A stretch of 64,000 nucleotides of DNA from Bacteroidales bacterium (lineage in GTDB: Bacteria > Bacteroidota > Bacteroidia > Bacteroidales > UBA932): NCBI GenBank assembly GCA_017438975.1, contig JAFRUH010000019.1, positions 12,656 to 76,655 of the forward strand, written 5' to 3'. This document shows, in pieces, positions 1 to 64,000 of the stretch. The notes beneath the pieces were generated by a model. That model did no database searches and had not been told where the DNA came from. It worked only from the letters and a program-made list of their open reading frames with translations. Within the stretch, counting starts at the first letter, position 1. Every line of letters starts with the position of its first letter. A program made the position numbers and the translations under genes.

Positions 1-8
1 GTCCGTTT

Positions 9-83
9 TGGTAGCCCGAAGAGGAATCGAACCTCTATTTAAAGTTTAGGAAACTTCCGTTCTATCCGTTGAACTATCGGGCC
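9..83 (-). tRNA. tRNA-Arg (anticodon CCT)
   Basis: Reverse complement GGCCCGA-TA-GTTCAACGGATAGAAC-G-GAAGT-TTCCTAA-ACTTT-...-GAGGTTCGATTCCTC-TTCGGGCT-ACCA folds as a cloverleaf; CCA encoded. Confidence 0.95.
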
Positions 84-120
84 AACAAAAAAGTCGTCGT
101 GCGACGACTTCTCGAAAGTC

Positions 121-303
121 TTATTCAGCGCTCTTGACGATGATCTGACGACCTCTGTAATAACCGCACTCAGGGCATACCCTGTGGTACATAACGGTAG
201 CACCGCAGTTCGGGCAGACACTGAGGGTCGGAACAGGAGCGAAGTCATGCGTTCTTCTCTTGTCCCTTCTCTGCTTGGAGAGTTTGTGTTTCGGATGTGC
301 CAT
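121..303 (-). CDS. rpmF: 50S ribosomal protein L32
   Basis: MAHPKHKLSKQRRDKRRTH...CPNCG...HRVCPECGYYRG, zinc-ribbon L32 signature; downstream of yceD. Confidence 0.97.
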   Translation of the reverse strand: MAHPKHKLSKQRRDKRRTHDFAPVPTLSVCPNCGATVMYHRVCPECGYYRGRQIIVKSAE

Positions 304-324
304 TGTCTTATATTTTAAATATTA

Positions 325-852
325 TCATTTTCCATCAAAAAGTCCTTTCAGGGAAGCGAAAGGGCTGTCCGAACCTTCCGTTTTCCTTTCATTCCGACCA
401 TTCAGATATTTCAGCGCCTCCGGATTGCACCCGCCATCTTCGTGAACCCGCTGCATCGGGAGGGAGATGTTGATGAAATCGTATACGATCTGGCCAAGGT
501 CCAGGTCTGCATTGGAATCAGGGAGCAAGATAATCTCGCGATCCCCTTCCTTGAGGTCCTCTTCGGATGCGGAAGCATCACCGCCGAACTTCACGCTGAA
601 TTTCGGAGATGCTTCCACGGGAAGATCGAGATCCTCCAGACACCTGTCGCAGGAGACAGTCACATGGCCCTTCAGATCCACGTCGACCCCGATGTAGCGG
701 TTCGATTTCTCGACCGTCACCAGGACATCGACATCGGAGCCGAGGATTTCCGTATTGTCGAATGATTCAAAGAACTCTTTCCCCACCTTCCGTCTGAACT
801 CCGTCCTTCCGGGGGTCAATCCATTCAGAGGTATTACAAAAGTATCTTTCAT
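325..852 (-). CDS. yceD: YceD/DUF177 family protein
   Basis: CDRCL motif, LPMQRVHEDGGCN and SPFASLKGL C-terminus; conserved position before rpmF. Confidence 0.9.
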   Translation of the reverse strand: MKDTFVIPLNGLTPGRTEFRRKVGKEFFESFDNTEILGSDVDVLVTVEKSNRYIGVDVDLKGHVTVSCDRCLEDLDLPVEASPKFSVKFGGDASASEEDLKEGDREIILLPDSNADLDLGQIVYDFINISLPMQRVHEDGGCNPEALKYLNGRNERKTEGSDSPFASLKGLFDGK

Positions 853-877
853 AACGGCCCAAACAGATTAAGGGATG

Positions 878-885
878 CAAAGGTA
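878..885 (-). promoter_or_regulatory. Bacteroidetes -7 promoter element for yceD-rpmF-tRNA-Arg
   Basis: TACCTTTG on minus strand matches TAnnTTTG, 25 nt upstream of the yceD ATG. Confidence 0.7.
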
Positions 886-903
886 ATCATTTTTTTCCGA
901 AAA

Positions 904-2706
904 TCAATCCTCCGAGGAAGAATTTCTCTTCCTGTCGAGCGGATCGAGCAGAATCTTGCGCATACGCATGTGATTCGGCGTGATTTCGACCAGTTCGTCG
1001 TCCTGGATATATTCCAACGCCTCTTCGAGGGAGAACTTGATCGCAGGAGGGAGAATGACTTTTTCGTCGCTTCCCGAAGCGCGGACATTGGTCAGCTTCT
1101 TCGTCTTGCATATATTGATGTTCAGGTCCCGGTCACGGGTATGTTCCCCGACGACCTGGCCACCGTAGATTTCCTCACCGGGTTCGACGAAGAAACGGCC
1201 GCGGTCCAGAAGCTTGTTCATCGAGTAGGCGACGGCCTCTCCTGTCTCGAGGGAGACCAGGGAACCGTTCGTTCGCATCTCGATCTCGCCCTTGAAAGGC
1301 TGGTACTCCTTGAAGCGGTGAGCGACGACCGCCTCTCCCTGGGTGGCGGTCAGCAGGTTGCTCCGCAGGCCCATCAGGCCACGTGTCGGGATCTCGAATT
1401 CCAGCAGGGTCCGGTCTCCTCTGGGTTCCATCCGCACGAGCGCTCCTTTCCGGCGGGTCGAGATCTCGATCGCCGCTCCGACGAACTGCTCGGGGACTTC
1501 GATGGAAAGGTCCTCGATCGGCTCGCAGCGCTGCCCGTTGATCGTCTTGTCCAGCACCTTCGGCTGGCCGACCTGCAACTCGAATCCCTCGCGCCGCATC
1601 GTCTCGATCAGGACCGAAAGGTGCAGGACGCCGCGTCCGTAAACGACGAACGAATCGGCGTTGATGCCCGGCTTGACCCGCAGGGCCAGGTTTTTCTCCA
1701 GTTCCTTGTCCAGACGCTCCTTGATATGACGGGAGGTCACGTATTTTCCATCCTTTCCGAAGAACGGGGAATTGTTGATCATGAAAAGCATCGACATCGT
1801 CGGTTCGTCGACCGCGATCGGCGGCAGAGCCTCAGGATGCTCGATATCGGCGATCGTATCCCCGATTTCAAATCCCTCGATGCCGACCACAGCGCAGATA
1901 TCGCCGCAACCGACCTCCTCGACATTCGACTTCCCGAGCCCTTCAAAGATCATCAGCTGTTTGATTTTGGACTTCTCGATGATGTCATACCGCTTGCAAA
2001 GGCTTACGGGCATGCCCGTCCGCAGCGTTCCACGGGTAATCCTTCCGACAGCGATCCGGCCGACATAGGGCGAGTACTCGAGGGACGAGACCAGCATCTG
2101 GGGCGTTCCCTCCACTTTCGCCGGGGCCGGAATCTCTTCGAGAATCGTATCGAGAAGGGCCGTGATGTCCCCCGTAGGTTGCTTCCAGTCATGGGACATC
2201 CAGCCCTGTTTCGCACTGCCGTAGATCGTTTTGAAATCCAGCTGCTCCTCCGTTGCGTTAAGGGCGAACATCAGGTCGAAGACCTCTTCCTGGACCTCAT
2301 CCGGCCTGCAGTTCGGCTTGTCGACCTTGTTGATCACGACGATCGGTTTCTTGCCCATCTCCAGGGCTTTCTGGAGCACAAAACGTGTCTGCGGCATACA
2401 GCCCTCGAAGGCGTCGACCAGCAGGAGGACGCCGTCCGCCATATTGAGGACACGCTCGACCTCGCCTCCGAAGTCACTGTGTCCGGGAGTATCTATAATA
2501 TTGATTTTCACGCCCTTATATGTCACTGAGACATTCTTGGCGAGAATGGTGATCCCCCTCTCCCTCTCAAGGTCATTGCTGTCTAGGATAAGGTTGCCCA
2601 GATCTTCGGGACGGCGCACCAGATTGGCCTGGTAAATCATCCGGTCGACGAGGGTCGTCTTGCCATGATCGACATGGGCAATGATCGCTATGTTCCTGAT
2701 TTCCAT
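904..2706 (-). CDS. typA: Translational GTPase TypA/BipA
   Basis: IRNIAIIAHVDHGKTTLVD, ERERGITI, DTPGHSDFGGEVER, NKVD, C-terminal EYIQDDELVEITP. Confidence 0.98.
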   Translation of the reverse strand: MEIRNIAIIAHVDHGKTTLVDRMIYQANLVRRPEDLGNLILDSNDLERERGITILAKNVSVTYKGVKINIIDTPGHSDFGGEVERVLNMADGVLLLVDAFEGCMPQTRFVLQKALEMGKKPIVVINKVDKPNCRPDEVQEEVFDLMFALNATEEQLDFKTIYGSAKQGWMSHDWKQPTGDITALLDTILEEIPAPAKVEGTPQMLVSSLEYSPYVGRIAVGRITRGTLRTGMPVSLCKRYDIIEKSKIKQLMIFEGLGKSNVEEVGCGDICAVVGIEGFEIGDTIADIEHPEALPPIAVDEPTMSMLFMINNSPFFGKDGKYVTSRHIKERLDKELEKNLALRVKPGINADSFVVYGRGVLHLSVLIETMRREGFELQVGQPKVLDKTINGQRCEPIEDLSIEVPEQFVGAAIEISTRRKGALVRMEPRGDRTLLEFEIPTRGLMGLRSNLLTATQGEAVVAHRFKEYQPFKGEIEMRTNGSLVSLETGEAVAYSMNKLLDRGRFFVEPGEEIYGGQVVGEHTRDRDLNINICKTKKLTNVRASGSDEKVILPPAIKFSLEEALEYIQDDELVEITPNHMRMRKILLDPLDRKRNSSSED

Positions 2707-2727
2707 ACACTAACTATTAAAAACTTG

Positions 2728-2777
2728 CAAAATTACGGAATTATCGCAAGAAATGCAGTATTTATTTTATATTTTTG
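2728..2777. promoter_or_regulatory. Divergent -7 elements for typA (minus) and guaA (plus)
   Basis: TAATTTTG on minus strand at 2728-2735 and TATTTTTG on plus strand at 2770-2777, in a 90-bp AT-rich intergenic region. Confidence 0.65.
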
Positions 2778-2796
2778 CATCCAGTTTTGAAATCGT

Positions 2797-4383
2797 ATGA
2801 CTGAGAAAATCATCATTCTGGATTGCGGTTCCCAGGTGACCATGCTGATCGGCCGCCGCCTCAGGGAAATCAACGTCTTCTGTGAAATCCATCCGTTCAA
2901 CAAGGTTCCGGTCCTCGACGGGGATGTCCGCGGGGTCATCATCTCCGGCAGTCCCTGCTCGGTCCGGGACGCCAACGCCCCCCGCATCGACCTGTCCGGG
3001 ATCAAGGGGCGTTTCCCTCTCCTCGGAATCTGCTACGGTGCCCAGTATCTGGCGCATACCTGCGGCGGCAGCGTCGAAGGGTCCCTCGCCCGGGAATACG
3101 GACGCGCCCAGCTCCGGGTTACGGATCCCGGCTCTCCCCTGCTGGAGGGCATCTCCGCAGAAAGCGTGGTCTGGATGTCCCACGGGGATACCATCGCCCG
3201 CCTTCCGGAAGGAGCCAGGTCCATCGCATCGACCGCCGACGTAGCCAACGCCGCCTTCAGTTTCGACGGGGAGAATACCTACGGCGTACAGTTCCACCCG
3301 GAAGTCTATCACACGGAAGAAGGGCTCCGGATGCTCTCCAACTTCGCCCTTGGCATCTGCGGATGCAAGGGCGACTGGACCCCGGACGCCTTCATCGAGA
3401 CGACCGTCCGTCACCTGAGGGAGCGCATCCCGTCAGGCGAAAAAGTCATCCTCGGCCTCAGCGGCGGAGTCGACTCGACCGTCGCCGCCGTCCTGATGAA
3501 CAAGGCGATCGGTTCCCAGCTTACCTGCATCTTCGTCAACAACGGTCTCCTCAGGAAAAACGAATTCAAGGATGTCCTCGCCTCATACAAGGACATGGGC
3601 CTCAACGTGATCGGCGCGGACGCCGCCCAGGACTTTCTCACCGCCCTTTCGGGCCTTTCCGAACCGGAAAGCAAGCGAAAGGCGATCGGAAGGGTCTTCG
3701 TCGAGACCTTCGAGAAATACGCCCGGCAGATCGAGGGGGCCCGCTGGCTCGCCCAGGGGACGATCTATCCCGATGTCATCGAATCCGCCGGGATCGAGGG
3801 CATCGCCTCCAAGATCAAATCCCACCACAACGTCGGCGGACTGCCCGAAAAAATGGACCTCAGGGTCGTCGAACCGCTCCGGACCCTTTTCAAGGACGAA
3901 GTTCGTCGGGTCGGCCGCGCCCTCGGCATCAAGGAAGAACTGATCGGACGCCACCCCTTCCCGGGGCCGTCCCTCGCCATCCGCATCATCGGGGAAGTAA
4001 CTGAAGATAAACTGGATATCCTCCGGGAAGCGGACGATATCTTCATCCGCGGGCTCCGCAGCTACGACTGTTCCGCCCTGCACCTTCCCTCCGCCGCGGA
4101 ACCCTCCCGCGAGGCCAGAAACCTCTATGAGGCCATCTGGCAGGCCGGCGTCATCCTCCTCCCGGTCCGAAGCGTCGGAGTGATGGGCGATGAAAGGACC
4201 TATGAGTTTCCGGTCGCCCTCCGCGCCGTCGTCTCGACCGACGCGATGACTGCCGACTGGTTCCATTTCCCCTATGATTTCCTCGCAGACATCAGCAACG
4301 AGATCATCAACAAGGTCCGCGGTGTGAACCGCGTCGTATACGACATCTCTTCCAAACCCCCGGCAACGATCGAGTGGGAGTAG
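2797..4383 (+). CDS. guaA: GMP synthase (glutamine-hydrolysing)
   Basis: [46 protein letters not shown]. Confidence 0.98.
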
Positions 4384-4388
4384 AAAAA

Positions 4389-4418
4389 CAGAGGCTGGCC
4401 CAAAAGGGTCAGCCTCTG
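4389..4418. terminator. Hairpin between convergent guaA and DUF1080 genes
   Basis: CAGAGGCTGGCCC-AAAA-GGGTCAGCCTCTG, 13-bp stem with one G-T pair, preceded by an A run (U tract on minus strand). Confidence 0.8.
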
Positions 4419-4439
4419 CTGTCAGAAACGGGCAGGACG

Positions 4440-5720
4440 CTACAGGGTCTTGAGCTTGATGTTTCTCCAGCGAACCTTGATGCCGCCTCCGTCATGGATC
4501 TGCAGGGCGATGCGGCCGTTGCCGGCACCGATCTTTTCGTCGGTGATGTCGACCATCTGCTGACCGTTGAGCCAGGTCTGGATCCGGTCTCCTTCGGCAA
4601 GGATGCGCATCGTGTTCCACTCCCCTTCCTTCAGGATCTCTTCCTTCTCGTCCGGGATCTGGATGAGCCAGCCGCGTCCATAGGACTCGTAGATACCGCC
4701 GGTATCATGTCCCTTCGGGGCGACTTCGACCTGCCAGCCGCGGACCTTGGTCCCGTTGACCGTCGAGCGAATGAAGACGCCGGAATTGCCGTTCGCCTCC
4801 TGCTTGAACTCCAGGCTGAGGTCGAAATTGTTGTAATACTCTTCCGTTCCCAGATAGCCGTAGGCCTTGTCCGGGCCGCTCTCGCAGACCAGGTTGCCCT
4901 CCTCGTCGACATACCAGAGCTCGGTTCCATAGGGCACCCAGCCGGTCAGGTCCTTTCCGTTGAAGAGAACGACTTCCTCGCTCTTGGCGGGGAGTTCCTT
5001 GATCTTGATGTTGCGAAACCAGGCCGGATAGCCGTGGTCCTGGAGGCAGATGACGCCGCGGCGGGCGAGGCCGTATTCCGGGGCGTTCTCCCACTTGCCG
5101 CTGTTCTTGCGAGCAAACCAGTCAGGGGTCCAGGCGTCGAATTCAACGGTAACCTTCCCGTTGAGAAGGTAGGTCACATGGCCGTTGTCGAAGATGATCT
5201 CGGACTGGTTCCATTCGCCTGCGGGCTTGAGGTCACGGGCCTCGAAATCAGGGACATACATTGCGTAGTCGACCGCGCAGCGCTGCCAGGGTTCGAGGAC
5301 GTAGCCGTCATTCATCTCCGTGAAATTCTCGTCGTCGATGATCTGGTACTCGGGACCGGTCACATACGGAACCTTGAAATCGGGACGCTCCACTACATGG
5401 TAGAGCATGCCGCTGTTGCCGCCTTTGGAGATCTTCCATTCCCACTTCAGGTCAAAGTTCTCGTAAGACTTGTCGGTAACGATGTAGCCGTGGCCGTCGT
5501 CGCCTTTCCCGGTCGCCTCGATAGTGCCGTCAACGACGGTCCAGGGACCGGTCAGTTCCGTTCCATTGTAGTCGCGCCATCCGTCGAGGGTTTTCCCGTC
5601 GAAGAGCAGCTGCCATCCGTCGGCCTCCTCGGCCTTTGTCAGCGTGTTGGCTTTCGGGCCGCAGCCGGAAAGAGCGGCGGCCGCTGCCGCAACACTCAGA
5701 ATGATCAAAACTCTTTTCAT
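4440..5720 (-). CDS. Tandem DUF1080 (3-keto-disaccharide hydrolase-like) lipoprotein
   Basis: Lipobox LSGC; two repeats each with LF(D/N)GK, (G/A)NSG and (C/A)LQ(D/I)H..FRNIK-like ends. Confidence 0.85.
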   Translation of the reverse strand: MKRVLIILSVAAAAAALSGCGPKANTLTKAEEADGWQLLFDGKTLDGWRDYNGTELTGPWTVVDGTIEATGKGDDGHGYIVTDKSYENFDLKWEWKISKGGNSGMLYHVVERPDFKVPYVTGPEYQIIDDENFTEMNDGYVLEPWQRCAVDYAMYVPDFEARDLKPAGEWNQSEIIFDNGHVTYLLNGKVTVEFDAWTPDWFARKNSGKWENAPEYGLARRGVICLQDHGYPAWFRNIKIKELPAKSEEVVLFNGKDLTGWVPYGTELWYVDEEGNLVCESGPDKAYGYLGTEEYYNNFDLSLEFKQEANGNSGVFIRSTVNGTKVRGWQVEVAPKGHDTGGIYESYGRGWLIQIPDEKEEILKEGEWNTMRILAEGDRIQTWLNGQQMVDITDEKIGAGNGRIALQIHDGGGIKVRWRNIKLKTL

Positions 5721-5752
5721 ATCTTAAACAATTAAAAGTTGATTTCCAGCCA

Positions 5753-5760
5753 CAAAGGTA
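5753..5760 (-). promoter_or_regulatory. -7 promoter element for the DUF1080 gene
   Basis: TACCTTTG on minus strand 32 nt upstream of the ATG. Confidence 0.65.
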
Positions 5761-5836
5761 ATTCTTTCCAAAGATAATCACTTTGCCATTGATTTGCAAC
5801 AAAGCCGACCCCCCGGAGGAATAATCCATATACGAA

Positions 5837-5863
5837 AAAACCGGAGAACGATTCTCCGGTTTT
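5837..5863 (-). terminator. Intrinsic terminator after tRNA-Pro
   Basis: AAAACCGGAGAA-CGA-TTCTCCGGTTTT perfect stem with T tracts on both strands. Confidence 0.85.
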
Positions 5864-5867
5864 CATG

Positions 5868-5940
5868 TCGGGATGACTCGACTCGAACGAGCGACCCCTA
5901 CGTCCCGAACGTAGTGCGCTACCAACTGCGCTACATCCCG
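5868..5940 (-). tRNA. tRNA-Pro (anticodon CGG)
   Basis: CGGGATGTAGCGCAGTTGGTAGCGCACTACG-TTCGGGA-CGTAGGGGTCGCTCGTTCGAGTCGAGTCATCCCGA; CCA not encoded (ends ACA). Confidence 0.95.
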
Positions 5941-5961
5941 ATTGTCAGTCTTGCGGGAAAC

Positions 5962-6216
5962 TTAGGAAAGTTTGTTGATATAGACTGCGAGACCGCTCTT
6001 GAGGTTGGCGGCTTTGTTCTTGTGGATCACACCGATCTTGGCAAGCTTGTCGATCATGGAGTAGACCTTCGGGGCATTCTCCTCAGCGGATTTCTTGTCA
6101 GTGGTGTTACGCAGGTCGCGGATCGCGTTCCTCGTCGTCTTTGCATAATACTTGTTATGCAATCTGTGCCTCTCGCTCTGTCGAGCGGCTTTCTGTGCAG
6201 ATTTTGTGTTTGCCAT
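5962..6216 (-). CDS. rpsT: 30S ribosomal protein S20
   Basis: MANTKSAQK...[20 protein letters not shown]. Confidence 0.97.
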
Positions 6217-6237
6217 TATGTTATTTTTTTATTTTTC

Positions 6238-6312
6238 TGGTAGTGGGTAGGAGAATCGAACTCCTATTGCGGGAATGAAAATCCCGAGTACTAGCCGTTA
6301 TACGAACCCACC
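6238..6312 (-). tRNA. tRNA-Glu (anticodon TTC)
   Basis: GGTGGGTTCGTATAACGGCTAGTACTCGGGA-TTTTCAT-TCCCGCAATAGGAGTTCGATTCTCCTACCCACTACCA; CCA encoded. Confidence 0.95.
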
Positions 6313-6327
6313 ATTAGTTAGGGAGTG

Positions 6328-6358
6328 CAAAGGTACGAAATTTTTTTTATTGACCAAA
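6328..6358 (-). promoter_or_regulatory. Promoter of the tRNA-Glu-rpsT-tRNA-Pro unit
   Basis: Minus strand TTTG (6355-6358), 19-nt spacer, TACCTTTG (6328-6335): canonical -33/-7 geometry. Confidence 0.8.
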
Positions 6359-6367
6359 TAAAAATCT

Positions 6368-7381
6368 TTATTTTTTCCCTTTCTTCCACTCAAACGAAAA
6401 AAGCAGCGATTCCACCTCCCTCAGATACCGGCGCTTGTCATATTTCGGAGCATAGACAAAAGCCTCAAGGACAATGATATCTTTCCCGTCCTTGCTGTAG
6501 AACGAGTGAGAGACGAAGGGGCCGCCCATATAATCGTTGTACACCTCCCAGAAACCGCGGGTCTCCATGAACTCGATACCATGGTACTTCTTCGACAGGG
6601 TCGTCGGCTCGATCGCCATCGAGGTCGTCATATAGGTATTCTCGAACATTCCCGGGACATTTTCCTGCATGATCTCGTTACGCTTGGCGATGATGTTCTC
6701 CAGCGTGAAAGGATCGGATACGGTCACCGGATAGCGGTAGATCAGGACGGTCTGGTTCGTATACTGTTTCTCATCGGCGATCCAGAGGAAATTGTCCGTC
6801 TCCTTCTTGAGCCGGTATCCGCTCGGGAAATGGATGATCCCGCCCGTCAGTTTCTCGACCGGCTGGCGCAGCGACAGTTCCTCGTATTTGATCGAATTGG
6901 CGATGATCCGGCCTCGCTCGGCCTGTTCGAAGAACTCCCGGACGACATCCCCGTTCTCGGATAGGATCTTCACGGCCGAGGCGCGGTCGAAAGCATTGAT
7001 CTGCGCTACGGACTGGGGACGTGCCCATTTATCCTGCTGGTAGACCATCCCCTCCTTCTGGAGCTGCGGATCGATATTGACGATCAGGATGTTCCGGTGG
7101 ATCTTGAACATATTGTTGAAATTGCCCTGGGGCACGTTCGCCAGGGAATAGAGCGGTTCCCGCTGGGCCAGGTACGGGCAATCCGACGCGAGAAGGTCGC
7201 GGATTCCGGTGCCGAGGTCGCCTTCCCAGGAATCCCGGTCGATCACGACGATGACCTCCCCCGCCTTTCCGCTCACATTCGGGAGCAGGGCGGTTCGGGA
7301 AGCCTTCTTACCCGCGCAACCAACGAGGGCAAGGAGGGCCGAAAGAATGGCCACTAATCTATATAAGTACTTCATAACCAT
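6368..7381 (-). CDS. DUF4837 family lipoprotein
   Basis: Lipobox LVGC; WARPQ, RGFW...MGGPFVSH, EAFVYAPKYDKR motifs. Confidence 0.8.
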   Translation of the reverse strand: MVMKYLYRLVAILSALLALVGCAGKKASRTALLPNVSGKAGEVIVVIDRDSWEGDLGTGIRDLLASDCPYLAQREPLYSLANVPQGNFNNMFKIHRNILIVNIDPQLQKEGMVYQQDKWARPQSVAQINAFDRASAVKILSENGDVVREFFEQAERGRIIANSIKYEELSLRQPVEKLTGGIIHFPSGYRLKKETDNFLWIADEKQYTNQTVLIYRYPVTVSDPFTLENIIAKRNEIMQENVPGMFENTYMTTSMAIEPTTLSKKYHGIEFMETRGFWEVYNDYMGGPFVSHSFYSKDGKDIIVLEAFVYAPKYDKRRYLREVESLLFSFEWKKGKK

Positions 7382-7385
7382 ATAT

Positions 7386-8723
7386 TTATCTTAACAATCT
7401 TCCAATATCGTTACCGAAGGCCAGCATCATCAGCAGAAGCAGGAGCAGCATCCCGATGACCTGTGCGACGGCCATAAACCGGTCGGACGGCTTCTTCCCG
7501 GTCAGCATCTCATAGAGACAGAACACGATGTGCCCCCCGTCAAGCGCCGGGATCGGGAGGAGGTTCATCACGCCCAGCATGATCGAGAGGATCGCGAGGA
7601 TGTTGAGGAACTGGTACCAGTCCCACGCCGAAGGAAAGACCTGACCGATGGCGATGAAACTACCGACCGACTTGTACGCCTCCGTCCGGGGCGTGAAGAC
7701 CAGTTTGAGGTCCCGCAGGTAGCCGCCGATCGTCGATCCGGTCAACTTCAACCCGGCCGGCACCGCCTGGGCGAGCGTATAGGAACGCCGCTCGATCCCC
7801 GGCATGACCGTATAGACGCCGATCATTCCGAGCGAATCGACCTGCAGGTCCATCGAGAGCGTATCGCTTCCCCTGAGGATACTGGCAGGGACTCTCCCAC
7901 CCGCATGCTCCCGCAGGATCTTTCGTGAATCCTGGACGAAGGGGACCTCCTCTCCGGCGAGGGTGAGGATCTGGTCTCCGTGGACAAGTCCCGCCCCTGC
8001 ATTCGGGGACGAAACCATCACGGTATCGATTACGAACGGAATGGCAAGCTCGAACATACCAGGGGTGTTGAGCACCGCCCCGATCATGGACTGGTCGATA
8101 TAGATATCGAGGGTATCTCCGTCCCGGAGCACCGTCGCCTTCCGCACGTCGCGCCGGGCAAGGTCGGCCTGCAGGCTCCCGAAGTCCTCGGGCACATAAT
8201 CGTCGAAAGCCAGGATCTGGTCTCCGGTCCGGAAGCCCATCTCGTAGGCCAACTCATTGACATAGATGCGGTTTCCTTCGTTCCGGATAAAGGCGCTCCC
8301 GTAGATCGCCATGATGGCGATGTAAAGAAGGATCGCGAAAATGAAGTTGTACAGGACCCCGCCCGCCATGACCAGCAGCCGCTGCCAGGACTTTTTCGTC
8401 CGGAACTCCCACGGCTGTGGTTCGGAGCGCATCGACTCCATGTCCATCGATTCGTCGATCATCCCGCTGATCTTGCAGTAGCCGCCGAGCGGAAGCCAGC
8501 CGATCCCGTATTCCGTCTCCCAGGAGGCGGCCTTCGGGAAAAGGCGGGTGAACCACTTCGAGCGGGTGCTGAAGAATTTCTTCCCCCCGATATCGAAGAA
8601 GAGGAAGAACTTGTCGACCCGGATCCCGAAGATCTTGGCAAAGGTAAAATGACCCGCCTCGTGAATGATGATCAGGAGGGAAAGGGCCAGGATGACCTGA
8701 AGAGTCTTTATGAGTGCAACCAT
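7386..8723 (-). CDS. rseP: RIP metalloprotease RseP (M50, PDZ)
   Basis: HEAGH zinc motif, WLPLGGY, NLLPIPALDGGH; follows dxr. Confidence 0.95.
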   Translation of the reverse strand: MVALIKTLQVILALSLLIIIHEAGHFTFAKIFGIRVDKFFLFFDIGGKKFFSTRSKWFTRLFPKAASWETEYGIGWLPLGGYCKISGMIDESMDMESMRSEPQPWEFRTKKSWQRLLVMAGGVLYNFIFAILLYIAIMAIYGSAFIRNEGNRIYVNELAYEMGFRTGDQILAFDDYVPEDFGSLQADLARRDVRKATVLRDGDTLDIYIDQSMIGAVLNTPGMFELAIPFVIDTVMVSSPNAGAGLVHGDQILTLAGEEVPFVQDSRKILREHAGGRVPASILRGSDTLSMDLQVDSLGMIGVYTVMPGIERRSYTLAQAVPAGLKLTGSTIGGYLRDLKLVFTPRTEAYKSVGSFIAIGQVFPSAWDWYQFLNILAILSIMLGVMNLLPIPALDGGHIVFCLYEMLTGKKPSDRFMAVAQVIGMLLLLLLMMLAFGNDIGRLLR

Positions 8724-9871
8724 CTGCGGATCAATTCGTCGGCACGGCGTAAAACGACATCATTCGTTGTGAAGATGTCTTCCGGCGACGGTTCCGCTAC
8801 AAAATCCACGCCATCGATACAGTCGGATACGATGCCTGAGATATCGTAGAATCCGATCCTGTCCTCCAGGTATGCGGCGACAGCCGCCTCGTTTGCGGCG
8901 TTCAGGGCCGCCGGGACGTTCCCTCCCCTTCCGATCGCATCGAAGGCAAGGCCGAGGCACGGGAACCGCTCGAGGTCGGGTTCCTGGAAAGAAAGGGATC
9001 CGAGGGCGGCGAAATCGAGTTTCTTATTGTTGAGATACAGGCGTTCCGGATAAGTCAGGGCGAGCTGGATCGGTTCCCGCATGTCGGGGCAGCCCAACTG
9101 GGCGATGACGGACCCGTCCCGGAATTCGACCATCGAGTGGATGATCGACTCGGGATGCACGACGACATGGATCTTCGCGGCAGGGGTTTCGAAAAGCCAT
9201 TTCGCCTCGATAAGTTCGAACCCTTTGTTCATCATCGTCGCGGAATCGATCGTGATCTTGGCACCCATGGACCAGTTCGGATGCTTCAGGGCCATATCCT
9301 TGGTCGCTGCGGCGATGCGTTCCCGGGGCCAAGTCCGGAAAGGCCCGCCGGAAGCGGTCAGATGTATCTTTTCGACCGGATTGCCGGCCGCTCCCTCGAG
9401 GCACTGCCAGATCGCGGAATGCTCCGAATCGACGGGGCGGATCCGGACGCCGGCTTTCTCCGCCCGGTCCATCACGATCGAACCGGCGGCGACGAGGGTT
9501 TCCTTGTTTGCGAGGGCGATGGTCTTCCCCGCCCCGATCGCAGCGAGGGTCGGACGGAGCCCGCTGAATCCCACCAGGGCGGAAAGGACGATATCGACAT
9601 CCCCGGTAACGAGTCCGCAGACGGAATCCATCCCCGCATGGACCTCTGTCGTCGTCCCGGAGAGGGCTCTCCGGACTTCCTCCCACTTTGAGGGATCGCA
9701 GATGACGACATCGTCAGGTTTGAACTCAAGAGCTTGTTTTATAAGTAGTTCCGAACTTGAACGGGCCGTCAGGAGCGCCACTTCGAAGCGGTCGGGATGC
9801 AGGCGGACCACATCAAGGGTCTGCCGCCCGATCGACCCTGTCGAACCCAATATCGCAATTCTGGTTTTCAT
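8708..9871 (-). CDS. dxr: 1-deoxy-D-xylulose-5-phosphate reductoisomerase
   Basis: LGSTGSIG, LANKETLV, PVDSEHSA, HPNWSMGAKITIDSATMMNKG. Confidence 0.98.
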   Translation of the reverse strand: MKTRIAILGSTGSIGRQTLDVVRLHPDRFEVALLTARSSSELLIKQALEFKPDDVVICDPSKWEEVRRALSGTTTEVHAGMDSVCGLVTGDVDIVLSALVGFSGLRPTLAAIGAGKTIALANKETLVAAGSIVMDRAEKAGVRIRPVDSEHSAIWQCLEGAAGNPVEKIHLTASGGPFRTWPRERIAAATKDMALKHPNWSMGAKITIDSATMMNKGFELIEAKWLFETPAAKIHVVVHPESIIHSMVEFRDGSVIAQLGCPDMREPIQLALTYPERLYLNNKKLDFAALGSLSFQEPDLERFPCLGLAFDAIGRGGNVPAALNAANEAAVAAYLEDRIGFYDISGIVSDCIDGVDFVAEPSPEDIFTTNDVVLRRADELIRRWLHS

Positions 9872-9872
9872 C

Positions 9873-10724
9873 TTAGAAACTAATGTATTTGGCCGGATCC
9901 ACGGCCGTCCCCCGGTACCAGAGTTCGAGATGGAGATGGTCTCCCGTGGTCAAGGAACCGGAATTCCCGACAAGGGCGACCGGCGTTCCCGCCTTGACGC
10001 TCTCCCCGGTAGCCTTGAGCAGCTTCTGGTTGCGCCTGTATACCGAAATGATATCCCCGTTATGCTGAAGCACGAGGGTATAGCCCGTATCCTCGTCCCA
10101 CCCCGCGAACACGACCGTCCCGTCCAGAACAGCCGTCACGACCGATCCGGCTGGAGCGGTAATGTCGAGATAGGGATGTTGTCTGGCATCATAACCCTGG
10201 GAAACGACACCCTTGACCGGTGTAAAGAAATGGACCCCTTCGATCGGCAGGTCGCGATGGATCCGGGGCACCTGGAACTGTTCTTCCTCCTGGACCCGGG
10301 CCCGCAGCAGGGAGTCCCTCGAAGCAAGGGTGGCGGAATCGGCGGTCTCGCGTTCCCGGCTGATCCGCCGGATCAGGCTGTCGAGCCTGACCGGCTCCTC
10401 GCCGGAGACGACCCGCTTGAGATTTTCCGTATAAAGTTCCCACTGGAGGATCTGTGTCTCCAGGGAATCGATCCGCATGGCGTTCTGGATGGCCTGACGC
10501 TTGGTCCGCGCATCCGGATAGCCCGGAATGAAGGTTCGGATCGGGGTGAAAGCGATGAGGCAGAAGATTCCGACGAGCAGGGCGACGACGGCGGCGACCG
10601 CCGCCACCATCATGCGCGCCCGCGAGAAGCGGCGGAACCAAAGGACCTTGTGGGTCGTATCGTCGACTAGGGAGAGCCTGAATTTCTCTACTTGATTATC
10701 CTTAGTGTTATTCGGTTTCTCCAT
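9873..10724 (-). CDS. M23 family peptidase with N-terminal membrane anchor
   Basis: TM segment, then H-x3-D (HPYLD) and HLH; start set at MEKPNN (10724) because the longer ORF overlaps ruvX. Confidence 0.85.
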   Translation of the reverse strand: MEKPNNTKDNQVEKFRLSLVDDTTHKVLWFRRFSRARMMVAAVAAVVALLVGIFCLIAFTPIRTFIPGYPDARTKRQAIQNAMRIDSLETQILQWELYTENLKRVVSGEEPVRLDSLIRRISRERETADSATLASRDSLLRARVQEEEQFQVPRIHRDLPIEGVHFFTPVKGVVSQGYDARQHPYLDITAPAGSVVTAVLDGTVVFAGWDEDTGYTLVLQHNGDIISVYRRNQKLLKATGESVKAGTPVALVGNSGSLTTGDHLHLELWYRGTAVDPAKYISF

Positions 10725-10746
10725 AAAAAATACTACATTTGCATTT

Positions 10747-11235
10747 ATGGACAGACTGATCGGAATAGATTTCGGGAAAAAGCGCACCGGCCTTGCCGTC
10801 AGCGACCCCCTGCATATCTTTTCATCCGCCCTTGATACGGTCGATACTGCAAAGTTAATAGATTATCTCAAAAATTACGCGCAAAAAGAGACAATCGAAC
10901 GCTTTGTCGTCGGATTTCCCGTGAACATGGACGGCAGTCCCTCGGAGGCGGCCTCCGGGGTCGAAACGTTCCTGAAACAACTGGAAAAGGCCTTCCCGGA
11001 CATCCCCGTCAGCCTGGAGGACGAACGGTTCACCTCCGTCCTCGCCCACCGCATCATGATCGACGGCGGGATGAAGGCTTCGGACCGGAAGGACAAGAAG
11101 TCCGTGGACCGGATCAGCGCCGCCCTGATCCTGCAAAGTTACCTGGACAGGACGCAAGGAGCGGTTTTTGCAGTAGACCCGGAGTCCGTTCCTGAATCAC
11201 GTTCCAGGAAGGTTACAAAACGAAAAAGGAGATAA
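10747..11235 (+). CDS. ruvX: Holliday junction resolvase RuvX/YqgF
   Basis: GIDFGKKRTGLAVSD, DERFTS, VDRISAALILQSYL; start at MDRLIG (10747). Confidence 0.95.
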   Translation: MDRLIGIDFGKKRTGLAVSDPLHIFSSALDTVDTAKLIDYLKNYAQKETIERFVVGFPVNMDGSPSEAASGVETFLKQLEKAFPDIPVSLEDERFTSVLAHRIMIDGGMKASDRKDKKSVDRISAALILQSYLDRTQGAVFAVDPESVPESRSRKVTKRKRR

Positions 11236-11236
11236 T

Positions 11237-11791
11237 ATGATACAACCGATCTACCTGTACGGTTCGCAGGTGCTGAGAGAGGTCGCCGAACCGGCCGACC
11301 TCAACGACAAGGAAGGGATTGCGACCCTCGTCCAGGACCTCAAAGATACCTTGAAAGCTTCCGAGGGCTGCGGTCTCGCCGCCCCCCAGATCGGAGTCAG
11401 CCGCCGGGTCGTCATCGTCGACGGCACCGAGATGACCGATGTCTACGACTACCTCAAAGACTTCCGGCGCACCCTGATCAACCCTGAAATCCTCGAAGAG
11501 AGCGAAGAACGCTGCACCTATTCCGAGGGCTGCCTCAGCATCCCCGGGATCTACGCCGACGTCGTCCGCCCCAAGCGGATCACGGTCCGTTACCGGGACG
11601 AATCCCTGCAGGAGGTCACCGAGACCTTCGACAATTTCGCCGCCAGGATGGTCCAGCACGAACTCTCCCACCTCGAAGGGGACCTGTTCACCGACCGGGT
11701 CGCCCCGATCCGGAAGAAGATCCTCGGGAAGAAGCTCGTCAGCATCGCCCACGGAAAAGTCCACCCGCATTATAACTCTAAAATCAAATAA
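11237..11791 (+). CDS. def: Peptide deformylase
   Basis: GLAAPQIG, EGCLS, QHELSH. Confidence 0.97.
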   Translation: MIQPIYLYGSQVLREVAEPADLNDKEGIATLVQDLKDTLKASEGCGLAAPQIGVSRRVVIVDGTEMTDVYDYLKDFRRTLINPEILEESEERCTYSEGCLSIPGIYADVVRPKRITVRYRDESLQEVTETFDNFAARMVQHELSHLEGDLFTDRVAPIRKKILGKKLVSIAHGKVHPHYNSKIK

Positions 11792-11795
11792 CACC

Positions 11796-13154
11796 ATGGG
11801 AGCATTTCACGCATATGACATAAGGGGAATCTACAATGTGGATTTCGACAAGGAGACTGCCTACAAGGTCGGGTATTTCCTTCCGATCCTCCTCGAAGCC
11901 GACAAGGTCCTTGTAGGACGCGACTGCCGGGTCTCTTCCGACGAGATCCACGACTACCTCATCCAGGGCATCACCGATTCCGGTGCAGACGTCTACGACA
12001 TCGGGCTTTCGACGACCCCGATGGTCTATTTCGGGACTGCCAACTATGGATTCAAGGCCTCTGTCCAAATCACCGCGTCCCACAATCCCGCCGAATACAA
12101 CGGAATGAAAGTCTCCCGGAACGACGCCCTTCCGGTCGGTCTCGAGACCGGTCTCGGGACGATCAAGGAATGGATCGAAGAGGGGCGCCCCATGCCTCCG
12201 GCGGAAAAGAAAGGCTCCGTCCATCCCAAGGACATCCGCGGTGACTATATGAACTTCCTCCTCCGCTACCGGGGGGACCTGACCGGCCTCAACATCGCCT
12301 TCGACCTCTCGAACGGCATGTCCTGCCTCTTCGCCCGCGAACTCTTCGGGGACGGCCCCGCCTACATCTTCGACGAGATGGACGGACGTTTCCCGAACCA
12401 TGAACCCAATCCGCTCATTCCCAAGAACGTGGAAGCTCTCCGCGCGCTCGTCCGCGAGAAAGGTTCCGACATCGGTGTCATCTACGACGGCGACGCGGAC
12501 CGCGTCATGTTCGTCGACGAGAAGGCCCGGTTCATCTCCCCGGACCTCATCATCGCCCTGATGGGCCATTATTTCATCGAAGACCGCGGTCTCAAGGGCA
12601 TCGTCCTCCAGGACATCCGCTCTTCCAAGGCCGTCGGCGAGTACCTCGCCCCGATGGGCGGAAAGATGCATACCTGGAAGGTCGGACGCGCCAACGCCGC
12701 CCTCAAACTCCGTGAACTCGACGGCGTCTGGGGCGGAGAACTGGCCGGCCACTACTATTTCCGGGAGTTCTTCTACTCCGACAGCGGTCTTCTCGCCTCG
12801 CTGATCGTGCTTTGGATCGTCGCCGAACTCAAAAAGAAAGGCACGACCCTCTCCGAGGCCATCGACCGGATCGCCCGCTACCAGAATTCGGGCGAGATCA
12901 ACTACCGCGTCGAGGACAAGAAGGGCGCGATGGAAGCCCTCCGCGAGCATTTCACCTCCAGGGAACAGGCGACCGCTTTCATGGACTTCGACGGATACCG
13001 CATCGAATTCCCCGACTGGTGGTTCAACATCCGTCCCTCCAATACCGAACCCTACCTGCGCTTCATCTGCGAAGCCACTTCGAAAGAACTTCTCGCTGAA
13101 AAGATCGCCGAAACGGACAAGATCCTCCGCGAGAAATTTAACGCAACTAGGTAA
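11796..13154 (+). CDS. Phosphomannomutase/phosphoglucomutase
   Basis: HAYDIRG, TASHNP phospho-Ser motif, DGDADR, GELAGH, RPSNTEP. Confidence 0.93.
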   Translation: MGAFHAYDIRGIYNVDFDKETAYKVGYFLPILLEADKVLVGRDCRVSSDEIHDYLIQGITDSGADVYDIGLSTTPMVYFGTANYGFKASVQITASHNPAEYNGMKVSRNDALPVGLETGLGTIKEWIEEGRPMPPAEKKGSVHPKDIRGDYMNFLLRYRGDLTGLNIAFDLSNGMSCLFARELFGDGPAYIFDEMDGRFPNHEPNPLIPKNVEALRALVREKGSDIGVIYDGDADRVMFVDEKARFISPDLIIALMGHYFIEDRGLKGIVLQDIRSSKAVGEYLAPMGGKMHTWKVGRANAALKLRELDGVWGGELAGHYYFREFFYSDSGLLASLIVLWIVAELKKKGTTLSEAIDRIARYQNSGEINYRVEDKKGAMEALREHFTSREQATAFMDFDGYRIEFPDWWFNIRPSNTEPYLRFICEATSKELLAEKIAETDKILREKFNATR

Positions 13155-13158
13155 TATA

Positions 13159-14193
13159 ATGAATTTCAAGACGTTACTAACATCCTTCCTAACCCTCTTC
13201 CTCCCCCTTGTTCCGACCCTCGCCCAGGAGCCGGCGGATTCTCTCCGCAAGGCTTTCGGGAAAGAGGCGGTCCCTTCCTCGAAAGGGACGGCCACGCCCG
13301 ACGCCGATACCCTGGACACGGGCAATCCCGGGGTGAAGGTCATCCTTTTCAGCAACCACACCTGGCGCTATATCAAGGACCCGAAACTGGTTTCCGACAG
13401 CAAGGTCTTCACGGAAGCCTGGGACTCCAAGTCTACGAACCCGTACCGGGAGGCGAATCCTCCGGAATCGGTCACGCTCTGGATCGTCGACACCCTCGAC
13501 TCCTACTGCTGTCCGAACCAGACGACCCCCTCCTCGAAGTTCGGATACCGGCACGGGCGTGCCCATACGGGCATCGACCTCCCCTATCCGAAAGGGACTC
13601 CGGTCTATGCCGCCTTTGACGGAAAGGTCCGTCTCTCCGACTATGTCGGGGGCTACGGCAACCTGGTCGTCCTCCGCCACGAAAACGGCTTGGAAACCTT
13701 CTACGGGCATCTTTCAGAGAGCAAGGTCTCCCCGGGCGAATGGGTCCATGCCGGAGACGTCATCGGACTCGGCGGCTCGACCGGCCGGTCTTCGGGCCCG
13801 CACCTGCATTTCGAGACCCGCTACAAGGGGCACGCCTTCGATCCTTCCTGGCTGATCGATTTCCAGACCGGCACCCTCCGCCACCGCCTTTTCCGCTTAA
13901 AGAGCAGCTACTTCAATCCCCACAGCCGCTATGTCCAGACGGAAGAAGACGAGGATGAGATCAACATCGCCGACGAGAAAGACCGCATCGAGGCTGAGGA
14001 GAAGGCCAAGAAGGAAGCCGCCGCCCGTGAAGCGGCCGCCCTTGCCGCGATCAAGTACCACACCGTCCGGAAGGGCGACACCCTCTCCGGCATCGCCGTG
14101 AAGTACCATACCTCCGTCAAGACTCTCTGCCGCCTCAACGGCATCAAAGAAACCAAGACCCTCCAGATCGGACAGAAGATCAGAGTTAAATAA
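13159..14193 (+). CDS. M23 peptidase with C-terminal LysM
   Basis: HTGID, YGHL, GPHLHFE; C-terminal YHTVRKGDTLSGIA LysM. Confidence 0.9.
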   Translation: MNFKTLLTSFLTLFLPLVPTLAQEPADSLRKAFGKEAVPSSKGTATPDADTLDTGNPGVKVILFSNHTWRYIKDPKLVSDSKVFTEAWDSKSTNPYREANPPESVTLWIVDTLDSYCCPNQTTPSSKFGYRHGRAHTGIDLPYPKGTPVYAAFDGKVRLSDYVGGYGNLVVLRHENGLETFYGHLSESKVSPGEWVHAGDVIGLGGSTGRSSGPHLHFETRYKGHAFDPSWLIDFQTGTLRHRLFRLKSSYFNPHSRYVQTEEDEDEINIADEKDRIEAEEKAKKEAAAREAAALAAIKYHTVRKGDTLSGIAVKYHTSVKTLCRLNGIKETKTLQIGQKIRVK

Positions 14194-14199
14194 TTGATC

Positions 14200-15336
14200 A
14201 TGAAACACTTCCTGACAACCCTTCTCGCTGCCCTGACAATCATGGCCGCAGCATCCGCCCAAACCGTTTATCCAAGAACCATCGAATCCGGCGCCTGGAA
14301 TTCCGGACATGTCCAGGGCATCGCCCTCGACAGGGACGGGTATATGTACTTTTCCTTTACGGACATGATTGTCAAAACCGACCTCTCGGGCAAGGTAATC
14401 GGGACCGTAACTGGCCTTCTCGGACATCTCGGCTGCCTTGACTACAACGAAGAAGACGGGCTGGTCTACGGCTCCCTCGAATACAAGGACGACGTGATCG
14501 GCCAGGGAATCCTCCGGCGGAACAATTCAGACCTTCAATACAGCAATACCTTCTACATCGCCATCATCGACGGCTCCAAAATCGTCCGGGAGAACATGGA
14601 CGCGCTCAAGGACAGGATCGTCCGCTGCGTCAACCTTCCTTCGGTCGTATCGGATTACGAGGCCACGGTCGAAGTCGGCGGCAAGACCCTGGAACACAGG
14701 CTCGGATGCAGCGGTATCGACGGGGTCAGCTTCGGGCCGAAATTCGGAAAGAAGGGTGGACGGAACTACCTGACCGTCGCCTACGGAATCTATGGAGACA
14801 ACGACCGTACGGACAACGACTACCAGGTCCTCCTCCAGTACGATGTACGGAAATGGGGGAAGAAATACGCCAAGCCCCTTGAAGTCGGGAACATGCATAA
14901 GGACGGCCCAGCCAGGCCCGACCGGATCTATTACGCCTTCACCGGGAACACCAACTGGGGCGTCCAGAACCTGGAATACGACCCCGCGACGGGATACTGG
15001 CTGATGTGCTGCTACAAGGGCAAGAAGCCGCAGTATCCGAACTTCTCGCTCTTCGCCGCAGACGGTTCCTCAAAACCCGTCCGGCAGGCGCTTCAGGGCG
15101 TTCCCTATGTCCGGAAAGGACTTGTCGTTCCCCTTGCAGACGCCGGCATGAAAGACGGGAAGAGCGGGGTGAGAGGCTGGCGGTTCAAATACGGATCTAC
15201 CGGCATCCTTTCTCTCGGCAACGGTCTCTTCTACATCTCCGAAAACAGCAAGACAAAGGAAGGCCTGCAGCAAACGGTCCTTCGCCTGTACCGCTGGACC
15301 GGTGACCCCGAGGGACCTTTCGTCCCGGAGAAATAA
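14200..15336 (+). CDS. Secreted conserved hypothetical protein (possibly beta-propeller)
   Basis: Signal peptide MKHFLTT...ASA; host-like codon usage; repeated short beta-strand motifs (HVQGIALD, HLGCLDY, GIDGVSF, GVQNLEY). Confidence 0.75.
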   Translation: MKHFLTTLLAALTIMAAASAQTVYPRTIESGAWNSGHVQGIALDRDGYMYFSFTDMIVKTDLSGKVIGTVTGLLGHLGCLDYNEEDGLVYGSLEYKDDVIGQGILRRNNSDLQYSNTFYIAIIDGSKIVRENMDALKDRIVRCVNLPSVVSDYEATVEVGGKTLEHRLGCSGIDGVSFGPKFGKKGGRNYLTVAYGIYGDNDRTDNDYQVLLQYDVRKWGKKYAKPLEVGNMHKDGPARPDRIYYAFTGNTNWGVQNLEYDPATGYWLMCCYKGKKPQYPNFSLFAADGSSKPVRQALQGVPYVRKGLVVPLADAGMKDGKSGVRGWRFKYGSTGILSLGNGLFYISENSKTKEGLQQTVLRLYRWTGDPEGPFVPEK

Positions 15337-15342
15337 CAAAAT

Positions 15343-15372
15343 AGAAGGGGCTGTTTTCAGCCAGCCCCTTCT
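15343..15372. terminator. Hairpin terminator between convergent genes
   Basis: AGAAGGGGCTG-N8-CAGCCCCTTCT perfect 11-bp stem. Confidence 0.8.
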
Positions 15373-15397
15373 CTAATCAACTTGGAAACGAACCGGA

Positions 15398-16444
15398 TCA
15401 GAACCGGATATAGGTCATGAACCAGAGTTCGTTGTAGCGGGCGTTCGTAAGCATCCGGTCGTTGTGCAGACGGTACTCGAGCTGGAAATTCAGGTTCTTG
15501 TGCAGACGGAAATTCGCACAGGCGGAGTACATGTCGTGGCTGCTCTCGCTATTCGCATGGGCACGGAACTCATCCCACTTCAGATAAAGCTTGAACCAAG
15601 GCTTGAACGGAATGCCGGCAGTAACGTACAAGGCATCCGCGGCACCGCTCTGCTCCTTCTCACCTCCGATGGCGGTGGCATATTCAGCCCGGAAGGTCCA
15701 GTTGTCGCGGTCATAGTTCACACCGGCGCTGATGCGCTCGCGCTTGAGTTCGACCTTGTTGGCATTGACCCAGTTCCCTTTCCATCCGAACACGCCGAGA
15801 CGCAGGCCCTGGATCGGCTGGACCTGGATGGTACCGATGATGTCCTTGGTGGAGTTGGCGTCGGCAAGGTTGATACCCTGGCCGTTGTACACGCCGAACT
15901 GGTAATGGAGCAGCCGGTAGCTGTCGTCATTGACCGGGAAAAGGTCGCCCTGGACCTGGAGACCCTGGTCACGCCCTCCCATGTTGGCTTCACCGAGGCG
16001 GTCGCCCATACCGGCCATCTTCTGGACCAGGAAAGAGAAATCACCGACTCCCACATCCCAGGGATTCATCGGGTTCTCAAAAGTAAAGGCACGCTTGAAC
16101 TGACCCAGCTTGACGGAGAACTCCTTATACTTGGCCCACTCGATATAGTAATCCTTTACATGGGGGTTCTGCCCGTTCATCTGGAGCTGGATGCGGTACT
16201 TGAAATCGGTGAAGATGCTGCCGTCCACATAGAGACGGATCAGCCGGCAGTTGAACCCAGGGCCGCCGTTGGCGCCTTCCTTGTCACTGTACTTATAGGA
16301 ACCGATGATGTATCCGCCGAACTTCGGAACGCTGGCAAATCCGGTCTGCTTGTAGCCATATTCCGGCGTTTCGCCATTCCCGGCGAATGCTGCGACGGAA
16401 AAAAGGGTCGCTGCGGAAAGGAGGGAAACGATAAACTTTTTCAT
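15398..16444 (-). CDS. OprO/OprP-like outer-membrane porin
   Basis: Signal peptide, RLIRLYVDG, VKLGQFKRAF, GRDQG, alternating beta strands, terminal Phe (YIRF); start taken at MKKFIV. Confidence 0.8.
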   Translation of the reverse strand: MKKFIVSLLSAATLFSVAAFAGNGETPEYGYKQTGFASVPKFGGYIIGSYKYSDKEGANGGPGFNCRLIRLYVDGSIFTDFKYRIQLQMNGQNPHVKDYYIEWAKYKEFSVKLGQFKRAFTFENPMNPWDVGVGDFSFLVQKMAGMGDRLGEANMGGRDQGLQVQGDLFPVNDDSYRLLHYQFGVYNGQGINLADANSTKDIIGTIQVQPIQGLRLGVFGWKGNWVNANKVELKRERISAGVNYDRDNWTFRAEYATAIGGEKEQSGAADALYVTAGIPFKPWFKLYLKWDEFRAHANSESSHDMYSACANFRLHKNLNFQLEYRLHNDRMLTNARYNELWFMTYIRF

Positions 16445-16445
16445 A

Positions 16446-17897
16446 TTATGCTCCAAAAGGGAAAATCTTGGTGAGCCAGAAGAAACCGAGGACGAAACCG
16501 ATTACGCCGACGATAATGCCGACCTTGGCCATCTCCTTGGTCTCGACGAGACCGGTAGATGCCGCGATGGCGTTCGGAGGGGTGGAAATCGGGAAGAGCA
16601 TCGCGATCGAAGCGCAGACAGCGATGAAGGAGATCATGGCCTGGGTACCGCCGAGAGCGACGAAGTTCGCGTTGTTGGCGGCTGCGGGATCGGCCATGCC
16701 TTCGGCCACGACGATCAGGATCGGGATCAGCAGGGCGGCTGTCGCACTGTTCGAGATGAAGTTCGACAGGAAGTAGCAGACGAGACCCGCGACGACCAGG
16801 ATCAGTACGACGCTCATCGATCCGAACGGAATCGCATTGATGAGGACCTTCGCAAGACCGGTTCCCTGGAGACAGGTTCCGAGGGCGAAACCGCCGGCGA
16901 CGAGCCAGAGGACCGTCCAGTTGATCTCCTTGATATCATCTTTCGTAAAGATACCGCAGGCGGTCAGGACGCCGAGCGGGATCAGGGCGACGACGTTGGA
17001 ATTGATCTTGGTCCACTGCTCGGTCGCCCAGAGAAGGATCGTTCCGATGAACGTGATCCAGACGACATAGGTCTTCCAGTCGGCCTTGCGCTTGTTCTCA
17101 GGGATTTCCAGGACAAGTTTCTTCGTCTTGAAGGGGAAGAAGAGCTGCAGGAGGAGCCAGGCGACAAAGAGCATGATCAGCACATAGGGGACCATCCTGA
17201 CGGCCCATTCCATGAAGGTCACCTCGCAGCCGGCCTCGGCCAGGAACTTGACGGCCGTGGCATTCGGAGGGGTACCGATCGGAGTGCCGATACCACCGAG
17301 GTTCGCAGCGACCGGGATCGACAGGGCGAGACCGATCTTGCCCTTGTCATCCGCGGGGAGGACGGCGAGAACCGGCGCCAGGAAGGCCAGCATCATCGCC
17401 GCCGTCGCGGTATTGGACATAAACATTGAGAAGATGGCAATGACGATCAGGAAACCCAGGAGGACCATCTTGGGGTTGGTGCCGAAGGGCTTCAGGAGGA
17501 ACCTGGCCAGCGTCACGTCAAGACCGTACTTCTCCGCCATGATGGCGAGGACGAAACCGCCGAGGAAGAGCATGACGACCGGATCCGCGAAGGCCGCCAT
17601 CAGGCTCTTGTAGCCGACAAGCTGACCGAGTTCGGGCTTGCAGAAGAAACCGATTCCCTTGTCGGAAACGGTCAGCAGGGAAATGACAATGACAAGGAGG
17701 GAAGTCGTCCAGTTCGGAATGATCTCGAAGATCCACATGAGCGCAGCGAAAACGAAGAGCGCGATGACCCGCTGCTGGACAACGGTGAGGGCCTCGATCC
17801 CGTAGAAACTGGTCGGTACGGCCCAGAGGAAGATTGTGATCAGCAGCACGATGGGCAGGAAGACACAATACTTCAGATTCAGTTTTTTGTTTGCCAT
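16446..17897 (-). CDS. SLC13/DASS family anion:sodium symporter
   Basis: Many TM helices; MSNTATAA, GTPIGTPPN, ISNSATAA, PISTPPNAI. Confidence 0.9.
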   Translation of the reverse strand: MANKKLNLKYCVFLPIVLLITIFLWAVPTSFYGIEALTVVQQRVIALFVFAALMWIFEIIPNWTTSLLVIVISLLTVSDKGIGFFCKPELGQLVGYKSLMAAFADPVVMLFLGGFVLAIMAEKYGLDVTLARFLLKPFGTNPKMVLLGFLIVIAIFSMFMSNTATAAMMLAFLAPVLAVLPADDKGKIGLALSIPVAANLGGIGTPIGTPPNATAVKFLAEAGCEVTFMEWAVRMVPYVLIMLFVAWLLLQLFFPFKTKKLVLEIPENKRKADWKTYVVWITFIGTILLWATEQWTKINSNVVALIPLGVLTACGIFTKDDIKEINWTVLWLVAGGFALGTCLQGTGLAKVLINAIPFGSMSVVLILVVAGLVCYFLSNFISNSATAALLIPILIVVAEGMADPAAANNANFVALGGTQAMISFIAVCASIAMLFPISTPPNAIAASTGLVETKEMAKVGIIVGVIGFVLGFFWLTKIFPFGA

Positions 17898-17933
17898 CTG
17901 TTATTGATATTATACTTACTTTCCTATAAAAAA

Positions 17934-17960
17934 TTGCGGTCCTTGCATTAAGGACCGCAA
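17934..17960 (-). terminator. Terminator downstream of gdh
   Basis: TTGCGGTCCTT-N5-AAGGACCGCAA perfect 11-bp stem followed by a T tract on the minus strand. Confidence 0.8.
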
Positions 17961-18004
17961 ATTTACTCAATAATTTGCAAATAGCAATTGAAATCCTCTA
18001 CAAA

Positions 18005-19348
18005 TTAGATGATTCCCTGCTCGAGCATCGCGGTGGCAACTTTCATGAAGCCGGCGATGTTCGCCCCCTTGACATAATCGACCGTTCCGTCCGGCTGGGT
18101 GCCGAACTTGACGCACTGCTCATGGATGGATTTCATGATGAAATGCAGTTTCTCGTCGACTTCCTTCGCATCCCAGGAGATATGCTCCGCATTCTGGGTC
18201 ATCTCCAGACCGGAAGTGGCGACGCCGCCGGCATTGACGGCCTTGCCCGGGGCAAAAAGGATCCCGTTGTGCTGGAAGTAGTGGATGGCGCCCGGCTGGC
18301 AGCCCATGTTGGACACCTCGCAGCAGCACCAGCAACCGTTGGCCACAAGTTCCTTCGCATCGTCTTCGGAGAGTTCGTTCTGGAACGCGCAAGGGAGAGC
18401 GATGTCGACCGGAATCGACCATGCCTTCTTATCAGGGGTGAAGATCGCCTTCCCGGGGAAACGGGTCGCCATATCCTCAACCCGGTTGCGGTTGGAAGCG
18501 CGCATTTCGAGCATGTAGTCGATCATCTCCTTGGTGATGCCGTCCGGAATCTCGCAGACCCCGTCCGGGCCGGAGATCGCGACGACCTTAGCACCGAGCT
18601 CGGTTGCCTTGGTGGCAGCGCCCCAAGCTACGTTTCCGAAGCCGGAGAGAGCCACTTTCTTGCCCTTGATGTCCTTGCCGGCCTTCTGGAGAAGGTGCTG
18701 GGTGAAATAGAGAGCGCCGAAGCCGGTCGCCTCCGGACGGAGGATCGAACCGCCCCATGTGCCGCCCTTTCCGGTCAGGACACCGGTATTGTACTCGCGG
18801 GCCAATTTCTTATACATACCATAGAGGAAGCCGATTTCGCGGCCGCCCACGCCGACGTCGCCCGCCGGAATGTCCTGGTCGGGACCGATGCAGTTCCAGA
18901 GCTCCAGCATGAAGGCCTGGCAGAACCGCATGATTTCAGCATTGGACTTGCCTACGGGATCGAAATCGGATCCACCCTTTGCACCGCCCATCGGCAGGGT
19001 CGTGAGGGCATTCTTGAAGGTCTGCTCGAAGCCGAGGAATTTCAGCATCGAAGGGGTGACCGCCCTATGGAAACGGAGACCGCCCTTGTAGGGACCGATG
19101 GCGCTATTGAACTGGATGCGGTAACCGGTATTGGTCTGAACCTTACCCTGGTCATCGATCCACGTTACGCGGAACGTAAAGATACGGTCCGGTTCGACGA
19201 TGCGCTCGACGATCTTCGCCGCCTCGAATTCGGGATGCTGGTTATAGACATCCTCGATCGATTCAAGAACTTCCTGCACGGCCTGGAGATATTCTTTCTC
19301 TCCAGGATACTTGGCCTGCAGACGGGCCATGATTTCTGTGGTTTTCAT
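18005..19348 (-). CDS. gdhB: Glutamate dehydrogenase (resembles the Bacteroides GdhB type)
   Basis: GPYKGGLRF, GGAKGG, DIPAGD, RPEATG; SGFGNVAWGAATKATELGAKV resembles GdhB rather than GdhA as I recall them. Cofactor specificity is inferred. Confidence 0.9.
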   Translation of the reverse strand: MKTTEIMARLQAKYPGEKEYLQAVQEVLESIEDVYNQHPEFEAAKIVERIVEPDRIFTFRVTWIDDQGKVQTNTGYRIQFNSAIGPYKGGLRFHRAVTPSMLKFLGFEQTFKNALTTLPMGGAKGGSDFDPVGKSNAEIMRFCQAFMLELWNCIGPDQDIPAGDVGVGGREIGFLYGMYKKLAREYNTGVLTGKGGTWGGSILRPEATGFGALYFTQHLLQKAGKDIKGKKVALSGFGNVAWGAATKATELGAKVVAISGPDGVCEIPDGITKEMIDYMLEMRASNRNRVEDMATRFPGKAIFTPDKKAWSIPVDIALPCAFQNELSEDDAKELVANGCWCCCEVSNMGCQPGAIHYFQHNGILFAPGKAVNAGGVATSGLEMTQNAEHISWDAKEVDEKLHFIMKSIHEQCVKFGTQPDGTVDYVKGANIAGFMKVATAMLEQGII

Positions 19349-19382
19349 TACAGTTTTATTGGTTATGATTTAGTAAGAAGTA

Positions 19383-19958
19383 TTACTTCTGGGGAGCGGG
19401 GGCCGCGGTGGCCTGCTGCTGGGCCTGGAGTTCCTCCTGGAGGGACTGGAGGGTACGGCCTTCCTTGATGCCGAGGGCCTTGCGGGCGGCGGCGGTCAGG
19501 TCGACGGTCGTCGCCGGATCGAAATAGACGGCGGAACCGCTGTCGAAGAGAACGGAGACGTTCTGCTCCTTGGCGAGTTTCTTGAGGGTCTCCTGGACTT
19601 TCTCATAGATCGGGGCCATCAGTTCATTCTGCTTGGCCTGAAGTTCCTGCTGGAAAGTCTGCTGGTTTTCCTGAAGACGCTGCTGGATCTCCATCAGTTC
19701 CTTCTCTTTGGCCTCCTTGATGGCTGGGGTCCAGGAACTCTGCTTCTGCTGATACTGGTTGACTTTGGTCTGATACTCGTCGTACATGCTCTGGAGAGTC
19801 TCGTCAGCCTCTTTGCTGACAACCTGGAGCGTAGCCCGGGCCTCGTCGGCCTCAGGAACGAGCTGGACAAGTTCGGTGAAATTGACATGCCCGATCTTCT
19901 GGGCGGATGCGGCGATGGTCATGAGAGCCATGGCGGCAATTGCGAAAATCTTTTTCAT
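19383..19958 (-). CDS. skp: OmpH/Skp periplasmic chaperone
   Basis: Signal peptide, KIGHVN, long Q/E/K-rich coiled coil; directly after bamA. Confidence 0.92.
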   Translation of the reverse strand: MKKIFAIAAMALMTIAASAQKIGHVNFTELVQLVPEADEARATLQVVSKEADETLQSMYDEYQTKVNQYQQKQSSWTPAIKEAKEKELMEIQQRLQENQQTFQQELQAKQNELMAPIYEKVQETLKKLAKEQNVSVLFDSGSAVYFDPATTVDLTAAARKALGIKEGRTLQSLQEELQAQQQATAAPAPQK

Positions 19959-19987
19959 ATTAGTGGTTACCATTAAATTATTATCGT

Positions 19988-22573
19988 TTAGAACTGTTGA
20001 CCGATCAGGAAGTGGAACTGGCTCTTTCCGTTGGTCGCGTCGTCGAAACCGTAGCCCCAGTCGATACCGAGCAGACCCAGCATCGGGAGGAAGACGCGGA
20101 CGCCGACACCGGCGGAGCGCTTGATCTGGAAAGGATTGAAATTGCGGATATCAGACCAGCAGTTACCTCCTTCCAGGAAGCCCAGGACGAAAATCGTCGA
20201 CTGCGGCTGGAGGATGACCGGATAACGGAGCTCGACCGTAAACTTGTCGTACACGTTACCCGCATAGCTGTACCCGTTGGAGCTGTAGGGAGTCAGTTCC
20301 ATCGGCGTCAGGGAGTAGTTGGCGTAGCCTCGGAGAGCGACGATTTCGGATCCGTAGGTATTGTAGCCCGTCATGCCGTCGCCGCCGACCTGGAAGCCCT
20401 CGAACGGGGAATAGCCCCATTTGCGGTTGTAGTAGCCGAGGTAGCCGAATTGCGCGCGGGTCATCAGGACGAGGTCGCCCACGAGCTTGGTATAGACGGC
20501 TCCGGAGAACTTCCACTTGTGGTACTCGATCCACTTGTAGCGCTGGTCGGAAGACCAGTTGTCGTAATTGACATCCTTCCAGCTCTTGACGTTGATCTTA
20601 TTCCCGCTCTCGTCATAGCTGTACTTGCGCAGCAAGGAGAACGGAGGCGTCAGCTGCAGGGAGAAGGAGAAATCCGACCCCTGCCGGGGATAGATCTGCT
20701 GGTCCGTCGAGTTGCGGTTCAGGGAGAGGGTATAACTGATATTGTGCGAGATACCGTTCTCGAACATGAAGTAGCTGTTCGTCCAGTTGGTCAGCTTATA
20801 GGTCTGCCAACTCAGACTGTTGTAGAGGACGAAGTAGTTGTCCGGCCACTTCAGCCGGTTACCGAGGCCGGCGTTGAAGCCGAATACCTCGAACACGTTC
20901 GAATCGTCGAGCCAGCCGATCGCGATGTACGAATTCGTCATACGCGTATAATAGCCCGAGAGGCTGAGGGAGGTCGGTTTCTTGCCGAAGAGCCAGGGCT
21001 CCATGAAACTGGCCGTGAGGGCCGTGTAATAGGTTCCGTTGGTCTGGAAACGGAGGGCCAGGTTCTGGGCGTCGCCGAGCGGGACCGGCCGCCAGGCGCT
21101 CTTGTCCAGGAACCGGTGCGTCGAGAAGTTGTTGAAACTCACGCCCGCCGTCGCCACGAAGGTATTGCCGCCCCAACCTCCGGAGAGTTCCAGCTGGCTG
21201 GAGGGCTTCTCCGTAACGTTGTAGACCAGGTCGACCGTATTGTTGAGCTGGTTCGGGATGATCGAATACCCCTTGGCCGGGTCCATGATCGCCTCCGGGT
21301 CGAACTGGCCGAGGGACGCGATTTCACGGATGGAACGTTCGAAATCCGTCTGGCGGAACAGGTAACCCGGACGGGTCATGACCTGCCGGCGGACCACCTT
21401 CTCGTTCGTCAGGTCGTTTCCGTTGATGACGATGTTGTTAAGCGTAGCAGGTTTCCCTTCGGAAATCCGCATCTCGACATCGACGGAGTCGTTCTGGATA
21501 TTCATTTCGACCGGCGTGATCTGGAAGAACAGGTATCCGTTGTCGCGGTAGAGCTTCGAAACGTCATAGTCGCTCTGCTTGCCGCCGCCGAAAAGGCGCT
21601 TGTTCATCGTCACGACATCGTAGACGTCTCCCTTTTCAATCTGCAGGATCTTGTTCAGGGTCTCGGTCGGATAGACCGAATTGCCGGTCCACGTAATGTT
21701 CCGGAAATAGTACTTCTTGCCCTCGTCGAACACAAGGTCGATCCCGAGCCGGTTCGGCTCGACGTAATAGATCGAATCCCGGATCAGGCGCGCGTCGCGG
21801 TAACCCGCCTCGTTGAACGCTTCGACCGCCGACTTTTTGTCGTTCACGTACTCCTTCTCGTTGAACTTCTTGCTGCTGAAGAAGTTATAGATCTTGTTCG
21901 ACTTGGTTTTCTTCATCGAACGGGCCAGCTTGAATTCCTTGACGTGCTCATTGCCGATGAAGTTGATATCCTTGATCTTGACCTTCTCACCCTTGTTGAT
22001 GGCGAAATTGACCCGGATAGCGCTTTTGATGATCGTATCCTTGATGACCTGGGGGTCGACTTCGCAAAGGATGAATCCCTTTTCCTTATAGTAGCGCTTG
22101 ATGATATCGACAGAGGTCGTCTTGACATACTCGGAGAACTCACGGCCCGGACGGAGCCCGAGACGCTCCATCAGTTCCTTCTTGTCTCCGTTCTTGACGC
22201 CGGAGATCGTCCAGCGGGACACCCTCGGACGCTCCCGGATGCAGATCTTGAGCCATACGGAATCCTGCGCCGCATTGAGCGAGTCGACGACGATCCCGAC
22301 ATCTTCGAAGAACCGCTGGGCCCAGACACGGTCGACGATCGAAGACATCTCGTCACTCGGGATCGTCACCTCCATCCCTTTCTGCAGGCCAGTCAGGTTG
22401 ACGATCTGCTGGGAACCGAAATAGGTATTCCCTTCCACGTCGACCCCGGCCACGGTATACTTCTTCGGGTTCGTATAATCGATCTCTATCCCGCTCCTTC
22501 CCGTCTGTGCGAATCCCGAAAGGGATACGAGGGAAAGCAGCATCGCAGAGCATATATGTCTCAATCTCATCAT
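19988..22573 (-). CDS. bamA: Outer membrane protein assembly factor BamA
   Basis: POTRA repeats, GGDG..VALRGY, terminal WGYGFD...FHFLIGQQF; start at MMRLRH downstream of the promoter at 22591. Confidence 0.95.
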   Translation of the reverse strand: MMRLRHICSAMLLSLVSLSGFAQTGRSGIEIDYTNPKKYTVAGVDVEGNTYFGSQQIVNLTGLQKGMEVTIPSDEMSSIVDRVWAQRFFEDVGIVVDSLNAAQDSVWLKICIRERPRVSRWTISGVKNGDKKELMERLGLRPGREFSEYVKTTSVDIIKRYYKEKGFILCEVDPQVIKDTIIKSAIRVNFAINKGEKVKIKDINFIGNEHVKEFKLARSMKKTKSNKIYNFFSSKKFNEKEYVNDKKSAVEAFNEAGYRDARLIRDSIYYVEPNRLGIDLVFDEGKKYYFRNITWTGNSVYPTETLNKILQIEKGDVYDVVTMNKRLFGGGKQSDYDVSKLYRDNGYLFFQITPVEMNIQNDSVDVEMRISEGKPATLNNIVINGNDLTNEKVVRRQVMTRPGYLFRQTDFERSIREIASLGQFDPEAIMDPAKGYSIIPNQLNNTVDLVYNVTEKPSSQLELSGGWGGNTFVATAGVSFNNFSTHRFLDKSAWRPVPLGDAQNLALRFQTNGTYYTALTASFMEPWLFGKKPTSLSLSGYYTRMTNSYIAIGWLDDSNVFEVFGFNAGLGNRLKWPDNYFVLYNSLSWQTYKLTNWTNSYFMFENGISHNISYTLSLNRNSTDQQIYPRQGSDFSFSLQLTPPFSLLRKYSYDESGNKINVKSWKDVNYDNWSSDQRYKWIEYHKWKFSGAVYTKLVGDLVLMTRAQFGYLGYYNRKWGYSPFEGFQVGGDGMTGYNTYGSEIVALRGYANYSLTPMELTPYSSNGYSYAGNVYDKFTVELRYPVILQPQSTIFVLGFLEGGNCWSDIRNFNPFQIKRSAGVGVRVFLPMLGLLGIDWGYGFDDATNGKSQFHFLIGQQF

Positions 22574-22590
22574 TTCGTCATTTGAATTTG

Positions 22591-22598
22591 CAAATATA
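22591..22598 (-). promoter_or_regulatory. Internal -7 promoter element upstream of bamA
   Basis: TATATTTG on minus strand in the AT-rich uppS-bamA gap. Confidence 0.6.
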
Positions 22599-22604
22599 AT
22601 AGAA

Positions 22605-23315
22605 TTATTTGACTTTCCCATATCTGCGGTCCCGCTTGGAATAGGCGCGGAGCGCTTTCCGGAACTCTTTCTTGCGGAAATCGGGCCAAAGGACGTCGGA
22701 GAAATAAAATTCAGTATAAGCGGTCTGCCAAAGCAGGTAATTGCTGATGCGCTGCTCCCCCGAAGTCCGGATCAGAAGGTCCGGATCCGGGATGCCGGCC
22801 GTGACGAGATAGGAATCGAAATCGGAGATCCCGACCCGCTCGAGTCCCTCCGGATCGGCGGCGTACCGCTTCGCAAGGGCCTTCGCGGCCTGGAGGATGT
22901 CCCATTTCCCGCTGTAGCTCAGGAAGATGATCAGGGTCATGCGCTCGTTTCCGGCCGTCTCTTCCATCAAAGCGTCGATCGAAGCATTGAGCCTTTCCGA
23001 CAGACGGGAGCGGTTCCCGAGGACGACGAAACGGACTCCGTTGTCCATCAGGGTCCGGACTTCTTTCCGGATCGACACCATCATCAGGTCCATCAGCGCG
23101 CTGACCTCGCTTTCGGGGCGGCTCCAGTTCTCCTCGGAGAATGCGAAAAGCGAGAGGTACCGGACCCCCTCTTCAACGGCCGCCTCCGTGCAGGCACGGA
23201 CGCTCTTGACTCCGTTGAGATGGCCGAAGACCCTCTCTTTTCCCCTTTCTTTCGCCCAGCGGCCGTTGCCGTCCATAATGATCGACACGTGCCTCGGGAC
23301 TGTCGTATTATCCAT
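22605..23315 (-). CDS. uppS: Undecaprenyl diphosphate synthase
   Basis: HVSIIMDGNGRW, FSEENW, DLLIRTSGEQRISNYLLWQ, RDRRYG. Confidence 0.97.
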   Translation of the reverse strand: MDNTTVPRHVSIIMDGNGRWAKERGKERVFGHLNGVKSVRACTEAAVEEGVRYLSLFAFSEENWSRPESEVSALMDLMMVSIRKEVRTLMDNGVRFVVLGNRSRLSERLNASIDALMEETAGNERMTLIIFLSYSGKWDILQAAKALAKRYAADPEGLERVGISDFDSYLVTAGIPDPDLLIRTSGEQRISNYLLWQTAYTEFYFSDVLWPDFRKKEFRKALRAYSKRDRRYGKVK

Positions 23316-23323
23316 TGCGTCAA

Positions 23324-24133
23324 TTATTTAACGTTCCGGACGTCTTCGCCCCAGAACAATTTGCTGGTCAAAGCCTTCACGAAACTCGAGTTCGGAAGCC
23401 GCACTCTTCTAAGCGAAAACTGTGCCATAGATACCGTCAAATGGACCGAAGTATCGACAAGGGCGTTCAGGTTGTCCATCATGACCATGACGTTCCTCTC
23501 GCGGGACGTCACCTCGATTTCGATGGTCGCCGTCTGGGGGATGACAAGCGGTCGCACGTTCAGGTTGTGCGAAGCGATCGGAGCGATGATCAGCACCTTG
23601 GCGTCCGGCATGCAGATCGGGCCGCCGACGCTGAGGCTGTAAGCCGTCGAACCCGCGCTCGTTGCGACGAGCAGTCCGTCCGCCCAATACTCCGGCAGCC
23701 GGTTCCCGTCGACCGTGACCGAAACCCCAAGGATCGAGGATCCGTAGCGATGGACCGCGACCTCATTGACCGGATAGGGATAGATCAGGTCCGGATCGAT
23801 ACCCTTGACCGACAGAAGCGGGAGGTCGTCGATCACGTAATTCCCTGTCAGGAGCGGTTCCGCAACCTCTTCCGGGGCGCTCCCGGAGAGGAAGCCCATG
23901 CGCCCGAAGTTGACGCCGAGAAGCGGAATGCCCCGCTGGCCGATGCGGTTGGACGCCGACAGGAAGGTCCCATCACCGCCGATGCTGAGGACCAGGTCCG
24001 TCCCTTCCTGCAATTCCCGCTGCCGGGAAAAACGGTATACGTCCACTCCCCCTTCGGAGAGCTGCTCTTCGAGCCGGTACAACCTGGGATCATCCTCCCA
24101 GTTGTGGTCCTTGATGAAAACGCCGATATTCAT
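23324..24133 (-). CDS. nadK: NAD(+) kinase
   Basis: GGDGT, GVNFGRMGFL, NE, ADGLLVATSAGSTAYSLSVGGP. Confidence 0.95.
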   Translation of the reverse strand: MNIGVFIKDHNWEDDPRLYRLEEQLSEGGVDVYRFSRQRELQEGTDLVLSIGGDGTFLSASNRIGQRGIPLLGVNFGRMGFLSGSAPEEVAEPLLTGNYVIDDLPLLSVKGIDPDLIYPYPVNEVAVHRYGSSILGVSVTVDGNRLPEYWADGLLVATSAGSTAYSLSVGGPICMPDAKVLIIAPIASHNLNVRPLVIPQTATIEIEVTSRERNVMVMMDNLNALVDTSVHLTVSMAQFSLRRVRLPNSSFVKALTSKLFWGEDVRNVK

Positions 24134-24155
24134 ATTGGATGGGTTTGATGGATTC

Positions 24156-25298
24156 CTATTTCTGGCGGATCCTCTTCAGTCCGCCGCGGAGTTTATGGAC
24201 ATGGGTCCGGAGGACGCCCTTCGGGAAGATCCGGAAAAGTCGCGCGTGCTGGCGGGACATCTCCCCGAACGAGGTCAGCTTTCTCAGAAGAAGTTTCCGT
24301 TCCGTCTTCCCCGGGGTGATGAAATTCACGCCGAAATTGCCCCCGTCGAGGACGACTCGGCAAAGCCGCGCGCCCCGCTTTCCGTATTTCGGGTCATAAA
24401 GCGGTACCTTTTCTGCCGGAACGCCGAGGAAAGAGACCACGAAGGCCGCGCACCCTTTCCATTCTTCCAGGATTCCGAGATCTTCCAGGTCCTTCAGCAG
24501 CGCTCCCCGGTCGATTTCCAAGCCGAAACGGTCCAGATGGACAGCCCAGTCGCAGAACTGGCGGAGGCCGATCCCCTCATAATAGAGGTGCTGGAGACAG
24601 TGCAGAAGGATATATTCCGCATCGAAAAGGGGCGAGGGAGACAGCACTTCGACTCCCGCACATTCCCAGCGCCGGAAGTCCCCTTTTTGGAAAAGATCCG
24701 CCTGCAGCCGGTCCTGGACCGCATTGATCCGCCGGTTCAGGCCTGCATGGAGCGTCCCGTGGAGTTCCACGGTCCATTTACCGAGTTGCATTCCAAGGTG
24801 CAGACTATCCTCTCCCTCGCTTTCGGTTTTAGTCGCTTTCTTAGAGAGGAAGTCCTTGGCTTTCTGATAGTTCTGTTCGTCTAAGAAGAGGTCGATATCG
24901 CCAGCCTGACGGACGGAGGGATTGGCATAGAGATGACCGACGGCCTGGCCTTTGACGACAAGGGCGGTAATTCCCTCTTCGCGGAGTTTTGTCATCAGTT
25001 TCGCCAGGAAGGCGTCCATTTCGGCATTCCGCCGCTCTGTCCGATATGCCTGGACGATCATGGGTTGAAGTGCTTCCTGAAGAAGATTCCATTCTTCGGT
25101 TGCCGTTTTCTGTGGAAGGCTCCCCATGCCTTCGCCGACGAGACCGACGACCGTCTGGGCCTCCGCGAGCTTCGAGATCACCTTCCAGTCAGGCACGAAA
25201 TCCCCGTCGGATGTAACGGGATATGCCAACTCCCCTCCCCACAGCCCGCTCCGGACCAGGGAAAGGAAAAACAGCTCTTGCAAAGAAAACTTTGACAT
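24156..25298 (-). CDS. Uncharacterised nucleotidyltransferase (NTP_transf_5-like)
   Basis: VKGQAV..LY..PSVRQAGDIDLF, VELH, GIGLRQFCDW pattern. Confidence 0.8.
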   Translation of the reverse strand: MSKFSLQELFFLSLVRSGLWGGELAYPVTSDGDFVPDWKVISKLAEAQTVVGLVGEGMGSLPQKTATEEWNLLQEALQPMIVQAYRTERRNAEMDAFLAKLMTKLREEGITALVVKGQAVGHLYANPSVRQAGDIDLFLDEQNYQKAKDFLSKKATKTESEGEDSLHLGMQLGKWTVELHGTLHAGLNRRINAVQDRLQADLFQKGDFRRWECAGVEVLSPSPLFDAEYILLHCLQHLYYEGIGLRQFCDWAVHLDRFGLEIDRGALLKDLEDLGILEEWKGCAAFVVSFLGVPAEKVPLYDPKYGKRGARLCRVVLDGGNFGVNFITPGKTERKLLLRKLTSFGEMSRQHARLFRIFPKGVLRTHVHKLRGGLKRIRQK

Positions 25299-25304
25299 AG
25301 CTTA

Positions 25305-25344
25305 CAAAGATAGCAACGTTTTTCAAGATATTCTTTTATCTTTG
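25305..25344. promoter_or_regulatory. Back-to-back -7 elements (nucleotidyltransferase minus; PepSY-like plus)
   Basis: TATCTTTG on minus strand at 25305-25312 and on plus strand at 25337-25344. Confidence 0.7.
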
Positions 25345-25364
25345 CAAAAATAGCATCATGCACC

Positions 25365-25793
25365 ATGAAACAGTTTAAACTTATCCTCCTCTCCGTGCTG
25401 GCGCTGACACTGGGTTTCTCATCCCGCGCCGACGAACGTCCGATTTCCTATGATCAGCTCCCGCAGGCCGCCAAGGCCTTCCTTGCGCAGCATTTCCCTG
25501 ACCGTACTCCCCTGCTGGTCCAGGCCGACTGGGAAGACTATGAAGTCATCTATGACAACGGGGAGAAAGTTGAATTTACCAAGAAAGGCGACTGGAAGGA
25601 AATCGACTGCCGGATGTCCGCAGTCCCCGATGTTCTCGTCCCCGAACAGATCAAGGCCCAGGTAAATGCCCGTTATCCGGGAGCCGTCATCGTCAAGCTG
25701 AAAAAAGACCGGATCGGCTATGATATCAAGCTCAGCAACGGCCTCGATATCGAATTCAACAAGCGCTTCGTCATCACCGACATCGACGACTGA
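25365..25793 (+). CDS. PepSY-like (BLIP-like) periplasmic protein
   Basis: Signal peptide; LPQAAKAFLAQHF, KVEFTKKGDWKEID, YDIKLSNGLDIEFN two-repeat pattern. Confidence 0.85.
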   Translation: MKQFKLILLSVLALTLGFSSRADERPISYDQLPQAAKAFLAQHFPDRTPLLVQADWEDYEVIYDNGEKVEFTKKGDWKEIDCRMSAVPDVLVPEQIKAQVNARYPGAVIVKLKKDRIGYDIKLSNGLDIEFNKRFVITDIDD

Positions 25794-25889
25794 TTCCTTT
25801 GACAGTCTTCAAACAAAACGGGCCCCGCGATGCGGAGCTCGTTAATTCGTTCCAATCGACAGGTAAAAAATTGAATAAATCTTCAGGAC

Positions 25890-27287
25890 ATGAAAAAGAC
25901 TTTATATCTGATTTGCCTGATCGGCCTTCTCTGCTGCCTTCCGCAGACCGGTTCAGCCGATGTCGTGACCGTCACGGTCAAACCCGGAGAGACAACCGGC
26001 GCGGTCCGTCCGCTCCATGGTGTCAACTCCCCGCCTACCAAGCGGATTGTCAAGTGGTTCAAGGCCGCCGGGATCCCGTTCATGCGCGGCCATGATACGG
26101 AGGAGACGCCGGGGACCTACGGATACCATACCTTTGACGTCGCCGCCATCTTCGGCGATTTTTCCGCCGACGTGAACGATCCCGCCTCCTATGACTTTCA
26201 TTCGACGGACGAACTGATCGGGCGGACGCTCAGCGCCGGGACCAAGGTTTTCTTCCGTCTTGGGGAGACTATCGAACACGGCACGAAAAAATACGATATC
26301 TACCCGCCCAAGGACTATCTGAAATGGGCACAGATCTGCGAACACATCATCCGTCACTACAATGAAGGATGGGCTGAGGGGTTCCGCTATGGGATCGAAT
26401 ACTGGGAAATCTGGAACGAGGCCGATGCAGACAAGAATGGCCGCTGGGAGGAGAATCCCCGGACATGGGGCGGTCCGGAAGAGGAGTTCTACGCGTTCTA
26501 CGCGACGGTCTCCAAACACCTGAAAAAATGTTTCCCCCATCTGAAAATCGGAGGCCCCGCGATGGCCAATCCGACGGATGAGAAGTGGCTCAATGGATTC
26601 CTGTCTACTGCGGCGAAGGCCAAGGCGCCCATCGATTTCTTCTCCTGGCATGCCTACCGCAGCAAACCCGAACTGGTGGTCGAATGCTCGGACATCGTGG
26701 ACAAAGCCCTGAAACGCTATGGTTACGGCGATGCGGAGACCATTCTCTCGGAATGGAACTACGTCATCCAATGGAAGGGGGAAACGTTCTACGAAAGCGC
26801 GCAGGCCCGCTATTCGGGAAAGGGGGCGGCTTATATCGCGTCAACCCTGATCTCCTGTCAGAATTCCACCAGTCTCCAGAAGATGATGTACTATGAATTC
26901 CGTCCGGACTGGAACAAATACTGCCAGGCATTCGATTGGATGACCAACCGTCCGATAGCCGGGTACTATCCTTTTTACATCTGGAACAAACTGTCCCAAT
27001 ACGGGACGACGGTCCGGGTGGAGGAAAACGATCCGGAGATCTATGCGGTCGCCGCAAAGGGTCCCTCCGGAAAACTCCGTATCTTCATCTGCCGCTATAC
27101 CGACGACAGCAATGAAGTGTACAGTTCAGAGGTCAGAATCAAGATCGAGGGGATGTCCGGAGAAGATGCGACGGTCCATCTGACCGATACGCATTATCTG
27201 TACACGGAATGGCCGCCTACCATCGATAACGACGGTGCCGTTCATATCCTGCTGGAACCGCGTTCTTTTGCCCTGATCGAGCTATAG
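25890..27287 (+). CDS. Secreted glycoside hydrolase, GH39-like (clan GH-A)
   Basis: Signal peptide; YWEIWNEAD (acid/base), KIGGPA, DFFSWHAY, LSEWN (nucleophile). Confidence 0.8.
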   Translation: MKKTLYLICLIGLLCCLPQTGSADVVTVTVKPGETTGAVRPLHGVNSPPTKRIVKWFKAAGIPFMRGHDTEETPGTYGYHTFDVAAIFGDFSADVNDPASYDFHSTDELIGRTLSAGTKVFFRLGETIEHGTKKYDIYPPKDYLKWAQICEHIIRHYNEGWAEGFRYGIEYWEIWNEADADKNGRWEENPRTWGGPEEEFYAFYATVSKHLKKCFPHLKIGGPAMANPTDEKWLNGFLSTAAKAKAPIDFFSWHAYRSKPELVVECSDIVDKALKRYGYGDAETILSEWNYVIQWKGETFYESAQARYSGKGAAYIASTLISCQNSTSLQKMMYYEFRPDWNKYCQAFDWMTNRPIAGYYPFYIWNKLSQYGTTVRVEENDPEIYAVAAKGPSGKLRIFICRYTDDSNEVYSSEVRIKIEGMSGEDATVHLTDTHYLYTEWPPTIDNDGAVHILLEPRSFALIEL

Positions 27288-29201
27288 AAGAGAAGGTCCT
27301 CAGGTCATTCTCGTAAAAGACGGTCTGACCGAAAGAGAGCACCGGGGAAGCGGAAGAATCCAAAGGTTCGCGGAGCAGATGCCAGGGAGACAGGTCAGGG
27401 GCATCCGGGTTCGCTACGACATGGATGTCGCAGGCGGGGGTGCTCCCCTGGATGAGAAGGACAGCCTTCCGGCCTGAAGCCGGGTCCACGGCGACCTTTG
27501 CAACCATCACGGCATGTCCATATTTCTTGCCTTCACGGGCATCTTCGTCATAAACGAAAACATCTCCAGGGACGATCTGATTCAAGGGGCGGACGGGCAT
27601 GGACGCGCACATGGACTTTGTACTGCTCCAGCCAAACACTTTCTTGAGATACCGGTCAAACAAGGGACGGCAGGCCCCGAAACGGTATCGGAGTTCCTTG
27701 CCCCTCGTGTCCGCGAACCGGATCTTCCGGAAACGGTTCCGCCCGTAGAGATACTCCGCCTCCAGGCGCATGCAGACATCGGCGCACTGCTCGTTCTTGT
27801 CGATCAGCGGGAAATCCACCACACGATAGCACAGCCTGGCCATCGAGTCGCGGGAAGTCCCGTCATAACCGGTCACGACAGAATCGGGACGGGCGAGCGG
27901 AAGACTCCCCACAAAGCCCGGGAACCCGTCCGGGACGGATGCCGCCGGGATGAACCCATCCGGGCACGGGATCTCCCCTACCCTTCCGTACGGAGCCGGC
28001 GGGACCCGGTGCGGATGCCATGGCATGAACACATACAGCGCGGCTCCCAGGGCGAAGGCGATAGAAACGGCATCGGCCGCTTTCCTGCTCTCCGGAGCGA
28101 ATTCGTCCACAAGCGACATGTACAGGAGCGGCAGGAAAGAATAGTACATATTGAACGGGACCGACTCCATCGTGCCCGAAATGGCGATGCAGCAGGCTAC
28201 GGCGGAAAGAAGCGCGTCTCCCCTCCTACCTATCAGATACATTAAATGAGTGAAGAAGCCCATGACCACAAGACCCGTGACGACACCTCCGCAGATGAAT
28301 AGATTCAGATAGCCGTTATCGATGTCAAGGTTGTACGGCCACTCCCCTTTGAACCATCCTGCCAGGCCACAATTCTGGCCAAACAAACTTAACCCGAACT
28401 TCTGGAAAATGAGTGCCGCTATCGAAAACCTGCTCTCAAAGGTATTCGATCCATATCCGGGTCCATACCCGTATGCCAAAAGGACGGACACGGCAAGGCA
28501 CAAGGTAGGGACGAGTGCCAGCATACAGGATTTCGGCGTTTTCCTCTGAAACAGCAGGAAGAATACCGGCAGAGCCAGCATCAGCAGGGTAAAGGTCCGG
28601 TTCAGGGTGAGTACGGCTGTTAGGGCTGTCGCGGCCAGGCAGACAAGCCCGATCAACCATGGACGTCGGCATTTTGAGAAATAGAATCCGAGGGAAAGTG
28701 ATAGCATCAGAAAAGCAGCCAGGGTATTCGGATTGACCAGCCCGTACGAACCCGCCTTGTATTGCCCAATATGCTTGACGACATTGCCGGCCCAGCCTAC
28801 GGCATAGAAAAACGGACAGGTGATGAGGTTGAACGCCAGGTAGGCAAAGAATATTTTCAGCGCCACTTTGGGTTCCGCACCCCGGGATGCCGCCGCGACC
28901 AGGACGATATGATACAGATTCAGCGTCCCGTAGCCCGCCAGCGTATATGAAAACTTGAGTACTGCCAACAGGCAGAAGCAGGAAATCGTAAATCGCGGAT
29001 CCAAGGAAACAGGGTCAGGACCCTCAGCACGAGTAGCCACAGGCCAATACGGTTCAGGATGAACTGAACCTGCCATACGGCCGGCGGTGTCAGTCCCGAC
29101 GGCTTGATTTTAAGCCCCGCAAAGAGCAGCAGGGCCAGCCCGGCATAGAACAGCCAGAGCGATGCCTGCTGGAATACAGTATTTCGAAAGTCTCTTATCA
29201 A
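27217..29201 (-). pseudogene. Wzy-like polytopic membrane domain fused to DUF4846-like domain, with one frameshift near 29005
   Basis: ORF 28920-29201 gives two TM helices that continue in the frame of ORF 27217-29076 (NPNTL, SRF, LFGQ, DIDNGY); C-terminal part has EQCADVCMRLEAEY and YGHAVMV. May be a sequencing error rather than true decay. Confidence 0.7.
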
Positions 29202-29216
29202 AAAATAATCGCTCGT

Positions 29217-30218
29217 TCACTTATACTTGATTCTGCTCTTCATAAGACGGTAGGCAGCTTTGTAAACCAAATAGAAAGCAGGACAATATGATAAAGAATT
29301 AGAGAAAAAATAAAACCAATACTTTGAGCATTCTCGCCTAGGGACTGGAAGGATAAAAAAGGAGTTAAGAATATCTATCATCTGTTTACCTTCCCGATAA
29401 TTAATGTCCGATCCTATTAATCTAAATAATAACCACTTAAGAGTATTCTTCCGAATTGATATTGTTATTGATTCACGAACTACTCTATTTTCATTTTGAG
29501 AAAGAAGGCTTATCTGTTTTACAATGTCCATATGCGATCTTACACATTTACTCATATGAGCTAGCTCACGGTTTTTTGTAACCGCACTATTTCTTTTAAC
29601 GTAGGCATATACTTCATTAGAAACAGTTGCAATTATAGGATTTGCCAATAGGACTTTACACATAAACAATTCATCTTCCGCAAAAAAATGATGTGAGAAC
29701 AGAATCTTATTATCTAGTAAAAATGATTTCTTAATAATTACTAAAGTACTGTAAACATCTATACCAAACTTCATTAGATAATTCAAACCTGTTCCATGAT
29801 AAATGATTGATCCTCCTCTTCTTCCTTCTTCCAACAGGTGATTGTCTGGGACAGTCTTTTTTTGGAATCTTAGAACTTGAAGATTCGATAGATTATTTGA
29901 TAAGATATCAGAAAAAGCCCCTTCAAAATAGTAATCGTCTGAATCAATAAAAGTTAACCATTCCCCGGAAGATAACTCAATTCCTTTATTACGTGCGGCT
30001 CCAACGCCCTGATTATCTTGATGGAATACCTTAATATTATGATTTGATCTTGCAATTTCCAGACAAATATCCAAAGACGAGTCAGTGCTACCATCATCGA
30101 CTATGATGACTTCATACTCTTCCTCCTTTAAAAACTGGCTCTGAATGGATTTAACGCAATTATCAATGTATAATTCCATATTATACATAGGGATAATAAA
30201 CGAAATTAAGGAATCCAT
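29217..30218 (-). CDS. Glycosyltransferase family 2
   Basis: SFIIPMYN, VDDGSTD, NQGVGAARNKG, FIDSDD; start taken at MDSLIS. Confidence 0.9.
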   Translation of the reverse strand: MDSLISFIIPMYNMELYIDNCVKSIQSQFLKEEEYEVIIVDDGSTDSSLDICLEIARSNHNIKVFHQDNQGVGAARNKGIELSSGEWLTFIDSDDYYFEGAFSDILSNNLSNLQVLRFQKKTVPDNHLLEEGRRGGSIIYHGTGLNYLMKFGIDVYSTLVIIKKSFLLDNKILFSHHFFAEDELFMCKVLLANPIIATVSNEVYAYVKRNSAVTKNRELAHMSKCVRSHMDIVKQISLLSQNENRVVRESITISIRKNTLKWLLFRLIGSDINYREGKQMIDILNSFFILPVPRRECSKYWFYFFSNSLSYCPAFYLVYKAAYRLMKSRIKYK

Positions 30219-30724
30219 CTGAGATAAAGGCGGTCTTAAGAATTGATAACTATTAGGAAAAATCAATATCCCTTACCTAATATAGAAACTATATATCACA
30301 TCACTACTTATGTCAGACAATATAAATACTTCAGTAATCCTCTTCGAATTCTCCATCTTTGAATATAATTACTCAAATACAGCATCTATTATCTCAATTA
30401 ATGTCCACCACTGACAGCGTAAGCATCTCCTTTTTCAGATAGTTTAAAAGTTTACTCTGACATTAGAGTATGCTTATACCATTGTGTCGATTCAATCTTA
30501 TTATCTTACTCACCTCAATTATACATAAATCGCCCAGAGAACCATGTCTGAAACAAGGGGAATCTATGAAAATAAAACAACTGTTGTCTTCTTGAATCGT
30601 TCTTCACCTTTCAATCTGGTGTTAAACAGACTGTCATCAAGAGTATGGTATCTTAAGAATTAAAGATAATCGATACAATATATCCCAACCGCAAAGAATT
30701 ATATTAAATCTCACCACAAAAAGA

Positions 30725-31690
30725 TTATAATCCAAACTTCAACCAATTAAAATGTGGCCTCTCTGACAGTTTTAGAAAAACAAACGAAACAAGAGTAGCG
30801 CATGTAAGCACAACTAAAAACCTCAGAACACTATTATCTAATATAGGAAATCTGCATGCCAAAAATGTATAAAGAAACACAAAAACAAAATGAGTAATAA
30901 AGATAAGTATACTTAATCGTCTTAATGTAATCCAAACTAAACTCTGTTTTAGTTGTGCGTTCTTAAATAATATGAACAAAACGGAAACGAATGCTGGCAA
31001 TACAAGCAAGCAGGGCAGTGTAAGCATTGATAAGTATAATAAGCACAAAAGAACCATAGTAAAATAATGATTATGATATAATGGTGCAGACGATGCTAAT
31101 AAAGCACCTAGAGCGATCCAAAAAATATTTGGAAGGAACGAAAAACCAAACAATGTATTAATATACTGCGGGACATTAAACAATTCCGGATTTTTTATAA
31201 TCAAGAAAAAAACAAAAGAAATAAACGTCAATACTATGGTATGGATATACTTTTTACCCCAAAAAACAATAGGGACACCAATTATTAGTGCTGTGATAAA
31301 ATATGATCCTCGGAAAGTTGAACCTAAAAAGAAAGATCTAATAATCTCTAAATAATTGAAATCATACCATTTTCTTATCACTATCGTTAAAGGTAACATA
31401 ATGATAAACCAAAAAAGATAAAAAACCAGTAGCCTACTAATATAGCGCCTCAATAATTCAAAATCTTTGGTGTTGTTACCATCAAGATGAGAGACTTCAA
31501 TCTTGTTAAAAAAAAGGTATGAAGAGATGACAAAAAAAATAGGGACCGCACTCTTTTTCAGTGGGAGCGTAATATTATACAACCAGTCTATTTCACTGAA
31601 AAGGTTTGTATGTATTGAAACCACTACTACCGCCATAATAAACTTAAGCAAGTCTAACCCATGTATTATCTTTGTATTATTGCTTTCCAT
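30725..31690 (-). CDS. Acyltransferase_3 family membrane O-acyltransferase
   Basis: GLDLLKFIMAVVVVSIH, AVPIFFVISSY, multiple TM segments. Confidence 0.85.
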   Translation of the reverse strand: MESNNTKIIHGLDLLKFIMAVVVVSIHTNLFSEIDWLYNITLPLKKSAVPIFFVISSYLFFNKIEVSHLDGNNTKDFELLRRYISRLLVFYLFWFIIMLPLTIVIRKWYDFNYLEIIRSFFLGSTFRGSYFITALIIGVPIVFWGKKYIHTIVLTFISFVFFLIIKNPELFNVPQYINTLFGFSFLPNIFWIALGALLASSAPLYHNHYFTMVLLCLLYLSMLTLPCLLVLPAFVSVLFILFKNAQLKQSLVWITLRRLSILIFITHFVFVFLYTFLACRFPILDNSVLRFLVVLTCATLVSFVFLKLSERPHFNWLKFGL

Positions 31691-31718
31691 ACTAATATAA
31701 TGAGATTATATCATAAAA

Positions 31719-32624
31719 TTATAACTTATTATTGATTTCTTTAAATACTTTTGACCAATACTTTTTGTCTTGTAATGTTTGCTTTATCAGAATATCTGGA
31801 CAATCCGTAATAACATACGAGAAACCATATTCAAAAAACTCATCATAATCCTTAGAAGAATTGAGTGTCCATGTTGATAATGTCATTCCTAAACGATGTG
31901 CATCCTCAACGACGGAATGATTACTCCTGTAAAGGCTGATATAATATGCGAGTCCGGAATAACCTGCTGAAAACAATGAATCTGCAGGAATAAGCGTACC
32001 AGAACTCTGTAATAATTCAACATGAGCATCTGGCAGTTTTTCCATAACTAGTTTACAAGCTGCTTGGGAAAAAGAGATAAAGACTCTCGGGTTCTCTATC
32101 TGCTCTTCTTCCAGCATTTGAACTGTGGGAATAGCGGCTTGTGCTGTTTTCAATTCGACAAAAAGGATTAGATGAGGATATTCTTTTATCTTTCGAAGGT
32201 ACTCTCTTAATGTCGGTATCTTTTCTCCATTAGGAAGAGGGGTCTGAACTAAATCCGAGTATAAAGACCCTGCGATAGAATGCCCGGCATATGTTGAATT
32301 ATGATGTACAATTATAGTATCATCTTTTGTTTTCCATAAATCGAATTCAATCCCATCCACCCCTAATTCTGCCGCAGAAACAATAGACGAAATTGAGTTT
32401 TCATATGATCCTCGCACATCCCAATACCCTCTATGAGCAATAATACGACAATCTCGCTGCTTCCCTTCTGTAGATATCATACCCCCGGAAATACGATTTG
32501 GATGAACGAGTATTAAATCGTTGTTCTTTTCTCGAACAGTGTCTACATCTTGTAGACGTTCGCAGCAACTAACGAATAAAGACAAAGCAAAAAAAACCAG
32601 AATACTGAGTATACTTCGTTTCAC
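31719..32624 (-). CDS. Glycerophosphodiester phosphodiesterase family lipoprotein
   Basis: Lipobox-like FVSC; IAHRG, ENS, EFD, VHH, IPTLRE, VELK, WTLN, ITD. Confidence 0.88.
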   Translation of the reverse strand: MKRSILSILVFFALSLFVSCCERLQDVDTVREKNNDLILVHPNRISGGMISTEGKQRDCRIIAHRGYWDVRGSYENSISSIVSAAELGVDGIEFDLWKTKDDTIIVHHNSTYAGHSIAGSLYSDLVQTPLPNGEKIPTLREYLRKIKEYPHLILFVELKTAQAAIPTVQMLEEEQIENPRVFISFSQAACKLVMEKLPDAHVELLQSSGTLIPADSLFSAGYSGLAYYISLYRSNHSVVEDAHRLGMTLSTWTLNSSKDYDEFFEYGFSYVITDCPDILIKQTLQDKKYWSKVFKEINNKL

Positions 32625-32627
32625 GGG

Positions 32628-33368
32628 TTATTCCTTCAATCTTCCACTATTCATTTTATACTCATAACTATGTTGCCCTTCTCTACGAAAGTCAGCATGA
32701 TATCGCTCCAAAACATCTTTAAAGACATCTTCATACTGAGGGATGAAAAGATCATCTTTTCGCTCTAAATGATAAATAATATCTTGCGCTAAACTCTTCG
32801 TCAATTGTATATCTGTTTTACCGCCATTAAAACTTGTCCCTTTAATACTACCTGGAGAAACATTTAAAATACAATTCTGACTTCCATCTTTTAGAAGTTC
32901 AACATTGACACTCTCGATAAACACTTTAATTGCGGCTTTTGTTGCCGCATACACAGCTAATAGTGGAGAGGACATCCAACCCGCAATACTATCCATCACA
33001 CCACAATAGAAATCCGAAGGACTATCTATTCTGTGATAAAAGCGTTTAATTAATCGAATCACGGGAATTGCATTCACATTAAAAGAGTCTATTATATATT
33101 GTTCTGGGATATCTTTAAACCGAGACAAACGGCCAAATCCTGCTGTTATCATCATAGAATCAATATCATCGAACCGATCAAAGAATGTATAATCCTCTCT
33201 CGCCAAATCAAATTGAAATGATTCTATCTTATTATGCGATAATTCTTTTGGAAATGGAGCTTTATCGACTATATAAACTTTTTGTGTCTTTTCTCGAGTG
33301 ACCATTTCCATAGCGATAGAAAGACCTATTCCACTGGCCCCTCCCACTATAAGAATACGCTTTATCAT
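32628..33368 (-). CDS. SDR family oxidoreductase
   Basis: GGASGIG, TAGFG, YAATK, VSPG. Confidence 0.9.
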   Translation of the reverse strand: MIKRILIVGGASGIGLSIAMEMVTREKTQKVYIVDKAPFPKELSHNKIESFQFDLAREDYTFFDRFDDIDSMMITAGFGRLSRFKDIPEQYIIDSFNVNAIPVIRLIKRFYHRIDSPSDFYCGVMDSIAGWMSSPLLAVYAATKAAIKVFIESVNVELLKDGSQNCILNVSPGSIKGTSFNGGKTDIQLTKSLAQDIIYHLERKDDLFIPQYEDVFKDVLERYHADFRREGQHSYEYKMNSGRLKE

Positions 33369-33538
33369 ATTACTTAAACCTTATTACTTTTATTAAACAA
33401 ATCGATAGAAATCAACTTATCTTTTAATACTTAATAATCGAATACACAGCCGTAATAAAGACTGATAATACTAAGGGCAAGAATTCAAACCATGAAAGGA
33501 AATAGATTCCGCCATAAGCAAGAAACAATAAAACCATA

Positions 33539-34174
33539 TTAGATTATTTCTCCTGCATACTCCAATTGTTTGCCCAATACAGTCGCGAGGATAAGTCGAA
33601 TATCTGTGAAGAAGCTGTAATGATGCAGATAATACCGATTCAAACGGACCTTGTCCGGAAAGATGACTTCATCATTATATTTGACCGGGTCCATATATCC
33701 TTCCATACCTTCGGCCGCGATCCTCGCAAGTAACTCCTCTTCGTCCCGGTACTTCAGGCTGGCAGGTCCCGTAATCCCAGGCCGAAGCAGCAATACCTCA
33801 CGATCCTCTCCTGTTAATGAATCAGCATATCCTGGCACATCCGGACGGGGACCGACAAAACTCATATCCCCTCTCAGAACGTTCCAAAGCTCGGGTAGTT
33901 CATCCAGTTTGTATCGACGCAACTTTGCACCCAACGGAGTAATCCGAGATTCACCGGCAATACTGACCGAACTGCCCGAATGACTGACCGCCATGGAACG
34001 GAACTTAACCATTGTGAACAAACGCCCGTTTCGTCCTACCCTCTTTTGTTTGAAAAGGACAGGACCCCCAGGCATCTTCACTCGAATCAATACAGCAACG
34101 ATCAGGAAAACCGGGGACAACAAAACCAGCCCGACAAAAGAAACGGACCGGTCAAAGAGATATTTCAGCCACAT
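33539..34174 (-). CDS. Priming phosphoglycosyltransferase (Bac_transf family)
   Basis: KFRSM, RITPLG, KLDELP, GDMSFVGPRP, PGITG. Confidence 0.93.
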   Translation of the reverse strand: MWLKYLFDRSVSFVGLVLLSPVFLIVAVLIRVKMPGGPVLFKQKRVGRNGRLFTMVKFRSMAVSHSGSSVSIAGESRITPLGAKLRRYKLDELPELWNVLRGDMSFVGPRPDVPGYADSLTGEDREVLLLRPGITGPASLKYRDEEELLARIAAEGMEGYMDPVKYNDEVIFPDKVRLNRYYLHHYSFFTDIRLILATVLGKQLEYAGEII

Positions 34175-34179
34175 TAATC

Positions 34180-34773
34180 TTAGATCTCAGATCTCTTTCG
34201 GATATCCTCGATATACAGATATCCATTGCTCATCTCTTCCAGCACATTAACCTCCAAAACCTTCTGGGAAGAATATAGCGAAGCCAGATTTTCCTTAGAG
34301 ATCGTCTCATACATACGCAGACCAAGAGACGATGCCAAATCCATCGCACAAAGGCACATTTGTTGTCCAATCCCATGCCCCTGATTACCTATGTCAACCA
34401 TCTTTCCGAGGTAACTCTTACCAATAAAAAAACTGCGCAGGAAGAAATACCCGACGATCTCGCGCTCTCTCAGATAGACATACATCAGGAAAGACGGATT
34501 CTGGGAAAGCCTCTCCAATGATCGCTTATCAAAAGAATGCGGTCGGAAAAACTCAAAAGCTTCTGTTGGCTGCTTAGCAAAGAATGATTCTAAGGCATCA
34601 ATATCCGCTTCTTGAACTCTTCTCACTTTCGGATATTCAGACAGAACTATTCGCTCACTTTTCTCCAGTTTTCTATCATATCGAATCTTGAAAAGAACTC
34701 CATTCCCCCATTCGACTACTTGCCAAATCGGTCTGACATGGAATTGAAGGAAATGTGCAATCTTGTACAGCAA
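34180..34773 (-). CDS. GNAT-like protein
   Basis: LGKMVD...QGHGIG acetyl-CoA-binding-like motif; TISKENLASL. Confidence 0.65.
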   Translation of the reverse strand: MLYKIAHFLQFHVRPIWQVVEWGNGVLFKIRYDRKLEKSERIVLSEYPKVRRVQEADIDALESFFAKQPTEAFEFFRPHSFDKRSLERLSQNPSFLMYVYLREREIVGYFFLRSFFIGKSYLGKMVDIGNQGHGIGQQMCLCAMDLASSLGLRMYETISKENLASLYSSQKVLEVNVLEEMSNGYLYIEDIRKRSEI

Positions 34774-34778
34774 TGCTT

Positions 34779-36263
34779 TTACAAAGCAAATGAAATATCC
34801 TCTCCTCTTCCAACTCTAAATATACTCAATTTGTGATTATGATAATCAGCAATGACTATCGATACAGCTTGCTCTGAAATGGAACCAGATTTAGCTATCT
34901 CCCCATTTATTGTTTGCCAACTATCCGTTGTAAGTATAACGATTGGTATCATGCCTTCTGAAATGACAACGCCATCTCGATGATTATGTCCACCGATACA
35001 AAACTCTATCGTTCCTTTTCCGCCAGAAAAATCATAATAAACACTTTCATTAAGATACTTAAAGACGCCACTTGTTCGCGAATTATAATCGTCAAGGACA
35101 GCGATTATCGGTTTTACATATGACGAAACGACACATTTCTTCTCTCCATCTTCATTTTGTAGACCACACCATATATGACTCGCCATAATAATATGCCACC
35201 CGCTTGGAACAGAATCTAAAGTCTCAATTAAAAACTGTGCAGTCCTAATACTGGCATCGCGAAACTGCGAATAATACAAGCGTCCAGTATCCAAACAAAT
35301 ATATCGCGTTTTTGAAACAGTATCATCAAAATAATAATTATAATAATCCCCATAATAGACATCGTCCATTTGGCTTTGCAAATAAGAATAGACTTGTTGT
35401 TCTGTTAAATGAAGATCTACATTATTGGGCTGTTCATCAGAATTATTATCATGATTACCATAGAGACAATACAATTTATTTCCCAAAAAACTAAAAGACT
35501 TTTTAAAACTCTCCCCTATTTCTATTGCCTCTTGAACAGTTGATGTTTTAGTCGTAATGACATCACCACCAAATAACACTTTACGGACACTTGTGTTGTC
35601 AAGGATATGTTGAATTAAAGCTGGCGAATGCTGTGAATTCTGTCCCCAATGAGCATCCGTAAAAAAAACGAAACTTGCTTGATCCTTGCCTGCCTCCAAA
35701 ATAGCGGCATTCGCATAATCTTCTTTTTGGCACAGTTGAGAGATAAAGTAATCCGGAACTATGAGATTAGGGTCTAAAATGATTGACAAGTCATTGAACG
35801 AGCCATCAGCATAAACTATTGTTATAGTTTTCCCTCTATATATTATGTATGATATATCAGATTGTTGATGGTTATGAGTTTTTTTTGCTTTGATCCCTGA
35901 ATCAACGCCATCTAATAACCAAGTATTATCATCACTTATGGTCAAAACTGGAGTCCTGGGGGATAGATCATTTAAATAGTCCACAACAATTGTTGTCCTT
36001 CCCCCGTTTATTGCCCAACAATTATCTATTATAGATAAAACTGGAGTAAAATCACCAGAAAGATGATAAGTTTGTCCATCTCCTAAAACAATCGATATAT
36101 CTCCACCGGAACAAGAAAAACTTGACACCTGAACTCTTGATTGAATCTCGCTAATTAGTTCTCTTTGCCGAACTAATTGACTTTGAAAGCTTGATAATAA
36201 TTCACGGTAAGTACAGCAGTGAATTATGGATAAACTAAAAACAATCAGAAGTATTCTTTTCAT
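34779..36263 (-). CDS. Calcineurin-like metallophosphoesterase, probable lipoprotein with DUF4988-like N-terminus
   Basis: TDAHW, GGDVI, GNHD, SH, GGHNH complete metallophosphoesterase set; N-terminal TPVLTISDDNTWLLDGVDSGIKA; signal ending HCC. Confidence 0.82.
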   Translation of the reverse strand: MKRILLIVFSLSIIHCCTYRELLSSFQSQLVRQRELISEIQSRVQVSSFSCSGGDISIVLGDGQTYHLSGDFTPVLSIIDNCWAINGGRTTIVVDYLNDLSPRTPVLTISDDNTWLLDGVDSGIKAKKTHNHQQSDISYIIYRGKTITIVYADGSFNDLSIILDPNLIVPDYFISQLCQKEDYANAAILEAGKDQASFVFFTDAHWGQNSQHSPALIQHILDNTSVRKVLFGGDVITTKTSTVQEAIEIGESFKKSFSFLGNKLYCLYGNHDNNSDEQPNNVDLHLTEQQVYSYLQSQMDDVYYGDYYNYYFDDTVSKTRYICLDTGRLYYSQFRDASIRTAQFLIETLDSVPSGWHIIMASHIWCGLQNEDGEKKCVVSSYVKPIIAVLDDYNSRTSGVFKYLNESVYYDFSGGKGTIEFCIGGHNHRDGVVISEGMIPIVILTTDSWQTINGEIAKSGSISEQAVSIVIADYHNHKLSIFRVGRGEDISFAL

Positions 36264-37095
36264 TATGATTCTCTTTCCAAAAAAAAGACAGATACTTAGA
36301 TTCTTTGGGGACCCTTTGATCACTTGGAGGCAGTTTCATATAATCACCATAAATATTGCGTAGGATGCGATCATATCCTTTAGGAATAAAAAAATCATGC
36401 CCTTGAAAAGTAGTTAATTCTAATTGAGAAATATCTTCAATTCTTTGATAGTTCTTTACATGATCATCTGCACAACCTGCCTGAGTCCAATGATTAGATG
36501 AACCGAATTCACATTTTGCGATCTCTGCCTGAATACTATTCTTAATTCTGGACAAGATCTTCTCATTATAAAAGAGACCCCTAAGTACCTTCATCTTAAT
36601 TCTTCTCATAAAAGAGTCGGCCAACTCAACATCTCCTCTTGACTGACGTATTTGACATTGAATAAGCCATAAAAAATGGATCCTTCTAATCCGAGATTTG
36701 AATAATTTGTAATTATCTTCCGCACCATCTATAGGGAATATATCAATCCAAATCCCTCCTGGGTCATCTAATGAATGATAGGGACTGATCGTCTTTACTA
36801 TTGTTCTTTTATCATCATATACTCTACAAAAATTAATGTAGCTATGCTGATCGTATTCAGAAATGATGGAGAAGTTATCAGATTTAAATGACTCACAAAA
36901 TCGGCGATAATCATTTCTTGTCATTACAATATCAATATCATCATCCCAAGGGATAAAGCCGCGGTGGCGAATCGCTCCAAGCAAGGTACCATATGCTAGA
37001 GAATAATGAATTAGGTTTTTTTGGCAAAAAGAGTGAACTTCCAACAATATCTCTAAACAAATATTCTGAATCTCGTTTAATGATAATTTTGACAT
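36235..37095 (-). CDS. LicD family phosphotransferase
   Basis: YGTLLGAIRHRGFIPWDDDID, WIDIFPID, YGDYMKLPP. Confidence 0.92.
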   Translation of the reverse strand: MSKLSLNEIQNICLEILLEVHSFCQKNLIHYSLAYGTLLGAIRHRGFIPWDDDIDIVMTRNDYRRFCESFKSDNFSIISEYDQHSYINFCRVYDDKRTIVKTISPYHSLDDPGGIWIDIFPIDGAEDNYKLFKSRIRRIHFLWLIQCQIRQSRGDVELADSFMRRIKMKVLRGLFYNEKILSRIKNSIQAEIAKCEFGSSNHWTQAGCADDHVKNYQRIEDISQLELTTFQGHDFFIPKGYDRILRNIYGDYMKLPPSDQRVPKESKYLSFFWKENHNEKNTSDCF

Positions 37096-37129
37096 AATGA
37101 ACTATTCCTAATTGACAATAAACTATAAA

Positions 37130-38305
37130 TCATCGACGTCCTAGTCCAAAAAATGAGGGAAATAGGGTCAATCGAGTTTTAAGTGCCCTAAGAAAATACG
37201 CAAAAACAAAAAAATAATCTTTCTGATCCCAAAGATAGTAACTATCCGAAGTAACGAAGTCCTTAAGCCATTTAAACAATGAGATCTGTTTGGTCAAAAC
37301 ATATGTCCTAAAATCCTTTATTTCATTGATAACGATCAATGGACTTTTAAGGATCTGTGTGGGTGCAAAACGTCGCATAGTTATTGATCTAATCCAATCC
37401 ATCATCAAATTTGCTCCCATATCAGTTAACGCATGATTATATTGAGTATGCCTAAAATTGATTTCCAAAAAAAATAACTTCCCACTTTTATCTCTCATAA
37501 ACTCTATTTCAAATATCCCCGAATATCCAATATGTTGAAGCATTTTTTTTACTCTCACAAGAATCTCTTCACCTAAAGAATAGCTTTCTAGTTTTTTGTA
37601 TGAGCCAAAACCATCTTTGGGACAACGAAGGTATTCTCCTTGAACTGGAATAATAACTGTATTACCAGAATCTAATGACACACCTTCTAAAGCAATTTCA
37701 TTATCTTTTTCAATAAATGATTGCAATAAGACAGAAGAAGAGCTACACGATTTATAAAAATCCAGTAAATCATTTTCATCCATACAGATAGATGTATCTT
37801 TCTTCCAATAGGGATCAAAAGAATCTATGGACTTGGTAAAAATAGGATAAGAAACTCTTCGGGGCAATTCGCCGACATTGACTTGTTCAGTTTTTGGCAC
37901 ATTGAATCCAACCGATTCTGCTAATGTACATTGTTCAACTTTTGAGAGGAATGCTGACAATCTTTCGTCTTTCCCGGCATTAAAGAAGAAATAATAATCT
38001 TTTAATAAAGAGTAATGTTTGTCTAGTAATGAAATGAACGAGTCACTATCTGATGAAATAATAGCTTTATTATCGAAATTCCTCTTTGAAACAATTAAAT
38101 CAAATGCTTCGAGACTATCGCGGACAGAATAATAATTCCCAATATATTTACACTTTTGAGGATTATGTGAAGAGTTATACTCCATCCATATAACAGTTGG
38201 ATGAATTCCACTTTCCCCTAATGTTCTTATTTGTCCAAGTGTATTAAGAAGGTGTTGCCCTACAACTATAACCTCGATACTATTCAAACGATTGTCTGTG
38301 ACCAT
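37130..38305 (-). CDS. ATP-grasp ligase
   Basis: LSKVEQCTLA..GFNVPKT, YPIFTKS, LLQSFIE, GIFEIEF, FLEINFR. Confidence 0.8.
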   Translation of the reverse strand: MVTDNRLNSIEVIVVGQHLLNTLGQIRTLGESGIHPTVIWMEYNSSHNPQKCKYIGNYYSVRDSLEAFDLIVSKRNFDNKAIISSDSDSFISLLDKHYSLLKDYYFFFNAGKDERLSAFLSKVEQCTLAESVGFNVPKTEQVNVGELPRRVSYPIFTKSIDSFDPYWKKDTSICMDENDLLDFYKSCSSSSVLLQSFIEKDNEIALEGVSLDSGNTVIIPVQGEYLRCPKDGFGSYKKLESYSLGEEILVRVKKMLQHIGYSGIFEIEFMRDKSGKLFFLEINFRHTQYNHALTDMGANLMMDWIRSITMRRFAPTQILKSPLIVINEIKDFRTYVLTKQISLFKWLKDFVTSDSYYLWDQKDYFFVFAYFLRALKTRLTLFPSFFGLGRR

Positions 38306-38909
38306 TTATTCCCGCCATTTTTCTTATTACTCGTGCAATTGTAGTATAGCTACCATTTGGCCTTTTATATAGTTTAATCAACAATATACTACAGACATAG
38401 CGGCATTTATAATACAAGGTATTCCTGAACCCTTGAATATCTTTCTTAAATAGAACAGAATAATAGTTATTTGTCTTAAATGAATCAACGCCAATTTTAA
38501 CAAATCCGCTTTTTAGATGTAAACGAATCGACCAATAAGCGCCTACCGCTGTATCACTAAGAATATAATCACAATGAGTTCTCCTTGCCTCTTCAAAGCA
38601 ATGGTTGATTAACAATGTGCCAATCCCTAAATGCCTTGCTCTTTTACTTACAGCGAGATATGCGATTTTTGCATATCTTCTATCTTTACCCAAAATGAAG
38701 AAAGTGATTGTTCCTAGAAGATTCCCATTCTCATCCATACTGACAAAGATGGTCCCTTCTTTAGTACGGGCCATAAACTCCTCCTGTGTTAATTGCAAAA
38801 GTGATGAGAGAAGCCCATGATCTTTCCACAACTGGAATGAATCAACAATGAGTTGAACGATTTCTTTTATTTCAACTTCCGTATCAATTAATCTTTTGAT
38901 TTCTACCAT
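38280..38909 (-). CDS. GNAT family N-acyltransferase
   Basis: LAVSKRARHLGIGTLLI motif A; SIRLHLKSGF. Confidence 0.85.
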   Translation of the reverse strand: MVEIKRLIDTEVEIKEIVQLIVDSFQLWKDHGLLSSLLQLTQEEFMARTKEGTIFVSMDENGNLLGTITFFILGKDRRYAKIAYLAVSKRARHLGIGTLLINHCFEEARRTHCDYILSDTAVGAYWSIRLHLKSGFVKIGVDSFKTNNYYSVLFKKDIQGFRNTLYYKCRYVCSILLIKLYKRPNGSYTTIARVIRKMAGINGHRQSFE

Positions 38910-40258
38910 TATTGGGAATCAATGAATACTACAGAATGTCTTTTATAATAATCTTCTAGGATTGATGTCATTGCAAAATACTCTTTTTTTGACAATTTAG
39001 AGTACAACAATCTATCTGACAAAACAATACTTGCGAACTCTTTAATCTCATACCTCAACCCCTCTCCCGAATAAGGGTAGAAATACTTCTTATTTTGGTT
39101 TTGGTCTTCATATCTGATCTCGAAGTAATCCGTTTTCCACCATGGCGCCGGGACATAGGCATATCCTTTTGTTCCAGAAATGACCATATTACCTTCTGAT
39201 TTGACTCCCAATCCGACCTGGAAGGAGGCAATCGCAGATTGATACTGAATAACTGCTTTAGTATAGATATCAACACCATTTCGCATCTTTGAATAGAATC
39301 GAATATCCTTATAGTCAGTTCCCAACAATTTAAAGATTGGAAGCAAAGGGAAACATGCATTCTCACTCATACTTCCGCCTAAAAACGCCTTATCTAACTT
39401 TTGAGAAGACTCATCTGTCAATGTCGTAACAGAGGCATTGACATCGACGATTTCACCTATCATCCCAGACTTGAGAAGAGTGATCAGGTGGCCAAATGCC
39501 GGGCAATATGCAGTCTTCAGAGCGACCATCATTACAAGGTTATTCTCTTCAGCAATCTTAAATAACTCTTCCGCCTCTGATCGCTTGAATACAAAAGGAG
39601 TTTCGCACAAGACATGTTTCCCTGCAATTAAAGCCCTGTTTGAATAATCATAATGCGTAATATGAGGAGAAGCGATATATACCGCAGTACAATTCTCCAA
39701 TAATTCCTCAAATGAAGAGGCGACTGTGGGAATTGAAAACTCCTGACAGAAAGACCGGCATTCATCCTGATTAGGATTAAAAGCACCTGTGATCTCTACA
39801 CTATTAACAAAACCAGCCTCTGGAACAAATCTTCTGGCAATACTGCCCGTCCCGACGATCCCAATTTTTACAGATGGCCTCTCTTGTCGAAGTTGCGTGC
39901 TTGATATGCCCTCTGTTCTAGGAAGATATACCACCTCACAGAACTCTTTCAGATAATCGAAATAACCGACCCAATCAGAGCCTATCGCAAAAATGTCAAC
40001 ACCATACTTTTGGATATCATCGATCTTCTGCCCCTTATATTCCTCAATGATAATCTGGTCAGCTAAACCGGTTGAGCGAACGGCTTCTATCCGCTCCATT
40101 ACGTTATTACAGGTATTCAGTTTGCCTCGTTCTAAGTCAAAGTTATCTGTCGTCACCCCGACAATCAGCCAGTTTCCCAGCTCTTTCGCTCTCTTCAGCA
40201 GGTTTAAATGTCCCTGATGAAAGAGATCAAACGTTCCGTATGTGATTACTTTCTTCAT
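38909..40258 (-). CDS. TagD-type cytidylyltransferase fused to Gfo/Idh/MocA oxidoreductase
   Basis: N-term YGTFDLFHQGH, GSDW, RTEGISST; then GIVGTGSIA, ASPH, HVLCETP. Confidence 0.9.
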   Translation of the reverse strand: MKKVITYGTFDLFHQGHLNLLKRAKELGNWLIVGVTTDNFDLERGKLNTCNNVMERIEAVRSTGLADQIIIEEYKGQKIDDIQKYGVDIFAIGSDWVGYFDYLKEFCEVVYLPRTEGISSTQLRQERPSVKIGIVGTGSIARRFVPEAGFVNSVEITGAFNPNQDECRSFCQEFSIPTVASSFEELLENCTAVYIASPHITHYDYSNRALIAGKHVLCETPFVFKRSEAEELFKIAEENNLVMMVALKTAYCPAFGHLITLLKSGMIGEIVDVNASVTTLTDESSQKLDKAFLGGSMSENACFPLLPIFKLLGTDYKDIRFYSKMRNGVDIYTKAVIQYQSAIASFQVGLGVKSEGNMVISGTKGYAYVPAPWWKTDYFEIRYEDQNQNKKYFYPYSGEGLRYEIKEFASIVLSDRLLYSKLSKKEYFAMTSILEDYYKRHSVVFIDSQ

Positions 40259-41301
40259 GCTTCCTCAAATTCTCTAATTCGAGCGGCTAATTCAATCAGT
40301 TCCTCATCAGATTGTAAGCCCATATGTGACACCCTATAAAACCCAGGAATGGATCCAGGCATAATAAACGTCTGATACTTTTCGATTAATCCACGGAAGA
40401 TCTTTCGTTCTTTTGTATCCTTCGTCTGGAAGCCAGTAATGGCATAGGATGGCACTTCAGCAGGTATCGGCCAACCATATCCCTGACACAATTTGCGAAA
40501 TACTCCTGCGCGATGACGGACCGAAGAAATATTCACATACTCTCCCCCTTCTTCCTTTAATTGAATAAGGCGTTCGTGAAGTTGTAAATAGAGAATCGTG
40601 GCTGGACTGAAAGGAGTCTGACCTCTGGTAAGATTGGATAGATTATCGTTGAAATCCCAGTAATAACCATTATGCGCGAATGGGTAGCCATCCACGTTCT
40701 TGCTTAGGAAAAGGATAGACAATCCTGGTGGAATGTTAAGCCCTTTTTGAGTGCTGGTAATACAAATATCAATGCCCAAATCATCCATATTCAACTCTTC
40801 CGCCAAAAAGGTGCTGATTACATCTACGACTATGGAGACTCTATTCTTATGACAAATATCACTAATCCGTTGAAGATCAAACAATTGTCCAGATGAAGTT
40901 TCATGGTGCTGGCATAGGAAAACATCCGGCTTTTCGTCTGCAACAACTCTCTCTAGATCATCATAATCAATATCCTTGGCAAATGGGACCTGGTAATGGA
41001 CTACAGGAACAGAATAATACTGACATAGATCAAACCAACGATGTCCAAATGACCCGCCATCTATGACAATAGCTTTATTTTTTGTCTTAACGTAGTTTTC
41101 CACAACTGCACTCATCGCGCCAGTTCCAGATCCGGTATAGATGATAGTTCGGCCTTGGGAGCAATGGATCAAATCAAGCAAAATCCTCTCTGATTCTTTA
41201 TTGATCTCAGAGAACTCATCTGTTCTCATGTACATAAACGGCTGAGAGCCAATCGACATGATTCGCTCATCAATATCGCCAGGGAATGCGTAGGATCTCA
41301 T
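40255..41301 (-). CDS. Class V PLP-dependent aminotransferase-like enzyme
   Basis: GSGTGAM, HHETSSG, VDVIS, TSTQKGLNIPPG (PLP lysine), RVSHMG. Confidence 0.88.
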   Translation of the reverse strand: MRSYAFPGDIDERIMSIGSQPFMYMRTDEFSEINKESERILLDLIHCSQGRTIIYTGSGTGAMSAVVENYVKTKNKAIVIDGGSFGHRWFDLCQYYSVPVVHYQVPFAKDIDYDDLERVVADEKPDVFLCQHHETSSGQLFDLQRISDICHKNRVSIVVDVISTFLAEELNMDDLGIDICITSTQKGLNIPPGLSILFLSKNVDGYPFAHNGYYWDFNDNLSNLTRGQTPFSPATILYLQLHERLIQLKEEGGEYVNISSVRHRAGVFRKLCQGYGWPIPAEVPSYAITGFQTKDTKERKIFRGLIEKYQTFIMPGSIPGFYRVSHMGLQSDEELIELAARIREFEEA

Positions 41302-41309
41302 ACAATATA

Positions 41310-42212
41310 TTAATTATCCAACTCGATTAAACGTAAAGGGTGTCGCCATCTTTTCTCAATAGGCGGCAAAGACATATAATCAGGCCCAAATTCTGTTTCC
41401 AAATACAATTCTATCTTCCCCGGAACCGGACAACTTACCCCTTCATACTTGTTATACGCAACAGGAAGATACATATCTTTGCTCCTTGGAGTCCATCCAT
41501 AATCCCCTGTCGGAGAGTGCAGCATACCTGTTTCTTTTTTAAGAGACACAAAAGAATCGAAAATCTGCCCCCATTTATCCAATGAAAAGAATGAGAAAAA
41601 AAAGCCAATTGATCGCCTAAGGTAATAGTTGATTTTCAAATCAGGTTTACTCGTCATAAAAGAACGATAAATCTTTGACTTGTTCCTATACATAAGGACA
41701 CATCCGAAAATAAAAATCAATGCAAGAGAACTATATTTCATATAGAACCTCTTCATCCTCCCCTGTGGCATATTCTCCAAAGGAAATATATCGATATATG
41801 CACCACAATACTCATTATCTTGGGCATCGATTGACAAGAACTTGCTTCGCTTATCTATTACTTTTCCAAATAAGCATGTTGTATAACCTCCAAGTAAAGG
41901 AGATGTAACATAATACTTATCTCCATATTCAGAAGGAAACAAGTGAATAAACTTGAGATAATCATCTTTAGGCATAAAAACATCAATATCATCATCCCAT
42001 GGTATGAACCCTTGATGACGATATGCTCCTAAAGCAGAACCATACGCAAGCATCACAGTTAAATCATGCTTCTCACAAAAGGCCTTAATATCCAACCAAA
42101 TGCAAGTAAGATACTTGTGTAAATCAGATAATTCTTTATCAGAAAGAGCGTGAAGATATTCTGATTCATAAGAATACTTCATTATCAGCGTCCTTGTTCT
42201 TAACAGTGCCAT
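41310..42212 (-). CDS. LicD family phosphotransferase
   Basis: YGSALGAYRHQGFIPWDDDID, IDIFPLE, FGPDYMSLPP. Confidence 0.92.
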   Translation of the reverse strand: MALLRTRTLIMKYSYESEYLHALSDKELSDLHKYLTCIWLDIKAFCEKHDLTVMLAYGSALGAYRHQGFIPWDDDIDVFMPKDDYLKFIHLFPSEYGDKYYVTSPLLGGYTTCLFGKVIDKRSKFLSIDAQDNEYCGAYIDIFPLENMPQGRMKRFYMKYSSLALIFIFGCVLMYRNKSKIYRSFMTSKPDLKINYYLRRSIGFFFSFFSLDKWGQIFDSFVSLKKETGMLHSPTGDYGWTPRSKDMYLPVAYNKYEGVSCPVPGKIELYLETEFGPDYMSLPPIEKRWRHPLRLIELDN

Positions 42213-42220
42213 TACTTCAT

Positions 42221-43111
42221 TTATCTATTGACATACCTGATATAAAGATTGAGTAAGGCCCCAAAAGGTAGAGCAAAAATAACCAATAGTTTTCGTGATG
42301 CCTTTCTAATAAACTGTGAATCTTTTGCAAAGATTGCACTTGAAACATAATGGATTGCCTGGCGGAATCTTCGCGAAAAACTGGGAAGAATGTCCATATA
42401 TACATTTCTCGTATACATAAAGCTCTTGGGACTTTTAATATATTGTCGAAAAATCCCAGCAGATAATCCATCTGATTGATATTCTACGACACAATAACAA
42501 TCATTTGTGCATAACAGCAAATAGTCCATTGAAATCTGATAATACACATAATTTACAGTCATATTCTTCTCTCCTGGGAATTCAGGATAAGGAAGGTATT
42601 TTTTTATTATATCCGTCTTGAATACGTATTTCTTATCACCTCTTATCCGATATAATCCCCAAAGATCTTGAACTCGACACTCTTTAAGATCATTTGGGAA
42701 GGGAGTCCCGACGATTTCACCATTCTCATACCTATCAATCCCAATAATACCAGCATACTTACTATCATTTCCAAACTCTCGCCATCTATTAATAATACTT
42801 TCAACAGCATTGTCTGGCAAATAGTCATCAGAATCAATACATACGGCTAATTCTGTTTCAATATGCTGATACGCACAGTTATGAGCAGTATGCATTCCTC
42901 CATTATTTTTATAGTAGTATTCAATGGTTATTATAGCCTGATCTATCCATTCGGCGACAAGTTCTCTAGTATTATCTGTTGATCCATCATCAACGACAAT
43001 CCACTTGAAATCATCAGAAGTCTGTCGACATAAACTGGCATATGTTCGTCCAATTGTATGTGCTCGATTGTACGCAGGAGTAAAAACAGTAAGCGTCTTA
43101 TTCATCATCAA
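42221..43111 (-). CDS. Glycosyltransferase family 2
   Basis: TVFTPAYNR, VDDGSTD, NGGMHTAHN, CIDSDD. Confidence 0.92.
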   Translation of the reverse strand: MMMNKTLTVFTPAYNRAHTIGRTYASLCRQTSDDFKWIVVDDGSTDNTRELVAEWIDQAIITIEYYYKNNGGMHTAHNCAYQHIETELAVCIDSDDYLPDNAVESIINRWREFGNDSKYAGIIGIDRYENGEIVGTPFPNDLKECRVQDLWGLYRIRGDKKYVFKTDIIKKYLPYPEFPGEKNMTVNYVYYQISMDYLLLCTNDCYCVVEYQSDGLSAGIFRQYIKSPKSFMYTRNVYMDILPSFSRRFRQAIHYVSSAIFAKDSQFIRKASRKLLVIFALPFGALLNLYIRYVNR

Positions 43112-43120
43112 AAAACTATG

Positions 43121-44275
43121 CTAAAGAGAATTATAGAAGGAAAGAATTAAAGGCCAAATAATACTATAGTCATATTTTTGAATAACATCTTGACGGCCTG
43201 ATTCCCCATATTTATTTGTCACTCGGGCATTATTAATGAATTGATTTATTTTTGCACATATCGCATCTGAAGAAATATCTACATACTCGCCCGTCTTATA
43301 TTCGACAATAGAATCAATACACCCATGCGACTTAGAAACAATCACTGGTATTCTCATAGACGAAGCCTCGATTACACTTATCCCAAACCCTTCACGATAT
43401 GAGGGGAAAACAAACACATCCATTAATGAGTAATAATACTGCAAATTATGATCAATAAAACCAGTCACAATGATCGAAGAATCATTTCTTATCTGATTCA
43501 TTGTTCTATCTGGTAAAACGTCTCTTTCATCATAAGGCCCTACTAATAGTAACTTTAAAGCTTTTGACTCATTACGCTTTTTTAACAACTGATAGCCTTC
43601 TACAAGTTCACATATCCCTTTATCTGGACATAGTCTTCCGCAAAATCCTATCACATAGTCACTTTCATGAATACCAATCCATTCTGCTATACTCCGTCTT
43701 GTCAAATCATCAATTAAGTCTGGATTAAACTTCCCATGAGTATCAATCCCTCCGCAGGTCCCATGGCCAAGACAGCATTGTTTTTCTGCCCTATTGATGC
43801 TTTCTTTTATAGCGATCTCTCCGATGGATGGACTAACATTTACAATTTTCGTTGCCAAACTGGAAACAAGTTTTTCCTCATTTTTAAAAAGAGTCCTCGT
43901 TAATCCGTGCATGGTTGTATAAATATAGCCATGCCTATAATAAATCCGAGTTCTGACATGCGCAATTTTTGCCGCTATCATTGAGAGTAATGCTCCTTTA
44001 GGAGAATGACCAACAACTATCTGAAAATCATATTGTTTAATATATTTATAGATAATAAATAGAGCCTTGAGATCATTCAGGAAATTGATAGAGCGACTGA
44101 TTGATACGTTTTTAAAAATTAGTTTATTATCCTCAATAAAAGAGCCCTCACTCACGTTCTTATGTGCCAAAACATGTATTTGAAAACCATTGTCGCTCAA
44201 ATAGCGGAATTGACCATCAAAAAATGTTTCCGCCATTGATAGAAGAGTAAAGACATGCAGTATCTTTTTCCCCAT
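43121..44275 (-). CDS. Glycosyltransferase family 4
   Basis: HSPKG, GRLCPDKG, FPSYREGFG...EAS. Confidence 0.92.
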   Translation of the reverse strand: MGKKILHVFTLLSMAETFFDGQFRYLSDNGFQIHVLAHKNVSEGSFIEDNKLIFKNVSISRSINFLNDLKALFIIYKYIKQYDFQIVVGHSPKGALLSMIAAKIAHVRTRIYYRHGYIYTTMHGLTRTLFKNEEKLVSSLATKIVNVSPSIGEIAIKESINRAEKQCCLGHGTCGGIDTHGKFNPDLIDDLTRRSIAEWIGIHESDYVIGFCGRLCPDKGICELVEGYQLLKKRNESKALKLLLVGPYDERDVLPDRTMNQIRNDSSIIVTGFIDHNLQYYYSLMDVFVFPSYREGFGISVIEASSMRIPVIVSKSHGCIDSIVEYKTGEYVDISSDAICAKINQFINNARVTNKYGESGRQDVIQKYDYSIIWPLILSFYNSL

Positions 44276-44277
44276 GT

Positions 44278-44982
44278 TTAGAATTTCGTTCCAAGCAATC
44301 TGTTAATTCTATTCTTGATCAAATGAATTTGGAATCGAAAAGTATAATGATTTAACCAAGAACAATCATAATGATGAATTGATACCGTATTATTTGTCTT
44401 CTTAATAATCCCCGTTGTTGAATCCATTGGACAAAAATAATCTGAAGGGAATATATTAATACCGTCTATCTGCTGAAAGACATCTTCCCTAATCAAACCA
44501 TAATTCATCAAAAGATCAGTAGTATAGTTTACGATCGTTGTTTGGTTAAATGAACTGTCTTCATTAAAAAAATGAATTCCACTATAGTATTCTAATACTT
44601 CTTTATAAAAACCGTGACCCGCCGATACAGCCATGCCCAATCCTGGAGCAACTTTTCCATCAGTCCCAGCTTCCCTGCCAAAGAATGCTCCTTTTTTCAG
44701 TATTGAAGAAAACGACTTGATAACCTCCACATCTGTATCGAAATAAACACCCCCATAATTGAATAATATCCAATATCTCGCGAAGTCACTCACAAAGGCA
44801 TATTTTTTTGCTTCATAAGCTTCCTTTGTATATGGAGTCATATTAATATCAAAGTTATCTTCATTCCATTCTTGTATCTCAAAATCTGGAAAGAACTCTC
44901 TCCAGCTACTGATACATCTCATTGCTGATTTCGGTAGAGGATTTCGACCGAACCAACAGTAATGAATAATCTTAGGGAACAT
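44278..44982 (-). CDS. GT32/Gly_transf_sug (DxD) glycosyltransferase
   Basis: PKIIHYCWFG, AFVSDFARY, GGVYFDTDV; start at MFPKII, just after the EpsG stop. Confidence 0.9.
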   Translation of the reverse strand: MFPKIIHYCWFGRNPLPKSAMRCISSWREFFPDFEIQEWNEDNFDINMTPYTKEAYEAKKYAFVSDFARYWILFNYGGVYFDTDVEVIKSFSSILKKGAFFGREAGTDGKVAPGLGMAVSAGHGFYKEVLEYYSGIHFFNEDSSFNQTTIVNYTTDLLMNYGLIREDVFQQIDGINIFPSDYFCPMDSTTGIIKKTNNTVSIHHYDCSWLNHYTFRFQIHLIKNRINRLLGTKF

Positions 44983-44984
44983 AA

Positions 44985-46100
44985 TTACCAATAAATCAGT
45001 GCCATGAACATTGTAAAAGCCAAATGCGCAACCATGATATTTGCCGTTTTTCTTGGTTGAGTTTTTGGCCATATATTCAGCTTTAATATAGGATAAGCAA
45101 TTATAATCGGATACAAGAACCAAGATAGGTATGCGAAACGATTGGAAAAATCAGATCTGATAACCATTATCCAAAAAGAATTAGCATATATATAAGTCCC
45201 AAGCAAAAAGAGATACGTTCTATCAAAAACTCTTTTTTTGAATATAAAAAAATAACCCAAGAGAACTGGGGCCGAACTATATAACAAGAAATCCCACCGA
45301 AAGCCTGTATATGAAAACAGATCACTATACTCATCACTCTCTATATACTCGGTTAATCTCTCATCGACTCCAAGATTCGCAAAGAAACTAGAGATAAGGT
45401 CTCCTGCTATTAGACTTAATACTATAGACAAGAACCAAAAATAGAACATTATTTTCGGAGATTTGATTAAGAAAGCGACGAACATACAAAGAACCGGTAA
45501 TGCTGCAGATCGATGAAAGAAAATAGCGATAAATGAAAGAATAATACACAACAGTTTATATTCTTTTTTTTCTCCAATCAAGAAAGACATTGCAAGCATA
45601 ACTATACTACATGCGGCTCCATTTCTAATCCCATTAACTGAATATGAATAAAAGGATAGAGCTGCGAAACACATCAAAATACCTATATCATAATTATTAG
45701 TAAGAAAACGATAACAGGATAAAACGATTGGGATGATATACAAAAACTCAATAATTAAAAAAAACCACCTAACATCAAGAGATTGAGCACAATAGTACAT
45801 TATAAGATAGAAGAGAGAATCCTCTGATCCAACAACAGTTATTGGGGCACCATACATACCCTCATAAATTCGCGCATAATTAACAGTATCACCAAATACA
45901 AATGAAACTGGTCGCAAACCAACAACAATAATAAAAGCCACGACATAAGAAAACAATAACAGATGATGTCGTTGAGGTCGCGCCAATAGTTTATAAGAAC
46001 TCAAATATGAACGATTAATTCGAATATAATAAATTAGCGTAAGAAAAAAAACACAAAGTAGATGTATTTTCTCGTACAAATAGGGATTAAACAGTCTCAT
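44985..46100 (-). CDS. EpsG-family Wzy polysaccharide polymerase
   Basis: About 10 TM; GLR....GDT..Y, NGIRNG, FHRSA, NRFAYL. Confidence 0.85.
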   Translation of the reverse strand: MRLFNPYLYEKIHLLCVFFLTLIYYIRINRSYLSSYKLLARPQRHHLLLFSYVVAFIIVVGLRPVSFVFGDTVNYARIYEGMYGAPITVVGSEDSLFYLIMYYCAQSLDVRWFFLIIEFLYIIPIVLSCYRFLTNNYDIGILMCFAALSFYSYSVNGIRNGAACSIVMLAMSFLIGEKKEYKLLCIILSFIAIFFHRSAALPVLCMFVAFLIKSPKIMFYFWFLSIVLSLIAGDLISSFFANLGVDERLTEYIESDEYSDLFSYTGFRWDFLLYSSAPVLLGYFFIFKKRVFDRTYLFLLGTYIYANSFWIMVIRSDFSNRFAYLSWFLYPIIIAYPILKLNIWPKTQPRKTANIMVAHLAFTMFMALIYW

Positions 46101-46140
46101 AGGCTAAAAGAATATCCGATATCATTTCTCTTATCGACAA

Positions 46141-46531
46141 TTAAGTAGAGAACCATATATTAAACAAACTACAATCACCTGGAAAGAGACGCATCATCAA
46201 TAGTTTTGTGATCAACTGCAATCCAATAATCTCGTGAGTAAAAAAATCGATCAGCAAAAATATTATCGACCTAATGACCATCGGGAGAATAATCCTGGAA
46301 AGACGTACTTTAAAAAAAGAAATGATAGGTTTCTCCTTTTACATAATCATAGAACCCGATATCATAAAAAAAAGAATCGACGCACCTGCTACAGAAAAAT
46401 AGTTAGTAACAGCGATGAGTAATTCTCCGCCTCCCGTTCCATTGGGGATCGGCGCATGCGTTATTATCACATAAAGACAGGCGAATGAGCGAACCGCATC
46501 TATCCAGAATTCTCTTTGAGTTTTTTTCCAT
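46141..46531 (-). pseudogene. Truncated Acyltransferase_3 pseudogene (absent from ORF track)
   Basis: Hand translation: ATG overlapping the upstream TAA, extra A in an A7 run, then QREFWIDAVRSFACLYVIITHAPIPNG...LFFMISGSMIM*KEK...RLSRIILP...; in-frame TAA at 46339-46341; ends after about 130 codons. Confidence 0.85.
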
Positions 46532-47742
46532 TAGTCGAGAAGATCTATAATCTTATCTACCTCAGAATCATTTCCATAATCATGAGTAGACAGATACTTC
46601 ATAATCGTACATTGAGTTTGATTATTCTCTGCTAAGGCAATAATCCCCTCCGCACACCCCCGATTATCCTTTGGTACGATGACGCCATCAATCCCGTCCT
46701 TCACCTGATCCTTCGCTGTCGGATAATCAGTAACAATCACCGGTTTGCATAACATCTGGGCTTCTCGGACTGTAACGGAATTCCCTTCATAGCGAGATGG
46801 CTGAACATAGATATCGCACGCCTTAATGTAGGGATAGGGATTACTCTTTTTGCCAAGGATGATCACGTTCTTCTCCATCCCTACTTCCGCAATCTTTTGA
46901 CGAATTAAAGCTTCATCTCCGCCATATCCTATAAGATACCAGGTTACTCGACAATCCATCTCTATTATCCGTCTGCAGATATCCGGGACATTATCGAAGT
47001 TTTTTTGATAATGGAATCTACCAATAGATAGAAAGTTTACATTTCCATCACGTTTCGGCATCTCCTTCTCGATTTCTTCTGATGGGATGAGTTCTGCACG
47101 TTTGCGAACAAACTCTGCGGATAGAATATTATCTATTCTGATTATCCGGTCTTTTAAAGAAGGAAAAACTCTCACGAAACAATCGGTAACCGCATCTGAG
47201 ATAGAGGCGATATAATCATACGATGACCAAACCGGTAGCTCAAGGATAGCATTCACATCAATCTTTGAATAATCCGTATGGATCCACGCTACTTTTTTCT
47301 TAGCCCTTACCTTATCTGAAACGATATTATGAGGTGTCAGGAAACTGATCGCAAGGTCATACTCTCCAAACTTTTCAAGCGAAGGAAGGATCGGTGTAAC
47401 AGAATCAGCGATGTACCCTAACACAGCACTTCCGTCAATAGGATGAGATCTCTTCTTATATCGTCTAAAACGAACCTTTGCCAACAATCGTCTCCATGCA
47501 ATTCGGAAATATCCATCCTTGATGACATCCTTTAGCGGTCTCTCAATCTGCGCATATTCAGGAATCTCAGGATGAAGATGAACCTCCTTAGGGATGAACT
47601 CCATCAACTCTCCCCGATGGCTCCACAAAAACAGATCAACCTCATATTTGCTATAATCTATCGATTGAAGCAAACCGATCAGACTGATCTCGGCTCCGCC
47701 GAGTTCGAGATAATGAATAATAAAAAAGAGTTTCTTTTTCAC
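46531..47742 (-). CDS. Glycosyltransferase family 4-like
   Basis: GGAE, WIHTD, GRFHYQKNF, NPYPY, PSRYEG. Confidence 0.9.
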   Translation of the reverse strand: MKKKLFFIIHYLELGGAEISLIGLLQSIDYSKYEVDLFLWSHRGELMEFIPKEVHLHPEIPEYAQIERPLKDVIKDGYFRIAWRRLLAKVRFRRYKKRSHPIDGSAVLGYIADSVTPILPSLEKFGEYDLAISFLTPHNIVSDKVRAKKKVAWIHTDYSKIDVNAILELPVWSSYDYIASISDAVTDCFVRVFPSLKDRIIRIDNILSAEFVRKRAELIPSEEIEKEMPKRDGNVNFLSIGRFHYQKNFDNVPDICRRIIEMDCRVTWYLIGYGGDEALIRQKIAEVGMEKNVIILGKKSNPYPYIKACDIYVQPSRYEGNSVTVREAQMLCKPVIVTDYPTAKDQVKDGIDGVIVPKDNRGCAEGIIALAENNQTQCTIMKYLSTHDYGNDSEVDKIIDLLD

Positions 47743-47751
47743 TACGAAGAA

Positions 47752-49278
47752 TCAGTAACTCGGCATTAATGATTTAATATAATTCATAAAATCCTTATAT
47801 TGCTCAGAACGGTGAAACGCGAACCAATATAACAGGCATGTCAAGCAAAATGTTATCAGCCCTTTTACTATCATAGACATGAATAATGAACGAATATGAA
47901 TAGTAGAGCAAAGTGAGTAAGAAACAAATAAGCAAATGGCGAAGACGAATGAATAGACAAGTAAGTGCTTAAAATAGTTCCAAAGGCTCTTTTTAAAAAT
48001 GTATTTATAACATAGATTTGGGAATTGCCAAAAACCTATTGATAATATACTGATAGAAGTCGCTAAAAGGACCCCCGTTATACCCAGTTTCTTTACAAAT
48101 AATAGAGATAACACGACATTTATAACTCCCTGCAAAAATGGAGTCCATCGATCTTTTACGAAAATACCCGCCTTTGTTTTAAAAGTTAACGCTGTACTAC
48201 GAATACAATCCAAATAGAAGTTTAGCAGTATCAAACAAACAACTGTATCAGCCATTCTATATTCTGGTCCCAACCACCAATCTATTAATGGAGTAAGGAC
48301 ATTAAAAAGAAGGATTACTGGTATTGATACAAGAAGAAAATTAACGAAAAAACACGTCTTAAAAACAGCGTAAACTTTCTCAGTAGATTCTGAGGCTATA
48401 AGGTTTCCAACACTTGCCGAAAAACTGTCCAAACATTGATTCACCAATGATTTCACCAGACCTGTTATAAGAGTATAATTAGAGAATAAACCTGTAGCTG
48501 CCAAACTTACGAATGATGATATGATGATATTATCAGTTTGGTGCATGAAAAAACCACCAAGTTTATTGATAAAAAGGGCCTTGATATTTGTTATGATATT
48601 TGATTTCGTATTATTGTCGACAGTGTAACGTTCATGAGTTTTAACGTAGGGGAATAGTTGATCTGCCTTGTGAACAACCGCTATATTATATGCTACATTG
48701 AATAGAGACTCAACGACAAGAAATAAAATATAATTCTTTGTGAAATACAAAATCGCCAGTTTTGATATACTAAGCCCAACTTGATAAATAAGATTAATCA
48801 TTGTTAGCTTATATACCTTCTGACTTGCGTTTATCAATGACCACTTATATGCACTGAAATAATTGATAACAGAATTAAAAAGAAAAAGAAAATATACGAC
48901 GCCAACATATCTCAGATTGTTCGCGCCTTTCATAAAATACCCAATAAAAGGATACAAACCAATACCGAGAATGGTGATCCCTATTGCTATCCAAATATAA
49001 ACTCTTCGAAATAACTGTAACAATGCCAGTATCTTTGGACGATTATCTTCTGCCAGTGGTTTATACATATTGTATACGACACTAGTAGCAAAACCACCTT
49101 CCACCAAAGACATTATCCCTAAAATATTGGACAACAGTCCATTAAGGCCAAGATATTCGACACCGACATTATCCACAAATACTTTTCTCGTAACGAAACC
49201 GAGCAACACCATAATTATGGAAACACTCAGTTTGGATATCAGATTCTTTGCAGAATTTTTCGTCCGTGAAGATGACAT
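47752..49278 (-). CDS. wzx: Wzx/MATE-like polysaccharide flippase
   Basis: 12-14 TM; YLGLNGLLSNIL, LYKP-like MYKPLA, TDNIII, WLGPEY. Confidence 0.9.
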   Translation of the reverse strand: MSSSRTKNSAKNLISKLSVSIIMVLLGFVTRKVFVDNVGVEYLGLNGLLSNILGIMSLVEGGFATSVVYNMYKPLAEDNRPKILALLQLFRRVYIWIAIGITILGIGLYPFIGYFMKGANNLRYVGVVYFLFLFNSVINYFSAYKWSLINASQKVYKLTMINLIYQVGLSISKLAILYFTKNYILFLVVESLFNVAYNIAVVHKADQLFPYVKTHERYTVDNNTKSNIITNIKALFINKLGGFFMHQTDNIIISSFVSLAATGLFSNYTLITGLVKSLVNQCLDSFSASVGNLIASESTEKVYAVFKTCFFVNFLLVSIPVILLFNVLTPLIDWWLGPEYRMADTVVCLILLNFYLDCIRSTALTFKTKAGIFVKDRWTPFLQGVINVVLSLLFVKKLGITGVLLATSISILSIGFWQFPNLCYKYIFKKSLWNYFKHLLVYSFVFAICLFVSYSLCSTIHIRSLFMSMIVKGLITFCLTCLLYWFAFHRSEQYKDFMNYIKSLMPSY

Positions 49279-49291
49279 GTTACTTAATAGA

Positions 49292-50443
49292 TCAAATGTT
49301 GTTGGTATTGTTTAGCAACATCCCTAGCATTCCTTGCGCAAAAGGAAGGTACCCTAATTGTGCGGAATAAGAACCTATTGCCTTTGTATCTCCCTGGCAA
49401 AAATCAAGTTTGCCATTCCTCTGCGTCATTTTTTTTAATCTTACTAATAGCCTGTTAAGAGATTCTTGATACCGGCTATCTTTGGTAATATTGTAAGCTT
49501 CATTTATCAATAAACCGCACAAAACAGTTGAAGATCCTTCTGAAGGTCTTCCTTTAATAAAGAGTTGAGAGCCAAATCCACCATCATCATGCTGACATAA
49601 AAGAACATTATCAGCCAAACGAATAATTCTATTGCTGAATTCTAACTTAGATGGATCTTTTTTATCTGTTTCTTTATACAAACAAATCAAAGCAATGATG
49701 TACCATCCTAAACCTCTTCCCCAATCATATATTCCTAAAGGAGCCTTTAGAGAAATACTATATGCATGACTTGGAAATCCCCAATTAGCCAAACAATAAG
49801 AGTCATAATCAAAGAATACTCTCTTTGCTAATTGAGCAGCTTCTAAACATTCATATGCCACAGCATACTTCGCAAGAAAGGGGCAGACAAAACCAAGAGT
49901 ATCGACAAAACGAGTATCAAATTGTCCTTTTTTATATGGAATTGTATCGTTTACTCCTTTTAACTCCACGATATATGAAAATGTTTCATCCATTGATACT
50001 TTTACTGAAACTGGAGAAACATGGCATAGAACAGCATATGATAATAAACCAATCTCTACCGAATTAGGCTTCCGCCTCCAAGAGCCGTGGTCATTAAATA
50101 AAGAAGATAATAAACTATTGATAGAGTTCTCATCATTACAACCTAACAATAGCCCCGCCAACTGCCAATACTGAATATCGGAACTCCGATTCCTCTTGAA
50201 GATCCGGTCAAACAATAAAAGCCTATCTCTATCTTGCCGTTGAACGATCGGCACATGTAACAACCAATGATTAATAACTCTATCAACAGATTTCTTCCAT
50301 TCATCATCTGAAACCCATTGTCCAATATGTATTCTTGCAAACCACTTGGAAAATGCGATAAAAATATCATAAAGAATAATGATTATCGCAACTAAACCAA
50401 AAACAACAAAAAAATATACTAGAAAATTATTCATTGGAAACAA
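49292..50443 (-). CDS. GH88/GH105-like (alpha/alpha)6 protein with N-terminal TM anchor
   Basis: FVDTLG, WGRGLGWY, QHDDGGF, EGSST. Confidence 0.75.
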   Translation of the reverse strand: MFPMNNFLVYFFVVFGLVAIIIILYDIFIAFSKWFARIHIGQWVSDDEWKKSVDRVINHWLLHVPIVQRQDRDRLLLFDRIFKRNRSSDIQYWQLAGLLLGCNDENSINSLLSSLFNDHGSWRRKPNSVEIGLLSYAVLCHVSPVSVKVSMDETFSYIVELKGVNDTIPYKKGQFDTRFVDTLGFVCPFLAKYAVAYECLEAAQLAKRVFFDYDSYCLANWGFPSHAYSISLKAPLGIYDWGRGLGWYIIALICLYKETDKKDPSKLEFSNRIIRLADNVLLCQHDDGGFGSQLFIKGRPSEGSSTVLCGLLINEAYNITKDSRYQESLNRLLVRLKKMTQRNGKLDFCQGDTKAIGSYSAQLGYLPFAQGMLGMLLNNTNNI

Positions 50444-50520
50444 GAATAATTATCAATTCACAAGTCCAACGGATTTACTAGAATTCGGGAATCAAATAAA
50501 CCGTGACCAGGAGGAGAAAA

Positions 50521-51348
50521 CTAGTCAAAAATCTCAAGTTCAATTGAATGCCCTCCCCGCAGAGATTCAGAGGGCAAATCCCTCCAGCGTTCACCGAACT
50601 TCTGTACCAGATACTGCTCAGGATTGTTTGGGGCCAGTAACAGCAGACCTTCAAAAGGAATACGCCGAAGCGGAAAAACCACATCTTTTGTATGAATATC
50701 CTTGAAAGGGACTCCATAACTATAACTCAGTACCCCATTTGATCGATGCCACGACAATAAATGTGCAACAGGGATTAGCATTGTTTTTATTAAGAAACGA
50801 AATGGCCGTGCCATAAATGAGAGGTGATTCCAGAAGCCATTATTCTCGAAGAAAGGGTATAAGACGAAATGCTTGAACATCCATGTTATGGAATTTGAAA
50901 AACATTGAACATTACCTTCATCAATAGGAAAGATATCTATAGCAAGTCCCTTATAAATAAGACGATCCTGAATATAAGAAGAAGCATTATTCTTACTTTT
51001 CAAATCTCTAATCTTATCCCAAAACATGAGATACCATGGGTCGTTATCATGATTCTGAAGAATATAACCGGAATTCACATTCTTATCTAAAAGAATACGA
51101 TGTAGTTTTTCAGCATCTGCTCTCATCATGCAAACGTCGACATCATCATCCCACGGAATGAAACCTTCATGTCGAACTGCACCTAAAAGTGTTCCTGCAT
51201 CCATCCAATACTTAAGATTATTCTTTGTACAGATATCATCAAACCATTCTAACATCTCAACCATTCGGTATTGAGCAAGACGAAGAACAGAGCCCTCGGG
51301 ATTATACTGTTGATGCAGTAAGATATTTATTTCAGAATCTATCTTCAT
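50521..51348 (-). CDS. LicD family phosphotransferase
   Basis: AGTLLGAVRHEGFIPWDDDVD, IDIFPID, FGERWRDLP. Confidence 0.92.
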   Translation of the reverse strand: MKIDSEINILLHQQYNPEGSVLRLAQYRMVEMLEWFDDICTKNNLKYWMDAGTLLGAVRHEGFIPWDDDVDVCMMRADAEKLHRILLDKNVNSGYILQNHDNDPWYLMFWDKIRDLKSKNNASSYIQDRLIYKGLAIDIFPIDEGNVQCFSNSITWMFKHFVLYPFFENNGFWNHLSFMARPFRFLIKTMLIPVAHLLSWHRSNGVLSYSYGVPFKDIHTKDVVFPLRRIPFEGLLLLAPNNPEQYLVQKFGERWRDLPSESLRGGHSIELEIFD

Positions 51349-51350
51349 AT

Positions 51351-52493
51351 TTAGATAATAGATTTGATCGAACGTATAGCTTGCAGGTAAACTGGAATCA
51401 TAGAAACAAGATGATTCCTAATGATGCTTTCATTATCTGTCAACCATAGAAAATCATCTAACAATTGAGTTTCAGACATTATTGATTTGACCGAAATAAC
51501 ATAGTGTTTATCAGTGCCAAATAAATCAATCGCAATACCTCTTGCTTTGATAGAGTAACCTAATACTATCGTTGGAACCATAGTAGAATATGCTGCAATT
51601 GAAGCATGAGTACGAGCCGTAATCATATAACGGCAGTTTGATATTATACTTTTCAAACTTACAGCATTATTATCGGCAATATAGACGATTCGACTGTTTC
51701 CTTTATAATGATTATATATTTCATTTAGTGATTTGCGATCATCACTACTCCCCCAAACCACATGAGGAATAAGAGCTATTTGCATATCAGTATTATTCAA
51801 GACATAATCAATAAGCCTATAGTAATTATTTAATACTATTCCTTTGATTGTTTCATGTTTGATAATCATGGGACTAACATTAATTCCCAAAGTATTACCT
51901 TTAACGAATCCTTTAGGCAATGCGACATCACTTTTTTCCAGTAAGAAAGCAGGATCTGGGACAAGAGAAACATTCTGAAGTCCTCTTTGAATTAATGCCC
52001 GATATGTAAGACTCTCACGTGCATATATATGAGAATAGCGATGCAAATCTAACAGCATTTGATTATCAATAGCATCAGGCTCAATAGAACATCCCCAGAG
52101 AACTATAGGGACATGCATTTTGCTTAATTGCTCATTTATTAAATAAATATAATTCGGTTTTCCATAACAATAGTTATCACCACCAATTGATAATGCGACA
52201 TCACAAGTCTTTGCCGCCTCAAATACTGGACTAAAATGTAATAAATCTAGAGCATTATCCTTATTAAAGAACTGTCTCTGAAAAAAAGCGAGATAGAACT
52301 TTGGGTTTCTATGCGATAACTGGACTCTATCAGGAATACAATTTACTATTTTCCCTAAACCATAGCGAATATCCTCCTCTTGACAAGATGTCATTAAGGA
52401 AAACTCTCCTCCTAGAATAGTCTTCGTAGAGCGAACGATTGCCTCACACCCGTGATTACCACTACCCCCATGCGGATATAATAAAAACTTCAT
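51351..52493 (-). CDS. Polysaccharide pyruvyl transferase
   Basis: GSGNHGCEAI, IGGDNY, ARES, DPAF, RTHASI, YSIKA. Confidence 0.9.
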   Translation of the reverse strand: MKFLLYPHGGSGNHGCEAIVRSTKTILGGEFSLMTSCQEEDIRYGLGKIVNCIPDRVQLSHRNPKFYLAFFQRQFFNKDNALDLLHFSPVFEAAKTCDVALSIGGDNYCYGKPNYIYLINEQLSKMHVPIVLWGCSIEPDAIDNQMLLDLHRYSHIYARESLTYRALIQRGLQNVSLVPDPAFLLEKSDVALPKGFVKGNTLGINVSPMIIKHETIKGIVLNNYYRLIDYVLNNTDMQIALIPHVVWGSSDDRKSLNEIYNHYKGNSRIVYIADNNAVSLKSIISNCRYMITARTHASIAAYSTMVPTIVLGYSIKARGIAIDLFGTDKHYVISVKSIMSETQLLDDFLWLTDNESIIRNHLVSMIPVYLQAIRSIKSII

Positions 52494-53467
52494 TTCTCTA
52501 TAATTCTAAAATACAGATAAAAAAGCCACCACATTCTAAAATGTATTCCAAACTTTATCCATCTTGCACATGAAAAAACATAAGAATAAAGTGTTAGATC
52601 GGCTATTTCATCTATTTGAAGAATTCTTTTAATATAATCGGACGACTGGTTTTTCAATTTGGGGAACAAAAAGATCCCGTCAAATACTATTCCCCACAAA
52701 CGTTGAAAAAGGTATTCGTTCGACACTATACCAGATAATTTTTTTTGAGAATAGAAACTTCTCAAGAGTTTCCACTGGTAATAGTCAATGTCAAATCTAT
52801 CATCACGTATTTTCCCAGATAATGATTGAGGCCCGACAATTCGATAATGATAAAGAACAGTATCGATTGTCGTAATTGATGTAACATGGTTCAGATATGA
52901 GATATTGAACATCAAATCCTCTCCATAGGAACTTGTAATATCAAAACAGATCTTCCACTTACGTATTATTTCCCTTCTATACAACTTGACAACAGGGCCG
53001 AAAAGTAAGTAACTCCTATTCAAGTCAGTAAATAATTCAACAGTATCAGGTGATAGAATAAATGATGATCTATTACAAGAAAATAAAGTTTGATGGCCAT
53101 CTGAAAACTCCTGGGCTAAGCCACAAACTGATAAATCTGATTGGCGATCAGTCAATGCAAATAATAATTCCTTAAGATAATCTGGATCGACCCAATCATC
53201 ACTATCTATAAATGCTATATACTCACCACGAGCAACCTGAATTCCTTTGTTTCGAGCCGAAGATACACCCAAATTATCTTGATGAATAATAACAAAACGG
53301 GGATCTCTATGAGAATACTCTTTACAAATCTCAAGAGATTCATCATCAGATCCATCATCAACCAATATGCATTCAAAATCCTCATAGCTCTGAGAAATGA
53401 TAGAGTCTAAACAGTCTCGAAGAAATTGAGCAGCATTATAAATAGGTACTATTACTGATACGATCAT
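52490..53467 (-). CDS. Glycosyltransferase family 2
   Basis: SVIVPIYN, VDDGSDD, GVSSARNKG, FIDSDD. Confidence 0.92.
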   Translation of the reverse strand: MIVSVIVPIYNAAQFLRDCLDSIISQSYEDFECILVDDGSDDESLEICKEYSHRDPRFVIIHQDNLGVSSARNKGIQVARGEYIAFIDSDDWVDPDYLKELLFALTDRQSDLSVCGLAQEFSDGHQTLFSCNRSSFILSPDTVELFTDLNRSYLLFGPVVKLYRREIIRKWKICFDITSSYGEDLMFNISYLNHVTSITTIDTVLYHYRIVGPQSLSGKIRDDRFDIDYYQWKLLRSFYSQKKLSGIVSNEYLFQRLWGIVFDGIFLFPKLKNQSSDYIKRILQIDEIADLTLYSYVFSCARWIKFGIHFRMWWLFYLYFRIIEK

Positions 53468-54021
53468 ACTATATAACCAATACTATTCTCAAGTTCCTGT
53501 TTCATCCTCTCTTTTTTCTCCTCTGTAATAGAACTTATTAAATAATCCGATTCATATTTAATTCCTTCCTGCAACTGTCTTTTACGTTTTTGCATATAAT
53601 CTTCGTATGTGCATAGTACATGACATGGATTCCCTGCTGCTACCATGCCATCTGGAATTGAATGAGTAACAATAGAACCGGCTCCAATGATACAATCATT
53701 ACCTATTTTTACTCCAGGGAGAACGATAGATCCTGCCCCAATAAAAACATTATTTCCAATGGTTGTTTTTCTTATTACAGTATATCCAAGAGTATTTTTA
53801 GTACTAGCATCATGAGCGAGTATATGAACTCTAGGGGCTAGAGTAACTCGATCTCCTATTGATATTAACCAGGCATGACTAATATCCAATAAAACTCCAG
53901 ACTGTATATTACAATCTGCTCCAATCTTCATTCCTGAATCAATCGCTCGTTCTAAAACTGACCGATCATCTATTCCGGCCAACTTTCGAAGCCATTTAAT
54001 AAACTTATTAATGATAATCAT
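53464..54021 (-). CDS. Hexapeptide-repeat O-acetyltransferase
   Basis: IGDRV, HDAS, IGNNVFIGAGSIVLPGVKIG, AAGNP; ATGA overlap with the upstream stop. Confidence 0.9.
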   Translation of the reverse strand: MIIINKFIKWLRKLAGIDDRSVLERAIDSGMKIGADCNIQSGVLLDISHAWLISIGDRVTLAPRVHILAHDASTKNTLGYTVIRKTTIGNNVFIGAGSIVLPGVKIGNDCIIGAGSIVTHSIPDGMVAAGNPCHVLCTYEDYMQKRKRQLQEGIKYESDYLISSITEEKKERMKQELENSIGYIV

Positions 54022-55154
54022 AATATAGACTGAAACTTTGTGATGAGTTCCGATAGCTTTATCGAATCTCCTCTCCAAACTGCTTTCTTCCTCAATAACA
54101 ATAACTTGCCTCGATTTTGTAATAATTCCTCCAACCCTCGCTCTAAAGAATTGCTATCGTTATCGACAATCATTCCACATTCTCCTCCATTCAATAATTC
54201 GTTAACTCCCGAGCACTTTGTTGTTATCACTGGGACTCCCAGTATCATAGCTTCTGTTAATACGGTACTGTAACCTTCCGATCTTGAAGAGCAAATAAAT
54301 AGATCTGATTCTAATAAGTCGGGATATGGATTCTCAAGATAGCCAAGAAGATGAACATAGTCAGACATATTATGACTATCAATATAAGACTGCAAATTCC
54401 GTAATTGGGGACCTTCTCCAATGATAATTAAATCAAACTGGTAACCTTTTTCAAATAGATGTTTTGCAATGGGTAATAAACGATCATACCCTTTCTGCTC
54501 AACAAGCCTCCCTATACTGATTAATTTAATTCTTCTATGCCGAAAAACTGGATCTGCAGCTGTCGAGAGTTTCCTAATTGACTGATCATCAATTGGATTA
54601 TAAAGGACCATGAGACTATCGAGTTCACCATACACTTTAAGCATCGACTCTTTTACATTCTCGGAAACACATACAATACGATCGTATTTCTGATATGATT
54701 GCTTTTCTTCCTCATAACTCTTATATGCTACACTTGACCAATGATTACGATCCATATCAATGTGTACCCAGGCAATCTTGCGGCAAATAGATCTACAGCC
54801 ACTTACGATACGAGTCGCATACCCTTCAATAAATGCAATTACTGTATCATATCGTCCATGAACGAATAAAGAATAAAACAAAGCAGGAGATGCATGTTGA
54901 TACAGAAATAACTTTATTTTATTCTCTACTCTTATCAATAAATTCCCGATTCTCGATGTATTCCTACCTCTTGTGCTATTATAAATATACGAATAATTAA
55001 TCCCCTTCGGATATAGTTCATTCAGTTGATCCCTGACAACACTGCATAGAGTAACTTCATATCGGGATAGATCTATATTATTTAGAATTGTTTGAAGAAC
55101 TTTTTCTGCTCCTCCCCCATATAAACTATTGCTCAAAAAAAGAACTCTCTTCAT
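54018..55154 (-). CDS. Glycosyltransferase family 4-like
   Basis: GGGAEK, WVHID, GRLVEQKG, SSRSEG. Confidence 0.9.
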   Translation of the reverse strand: MKRVLFLSNSLYGGGAEKVLQTILNNIDLSRYEVTLCSVVRDQLNELYPKGINYSYIYNSTRGRNTSRIGNLLIRVENKIKLFLYQHASPALFYSLFVHGRYDTVIAFIEGYATRIVSGCRSICRKIAWVHIDMDRNHWSSVAYKSYEEEKQSYQKYDRIVCVSENVKESMLKVYGELDSLMVLYNPIDDQSIRKLSTAADPVFRHRRIKLISIGRLVEQKGYDRLLPIAKHLFEKGYQFDLIIIGEGPQLRNLQSYIDSHNMSDYVHLLGYLENPYPDLLESDLFICSSRSEGYSTVLTEAMILGVPVITTKCSGVNELLNGGECGMIVDNDSNSLERGLEELLQNRGKLLLLRKKAVWRGDSIKLSELITKFQSIL

Positions 55155-56278
55155 GATAATACAAACTCTATCAACTGCATAATCCTTTCAATAGAAAACT
55201 CTTTCCCCCTCTCTTCTGCTTTCTTCGAATAATACTCTAACTCATTCGAAGATAATAATTGCTTGATTCCTTCATACAATGCTTCTTCACTATTAGATGT
55301 TATAAGACCATATTGGCCGTCCTGTAATAACTCATTCATGCCGGAACAATTAGTCGTTATCACAGGAACTCCAAGAATTAGAGCTTCAGTCACAGCAGTA
55401 CTATATCCCTCACTTCTGGAGGAACAAATAAAAAGATCAGATACCTTAAGATATGGATAGGGATTAGGACAAAAGCCCATCAAACTGATATATTTTTGCA
55501 TGTTATTCTCCTCTATCATCCGATTTAGTTTTGAATGATCTGGACCTTCTCCTAAAATATTCAACACAAAATCATATCCCTCATCATGTAATCGTTTTAG
55601 TATTGGAATAAGTCGATCATATCCTTTTTGATGAACAAGCCTACCAATTGATATAAGATTGATATTACCTGTTAGAAAATGACTCCTCTCACAGTTCTTC
55701 CCACTTAGATTTAATATTTCGTCAGAATCAATCGGATTATATAAAACCCCAATGTTATCAAAACCCTTACAAAACTCACTCATTGAATCTTTAACAGATT
55801 TCGAAACACAAATAATTTTGTCGAATTTTTGATACGCCCTTATTTCTTCTTCGCGCGAATGGTAAACTAAATCTGTCCAATGGTTAATCATTAAATCAAT
55901 ATGGACCCATGCTATTTTTTTTGAATGGCGATTCGTGCTATGAGATAGCAATTTCGTAGAAAAACCTTCAATAAAAGCGACCTCAATATCATTCCGCTTT
56001 GGAACAAAAAGAAGGTATACCAGTTTCAATGGCAAAATATTATAAACCAGTTTATATTTAACCTTCCCAAACAGCGTATTCGTTTTATTAAGGATATATT
56101 TATAATTAACACAGGACTTTACCTCACATATATATTCTCCAGTATTTACAATACTACAGACTGTCACATTATATTTTTCCTGATTAATATTCCTCACTAA
56201 TGTTGTGAGTACTTTTTCTGCCCCACCTCCACTGAGTGATTCAATAATAAAAAGAACTTTCTTTTTGTTATAACTCAT
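55151..56278 (-). CDS. Glycosyltransferase family 4-like (paralogue of 54018-55154)
   Basis: GGGAEK, WVHID, GRLVHQKG, SSRSEG; start at MSYNKK. Confidence 0.9.
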   Translation of the reverse strand: MSYNKKKVLFIIESLSGGGAEKVLTTLVRNINQEKYNVTVCSIVNTGEYICEVKSCVNYKYILNKTNTLFGKVKYKLVYNILPLKLVYLLFVPKRNDIEVAFIEGFSTKLLSHSTNRHSKKIAWVHIDLMINHWTDLVYHSREEEIRAYQKFDKIICVSKSVKDSMSEFCKGFDNIGVLYNPIDSDEILNLSGKNCERSHFLTGNINLISIGRLVHQKGYDRLIPILKRLHDEGYDFVLNILGEGPDHSKLNRMIEENNMQKYISLMGFCPNPYPYLKVSDLFICSSRSEGYSTAVTEALILGVPVITTNCSGMNELLQDGQYGLITSNSEEALYEGIKQLLSSNELEYYSKKAEERGKEFSIERIMQLIEFVLS

Positions 56279-58655
56279 TGTCGAATTGATAAATAAATGT
56301 TCTATAATGCTCCTTAAAACTGGCCTTTTGTCCACACTTATTATCATGAAAATTCACTACCCGAGTTAAGTAATGAAACCCATAACGCTTTAAAACATCA
56401 TCATTGGAAGAGTGTCTCCAATCAGCAATACCAAAACCTGCCGTTTTGAAAGTATTACTAAGCACGTCACTATTTATATTATTGTAAATCACGACTCCAG
56501 CATCAGTCATATTGTCATAAAAAAACAACGTATAAACGCCAAAAAATAGCCGCCCTATTGATGTATTTGTTCGCGAAAAATGACAATGATTGATAACTAG
56601 GTCTTTAGCAAAACTATCTTCATAATTTATATGATAGTTCGTGGCTCCAACCATAAAAACAGGGATAACTGTACCACGATAGTTTTTCGAAATATTGCTT
56701 TTACTAAACGAACAATTCCTAATGGTATTATAATTACTGCCTCCGGAAATCCCTCCTCTATGATTATCATGAATTTGGCAATTCTCAATAATACAATGAC
56801 TAGATATCAGATCTGAAATAGTTGCACTATGCTGGATTCCCTCTTCTGGAACTACCTCATCGTACCACGACTGTATTTTAACGCCTGTTTCATTAGGCAA
56901 TAATGAGAAATAATCCAAATATGATGAATGAATGATTCTTAATGGTTGTTCTGTGGACTCTTTCTCATTAAAAGTCAGAATATCAATATTGTGGTAATTA
57001 TTGATAAGTCTCGTGTAACCAAGATTATTATTAATAGAAAACACTCTTTTTTCTGCAATTCTTTCAATAGTCTGGAGACCTTTTCTATAATGGTTTGTAA
57101 GTTTCAAATAATTGGAAATAGTACATCTCTCTTTATTCTCATTGTCTTTTACTATCTGACCTTCCTTTTCGACGAATTTTCCATATTGAGCTTTACCACT
57201 CCAGGTCATCACTGGTGTAGAATAGTTCGAGTCATAACTCCGATACCAATTCCCAAATTGAGAAACGGAGATTCCATCGGCCATAAAGCCGCTAAGATCA
57301 AGATGATGTATACGAATATTCTGACAATACGCAGACAAAGCAAACGCTCTGCTATTCTCAAGGTTCCTTTCTGCTCCTTCATCATAATCACGTAAAGCCC
57401 TATCACCGACCATCTTGGCATCATGAATCTGTAAATTTATGCAAGCAGCGATAAAGAAAAGCGTTCCGCCTTGAGCATAAGGCTTATCAAGATTGAGCGT
57501 ATAATACTTTGATTTCTTCTTACTATCTAAGATGAGATAATAAGTGGCGCCACCAAAATCAATATCGAATTTATCGAGGTCTTGAATCAGTACAATCGGC
57601 CCCTCCTGAGGTTTCTCATTTTTTGTCGTCCTCGGGGTGAAACAGTAGTCGTTCTTCGGAAATCTTATGCCGTCGTAGCCGTTGCGGTAGGCCCACTGGA
57701 TGGCTTCGGTGAAGCCGACGCCGTTCTGGTACATCAGGTCGTACTGGCGGTCGGTGTAGTGCCCGTCTGCACCCTTTTTCTGGTAGCCGGGAGTAATGCC
57801 AAACTTCTTCAGATCAACAACATAGACCTTCTTCGGAGCGGAGGTATCCCAGGGAAAGACCGGGTCTTCATGGACCCCCCAGAGATCGACGAGGGTCTCA
57901 TAATACTCGCCCGTGACCTTGACCTTGCTGATGCGCGTCTCTTTCGAAATTCCGTAGATCGGCGTCATCCGCGTCTGGCCCATCACGAGCGTCCCGTTCC
58001 GGAGCTCGCCGTTTTCGAGGTCCAGGACGGACCCGTACGGCATCGTGACGGCCTTGCCGGCAAGGTCGAAGGTGCCTTCGATGATGTACCTGCGGCACCG
58101 CTGATTCATCATCGCCTGGGTCAGGACCTTCCCGTTTCCGCCCTTCAGGACGACCCGCTCGAGTCCTGTGATATCCTTCGTCACCCCGAGGTCCGGACCG
58201 ACGCCCCTCGCAGAGGTCCGGGATACTCCGGTTGAGCTTTCTGAGCCCGGGACCGTTGTCCTGGGAGCCGGGACGGACATCCCGGAAGAATTCGCCGCCG
58301 CTCCCGAGGACCTCGTGGCAGTTCCCGCCGTTCCGGAGGTTGCAGCGCCTTGTGGGAGAGGCCTCGCAACTTTCCCGGAAGTGGTTCCCGTTCCGGAAGC
58401 CGTTCCCTTAGTGGAAGCCTTATTCATCGCCGACAGCTCCGCCAGGGATATCTCCTTCACCACCCCTGTCGAGTTCTGGTTCCCGGACTCGGCCCGGGGC
58501 TGGGTCTGCGCCTTTACCGTCTCCCCCGCCTCCTGCGCACTTCGCAGCGCCGCCCCCTGCCCGCAGGCGAGGACGAAAAGAGCCCCTGCGGCGCATACTG
58601 CGATGCGTCGTAGAAGAATGGATCCAACTTGAAAAATCAAAATGCTAAACCTCAA
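56268..58655 (-). CDS. Large probable lipoprotein with right-handed beta-helix (pectate-lyase-like) repeats
   Basis: VLAC lipobox-like site, S/T/G/A-rich linker, YDGIRFPKNDY, NLQIHD, FMADGI, IENCQIHDNHRGG. Start uncertain (TTG 58655 or 58640; no ATG). Confidence 0.7.
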   Translation of the reverse strand: MRFSILIFQVGSILLRRIAVCAAGALFVLACGQGAALRSAQEAGETVKAQTQPRAESGNQNSTGVVKEISLAELSAMNKASTKGTASGTGTTSGKVARPLPQGAATSGTAGTATRSSGAAANSSGMSVPAPRTTVPGSESSTGVSRTSARGVGPDLGVTKDITGLERVVLKGGNGKVLTQAMMNQRCRRYIIEGTFDLAGKAVTMPYGSVLDLENGELRNGTLVMGQTRMTPIYGISKETRISKVKVTGEYYETLVDLWGVHEDPVFPWDTSAPKKVYVVDLKKFGITPGYQKKGADGHYTDRQYDLMYQNGVGFTEAIQWAYRNGYDGIRFPKNDYCFTPRTTKNEKPQEGPIVLIQDLDKFDIDFGGATYYLILDSKKKSKYYTLNLDKPYAQGGTLFFIAACINLQIHDAKMVGDRALRDYDEGAERNLENSRAFALSAYCQNIRIHHLDLSGFMADGISVSQFGNWYRSYDSNYSTPVMTWSGKAQYGKFVEKEGQIVKDNENKERCTISNYLKLTNHYRKGLQTIERIAEKRVFSINNNLGYTRLINNYHNIDILTFNEKESTEQPLRIIHSSYLDYFSLLPNETGVKIQSWYDEVVPEEGIQHSATISDLISSHCIIENCQIHDNHRGGISGGSNYNTIRNCSFSKSNISKNYRGTVIPVFMVGATNYHINYEDSFAKDLVINHCHFSRTNTSIGRLFFGVYTLFFYDNMTDAGVVIYNNINSDVLSNTFKTAGFGIADWRHSSNDDVLKRYGFHYLTRVVNFHDNKCGQKASFKEHYRTFIYQFDNEL

Positions 58656-59127
58656 CGGCCTCGAGAAAATGCAATTCTCTCAGCGATGCTGTGCTATGGA
58701 AAGACAATTGGTCAAACAGCTTATATGCCTTCAACTGAATGATGGTCGCTTCCTCGGACAATTCTCCGTTCTCGTACATGTTGATGGTCAGATAGAGCCG
58801 GTCATTCGCGACCGGACCCATAACCAGGTTATAATCATGGTCCCGACGGAGTTTTCTGCATCCGACGATGAATTGAAGCCACTCCCGGTCCACTCCGTTG
58901 AACCGGCGAACTTTATATTTCGGGTTATCCAACAAGGACTCATCGAATTCAAAAACGGATACAACAGCCCGTTCCGACCCGCTTCGTTCTTTCCGGATAT
59001 GGGCCCATCGCTCGGCCTGTTCGAAACTGGTCGTAGCATAGAAACCCTTTCCGAAATCCGTGTTGGGACGTCCTCTTGAAATCAAGGGACGCCGAACTGC
59101 AACCGTGGAACCGTGATACAGTTTCAT
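58645..59127 (-). CDS. DUF3990 family protein (ADP-ribosyltransferase-like fold)
   Basis: LYHGS, DFGKGFY, A..WA, DLVMGPVANDR-like, QLSFHS. Confidence 0.82.
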   Translation of the reverse strand: MKLYHGSTVAVRRPLISRGRPNTDFGKGFYATTSFEQAERWAHIRKERSGSERAVVSVFEFDESLLDNPKYKVRRFNGVDREWLQFIVGCRKLRRDHDYNLVMGPVANDRLYLTINMYENGELSEEATIIQLKAYKLFDQLSFHSTASLRELHFLEAVEV

Positions 59128-59546
59128 CGCCTTTTCTCTATGAAATGGACGATATCCTGCAGGACGAAGTCAAGATCCTGCGTATGGAGGAAATCATAAT
59201 TATCGAGGACGAAATCATCTGCATGGTATCTTTCAAAAAGGGCCATTGCTTGCAAGGACGTCATTCCGACCTTCTCCGCATACCTTTCAAGGCAGAACAC
59301 ATAGAACTCGAATGCGGCGAATCCAACTACTCTGTCACTCTCCTTCCGCTTTTTTTCGAACTCCTCGTATAGCGATTCGGTATCGAGATACCACCATTTT
59401 GCTTTTTCGTTATACAGTTCTGCCGCCATAGGATTGATGTAGATATAAGTCAATGCCTCTTGCAGAGAAATGCGTTTTCTCTTCGAGATGAAAACAGCCA
59501 GGTGGGCTATCTTGATGGGAACGATGTTCTGCTCGATTTTGGCCAT
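59124..59546 (-). CDS. Tandem DUF3791-like protein
   Basis: C-terminal half FYVFCLERYA..G...MALFERY...YDFLHTQD..FV..DI is DUF3791-like; N-terminal half shows a similar helical pattern; 4-nt overlap with DUF3990. Confidence 0.72.
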   Translation of the reverse strand: MAKIEQNIVPIKIAHLAVFISKRKRISLQEALTYIYINPMAAELYNEKAKWWYLDTESLYEEFEKKRKESDRVVGFAAFEFYVFCLERYAEKVGMTSLQAMALFERYHADDFVLDNYDFLHTQDLDFVLQDIVHFIEKRR

Positions 59547-59549
59547 GAC

Positions 59550-59700
59550 ATGGATCTAAACAATTACTACTAAATCCATTCCTCGGCCCATTCAGCACAG
59601 ACCAAGGGAAGGACAGGCTACGACAGTTTATCTGTCTCGACGGGAATCCGCTATCCAGCGCACCCCCGGCAGCCCGGTAATGATCCTTCGCGCACGCGCG
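59550..59700 (-). ncRNA. Candidate structured 5' leader RNA (three-way junction plus two hairpins)
   Basis: Hand-folded stems GAAGGA/UCCUUC, CGGGCUGC/GUAGCCUG, CGGGGGU-CGCU/AGCG-AUUCCCG, GACAG/CUGUC, CCUUGGUCU/GGGCCGAGG, AUGGAUUUAG/UUAGAUCCAU. Confidence 0.6.
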
Positions 59701-59712
59701 ATGATTAACAAG

Positions 59713-59744
59713 CAAATATACAGTAAATATCTGGAATATTCAAA
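59713..59744 (-). promoter_or_regulatory. Canonical promoter heading the DUF3791-DUF3990-polysaccharide run
   Basis: TTTG (59741-59744), 20-nt spacer, TATATTTG (59713-59720). Confidence 0.8.
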
Positions 59745-59800
59745 TATCTTCCAACCAAAGCCCTTCCCGGTGAAGAAACCGCAGAAGGTAACTGTCACAT

Positions 59801-60886
59801 TTACGCGCGCCCGCCTGTGAGAACAGCAAGGGTTCTCGGGGTCCATTTCCGCATCAGCGAGTAGCAGGCGAGGATAGCCAGGACCGTTAGAAGGGGCGCA
59901 GCAAAGTACTTGAGAATCAGGGCAGCCTGCGAGGAAGAAGGGAATATCCGATTAAGATAAATGACGATACGGGGCAGCACAATCGTCGCATGCATCGCAA
60001 AGACCATAAAAACGCTGCCGGACAGCAGTTCCCGCTCCCGGATCCGGTTGCTTCTGATCAGATGGGCCGCCGTACCGACGACAGAGGGGCAGGCGAACAG
60101 GGCGAAGCAACGGTGCATGATCCCAAAAAGCCGGTAATCGTTACCGAAAGAGAGGACCATGACGACCCAAAAGGGTATGGACACCAGCGCAAGGGGGATT
60201 CTAACCTTCTCGAAGGATTCGGAAAAGTCCATCCTCCGGATCGTGAAAAGGGCCCCTGCCGCAAAGAACAACAGACCGGAAATCTCGAATCCCGGGACCT
60301 TGATCCACCAGTCCGGGACATAGAGCACGGTCAAAGCAAGCAGACCGACCACTCCCGATTTTCTGACGAGAAGAAAAATCAGAGGAGCAAAGATTGCCAG
60401 AAGCATCAGGTTCCGGATGAACCAGAGCGGAGCGTTGTGAGGCAGCCCAAGGCTTCCCGTACCCCAGAAAACACGCCAGCCGCCGATCCCCTGGAACCAG
60501 GCACCGATATCGGGAAACGCTCCCCAGAGAAGTGCCGCTCTGTTTTCGGAAAGGAACTGGACAAGGATTGACAGGATATTCCAGATCAGATAGGGAACGA
60601 GCAGAGTCCGCACCCGTTTCTTGAGTTTCCCGATCCATACGGAAGTATTCCATTCTTCAAGGCCCCTGAAGAAAAGAAAGCCTGAGATAAAAAAGAAAAT
60701 GGGCACTGCGACAACGCAGATACCTTCGGAGACTGAAATCCTGACGGTGTCGTAGAATCCGTTCTGCCAGACTACCCGTTCAAGCCCTTGGAGCGGCTTT
60801 CCGAATGCATGGACAAACACGACGAGAACCACGCAGAAAAAGCGCAGCCACTCGATGGTCCTGGACGAAACGGAACTGTCTTTCAT
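59801..60886 (-). CDS. Acyltransferase_3 family membrane O-acyltransferase
   Basis: IEWLRFFCVVLVVFVH, AVPIFFFISG, KRVRTLLVPYLIWN, LWFIRNL; start at MKDSSV since the longer TTG start overlaps the -7 element at 60911-60918. Confidence 0.88.
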   Translation of the reverse strand: MKDSSVSSRTIEWLRFFCVVLVVFVHAFGKPLQGLERVVWQNGFYDTVRISVSEGICVVAVPIFFFISGFLFFRGLEEWNTSVWIGKLKKRVRTLLVPYLIWNILSILVQFLSENRAALLWGAFPDIGAWFQGIGGWRVFWGTGSLGLPHNAPLWFIRNLMLLAIFAPLIFLLVRKSGVVGLLALTVLYVPDWWIKVPGFEISGLLFFAAGALFTIRRMDFSESFEKVRIPLALVSIPFWVVMVLSFGNDYRLFGIMHRCFALFACPSVVGTAAHLIRSNRIRERELLSGSVFMVFAMHATIVLPRIVIYLNRIFPSSSQAALILKYFAAPLLTVLAILACYSLMRKWTPRTLAVLTGGRA

Positions 60887-60927
60887 TTCCTTCAGCGATA
60901 CTCGTTCATACAAATATAGCTTCGATG

Positions 60928-60955
60928 TACCTCTGGTGTTTATTAACCAGAGGTA
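60928..60955. repeat. Perfect 10-bp inverted repeat
   Basis: TACCTCTGGT-N8-ACCAGAGGTA. Confidence 0.85.
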
Positions 60956-61005
60956 AATTAATTAACCCGCTGATTATCGGGATGATAGCCTCCATGAGAC
61001 ACTGT

Positions 61006-62175
61006 TCACTTCGCGAGCATGTCGCGGGAATCGAGGATGTCTTTCTTGAGGGCGAGGACACGGGCGGCGCTTTCTTCAATGCGGGAGACGGGAATGGTAC
61101 CGGCCTTGACCGCGGCTTCTACATTGTCATAGGCGGCTTCATAGTTTTCGGGAGTGAGCAGGATGTCCACGCCGGCGAGAATCGCCTGGATCGCCGCGTC
61201 GCCGGGACCGTATTCCTGGGTGATGGCGCCCATCCCGAGAGCGTCGGTGATGATGAGCCCCTTATACCCGAGTTCTCCCCGGAGCTTTTCGGTCAGCATC
61301 AGTGGGGAAAGCGTTGACGGAACGGAACTTCCGGTAACGTTCGGAGCACTGATATGGGCCGTCATGATCAGGCGTGCGCCCTCTTCTATCCCCTTTCGGA
61401 AGGGGACCATCTCGCAGGCTGCAATCTCCTCCCAGGTCTTCAGGGTCTCGGCATAGCCGTAGTGGCTGTCCGCCTTGGTGTCGCCATGGCCCGGAAAATG
61501 CTTGAGGCATCCTTCGACCTTAGAATCCTGGAGTCCGTTCAGGAATTCCCCGACCATGTCCGCGACAAGCCCCGGATCGCTCCCGAACGAACGGTTTCCG
61601 ATCACGACGTTCTCCGGATTGGTGTTGACATCGGCGACCGGAGCGAGGTCTACATCGAACCTGTACCGGTATAGATAACTCCCGATCGTCGAGCCGGCAT
61701 TGAAGGCGTTCCGCTTGTCCCCGGTCGCTCCGACCGCTCCCATGCTGGAATACTTGATGACGGAGAAATTGCTGTTGTTCGCGATGCGGGCTACCGACCC
61801 GCCTTCTTCGTCTACGCAGATGAAAGGATAGTTCCCGAGCTCATGGAGATAACGGTTGAACTGCTGTATCTGGCTGGGATTCTTGATGTTGCCGGCGAGG
61901 AGGATGAACCCGCCGCAAGGGTATTTTTCAAATCGCTCCCTGAACTCGGGATAGCCTGCCGTCACATAGCCGGTCGCGTCTGTGACAGACTCGGGAGCGA
62001 TGCAGAAAAGCTGGCCGATCTTCTCGTGGAGGGTCATGGACGCAAGGTCCTTGAGTTCATAGAGTTCCGGTTCTTCGACGACGGGGACGGGCTTCGGGAC
62101 CGGGACCGGATCCGGTTTCTGGCAGGCCGTCCACAAAAGGAGGACGGCGGAAAAGAGATAAATGAAACGTTTCAT
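61006..62175 (-). CDS. GH3 beta-N-acetylhexosaminidase (NagZ-like) lipoprotein
   Basis: Lipobox WTAC, Pro-rich linker, VDEEGG.V.R, APVAD, KHFPGHGDTKADSH, ITDALGM. Confidence 0.88.
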   Translation of the reverse strand: MKRFIYLFSAVLLLWTACQKPDPVPVPKPVPVVEEPELYELKDLASMTLHEKIGQLFCIAPESVTDATGYVTAGYPEFRERFEKYPCGGFILLAGNIKNPSQIQQFNRYLHELGNYPFICVDEEGGSVARIANNSNFSVIKYSSMGAVGATGDKRNAFNAGSTIGSYLYRYRFDVDLAPVADVNTNPENVVIGNRSFGSDPGLVADMVGEFLNGLQDSKVEGCLKHFPGHGDTKADSHYGYAETLKTWEEIAACEMVPFRKGIEEGARLIMTAHISAPNVTGSSVPSTLSPLMLTEKLRGELGYKGLIITDALGMGAITQEYGPGDAAIQAILAGVDILLTPENYEAAYDNVEAAVKAGTIPVSRIEESAARVLALKKDILDSRDMLAK

Positions 62176-62180
62176 GGACC

Positions 62181-63431
62181 TTAATCGCGCTCGAAAAGAT
62201 CGCGGGTATAGACCTTGTCCCGGACGTCGTCGAGGATGGGGTCATATCGATTGACGATGATGCAGCCGCTGCGACGCTTGAAATCCGCGAGGTCATTGAC
62301 GACCTCGGATCCGAAGAAGGTCGATCCGTCGGGAAGGGTGGGTTCATAGACAATGACCCGAGCGCCCTTGGCCTTGATCCGCTTCATGATGCCCTGGATC
62401 GCGCTCTGGCGGAAATTGTCGGAGCCGGTTTTCATGGTCAGGCGGTAGACTCCGACGGTGACCTCACGCTCGCTCCCCCGGTCGAAAGCGTTCCGGGCGG
62501 AATAGCCGTAATACCCGGCTTTTTCAAGGACACGGTCCGCGATGAAATCTTTCCGGGTCCGGTTGCTCTCGACGATCGCACCGATCAGATTCTCAGGCAC
62601 ATCCTTGTAGTTCGCGAGGAGCTGCTTGGTGTCTTTCGGAAGACAGTAGCCGCCGTAACCGAAGGATGGGTTGTTGTAATGGGCACCGATGCGGGGGTCC
62701 AGGCAGACACCCTCGATGATCGAACGGGTGTCGAGCCCCTTGACTTCGGCGTAGGTATCGAGTTCATTGAAATAGCTCACGCGAAGGGCAAGGTAGGTAT
62801 TGGCGAAGAGCTTGACGGCCTCCGCTTCGGTCGCGCCCATATAGAGGACCGGGATGTCTTCCTTGAGGGCCCCTTCGACGAGAAGGCCGGCGAAGATCCG
62901 GGCTTTTTCCGCAAGGCGTCCTTCATCCCCTTTCGGGATTCCGACGATGATCCGGCTCGGGAACAAATTGTCATACAGGGCTTTGGATTCGCGGAGAAAC
63001 TCCGGGGCGAAGAGGATATTCCGGCTGCCGGTCTCGGCGCTGATCCGCTCGGTGAATCCGACCGGGATGGTCGACTTGATGACCATCACGGCGTCCGGAT
63101 CCGCCGCGATGACGGTCCGGATAACGGTTTCGACGGCAGATGTGTCGAAGTAGTTCCTGACGGGGTCATAGTTCGTCGGGGCCGCGATGATGACAAAATC
63201 GGCACCGCGGTAAGCTTCGGAGGCGTCGAGGGTCGCACGAAGATGCAAGTCCTTCTCTGCCAGGTATTTCTCGATATACTCGTCCTGGATCGGAGACTGC
63301 TTCCGGTTGACCGTTTCCACCCGTTCCGGGACGATATCGACCGCCACGACGTCATGGTGTTGAGACAACAGCGTCGCAAGACTCATCCCGACATATCCCG
63401 TTCCGGCAACTGCGATTTTCATATTCTTCAA
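62181..63431 (-). CDS. ugd: UDP-glucose 6-dehydrogenase
   Basis: [37 protein letters not shown]. Confidence 0.96.
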
Positions 63432-63445
63432 AACCTAATTACTTT

Positions 63446-63476
63446 CAAAGGTACAACTTTCCCCCCGAAACGCAAA
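63446..63476 (-). promoter_or_regulatory. Promoter of ugd-GH3
   Basis: TTTG (63473-63476), 19-nt spacer, TACCTTTG (63446-63453). Confidence 0.75.
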
Positions 63477-63489
63477 ATCCCTGCCCTGA

Positions 63490-64000
63490 TCAAGGCTGCT
63501 TCTTCAGGGTAAAGTCGAAACGGAGACCGGAAGGAACCGCGTTCCGCGCGGAGATCGTACCGCCGTGGACCAGCACTGAATTCTTTACGATGGCAAGGCC
63601 GAGTCCCGTCCCGCCAAGCCGGCGGTTGCGTCCTCCATCGAGCCGGTAGAAACGCTCGAAAAGACGGGGCAGATCCTCCTTTGAAACGCCCGGTCCGTTA
63701 TCCTCGAAGACAACGGCCCATTCCTTTCCGCGGTCCGTCACCGAAATCCGGACCTCCGTTCCCTCTCCGGCGTAGAAGAACGCATTGTCGAGGAGATTCC
63801 GGAAGATCCCGTACAAGAGAACGGTGTTCCCGTTCAAGGGAATGGTTTCCGGCACGGAGAGTACGAGACGCATCCGTTTCGACTCAAAAGACGGAGCGGT
63901 CTCCGCAGAGAGCGTGCGGAGGATTCCGGACAGGTCCACGGGTTCGAAAACAGGTTTTTGCGGGGCGCCGTCCAGTTTGTTCAGGGTCGAGATGTCTTCC
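63490..64000 (-). CDS. Sensor histidine kinase, C-terminal HATPase_c part (runs off window)
   Basis: NLLDNA (N box), DNGPG (G1), FERFYR (F), GGTGLGLAIVK (G2); frame stays open to the window edge. Confidence 0.9.
   Translation of the reverse strand, partial: EDISTLNKLDGAPQKPVFEPVDLSGILRTLSAETAPSFESKRMRLVLSVPETIPLNGNTVLLYGIFRNLLDNAFFYAGEGTEVRISVTDRGKEWAVVFEDNGPGVSKEDLPRLFERFYRLDGGRNRRLGGTGLGLAIVKNSVLVHGGTISARNAVPSGLRFDFTLKKQP

Follow-up and report, generated by a model that had tools for sequence, protein, structure and literature searches.

In the UDP-yelosamine pathway of Bacillus cereus ATCC 14579 (Hwang et al. 2014, J Biol Chem 289:35620, as related in PMC11257628), Pat is described as an amino-sugar aminotransferase that acts on a UDP-4-keto sugar and so makes an amine on an activated glycan precursor, and Pyl as the adjacent stand-alone ATP-grasp enzyme that N-acylates this amine, using a free carboxylic acid, in a polysaccharide operon with a small phosphoglycosyl transferase. 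A second precedent is PglB2 from Neisseria, an ATP-grasp/phosphoglycosyl transferase (Chamot-Rooke et al. 2007, as related in PMC11130364), in which the ATP-grasp domain replaces an acetyltransferase and adds a non-acetyl acyl group (glyceroyl) to a sugar amine. In Campylobacter jejuni HS:2, Cj1438C is a TupA-like ATP-grasp protein fused to a GT2, which activates the glucuronate of the glycan (PMC11800379).

We analyzed a stretch of 64,000 nucleotides from a Bacteroidales bacterium of the rumen (the window), in which an ATP-grasp gene (P0001, 391 aa) and a GNAT gene (P0002, 209 aa), both with an ATG start, have a LicD gene on either side, within a polysaccharide cassette of low GC content (Table 1). 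With the odds about evenly balanced, we propose that the ligase N-acylates a phospho-serinol-type amine and that the GNAT caps the added group. The arrangement is similar to that of Pat and Pyl: an aminotransferase would supply the amine, an adjacent stand-alone ATP-grasp enzyme would acylate it, and small phosphoglycosyl transferases accompany many loci of the wider family. The trait shared by the Pyl/PglB2 type, a ligase encoded beside an amine-generating enzyme, is thus found here with an aminotransferase, and with deacetylases in other clades. By contrast, the aminotransferase of this locus is of class V (AGT/AepZ-like), the carrier would come from a TagD-like cytidylyltransferase and be used by LicD to give a phosphodiester-linked substituent, and a GNAT is coupled to the ligase. 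PglB2, for its part, is described as fused to its phosphoglycosyl transferase and acting on a 4-amino trideoxyhexose, whereas P0001 stands alone beside an acetyltransferase and its amine would be borne on an amino-alcohol phosphate; for both Pyl and PglB2, the likeness is drawn from gene arrangement and described activity. Campylobacter HS:2 is similar in that its capsule locus, where phosphoesterases are also found, encodes a PLP aminotransferase for an amino-alcohol phosphate beside an amide ligase of the ATP-grasp type, but this locus is without cytidylyltransferase and LicD, both of which travel with P0001.

Table 1. Features of the ligase/GNAT module and its neighbours in the window.
Feature	Position	Strand	Basis
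ATP-grasp carboxylate-amine ligase P0001 (predicted)	37130..38305	-	fold, motifs, C-terminal tail
GNAT N-acetyltransferase P0002	38280..38909	-	PF00583, RHLGIG motif, model
TagD-like cytidylyltransferase-Gfo/Idh/MocA oxidoreductase fusion	38909..40258	-	PF01467 + PF01408
Class V (AGT/AepZ-like) aminotransferase	40255..41301	-	PF00266
LicD phosphotransferase, immediately downstream of ligase	36235..37095	-	PF04991, 155 bits
Second LicD phosphotransferase, immediately upstream of aminotransferase	41310..42212	-	PF04991, 125 bits
Calcineurin-like phosphoesterase, possible accessory of module	34779..36323	-	PF00149
197-aa ORF, possible divergent GNAT	34180..34773	-	sub-threshold matches

A sequence-only reading of this DNA had described overlapping ATP-grasp and GNAT genes within a LicD block, and the open reading frames bear this out: with the ATG at 38305 the ligase gene overlaps the GNAT gene by 26 nt, and an alternative in-frame TTG at 38287 would still leave an overlap of 8 nt. 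The GNAT gene is translationally coupled to the ligase gene, and the low-GC block that holds them is a swappable capsule cassette. The same reading had also placed the ATP-grasp, a PLP enzyme and ugd together. The PLP enzyme is indeed in the cassette, but the UDP-glucose 6-dehydrogenase-like gene (62181-63431) lies approximately 4 kb beyond it, within DNA of host GC content, and is a host-flank gene and no part of the cassette. Neither a DegT-type aminotransferase nor a 4,6-dehydratase, which a UDP-4-amino-6-deoxy sugar acceptor of the Pyl/PglB2 type would call for, was found among the annotated ORFs of the cassette, and the rest of the genome could carry them. The cassette also encodes a pyruvyl transferase and a GH88-like protein; with the pyruvyl transferase and the nearby ugd, amidatable glycan carboxylates are at hand, an observation that counts against our main reading.

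We then focused on the fold and the catalytic residues of the ATP-grasp protein. Its Pfam matches are marginal, as PF02786 scored 23.2 bits (cut-off 19.8) and PF02222 scored 23.7 bits, under its cut-off of 27, and no PDB protein matched at family level by sequence, the best phmmer hit being PurK with an E-value of 0.0046. The AlphaFold2 model (pLDDT 92.8) settles a predicted three-domain ATP-grasp fold. A structure search with this model, which the sequence-only reading had suggested as a check, returned PylC and L-amino-acid ligases (4ffl, 3vot, 3vmm), PurK, PurT and PurD as the best matches (Z 19.6-22.1), with PylC at Z 22.1 over 292 residues (rmsd 3.5), the L-amino-acid ligase 3vot at Z 21.8 over 329 residues, PurK at 21.5 and PurT at 21.0, while 4wd3/RizA reached 18.2; Foldseek gave an E-value of about 1e-15 for PurK. 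Identity to PylC, the L-amino-acid ligases and the Pur enzymes is 10-16%, and their biological contexts differ; for the amino-acid ligases, the match is at fold level only (12-16% identity). All of these enzymes convert a small acid into an acyl phosphate that is passed to an amine, and in the Pur enzymes the amine substrate is borne on a phosphorylated scaffold. Moreover, residues K122, K158, E268, E281, N283 and R285 show at least 93% conservation over the 153 rows of the family, and biotin carboxylase has its E/E/N/R motif in the segment that aligns with E268 to R285; from what is known of the superfamily, we take these residues to be ATP-binding lysines, an Mg-binding E/E/N triad and a catalytic Arg. 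Model and motifs together identify P0001 as a predicted carboxylate-amine ligase of the ATP-grasp superfamily.

This ligase belongs to an unnamed family of polysaccharide-locus ATP-grasp enzymes that comprises 1012 clusters at E ≤ 1e-30 and has hosts in Bacteroidota, Bacillota, Fibrobacter and other groups; relatives were retrieved from the metagenome scan with an alignment query, as a single-protein query gave none, and we found no assayed member of the family in the literature. Membership of the TupA-like (Cj1438C-type) group was considered and dropped, as PF14305 matched none of the 40 family members in the alignment, including P0001 (E ≤ 0.01), and nothing in the whole genome, so that the expectation of a parallel solution with no homologue of the Campylobacter enzymes holds. 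In other clades, the ligases adjoin PIG-L deacetylases (40 loci) or DUF2334 deacetylases (11 loci), and therefore an amine generator adjoins the ligase there too; small phosphoglycosyl transferases likewise lie beside these ligases. An amine-making enzyme adjoining the ligase is the common theme across the family. Some relatives occur in two to four tandem copies, which fits a stepwise addition of amine-bearing acids, and some form fusions with Wzy- or Wzx-like membrane proteins. One 808-aa apparent fusion, P0078, probably reflects read-through into a lipoprotein gene and is uninformative on function.

Within the family, P0001 falls in a clade with SH-like support of 99 (FastTree, 153 rows) and SH-aLRT support of 99 in a quick IQ-TREE run on 69 rows, for which the groups were picked from the earlier FastTree tree; W40, G223, G245, H286 and M296 are specific to this clade. 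Gene linkage was counted over 11 related loci, each 7 kb or longer. The ligase adjoins the cytidylyltransferase-Gfo/Idh/MocA fusion and LicD in all 11, in four different gene orders, and the class V aminotransferase in 10 of them, the remaining locus (L098) ending on that side, which upholds the suggestion of a functional link between the pair and the adjacent PLP enzyme. Aminotransferase, cytidylyltransferase and LicD also co-occur without an embedded ligase (L063, L182 and L185), and because of this the ligase can be regarded as an add-on to an amine pathway.

As to the enzymes of that pathway, the closest NCBIfam model to the aminotransferase is PhnW-AepZ (127 bits, under its cut-off), its PLP motif T182-x-x-Q185-K186 and D160 are invariant, and it is the sole amine-forming enzyme of the cassette. 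A 2-aminoethylphosphonate route was ruled out for it, as the genome, which is 98.5% complete, contains no PEP mutase. The cytidylyltransferase fusion, which presumably makes a CDP donor, scored 118 bits against TIGR01518, short of the cut-off of 165, and is rare, with the gene present in 6 of 400 other Bacteroidales genomes. It is also found with LicD but without the aminotransferase, which leaves the donor chemistry unsettled and counts against our main reading. Orthologues of the downstream LicD are 36-44% identical in related loci and hold the +1 position in L084, L085 and L086, and those of the upstream LicD, with 35-39% identity, have the aminotransferase as their neighbour in L004, L005 and L090.

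The GNAT assignment of P0002 is solid, with 56.7 bits against PF00583 (cut-off 20.7), an acetyl-CoA motif R-H-L-G-I-G at residues 92-97, and a model (pLDDT 89.5) with TM 0.6-0.8 to GNAT structures; the closest of these are phosphinothricin acetyltransferase, PaiA and RimI/Ard1-type enzymes, which acetylate amino-acid or peptide amines. Together with the fold and motifs of P0001, this agrees with the earlier view of the pair as a carboxylate-amine ligase and an N-acetyltransferase. A GNAT gene lies directly upstream of the ligase gene, at -46 to +22 nt, in eight related loci, all of one subclade, and because order and spacing recur in this way the pairing is not due to chance. A word search for P0002 relatives returned a single one, with 84% identity, and hhalign showed no GNAT likeness for the 167-aa gene that occupies the GNAT position in L093 and L103. 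As a further observation that counts against our main reading, the GNAT could acetylate the amino-alcohol amine directly, in which case ligase and GNAT would be alternatives and not partners.

Since the aminotransferase is tied to the cytidylyltransferase and LicD, its amine would enter a CDP-activated, phosphodiester-linked substituent, and most simply it is the amine of this substituent that the ligase acylates. In the proposed mechanism, the class V aminotransferase would form an amino-alcohol phosphate, the simplest candidate being serinol phosphate from dihydroxyacetone phosphate, which the TagD-like domain would activate with CTP and LicD would move onto the glycan. The ATP-grasp ligase would turn a small free carboxylate into an acyl phosphate (ATP to ADP and Pi), and attack by the amine of the amino-alcohol would give the amide. 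The acyl group so added is probably small and amino-acid-based, with an amino acid as the most likely acid. The GNAT might then acetylate the amine brought in by the new acyl group or, equally, could have acetylated the amino acid at an earlier point; both orders would give an N-(N-acetyl-aminoacyl)-amino-alcohol phosphate side group. The GNAT was gained in one subclade only and has been kept there along with the ligase, and this joint retention fits sequential action. The probable site of action of both enzymes is the inner side of the membrane, with either the CDP donor or the lipid-linked repeat unit as their target, because P0001 ends in a cationic amphipathic helix, P0002 carries a conserved C-terminal extension of approximately 50 aa that is likewise cationic and amphipathic, and Wzy- or Wzx-like fusions exist among relatives of the ligase. 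Our observations cover the folds, the gene linkage and the intactness of the catalytic motifs, while we infer the substrates, the order of the steps and the identity of the acid. The full version, with phospho-serinol attached by LicD, an amino acid added by the ligase, a GNAT cap and the family as the glycan-amine acyl ligase in general use among bacteria of gut and rumen, is put forward tentatively; our literature search found neither phospho-serinol nor CDP-serinol in a glycan, natural phospho-serinol glycans included.

Other explanations were weighed against the same evidence. The GNAT, using acetyl-CoA or a short acyl-CoA, and the ligase, using a free non-amino acid, could each acylate the same amine, giving a mixed or switchable substituent instead of a two-step product. 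Paralogues of the P0002 family that adjoin LicD genes with no ligase alongside (L084, L085, L090 and L005) and a different GNAT adjoining the aminotransferase in L183 speak for such alternative capping, as do the Pyl and PglB2 precedents, which use the non-amino acids 2-oxoglutarate and glycerate. We nevertheless consider it rather unlikely, given that GNAT and ligase are kept together and translationally coupled in all eight loci of the subclade, and that in the module the GNAT appears only where a ligase is already present, which suggests dependence on the ligase product. More distant from our proposal, the ligase might serve a step unrelated to the amine, providing a small dipeptide-like or acyl metabolite for a further enzyme to attach to the glycan, or it might be an ATP-grasp of the kinase type, as its likeness to known enzymes is at fold level and the ATP-grasp kinases ITPK1 and synapsin appear further down the structural list (Z 14-15). 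The conserved ligase-type catalytic Arg and E/E/N motif, and the tight clade-specific embedding between aminotransferase and cytidylyltransferase, which would be left without explanation, make this quite improbable.

The sequence-only reading itself had called plausible a uronamide or aminoacylation analogous to the Campylobacter chemistry. In the form weighed here, modelled on HS:2, the ATP-grasp would activate glucuronate or a pyruvate ketal of the glycan and join it, as uronamide or pyruvamide, to the serinol phosphate made by the aminotransferase; a phosphoesterase would then strip the phosphate, leaving the GNAT to some other task. Exactly such chemistry is carried out by Cj1438C, Cj1437 and Cj1435 (PMC11800379), and the window offers the adjoining aminotransferase, ugd, the pyruvyl transferase and the GH88-like gene, with phosphoesterases recurring in the loci of the clade (Metallophos in the window and L088, HAD in L088 and L103, EEP in L095, L098 and L099). 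However, besides not being TupA-like, the ligase gene lacks a glycosyltransferase fusion; of 160 related loci, 11 carry an NDP-sugar dehydrogenase gene as a supply of sugar acids, and the P0001 clade includes no such locus; and a pyruvyl transferase is present in none of the 25 closest loci. Moreover, the aminotransferase remains in the company of cytidylyltransferase and LicD also in loci with no embedded ligase, two partners that Campylobacter does not need, and the deacetylases that recur beside the family elsewhere produce glycan amines rather than acids. These results weaken the uronamide reading to the point that we regard it as unlikely, and amidation of a uronic acid in the manner of Cj1438 is not borne out here.

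Capsules of gut and rumen Bacteroidales govern phage sensitivity, immune recognition and niche fitness, and charged or zwitterionic substituents weigh most in host responses. A ligase family of this size in polysaccharide loci points to a widespread and unrecognised re-decoration of glycan amines. Should the N-acylation of the amino-alcohol amine hold, the family would act on amines derived from transamination or de-N-acetylation, diversifying capsule charge and antigenicity, and an amino-acylated, GNAT-capped phospho-serinol would be a kind of glycan substituent without earlier description. The P0001 clade provides a compact and testable case, with four or five soluble enzymes and simple candidate substrates, and bears on the existence of CDP-activated amino-alcohols as glycan donors.

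Two further genes of the cassette deserve mention. Of the two GNATs named in the sequence-only reading, P0002 stands, whereas the other, the 197-aa ORF, is a sub-threshold candidate that may be a divergent GNAT judging from its sequence, with E-values of 0.017-0.09 against three Pfam GNAT models and a non-significant 0.14 in hhalign against the GNAT family of these loci. In addition, the calcineurin-like phosphoesterase is possibly an accessory part of the module, as L088 has a homologue with 42% identity immediately upstream of its GNAT-ligase pair.

The ATP-grasp ligase and the GNAT protein lie within a stretch, from about 29 to 58 kb of the window, that has a GC content of 32-40%, compared with 54-60% in its flanks, and in which every gene sits on the minus strand and has a polysaccharide function. 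The two reading frames share 26 nt, as had been claimed from the sequence alone. That reading also counted two GNATs: the partner of the ligase gives a clear PF00583 match (56.7 bits), whereas a 197-aa ORF, probably the second one meant, gives only sub-threshold GNAT signals, with homologues in none of the 160 related loci.

Features of the window; the first seven rows follow the minus-strand gene order
Feature	Position	Strand	Remark
LicD	41310	minus	
Class V aminotransferase (AT)	40255	minus	
TagD-like cytidylyltransferase-Gfo/Idh/MocA oxidoreductase fusion (CT fusion)	38909	minus	
GNAT	38280-38909	minus	
ATP-grasp ligase	37130-38305	minus	
LicD	36235	minus	
Calcineurin-like phosphoesterase		minus	
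197-aa ORF	34180-34773	minus	
GH88-like gene	49292-50443	minus	unsaturated glucuronyl hydrolase family, 39 bits; within the biosynthetic cassette
Glycosyltransferases	low-GC cassette	minus	GT2, GT4, DXD-motif
EpsG-type polymerase and Wzx-like flippase	low-GC cassette	minus	
Pyruvyl transferase	low-GC cassette	minus	
LicD genes	low-GC cassette	minus	n=3 in all
Small phosphoglycosyl transferase	low-GC cassette	minus	
Phosphoesterases	low-GC cassette	minus	
ugd	62181-63431		

Related loci (L-numbers; 80 from genomes and 80 from metagenomes, several of the close ones being short contigs) were compared by calling ORFs, clustering the neighbours and naming the clusters with Pfam. The context groups of the ligase family match its tree, built with quick methods (FastTree, IQ-TREE). 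A far clade from Bacillota and Bacteroidota adjoins PIG-L deacetylases (40 loci) or DUF2334 (11 loci), as well as small phosphoglycosyl transferases (42 loci) and an NAD-epimerase, and in the middle clades a GINT1_N-domain protein adjoins the ligase (39 loci). This PF24793 protein is the commonest neighbour of the ligase's sister clades (about 39 loci, e.g., L108:1256-2125 and L023:11158-12069). The clade of the window's own ligase comprises 20 rows (SH-like support 99, FastTree) and holds together in IQ-TREE (17 of 17 sampled rows, SH-aLRT 99). In every one of its loci of at least 7 kb (L004, L005, L088, L090, L093, L095, L096, L097, L098, L099 and L103) the CT fusion and LicD adjoin the ligase, and the AT is present in all except L098, whose contig ends there. 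Among 400 other Bacteroidales genomes just 6 have the fusion gene; with a gene this rare, its linkage to the ligase is not due to chance. Gene order varies: AT-CT-GNAT-ligase in the window, AT-GNAT-ligase-CT in L005, GNAT-ligase-AT-CT in L088 and ligase-AT-CT in L093. In the metagenome-assembled L004 (1334-3062), AT and GNAT are each broken into two ORFs, by frameshifts or assembly errors.

The AT has an intact PLP lysine motif. Reciprocal searches showed it in L182 and L185 in the company of LicD and a TagD-like gene that stands alone, with no ligase. In L063 it has a LicD gene on either side and the CT fusion beside it, the sole ligase (of the GINT1_N-associated type) being about 6 kb away; the fusion, in turn, occurs with LicD or TagF-like genes and without an AT in six genomes (L171-L176). 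So the AT product probably enters a CDP-activated substituent transferred by LicD, a pathway to which the ligase is an optional extra, and the amination step can be separated from the oxidoreductase domain. Because L182 lacks the oxidoreductase, the keto substrate of the AT is probably a common metabolite; by analogy with Campylobacter Cj1437, which performs this reaction (PMC11800379), the simplest route would be the conversion of dihydroxyacetone phosphate to serinol phosphate. A phosphonate route for the AT was excluded, as PEP mutase was found nowhere in the 2.8 Mb source genome.

Pfam support for the ligase is marginal, and its predicted structure is confident (pLDDT 92.8). A structure search, proposed as a check in the sequence-only reading, gave as nearest solved structures PylC (Z 22.1), an L-amino-acid ligase (21.8), PurK (21.5) and PurT (21.0), followed by PurD and BacD. 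Throughout the family, the residues of the ATP and Mg motifs (K122, K158, E268, E281, N283 and R285) are kept, and the stretch E268-R285 aligns with the biotin-carboxylase motif. A word-based search yielded 76 relatives, all unnamed; when a profile was run against 1.84 billion representatives, 1012 clusters were obtained at E<=1e-30. Some related proteins of 800-1350 aa carry 2-4 ATP-grasp units in tandem (P0085, P0086, P0091, P0093, P0167), and others are fused to Wzy_C or Wzx/MurJ-like membrane domains (P0079, P0080).

It had been proposed as plausible that the ligase forms a uronamide, as Campylobacter Cj1438 does, or carries out an aminoacylation, albeit with an ATP-grasp of an apparently different subfamily. 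The difference in subfamily is borne out: Cj1438C is a GT2 fusion of the TupA-like type, as its authors describe it (PMC11800379), and none of the 40 aligned family members matches PF14305 (TupA-like) or PF14397, generic ATP-grasp models being only touched, which places the window ligase outside the Cj1438C family. The uronate amidation itself fares less well. The ugd gene invoked as uronate supply is present, but it lies upstream of the cassette, in DNA with the GC content of the host; only 11 of the 160 loci, none of them from the window clade, have an NDP-sugar dehydrogenase; and the AT is consistently accompanied by a cytidylyltransferase and LicD, neither of which has a use in the Campylobacter scheme. 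Even though phosphoesterases recur in related loci and the pyruvyl transferase lets the cassette place carboxylates on the glycan, we consider such amidation unlikely.

ATP-grasp ligases couple a carboxylate to an amine. An amine marks the neighbouring pathway in the window clade, an amine-uncovering enzyme adjoins the ligase in the far clade, and two precedents, B. cereus Pat/Pyl (in a passage of PMC11257628 citing that work) and Neisseria PglB2 (in a passage of PMC11130364), are ATP-grasp enzymes described as N-acylating a glycan amine with a free acid; we thus read the ligase as an N-acylating enzyme. With all substrates of the module deduced from context and fold, we give about an even chance to a scheme in which the ligase would N-acylate the phospho-amino-alcohol and the GNAT would cap the amine carried in by the acyl group. 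The acid implied by such capping would be an amino acid, and stepwise addition of aminoacyl units would fit the relatives with tandem ligase domains.

The GNAT is restricted to one ligase subclade (11 rows, support 100, FastTree; 10 rows, 99, IQ-TREE), where it always lies immediately upstream of the ligase (-46 to +22 nt, 8 loci); the sister subclade has the order AT-ligase-CT without it. These GNATs form a separate family, in which a cationic C-terminal extension of ~50 residues is conserved, and paralogues adjoin LicD genes in L084, L085, L090 and L005. The structures nearest to the GNAT model (pLDDT 89.5) are acetyltransferases that act on amino-acid, peptide and polyamine amines, a hint, at fold level only, that it may act on amines of this type. 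Moreover, the C-terminal tails of ligase and GNAT are cationic and amphipathic (their net charges have medians of +5 and +7, and their hydrophobic moments exceed the 95th percentile of internal windows), which, together with the membrane-domain fusions of ligase relatives, suggests that both act at the membrane face.

A second ATP-grasp of the same family recurs with a BCCT (betaine/carnitine/choline) transporter and a ~220-aa protein in L008, L011, L095 (2836-6091) and L097 (3407-6701), in the last two directly beside the AT-ligase-CT module; an imported carboxylate could be the ligase substrate. In L098 and L099 (e.g., L099:10589-13710) the module is followed by an EEP-family phosphodiesterase, a further LicD and a DltA-like, adenylating enzyme of the AMP-binding type. 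Two module loci, L088 (2622-4215) and L103 (2675-4316), have upstream of LicD a PylC-like ATP-grasp of 320 aa together with a HAD hydrolase, a second pair of ligase and phosphatase.

What the first reader, a model, noticed from the sequence alone, without database searches (positions are those of the whole stretch)
38909..42212. Candidate new CDP-amino-polyol pathway: cytidylyltransferase-Gfo/Idh/MocA fusion, class V PLP enzyme, LicD and SDR
Seen: a TagD-type (HxGH, RTEGISST) domain fused to an intact oxidoreductase, overlapping a class V PLP gene by 4 nt, flanked by licD genes, with an SDR at 32628. Known: CDP-glycerol needs only TagD; CDP-ribitol, -arabinitol and -mannitol use an IspD-like transferase plus reductase (TarIJ, Bcs1, AbpAB, Mnp12) and no aminotransferase. 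Inference: oxidation or reduction plus transamination of a sugar or triose phosphate gives an amino-alditol phosphate (for example serinol-P or longer) that is CDP-activated and transferred by LicD. With a free amine, plus phosphate and pyruvate ketal, the polymer would be zwitterionic.
Basis: partly seen in the sequence, partly recalled or inferred. Interest (0 to 1): 0.7.

Follow-up and report, generated by a model that had tools for sequence, protein, structure and literature searches.

The report
Predicted CDP-amino-alcohol capsule decoration module
A tightly linked gene set in a gut-bacterial capsule locus most likely makes a CTP-activated amino-alcohol phosphate (best guess: CDP-serinol) and attaches it to the polysaccharide; the set is common in gut bacteria, I found no published study of it, and none of its chemistry has been tested.

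Summary
They sit in an operon with GNAT, ATP-grasp and a second LicD.

The fusion occurs in at least 590 species genomes. In 41 of the 80 loci examined a class V aminotransferase lies beside it, usually with a 4-nt overlap. In 31 others a short-chain dehydrogenase takes that place, and no other locus has both.

In other organisms the same cytidylyltransferase subfamily is fused directly to the aminotransferase with no oxidoreductase domain. One such gene sits in a three-gene LicD / CT-aminotransferase / GNAT cassette on a phage-like contig. So aminotransferase, cytidylyltransferase and LicD form the core.

The SDR at 32628 is an alternative partner of the fusion, not a fourth member of the module.

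Best reading: dihydroxyacetone phosphate is transaminated to serinol phosphate, activated to CDP-serinol and transferred by LicD, and the amine may then be acylated. None of this chemistry is shown. I rate it a new variant of a known kind, of moderate to high interest.

The parts
41310..42212 (-). LicD_a, a LicD-family phospho-alcohol transferase (300 aa, DDDID motif)
   Evidence: PF04991, E 5.8e-36. LicD-family genes lie within three genes of the fusion in 37 of the related loci.
40255..41301 (-). Class V PLP aminotransferase (348 aa, subfamily 'AT5-I'). PLP lysine is K186; D160 and R323 are conserved.
   Evidence: PF00266, E 1.6e-22. The best curated family is PhnW-AepZ, at 127 bits against a cut-off of 360.8. 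The best PDB match is the uncharacterised 3f0h, E 3e-55. The gene lies beside the fusion in 41 of 80 loci.
39881..40258 (-). TagD-like cytidylyltransferase domain of the fusion (residues 1-126), with HxGH and RTEGISST motifs
   Evidence: PF01467, E 5e-19. TIGR01518 scores 118 bits against a cut-off of 165. It is 52% identical to TagD, with K44R, K46 kept, and R63G and W74K changes. It is 66% identical to the CT part of the phage CT-aminotransferase fusion P0150.
38909..39871 (-). Gfo/Idh/MocA-fold domain of the fusion (residues 130-449). Non-canonical: EKP is ETP (T220) and the Tyr equivalent is F303.
   Evidence: PF01408, E 1e-22. Alignments to five PDB homologues all place T220 on the EKP lysine. 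Across 82 homologues that position is T in 69, I in 12, S in 1 and never K. Foldseek TM is 0.85-0.88 against KijD10, 3e9m and 4had.
38280..38909 (-). GNAT N-acetyltransferase (209 aa), whose start shares 1 nt with the fusion stop. Candidate N-acylase of the amino-alcohol.
   Evidence: PF00583, E 3.7e-15. GNAT genes also flank the module in L001, L008, L018, R. albus 7 and the phage-like cassette.
37130..38305 (-). ATP-grasp ligase-like protein (391 aa). Accessory; role unknown.
   Evidence: Weak matches to PF02222 and PF02786. No informative PDB hit. It is rare among related loci (2 of 80, both SDR-type).
36235..37095 (-). LicD_b, a second LicD-family transferase (286 aa)
   Evidence: PF04991, E 2.9e-45.
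32628..33368 (-). Short-chain dehydrogenase (246 aa). It is an orthologue of the conserved downstream partner of the sister clade of fusions, so it is probably a separate or alternative module.
   Evidence: PF00106. It is 52-70% identical to the genes at +1 of clade-B fusions. That family occupies +1 in 31 loci, none of which has an aminotransferase.
31719..32624 (-). GDPD-family glycerophosphodiester phosphodiesterase with a lipoprotein-type signal, adjacent to the SDR
   Evidence: PF03009, E 1e-19. GDPD genes lie beside clade-B fusions in four loci.
50521..51348 (-). LicD_c, a third LicD-family transferase, next to the pyruvyl transferase at 51351-52493
   Evidence: PF04991, E 1.7e-35; PF04230, E 1.5e-32.

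Best explanation
The core is a three-function module: aminotransferase, then cytidylyltransferase, then LicD.

1. The class V PLP enzyme transaminates a phosphorylated carbonyl compound taken from central metabolism. The most likely reaction is dihydroxyacetone phosphate to serinol phosphate.
2. The TagD-like domain condenses that product with CTP to give the CDP-amino-alcohol (CDP-serinol).
3. The flanking LicD enzymes transfer the phospho-amino-alcohol onto the capsule repeat unit.
4. The overlapping GNAT, and perhaps the ATP-grasp enzyme, acylate the amine.

The fused Gfo/Idh/MocA-fold domain is conserved but lacks the family's catalytic lysine, and related systems do without it. Its role is open: a scaffold, an NAD(P)-binding domain, or a non-canonical redox step that feeds the keto substrate.

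The SDR-GDPD pair 5.5 kb away belongs to the alternative, aminotransferase-free version of the system. That version is probably glycerol-phosphate-like.

Shown: gene content, motifs, conservation, gene fusions and neighbourhoods. Inferred: every substrate and product.
For: - **Operon structure.** The genes are tightly packed with a 4-nt overlap.
- **Conserved adjacency.** The aminotransferase sits beside the fusion in 38 of 41 loci whose fusion is at least 64% identical, and in 3 further loci. Two aminotransferase subfamilies that are only 30-35% identical to each other both pair with near-identical fusions.
- **Gene fusions elsewhere.** P0150 and P0236 are CT-aminotransferase fusions, P0139 is aminotransferase-CT, and P0221 is aminotransferase-NTP_transferase.
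- **Same CT subfamily.** The CT part of P0150 is 66% identical to the window's CT domain, against 52% for TagD.
- **Phage-like cassette.** P0150 lies on a terminase-bearing contig in a cassette of only LicD, CT-aminotransferase and GNAT. The carbonyl substrate must therefore be a common metabolite.
- **Architectures without the oxidoreductase domain.** These are Fusobacterium LicD / aminotransferase / LicC-like transferase, B. finegoldii aminotransferase / CT, and L090.
- **Cross-phylum conservation.** R. albus 7 has LicD, aminotransferase, fusion, LicD, GNAT, LicD.
- **Aminotransferase looks active.** The PLP Lys, Asp and Arg are invariant. Its nearest curated family, the AEP transaminases, acts on a small phosphonate aldehyde.
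- **Biochemical precedent.** C. jejuni Cj1437 converts DHAP to (S)-serinol phosphate for capsule decoration (PMC11800397).
- **Natural control.** L001 carries a complete, separate AEP module beside the aminotransferase-fusion-GNAT-LicD module. It comprises a TPP-dependent decarboxylase, its own aminotransferase, an NTP transferase, PEP mutase and LicD.
Against: - No biochemical or structural data exist. Serinol phosphate is chosen by elimination and by analogy.
- Cj1437 did not appear among the PDB sequence matches, so the C. jejuni precedent is an analogy, not homology.
- The Gfo/Idh/MocA domain is strongly conserved (65-68% identity within clades, many invariant polar residues). That argues for a real role, which this model does not explain.
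- Residues at cofactor and catalytic positions (N161/D161, F303/Y303) track the partner type. This hints that the domain takes part in the chemistry.
- The CT pocket shows no consistent change that marks an amine substrate.
- No phosphodiester-linked serinol in a polysaccharide was found in the literature searched.
Confidence: 0.45

Rival explanations
1. Nucleotide-level route. The TagD-like domain makes CDP-glycerol from glycerol-3-phosphate. The fused Gfo/Idh/MocA domain oxidises C2 to give CDP-dihydroxyacetone. The aminotransferase converts that to CDP-serinol. In the sister clade the SDR re-reduces the ketone to the other glycerol stereoisomer.
For: - Fused domains usually catalyse consecutive steps.
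- The CT domain is 52% identical to TagD.
- The closest characterised relative of the redox domain, KijD10, acts on nucleotide-linked sugars.
- The sister clade keeps a Tyr at position 303 and an Asp at position 161 and pairs with an SDR, TagF-like transferases and GDPD. That fits glycerol-based redox chemistry.
- The domain is well conserved.
Against: - The catalytic EKP lysine is absent from all 82 fusions. In the aminotransferase-linked clade the Tyr is Phe as well.
- Aminotransferases 41-58% identical to the second (AT5-II) subfamily work in cassettes with no oxidoreductase domain at all: phage-like, Fusobacterium and L090.
- From my own knowledge, known nucleotide-sugar aminotransferases belong to the DegT family, not class V.
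- TagD residues R63 and W74 are not kept.
Confidence: 0.2
2. A different amino-alcohol or amino-acid phosphate is made instead of serinol phosphate. The carbonyl substrate would be some other phosphorylated compound, for example glyceraldehyde-3-phosphate, a pentulose phosphate or phosphohydroxypyruvate. The fused redox domain might prepare it.
For: - The aminotransferase-CT-LicD logic holds for any phosphorylated amine.
- Two divergent aminotransferase subfamilies could have different substrates or stereochemistry.
- The conserved redox-fold domain could supply a non-central keto substrate in the fusion-bearing lineages.
Against: - The minimal phage-like cassette and the other oxidoreductase-free architectures require a common metabolite.
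- TagD-type enzymes and this domain's close similarity to TagD favour a small C3 substrate.
- The SDR-type sister systems associate with TagF-like transferases and GDPD, which points to glycerol-sized units.
Confidence: 0.15
3. Plain CDP-glycerol, or a stereo-variant of it, is the only activated product. The aminotransferase serves another purpose in the locus, such as an amino sugar or amino acid.
For: - One source annotates homologues as glycerol-3-phosphate cytidylyltransferase.
- The CT domain resembles TagD.
- A GDPD gene is present in the locus.
Against: - Direct CT-aminotransferase gene fusions exist, and the 4-nt overlap is conserved across dozens of species.
- The CT domain scores below the TagD equivalog cut-off, 118 bits against 165.
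- TagD residues R63 and W74 are replaced.
- From my own knowledge, class V enzymes of this branch are not known to aminate sugars.
Confidence: 0.1
4. A phosphonate pathway. The aminotransferase is an AEP transaminase and the cytidylyltransferase makes CMP-2-aminoethylphosphonate, as in PntC-AEPT systems.
For: - The top curated family hit is PhnW-AepZ.
- PDB 6pd1 (PntC-AEPT) is matched at E 3e-18.
- Aminotransferase-NTP_transferase fusions exist.
Against: - The score of 127 bits is far below the family cut-off of 360.8.
- The PEP-mutase motif EDKx5NS occurs once in 1.43 Mb of window plus 90 loci.
- That one locus, L001, has its own complete AEP module with a separate aminotransferase only 25% identical, next to the aminotransferase-fusion module.
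- No PEP mutase is present in the R. albus, B. finegoldii, phage-like or L090 contexts.
Confidence: 0.05

Closest known systems
TagD/TarD glycerol-3-phosphate cytidylyltransferase with CDP-glycerol-using LicD or TagF transferases
   Same: The fold and catalytic motifs (HxGH, RTEGISxT) are shared, with about 52% identity to TagD. The product is presumably a CDP-alcohol used by LicD. Sister-clade loci carry TagF-like transferases.
   Different: The domain scores below the TagD equivalog cut-off, and the TagD-conserved residues R63 and W74 are replaced. It is fused to a Gfo/Idh/MocA-fold domain. It is obligatorily paired with, and in other organisms fused to, a PLP aminotransferase or an SDR.
PntC-AEPT / CMP-2-aminoethylphosphonate pathway (Treponema denticola, PDB 6pd1)
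   Same: The logic is the same: a class V aminotransferase makes a small phosph(on)o-amine, which a nucleotidyltransferase CMP-activates for transfer to glycans. The two enzymes are sometimes fused.
   Different: No PEP mutase or phosphonopyruvate decarboxylase is present. The nucleotidyltransferase here is TagD-type, not LicC-type. The aminotransferase falls well below the AEPT family cut-off. In L001 both systems coexist as separate modules.
Campylobacter jejuni HS:2 serinol branch (Cj1437 DHAP transaminase, Cj1438C ATP-dependent amidoligase, Cj1435 phosphatase)
   Same: A PLP transaminase makes an amino-alcohol phosphate from DHAP for capsule decoration. An ATP-dependent ligase and a phosphoesterase gene are nearby in both systems.
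   Different: In C. jejuni serinol phosphate is amide-linked to glucuronate and then dephosphorylated, with no CTP activation and no LicD. Homology between Cj1437 and this aminotransferase was not shown.
TarI/TarJ, Bcs1 and C. jejuni CDP-glucitol type CDP-alditol pathways
   Same: A reductase plus a cytidylyltransferase makes a CDP-polyol for phosphodiester decoration. This is closest to the SDR-type sister clade.
   Different: Those pathways use IspD/LicC-fold transferases and have no aminotransferase. Here the transferase is TagD-fold and the fused redox domain lacks its catalytic lysine.
Pneumococcal Gtp1-Gtp2-Gtp3-WchX (CDP-2-glycerol, serotypes 15 and 23)
   Same: A capsule-locus cassette of a dehydrogenase, a nucleotidyl transferase, a third enzyme and a phospho-alcohol transferase. 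It installs an unusual glycerol phosphate.
   Different: Gtp3 is annotated as a phosphotransferase, not a PLP enzyme (PMC3493582). I could not obtain the sequences or the primary paper, so homology is untested.

Membership tests
Glycerol-3-phosphate cytidylyltransferase (TagD, TIGR01518) | HxGH and RTEGISTT nucleotide-binding motifs | tested here: met
   FHQGH and RTEGISST are present and invariant in 82 homologues.
Glycerol-3-phosphate cytidylyltransferase (TagD, TIGR01518) | Score at or above the curated equivalog cut-off | tested here: not met
   118.2 bits against a cut-off of 165.4.
Glycerol-3-phosphate cytidylyltransferase (TagD, TIGR01518) | Residues conserved in TagD and TarD around the substrate site (K44, K46, R63, W74) | tested here: not met
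   K46 is kept. K44 is R, R63 is G, and W74 is K/R in the window's clade, F/V/L in the sister clade, E in R. albus and A in the phage-like protein. The roles of these residues are recalled from the TagD literature and were not re-derived here.
Gfo/Idh/MocA oxidoreductases | Two-domain fold with an N-terminal Rossmann GxGxxG/A motif | tested here: met
   PF01408 and PF22725 match. G133, G136, G138 and A141 are conserved. Foldseek TM is 0.85-0.88 against KijD10, 3e9m and 4had.
Gfo/Idh/MocA oxidoreductases | Catalytic Lys of the EKP motif | tested here: not met
   The motif is ETP in the window. Across 82 fusions the position is T in 69, I in 12, S in 1 and never K. All five aligned PDB homologues have EKP.
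Gfo/Idh/MocA oxidoreductases | Second acid/base pair (Asp, then His or Tyr four residues on) | tested here: not met
   E299 is invariant, but the Tyr/His position is F303 in the window and in 43 of 82 fusions. It is Y in 37, mostly in the SDR-linked clade.
Class V aminotransferases (AGT / SPT / AEPT branch) | PLP-binding Lys, pyridine-N Asp and C-terminal substrate Arg | tested here: met
   K186, D160 and R323 are invariant across 48 sequences of both subfamilies. PF00266 matches.
AEP transaminase (PhnW-AepZ) / phosphonate pathway | Family cut-off score, plus PEP mutase and phosphonopyruvate decarboxylase in the locus | tested here: not met
   127 bits against a cut-off of 360.8. The PepM motif is absent from the window and from 89 of 90 loci. 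L001 has a separate AEP module.
LicD phospho-alcohol transferases | PF04991 above the gathering score, with an acidic DxD-type motif | tested here: met
   The three genes score 125, 155 and 124 bits against a cut-off of 22.6. DDDID or DDDVD motifs are visible in the translations.
TarI/TarJ-type CDP-alditol pathway | IspD/LicC-fold cytidylyltransferase plus an alcohol-dehydrogenase-type reductase | tested here: not met
   The only nucleotidyltransferase in the 64-kb window is the PF01467 domain.
C. jejuni Cj1437-type DHAP transaminase | Sequence homology to Cj1437, and DHAP to serinol-phosphate activity | not testable with these tools
   No Cj1437 sequence was available. The activity needs an enzyme assay. 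Only the published reaction is cited.

The most novel reading that the evidence does not exclude
Gut Bacteroidales, some Firmicutes, Fibrobacter and Fusobacterium, and at least one phage would share an undescribed pathway. It turns DHAP into a CDP-activated C2-substituted glycerol analogue: CDP-serinol through the aminotransferase, or a non-standard CDP-glycerol stereoisomer through the alternative SDR. LicD or TagF-type enzymes then install the unit on capsules. The fused Gfo/Idh/MocA-fold domain, which lacks its catalytic lysine, would be either a new catalytic variant of that superfamily or a dedicated non-catalytic partner domain.
Probability: 0.35. Interest if true: 0.72.

Novelty: new variant of a known kind. 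Interest (0 to 1): 0.6.

Why it matters
If the prediction holds, CDP-serinol or a close relative would be a new nucleotide-activated building block. Phospho-serinol would be a new and very common decoration of gut-commensal capsules. The fusion alone occurs in at least 590 species genomes, with thousands of near-identical metagenomic homologues.

Depending on N-acylation, an amine next to a phosphate could give zwitterionic or acylated epitopes. These are relevant to immune recognition and to phage adsorption. The phage-like cassette suggests phages use the module to remodel the host surface.

The finding also flags a large, conserved subfamily of Gfo/Idh/MocA-fold domains without the canonical catalytic lysine. 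Databases currently label its members 'oxidoreductase' or 'glycerol-3-phosphate cytidylyltransferase', and neither label is likely to be fully correct.

Tried and rejected
1. **Pneumococcal Gtp1-3 / WchX lead.** I first suspected the module was the published CDP-2-glycerol pathway. The primary papers are not held. Secondary sources call Gtp3 only a 'putative phosphotransferase'. Homology could not be tested and nothing rests on it.
2. **Phosphonate (AEP) reading.** Rejected on the family score, the PepM-motif scan and the dual-module locus L001.
3. **CT pocket residues.** I looked for positions that separate aminotransferase-linked from SDR-linked fusions. Positions 42 and 75 looked promising, but they vary freely in the R. 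albus and phage-like proteins, so I dropped them.
4. **IMG/VR scans.** Scans for the fusion and for the CT-aminotransferase protein found nothing. The phage GenBank collection gave only short, unannotated faecal-virome contigs.
5. **PDB searches.** Sequence searches for the ATP-grasp protein and the SDR gave nothing informative.
6. **Structure model of the fusion.** The model is only moderate (mean pLDDT 69.8, with the CT domain poor). I used it only to confirm the fold of the redox domain.
7. **Literature.** Searches for CDP-serinol, serinol with LicD, serinol with polysaccharide and phosphodiester, and cytidylyltransferase with LicD and aminotransferase found no relevant paper. The library omits most subscription journals, so prior work cannot be excluded.

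Full report
**Setting**

The window carries a low-GC island, about 29.2-57.5 kb at 30-40% GC, inside sequence of about 57% GC. All island genes are on the minus strand, and together they form a Wzx/Wzy-type polysaccharide locus:
- a small Bac_transf initiating transferase;
- eight glycosyltransferases;
- an EpsG-type polymerase and a probable flippase;
- a pyruvyl transferase;
- two O-acyltransferases (Acyl_transf_3 and a hexapeptide-repeat enzyme) and a GNAT N-acetyltransferase;
- three LicD genes;
- a GDPD phosphodiesterase, an SDR and a metallophosphoesterase.

The scaffold comes from a metagenome assembly.

**Observation**

The finding's coordinates match three ORFs exactly:
- LicD, 41310-42212;
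- a 348-aa class V aminotransferase, 40255-41301;
- a 449-aa fusion, 38909-40258.

The aminotransferase stop and the fusion start overlap by 4 nt. A GNAT (38280-38909) shares 1 nt with the fusion stop. An ATP-grasp gene (37130-38305) and a second LicD (36235-37095) follow.

Fusion residues 1-126 are about 52% identical to B. subtilis TagD and S. aureus TarD, with the HxGH and RTEGISST motifs. Residues 130-449 match GFO_IDH_MocA and its C-terminal domain. The aminotransferase has the AGT-type PLP-lysine motif (K186), the PLP aspartate (D160) and the C-terminal arginine (R323). All three are invariant in 48 relatives.

**The 'intact oxidoreductase'**

The domain is full length, and its model superposes on KijD10, 3e9m and 4had with TM 0.85-0.88. 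Alignments to five solved homologues all place Thr220 on the catalytic lysine of the family's EKP motif, and Phe303 on KijD10 Tyr186.

Across 82 fusion proteins the EKP position is T in 69, I in 12 and S in 1, and never K. Even so, the domain is well conserved, at 65-68% identity within clades. It keeps many invariant polar residues: H199, H202, K248, H257, E299, K353, E355, K375, R382, R402, Y403 and E404. So it is functional in some sense but is not a canonical Gfo/Idh/MocA enzyme.

**How common it is, and what travels with it**

The protein database holds thousands of homologues at 74% identity or higher. A scan of one genome per species found at least 590 carriers. Most are Bacteroidales, but Fibrobacter, Akkermansia-labelled MAGs and Saccharicrinis also appear. 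I analysed the 80 best loci.

- **Aminotransferase-linked loci.** Forty-one fusions are at least 64% identical to the window's. Thirty-eight of them have a class V aminotransferase adjacent, usually upstream with the same 4-nt overlap.
  - Thirty are of the window's subfamily (AT5-I, 64-78% identity).
  - Eight are of a second subfamily (AT5-II, about 30% identity to AT5-I).
  - LicD genes flank most of these loci.
- **SDR-linked loci.** In the sister clade (58-62% identity), 31 loci instead have an SDR immediately downstream and no aminotransferase. Their other neighbours are TagF-like CDP-glycerol glycerophosphotransferases, GDPD and LicD.
- **The window's SDR.** The gene at 32628-33368 is 52-70% identical to those partner SDRs, and a GDPD gene sits beside it.
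- **No overlap of the two types.** None of the 80 loci has both an aminotransferase and the SDR. The window is the exception, and it contains only one cytidylyltransferase.

**Gene fusions and minimal cassettes**

An exhaustive HMMER search with the aminotransferase found 185 clusters (at 50% identity) with E at or below 1e-30. Several are multidomain proteins. P0150 and P0236 are cytidylyltransferase-aminotransferase fusions, P0139 has the reverse order, and P0221 is aminotransferase fused to a LicC-type NTP transferase.

The cytidylyltransferase part of P0150 is 66% identical to the window's. That is closer than TagD, so it belongs to the same subfamily, with the aminotransferase occupying the place of the Gfo/Idh/MocA domain.

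P0150 lies on a contig with a large-terminase gene. Its cassette is just [DUF4422-LicD], [CT-aminotransferase] and [GNAT].

Other architectures:
- Ruminococcus albus 7 plasmid pRUMAL01: LicD, aminotransferase, fusion (47% identity), LicD, GNAT, LicD, GT2, pyruvyl transferase, flippase.
- Fusobacterium vincentii: LicD, aminotransferase, LicC-like transferase, metallophosphoesterase.
- Bacteroides finegoldii: TagF-like transferase, aminotransferase (57% identity), stand-alone cytidylyltransferase.
- L090: TupA-type ATP-grasp, aspartate decarboxylase, aminotransferase-NTP transferase, LicD.

The invariant core is thus an aminotransferase, a nucleotidyltransferase and a phospho-alcohol transferase. 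The Gfo/Idh/MocA domain is dispensable, and amine-modifying enzymes (GNAT) recur next to the core.

**Mechanism**

Several cassettes, one of them phage-like, have no enzyme that could make a special keto substrate. The aminotransferase must therefore use a common phosphorylated carbonyl compound.

DHAP is the simplest candidate, for three reasons:
- the cytidylyltransferase is very TagD-like, which implies a C3-sized phospho-alcohol;
- the sister clade is surrounded by glycerol-phosphate enzymes (TagF-like, GDPD);
- C. jejuni already shows a PLP transaminase making (S)-serinol phosphate from DHAP for its capsule (PMC11800397).

I therefore propose this sequence: DHAP is converted to serinol phosphate by the aminotransferase, then to CDP-serinol by the TagD-like domain, and LicD_a and LicD_b transfer phospho-serinol. 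GNAT or the ATP-grasp enzyme may then N-acylate it. All substrates and products are inferred.

The alternation of aminotransferase and SDR suggests that both enzymes act on the same ketone. They would give C2-amino or C2-hydroxy products for the same type of cytidylyltransferase. That would explain why an extra reductase is present even though glycerol-3-phosphate is abundant, for example if the other stereoisomer is made. This part is speculation.

**Rivals**

- **Nucleotide-level route** (CDP-glycerol to CDP-dihydroxyacetone to CDP-serinol). It fits the domain fusion and the kinship with KijD10. It also fits the clade-specific residues N161/D161 and F303/Y303. It conflicts with the missing lysine and with the oxidoreductase-free cassettes.
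- **Phosphonate (AEP) pathway.** Effectively excluded. The aminotransferase scores 127 bits against a cut-off of 360.8 for PhnW-AepZ. The PEP-mutase motif occurs once in 1.43 Mb. That one locus, L001, has a complete separate AEP module lying next to the aminotransferase-fusion-GNAT-LicD module. The AEP module consists of a TPP-dependent decarboxylase, its own aminotransferase, an NTP transferase, a cytidylyltransferase-PEP mutase fusion and LicD.
- **Plain CDP-glycerol with an unrelated aminotransferase.** Contradicted by the direct gene fusions.

**Known systems and novelty**

The module works like PntC-AEPT (amine, then CMP activation, then transfer) and like TagD with LicD. It borrows the chemistry shown for Cj1437. 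It fails membership tests for a true TagD, for a canonical Gfo/Idh/MocA oxidoreductase and for AEPT.

I could not test the pneumococcal Gtp1-3 system because neither the sequences nor the primary paper were available. Ten literature searches found no description of a CDP-amino-alcohol pathway or of this fusion, but the library is incomplete.

I rate the finding a new variant of a known kind. It is widespread, unannotated and experimentally tractable in cultured strains: R. albus 7, B. finegoldii and Segatella bryantii DSM 11371.

Noticed in passing
window 29200-57600: The whole polysaccharide locus is a low-GC island (30-40% GC) in a genome of about 57% GC. The switch at about 29.2 kb is sharp. 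This suggests the locus was acquired from, or exchanged with, a low-GC Bacteroidales donor.
   Followed up: partly
window 56268-58655 (minus strand): A 795-aa ORF spans the upstream GC boundary. Its N-terminal 300 or so residues are high-GC (59-66%) and include a signal peptide and a Ser/Thr/Gly/Ala-rich linker. Its C-terminal beta-helix-like part (weak NosD hit) is low-GC (about 30-37%). The recombination junction seems to lie inside the gene.
   Followed up: partly
L001 127-10793: One rumen MAG locus carries two phospho(no)-amine modules side by side. The first is a complete AEP set: TPP decarboxylase, class V aminotransferase, NTP transferase, cytidylyltransferase-PEP mutase fusion and LicD. 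The second is LicD, AT5-I, fusion, GNAT, LicD.
   Followed up: yes
L084 6004-10266: A phage-like contig (terminase large subunit at 14794-15570) carries a three-gene cassette: DUF4422-LicD (666 aa), CT-aminotransferase fusion (485 aa) and GNAT (266 aa). It is a candidate phage-encoded surface-polysaccharide modification.
   Followed up: partly
L086 2006-9375: An aminotransferase-CT fusion (P0139) sits among a CDP-alcohol phosphatidyltransferase, a B12-binding radical SAM enzyme, several SAM methyltransferases, NeuB and a CMP-sugar synthetase. The CDP-amine may be further methylated there, or used for a lipid head group.
   Followed up: no
L090 6557-10693: A TupA-type ATP-grasp gene and an aspartate 1-decarboxylase (a beta-alanine source) lie directly upstream of an aminotransferase-NTP transferase fusion and LicD. 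This hints at beta-alanylation of the amine.
   Followed up: no
L042-L080 (for example L078, Segatella bryantii DSM 11371, 8001-10081): A sister clade of the fusion always has an SDR at +1 (31 loci), often with TagF-like transferases and GDPD. It keeps Tyr303 and Asp161, which the aminotransferase-linked clade has lost. Its chemistry is also unknown.
   Followed up: partly
window 34180-34773: A 197-aa ORF between the metallophosphoesterase and the initiating transferase has no Pfam or NCBIfam hit. By eye its sequence has a GNAT-like Q/R-x-x-G-x-G/A stretch (NQGHGIGQQ).
   Followed up: no
window 49292-50443: A membrane-anchored protein with a weak GH88 (unsaturated glucuronyl hydrolase) match lies inside the biosynthetic locus, between the flippase and LicD_c.
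   Followed up: no
window 9-83, 5867-5940, 6238-6312: Three tRNA genes (Arg-CCT, Pro-CGG, Glu-TTC) lie on the minus strand in the high-GC flank, far from the island borders.
   Followed up: no

Follow-up and report, generated by a model that had tools for sequence, protein, structure and literature searches.

Cassette switching is known at the rfb locus of E. coli and Salmonella, with galF and gnd, and at the Klebsiella K locus. It is similar at the pneumococcal cps locus, where cassettes are switched by homologous recombination in the conserved flanking genes (PMC5850285). Other polysaccharide loci encode a beta-helix glycanase of their own. WceF of Pantoea stewartii is exported and has a tailspike-like fold (PMC7949094). 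VexL, from the Burkholderiales Vi-antigen loci, is periplasmic (PMC6003464). Both act on the polymer of their own locus. The locus studied here also encodes a beta-helix protein among its biosynthesis genes.

We analysed a window of 64,000 nucleotides from a Bacteroidales bacterium. As in capsule and O-antigen switching, conserved flanks enclose a variable biosynthetic centre of low GC, and breakpoints in a flanking gene yield mosaic alleles. The variable region has atypical GC, its breakpoints are supported, and relatedness is discordant on either side of them. Nevertheless, the upstream breakpoint falls within a coding sequence, and the distal 450 codons of that sequence are part of the variable set. 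Thus, the protein is conserved in one half and type-specific in the other. Also, GC3 steps unusually sharply (0.8 to 0.3), and the step recurs in several rumen Bacteroidia lineages. We consider it probable that this ORF is a functional mosaic and that homologous recombination formed it where a swappable capsule or exopolysaccharide cassette has its upstream edge.

The cassette and its edges

29200..57620, minus strand: low-GC (0.31-0.42) polysaccharide cassette of Wzx/Wzy type, about 28.4 kb (composition; Pfam, NCBIfam)
56268..58655, minus strand: 795-codon ORF; its product is exported, has a right-handed beta-helix and is homologous to phage tail spikes (ORF, AF2, Foldseek, sequence match)
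58645..63431, minus strand: host-GC upstream flank with UDP-glucose dehydrogenase, GH3, acyltransferase_3, DUF3791 and DUF3990 (Pfam; flank comparison)

The beta-helix ORF is the first gene of the cassette. By Pfam and NCBIfam, the glycosyltransferases are five GT4/GT1, three GT2 and one of Caps_synth type. The other genes encode four LicD proteins, a pyruvyl transferase, a hexapeptide acetyltransferase, an EpsG polymerase-like protein and an initiating sugar transferase. A gene of 508 aa is a candidate flippase by its position; this copy has no family match. The upstream flank (58645..63431) is common to relatives that carry other cassettes. The conserved genes 5' of the family are UpxY-Wza-Wzc-CpsB in most lineages and Ugd-GH3 in this one. 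On the far side, a 619-aa ORF (27217-29076) is absent from four MAGs carrying relatives.

Host-GC DNA (0.55-0.60) flanks the low-GC island on both sides in the same contig, and the composition changes abruptly at either end. Sharp edges are also expected if the island had inserted at a specific site in the gene and brought a replacement 3' end that restored the frame. Phages do this at tRNA genes. However, the island edges show no tRNA, att-like repeat or integrase, the junction varies among loci from codon 335 to codon 472, and the interior of the island is itself mosaic. Integrase-mediated insertion was rejected on the first two grounds, and we regard site-specific entry as extremely improbable.

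The GC switch and the junction within the gene

57627..58205, minus strand: N-terminal globular part with host GC, codons 151-343, GC3 about 0.8 (DNA identity, dS)
57651..57935, minus strand: family-wide conserved block, codons 241-335 (pairwise aa identity)
57575..57645, minus strand: recombination junction and GC3 change point, codons 337-360 (GC3 interval, max-chi2, base-level view)
56271..57626, minus strand: low-GC C-terminal part, codons 344-795, GC3 0.31 (GC3, identity by segment)

The initial annotation had placed the cassette edge inside an intact ORF, from counts of 36, 30, 25 and 18 G+C per 60 bases at 57661, 57601, 57541 and 57481. These counts were reproduced exactly. The frame is unbroken through the junction, and the ORF is open for all 795 codons. 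The maximum-likelihood change point of GC3 lies at codon 343 (window position 57626), where GC3 falls from 0.75 to 0.31. Its 2-lnL interval covers codons 341-360 (57632..57575). GC1 and GC2 change little across the junction, so amino acid composition was rejected as the source of the shift. The log-likelihood gain is 80.1, compared with a maximum of 9.3 among 1000 codon shuffles and with 16.9 for the next best of the 36 ORFs in the window. The switch within the gene is real and far beyond chance. This agrees with the earlier division into about 350 host-like 5' codons and about 440 cassette-like 3' codons, and the two parts also have different relatives.

Relatedness alone places the junction at the same site as GC3. 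The max-chi2 breakpoints fall in codons 337-354 (57596-57645), with values of 171-229 and permutation p<=0.002. At base level, the sequence diverges abruptly from locus L005 at codon 344 and from L004 at codon 354. The crossover of a capsule cassette is placed to within about 10 codons inside a working gene. The AF2 model shows a low-confidence loop at the junction (residues 344-349).

Immediately 5' of the junction lies the conserved block. Its mean amino acid identity is 82-92% over all locus pairs and goes down to 53% at codon 341. It is 75-98% identical to all 77 homologues. The block is likely the homology substrate for the upstream crossover, and recombination in a conserved 5' region, as had been proposed, is supported by its position.

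Shared sequence of this kind could also mislead an assembler. It might have used the block to fuse an allele of high GC with one of low GC, or to fuse two strains that co-occur. With 33 contigs and 3.6% contamination, the genome is probably a MAG. The pairing of this N-allele with this cassette is known from one assembly, and co-occurring strains with other N-alleles exist (L003). Nevertheless, host-GC DNA at both sides of the island means that a chimera would need two misjoins. Third positions mostly differ between high-GC and low-GC alleles, which leaves them without long k-mers in common. Moreover, 10 other loci, which come from different samples and assemblers, show the same switch within the gene, and the frame is unbroken and shows purifying selection. 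We regard an assembly chimera as very improbable. In favour of a functional mosaic, dN/dS is 0.08-0.12 in all segments of the gene and about 0.11 in the C-part; this comparison shows purifying selection on both parts.

Mosaic segments, relatives and cassette type

58563..58655, minus strand: signal peptide with lipobox (..FVLAC, Cys31) (translation; homologue starts)
58206..58559, minus strand: disordered linker rich in Ser/Thr/Gly/Ala, codons 33-150 (pLDDT; segment identity)
55240..56710, minus strand: secondary mosaic segment, the last ~145 codons of the ORF and the first GT4 gene (150-bp block identities)

The homologues P0003 and P0012 begin at MRRI..VLFVLAC, and translation probably begins a few codons 3' of the TTG.

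The nearest alleles to codons 151-343 belong to L004, L005, L006 and L010, and those loci bear other cassettes. As far as about codon 330 they are 87-98% identical in DNA to this gene, and beyond it 55-65%. The C-part is closest to alleles that head similar cassettes. The homologues are not uniformly conserved over their full length. Six share 91-98% amino acid identity in the N-part and only 40-53% in the C-part. In others, the C-part is the best shared and the N-part reaches about 50%. One MAG has two copies, with N-parts 97% identical and C-parts 46%; the cassettes of these copies have no common gene at >=60% identity.

Of 13 related loci from independent assemblies, 11 show a GC3 switch within the gene, located between codons 335 and 472. 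These switches sit just 3' of the conserved block, whose codons 241-330 show 82-92% conservation in the family as a whole.

The host-like front is not uniform. The dS of codons 151-343 against other species is 0.23-0.32, and that of the flanking genes is 0.77-1.07. This value is 3-4 times lower, so the N-part is not simply vertical host DNA; by this comparison, it has itself been exchanged between species. The 5' half had been expected to be conserved among conspecific strains, and this is not literally true: L003, the only clearly conspecific strain, has a different N-part allele. The linker is lineage-specific, and its DNA is 95-100% identical to L003.

Additional breakpoints lie near codons 150 and 650. 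In 150-bp blocks, the secondary mosaic segment is 56-79% identical to L003, and both sides of it are 86-97% identical. The dS values by segment of the gene are 0.04, 0.78, 0.25 and saturated. By these identities, the gene has at least four segments rather than two. The description as a chimeric gene therefore stands as to mosaicism, and its two-part form does not. We rejected a simple chimera of two parts whose front descends vertically, because of the N-part dS, the L003 allele and the extra mosaic segment.

The C-part had been predicted to vary with cassette type, and it does. Across 12 loci, the more alike two C-parts are, the more alike their cassettes (Mantel r=0.78, p=0.0002). In the same loci, the N-part shows no such correlation (r=0.18, p=0.10). 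A first Spearman test, with 8 loci, was not significant, owing to ties.

Physical linkage alone also predicts co-variation of the C-part and the cassette, and the Mantel result is expected from it. The C-part might simply lie in the recombining tract, be exposed at the surface and diversify under phage or immune pressure, with no match to the glycan. The lipoprotein signal and long stalk of this lineage's protein fit such exposure. Two hypervariable patches in the C-part (codons 461-530 and 721-795) also favour this reading, as does the secondary mosaic segment, smaller than a cassette, which spans the 3' end of the gene and the neighbouring GT4 gene. However, dN/dS of about 0.1 shows no elevation, most lineages have an ordinary signal peptide without the lipobox Cys, and the C-part has diverged as deeply as the cassettes. 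The protein is also homologous to glycan-cleaving tail spikes, and invariant acidic residues suggest a retained active site (see below). We consider linkage with diversifying selection only to be unlikely.

We favour homologous recombination at the cassette edge with a glycan-matched C-part. The beta-helix gene is located exactly where the conserved genes of the locus stop and the type-specific glycosyltransferase genes start. Its block of ~90 codons (241-335), near-invariant in all lineages, would receive the crossovers, which may resolve inside it or just 3' of it. Because the crossovers are placed at the block, the 5' third of the gene would stay with high-GC genomes or circulate among them, and codons ~344 to 795 would come in with the low-GC cassette. 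The far crossover would lie at about 29.2 kb. The C-part may form a glycan-binding or glycan-cleaving groove that must match the polymer of the cassette. By analogy with WceF and VexL, the protein could be a self-specific glycanase or lectin. A single exchange would then change the polymer and its processing protein at once. If the C-part is glycan-matched, rumen bacteria can change their sugar coat and the matching protein in one recombination step.

Fold, phage homology and possible function

In the AF2 model, short stacked strands form a beta-helix that spans residues ~166-795, and most of its pLDDT values are 80-95. Residues 1-163 have pLDDT below 50. The Foldseek matches in the PDB are GH110, AlgE4/6, GH28, tailspikes and RbmB (E 3e-9 to 1e-3), and the best viral fold matches are crAss-like tailspikes. 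Family models scored below their cut-offs: 20.4 bits against 23.6 for NosD (Pfam) and 17.5 against 19.45 for TIGR03804 (NCBIfam). Several homologues have a precomputed PF13229 assignment.

The likeness to tailspikes noted before is literal homology. Residues 170-772 are 33% identical (E 4e-81) to a 1052-aa tail protein from a viral contig (L018). This protein adjoins terminase and portal genes on the contig, of 96.5 kb, and has a PHROG tail-spike match. The tail spike of Bacillus phage Deep Blue is 27.6% identical (E 1e-27). A family profile matches residues ~171-230 to the crAss001 tail fibre gp22 (E 1.6e-11); a single-sequence search of solved structures returned nothing. Residues ~159-251 are 37-44% identical to crAss001 gp22 (PDB 7QOJ) and Carjivirus communis gp63. 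However, only the N-proximal module matches these phages. A PHROGs scan of the beta-helix protein itself gave no family. On these alignments, the homology of the protein to phage tail spikes is genuine. At 33% identity, the full-length phage homologue gives no indication of a recent exchange.

As in module exchange among phage tailspikes and receptor-binding proteins, the N-proximal part is conserved and the C-part that follows it varies, and recombination takes place directly 3' of a conserved block. Compared with the phage genes, this one is chromosomal and lies among polysaccharide-synthesis and housekeeping genes, with no phage genes nearby. Its N-terminus has a signal peptide with lipobox and a disordered linker in place of a virion-anchor domain, and the junction is inside a continuous beta-helix, not at the hinge between anchor and helix.

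The position in a biosynthesis locus and the export signal are those of a self-glycanase. All homologues inspected have a signal peptide. Elsewhere in the family, the gene is directly 3' of Wza-Wzc-CpsB. There is no sequence match to WceF or VexL, and neither is among the top 50 fold matches. We know of no report of either as a mosaic junction gene.

The acidic residues D364, D377, E429, D460, E679 and D680 do not vary in the alignment and have counterparts in the phage homologue, which suggests a retained active site. From its predicted fold and phage homology, the protein probably acts on glycans. The co-variation with the cassette and the acidic residues are indirect support for binding or cleavage of the polymer of its own locus, and the C-part may be glycan-specific. 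In that case, its sequence could be a compact marker of capsule type in metagenomes, and the proteins would be a source of type-specific reagents for binding or cleaving glycans.

A more speculative reading, which we hold only tentatively, is that the family is a domesticated Bacteroidales phage tail spike, now a type-matched protein for processing or tethering the capsule, built into the polysaccharide loci of certain rumen Bacteroidia. Its N-part, bound to the lineage, would attach to the cell or to the export machinery, and its cassette-bound C-part would read the glycan. The pool of C-parts might be shared with the tail spikes of phages aimed at the same capsule types. With this design, one recombination would switch the polymer and the specificity of the enzyme together.

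The family would connect capsule processing in the host with capsule recognition by phages. It is an uncharacterised family of exported proteins, encoded where the conserved part of Bacteroidia polysaccharide loci meets the variable part. Literature searches gave no description of it in Bacteroidales capsule loci. The family is rare, occurring in 1 of 401 genomes sampled across the order and in 2 of the 41 formed by the window's genome and 40 relatives. It recurs as a junction gene in several uncultured rumen Bacteroidia lineages.

Composition of the junction gene and its cassette

The junction gene, which encodes an exported beta-helix protein, is the 5'-most gene of a low-GC island (~29200 to ~57620). 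GC is 0.31-0.42 in the island, versus 0.55-0.60 on the contig to either side. This island represents a polysaccharide cassette of the Wzx/Wzy type, with the following features.

56268..58655, minus strand: junction gene, open over 795 codons
Glycosyltransferases: nine (five GT4/GT1, three GT2, one Caps_synth-type)
LicD proteins: four
Modifying enzymes: pyruvyl transferase and hexapeptide acetyltransferase
Polymerase-like protein: EpsG-type
508-aa protein: no family match, putative flippase
Initiating sugar transferase: present

The 508-aa protein is taken to be a putative flippase because its counterpart genes in related loci match polysaccharide-flippase families. Several island genes (33539-34773, 38909-41301, 46531-47742) have a GC3 of 0.40-0.50, against 0.23-0.35 in their neighbours. 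The cassette is thus a mosaic in its own composition. L004, a related bacterial locus whose cassette otherwise differs, contains a gene with 84% DNA identity to the GT1 gene at 46531-47742.

The initial annotation had described a chimeric gene, and its GC counts per 60 bases (36, 30, 25, 18) were reproduced exactly on recount. By codon position, GC3 is 0.75 upstream of codon 343 and 0.31 downstream. The 2-lnL support interval of the change point covers codons 341-360 (window 57632..57575). Third positions carry the change; GC1 and GC2 barely move, which rules out amino-acid composition as its source. The log-likelihood gain was 80.1, against a maximum of 9.3 in 1000 codon shuffles, and the second-strongest gain among the 36 ORFs of the window was 16.9.

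At the far edge, near 29.2 kb, the GC shift is completed within 100 bases. The resident gene there (619 aa, ORF 27217..29076) has a GC3 of 0.26 in its first ~23 codons (29007-29076) versus 0.67 in the rest. The downstream edge of the cassette may therefore reach into a gene start too.

Separate histories along the gene

The junction protein has 77 full-length homologues, and their identity to it is sharply discordant along the length. This bears out the proposal that the two halves have separate histories.

Identity of homologues to the junction protein, by residue range
P0001 (nearest homologue): 99% (33-150), 82% (151-250), 96% (251-345), 96% (346-450), 94% (451-600), 75% (601-795)
P0002, P0003, P0004, P0011, P0012, P0016: 84-98% (151-345), 40-53% (346-795), except P0002 with 68% at 346-450
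P0005-P0010 and most others: ~50% (151-250), ~80% (346-450), ~63% (rest)

The DNA tells the same. Identity to the related loci L004, L005, L006 and L010 is 87-98% until about codon 330, then 55-65%. Base by base, L005 is near-identical to the window up to codon 343 and diverges abruptly from codon 344; L004 does so at codon 354. Max-chi2 analysis used triplets of the window, one of these four loci and L003. The breakpoint lies at codons 337-354 (window 57596-57645) in three of the four, coinciding with the GC3 switch, and at codons 303-307 in the L006 triplet (permutation p <=0.002 in all four). The AlphaFold2 model places the junction in a hydrophilic loop of low confidence (residues 344-349). 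With a dN/dS of 0.08-0.12 in all segments, purifying selection acts on both halves, and the chimera is a working gene.

We compared 12 related loci with sufficient sequence, taken from ENA MEGAHIT and SPAdes contigs, Logan contigs and rumen 'RUG' MAGs (independent samples and assemblers). Counting the window, 11 of 13 loci show the in-gene GC3 step, from 0.60-0.83 down to 0.28-0.35. Its position, in query codons, ranges from 335 to 472 and is mostly 335-365. The exceptions are L012, without any compositional contrast, and L009, with a weak step only. Over all locus pairs, amino-acid identity peaks at 82-92% (codons 241-330) and is 53% at codon 341; codons 461-530 and 721-795 are hypervariable.

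An assembly chimera is an improbable source of the junction. Host-GC DNA flanks the island on both sides within one contig, the same step recurs in 10 other loci of independent assemblies, and the ORF is unbroken and evolves under constraint. Strains with other N-alleles do co-occur (e.g. L003), so the window's pairing of N-allele with cassette is to be taken as probable.

The mosaic is finer than two parts. L003 is conspecific with the window: the upstream 2.5 kb are 97-100% identical (dS 0.00-0.04). Past this point identity shifts stepwise.

Window versus L003
Codons 151-345: DNA identity 81-88%, dS 0.78
Codons 346-650: DNA identity 90-97%, dS 0.25
Last ~145 codons and first GT4 gene (56710-55240): DNA identity 56-79%, dS saturated
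Remaining cassette: DNA identity 86-96%

The expectation of a 5' half conserved among conspecific strains does not hold literally, although the separate histories of the halves stand. The N-part (host-GC front) has a dS of 0.23-0.32 to L004, L005 and L010, far under the 0.77-1.07 measured for Ugd and GH3 in their flanks. Exchange among high-GC species has thus also involved the host-like front. In the window (55151-56347) a single 398-aa ORF encodes the first GT4 glycosyltransferase, whereas L003 (4466-5584) has two ORFs (199 and 172 aa) for it. This gene belongs to the segment of greatest divergence, and in L003 it may have been disrupted or exchanged.

Locus architecture and exchange with the cassette

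In seven loci of other lineages, UpxY, Wza and Wzc directly precede the junction gene, and five of these loci have the CpsB phosphatase there as well. The window's lineage has Ugd and GH3 as preceding genes, with toxin-antitoxin-like pairs inserted between. Variable glycosyltransferase genes come after the junction gene in all these loci. The family thus sits where the conserved part of the locus gives way to the variable part.

The small toxin-antitoxin-like pairs are variable insertions between GH3 and the junction gene. DUF3791/DUF3990 is present in the window (58645-59546) and L003, HigB/HTH in L004 (2529-3200), and both in L005 (7805-9781); L010 has no DUF3791/DUF3990 pair.

The 3' half was predicted to vary with cassette type, and it does. 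Among the 66 pairs formed by 12 loci, the more alike two C-parts are (codons 480-795), the more alike are the genes in the downstream 10 kb (Mantel r 0.78, p 0.0002). For the N-part (codons 151-330) the values are r 0.18 and p 0.10.

Locus pairs (cassette score, 0-100: mean best % identity of downstream ORFs)
L006 / L010 (both MAG RUG13467): N 97%, C 46%; dissimilar, score 17, no genes common at >=60%
L007 / L008: N 97%, C 49%; dissimilar, score 8
Window / L012: N 65%, C 66%; similar, score 48, first five genes in same order
L006 / L009: N 70%, C 59%; similar, score 50, 5 of 10 genes at >=60%

RUG13467 holds two junction-gene copies (L006, L010), one preceded by a UpxY-like gene and one by Ugd-GH3.

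Homologous recombination is the best explanation, because no integrase, tRNA or att-like flanking repeat was found with the island and junction positions vary among loci. The upstream crossover would resolve within the conserved block that peaks at codons 241-330 or directly 3' of it; the far crossover lies near 29.2 kb.

The C-part may be matched to the glycan of its cassette. Four points favour this: it co-varies with the cassette, the protein is homologous to tail spikes that cleave glycans, acidic residues are invariant and matched in the phage homologue, and other polysaccharide loci encode beta-helix glycanases of their own, namely WceF (PMC7949094) and VexL (PMC6003464). Physical linkage by itself would give the same co-variation with no glycan matching; we consider this rather improbable.

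The encoded protein, its phage relatives and its distribution

The N-terminus carries a signal peptide closing in a lipobox (..FVLAC), then ~120 disordered Ser/Thr/Gly/Ala-rich residues. This lipobox and stalk (window codons 1-150) are confined to the window's lineage; most family members (compared: P0005-P0010) have an ordinary signal peptide without the lipobox Cys and a short N-terminal region. The globular body (residues ~165 to 795) is predicted by AlphaFold2, from a 26-sequence family alignment, to be a right-handed parallel beta-helix (mean pLDDT 70.7 overall; body mostly 80-95). With Pfam and NCBIfam beta-helix models the protein falls just under the cut-offs. Foldseek matched solved structures of GH110 galactosidases, AlgE epimerases, GH28 enzymes, phage tailspikes and RbmB lyase; crAss-like tailspikes were the top matches among viral models.

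The IMG/VR viral contig L018 (96.5 kb) encodes a 1052-aa protein with 33% identity to residues 170-772 (E 4e-81), adjoined by terminase and portal genes. Its gene (7449-10607) lies two genes downstream of the portal gene. This phage tail protein is homologous to the bacterial family over the whole body, but it lacks the bacterial insertion at residues ~252-282 and has ~290 additional C-terminal residues. Residues 273-739 also match the tail spike of Bacillus phage Deep Blue (E 1e-27), and crAss-like phage tail proteins share 37-44% identity with residues 159-251. The family profile also matches crAss001 gp22 (PDB 7QOJ, E 1.6e-11). The acidic residues D364, D377, E429, D460, E679 and D680 are invariant in the family alignment and matched in the phage homologue.

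Module exchange in tailspikes is already well known. So is cassette switching via conserved flanks (e.g. PMC5850285). Our literature search found no published description of the junction-gene family.

The family is rare. Among 5.8 billion proteins it accounts for 77 clusters (90% identity), and among 185,579 species genomes for six loci in five rumen MAGs. Two members of a 41-genome set carry it, namely the window's genome and a single one of its 40 relatives; of 401 genomes sampled across the order, one does, again the window's. The C-half alone as query gave 120 clusters at 50% identity; many matches are proteins of 880-1800 aa with the C-half at other offsets.
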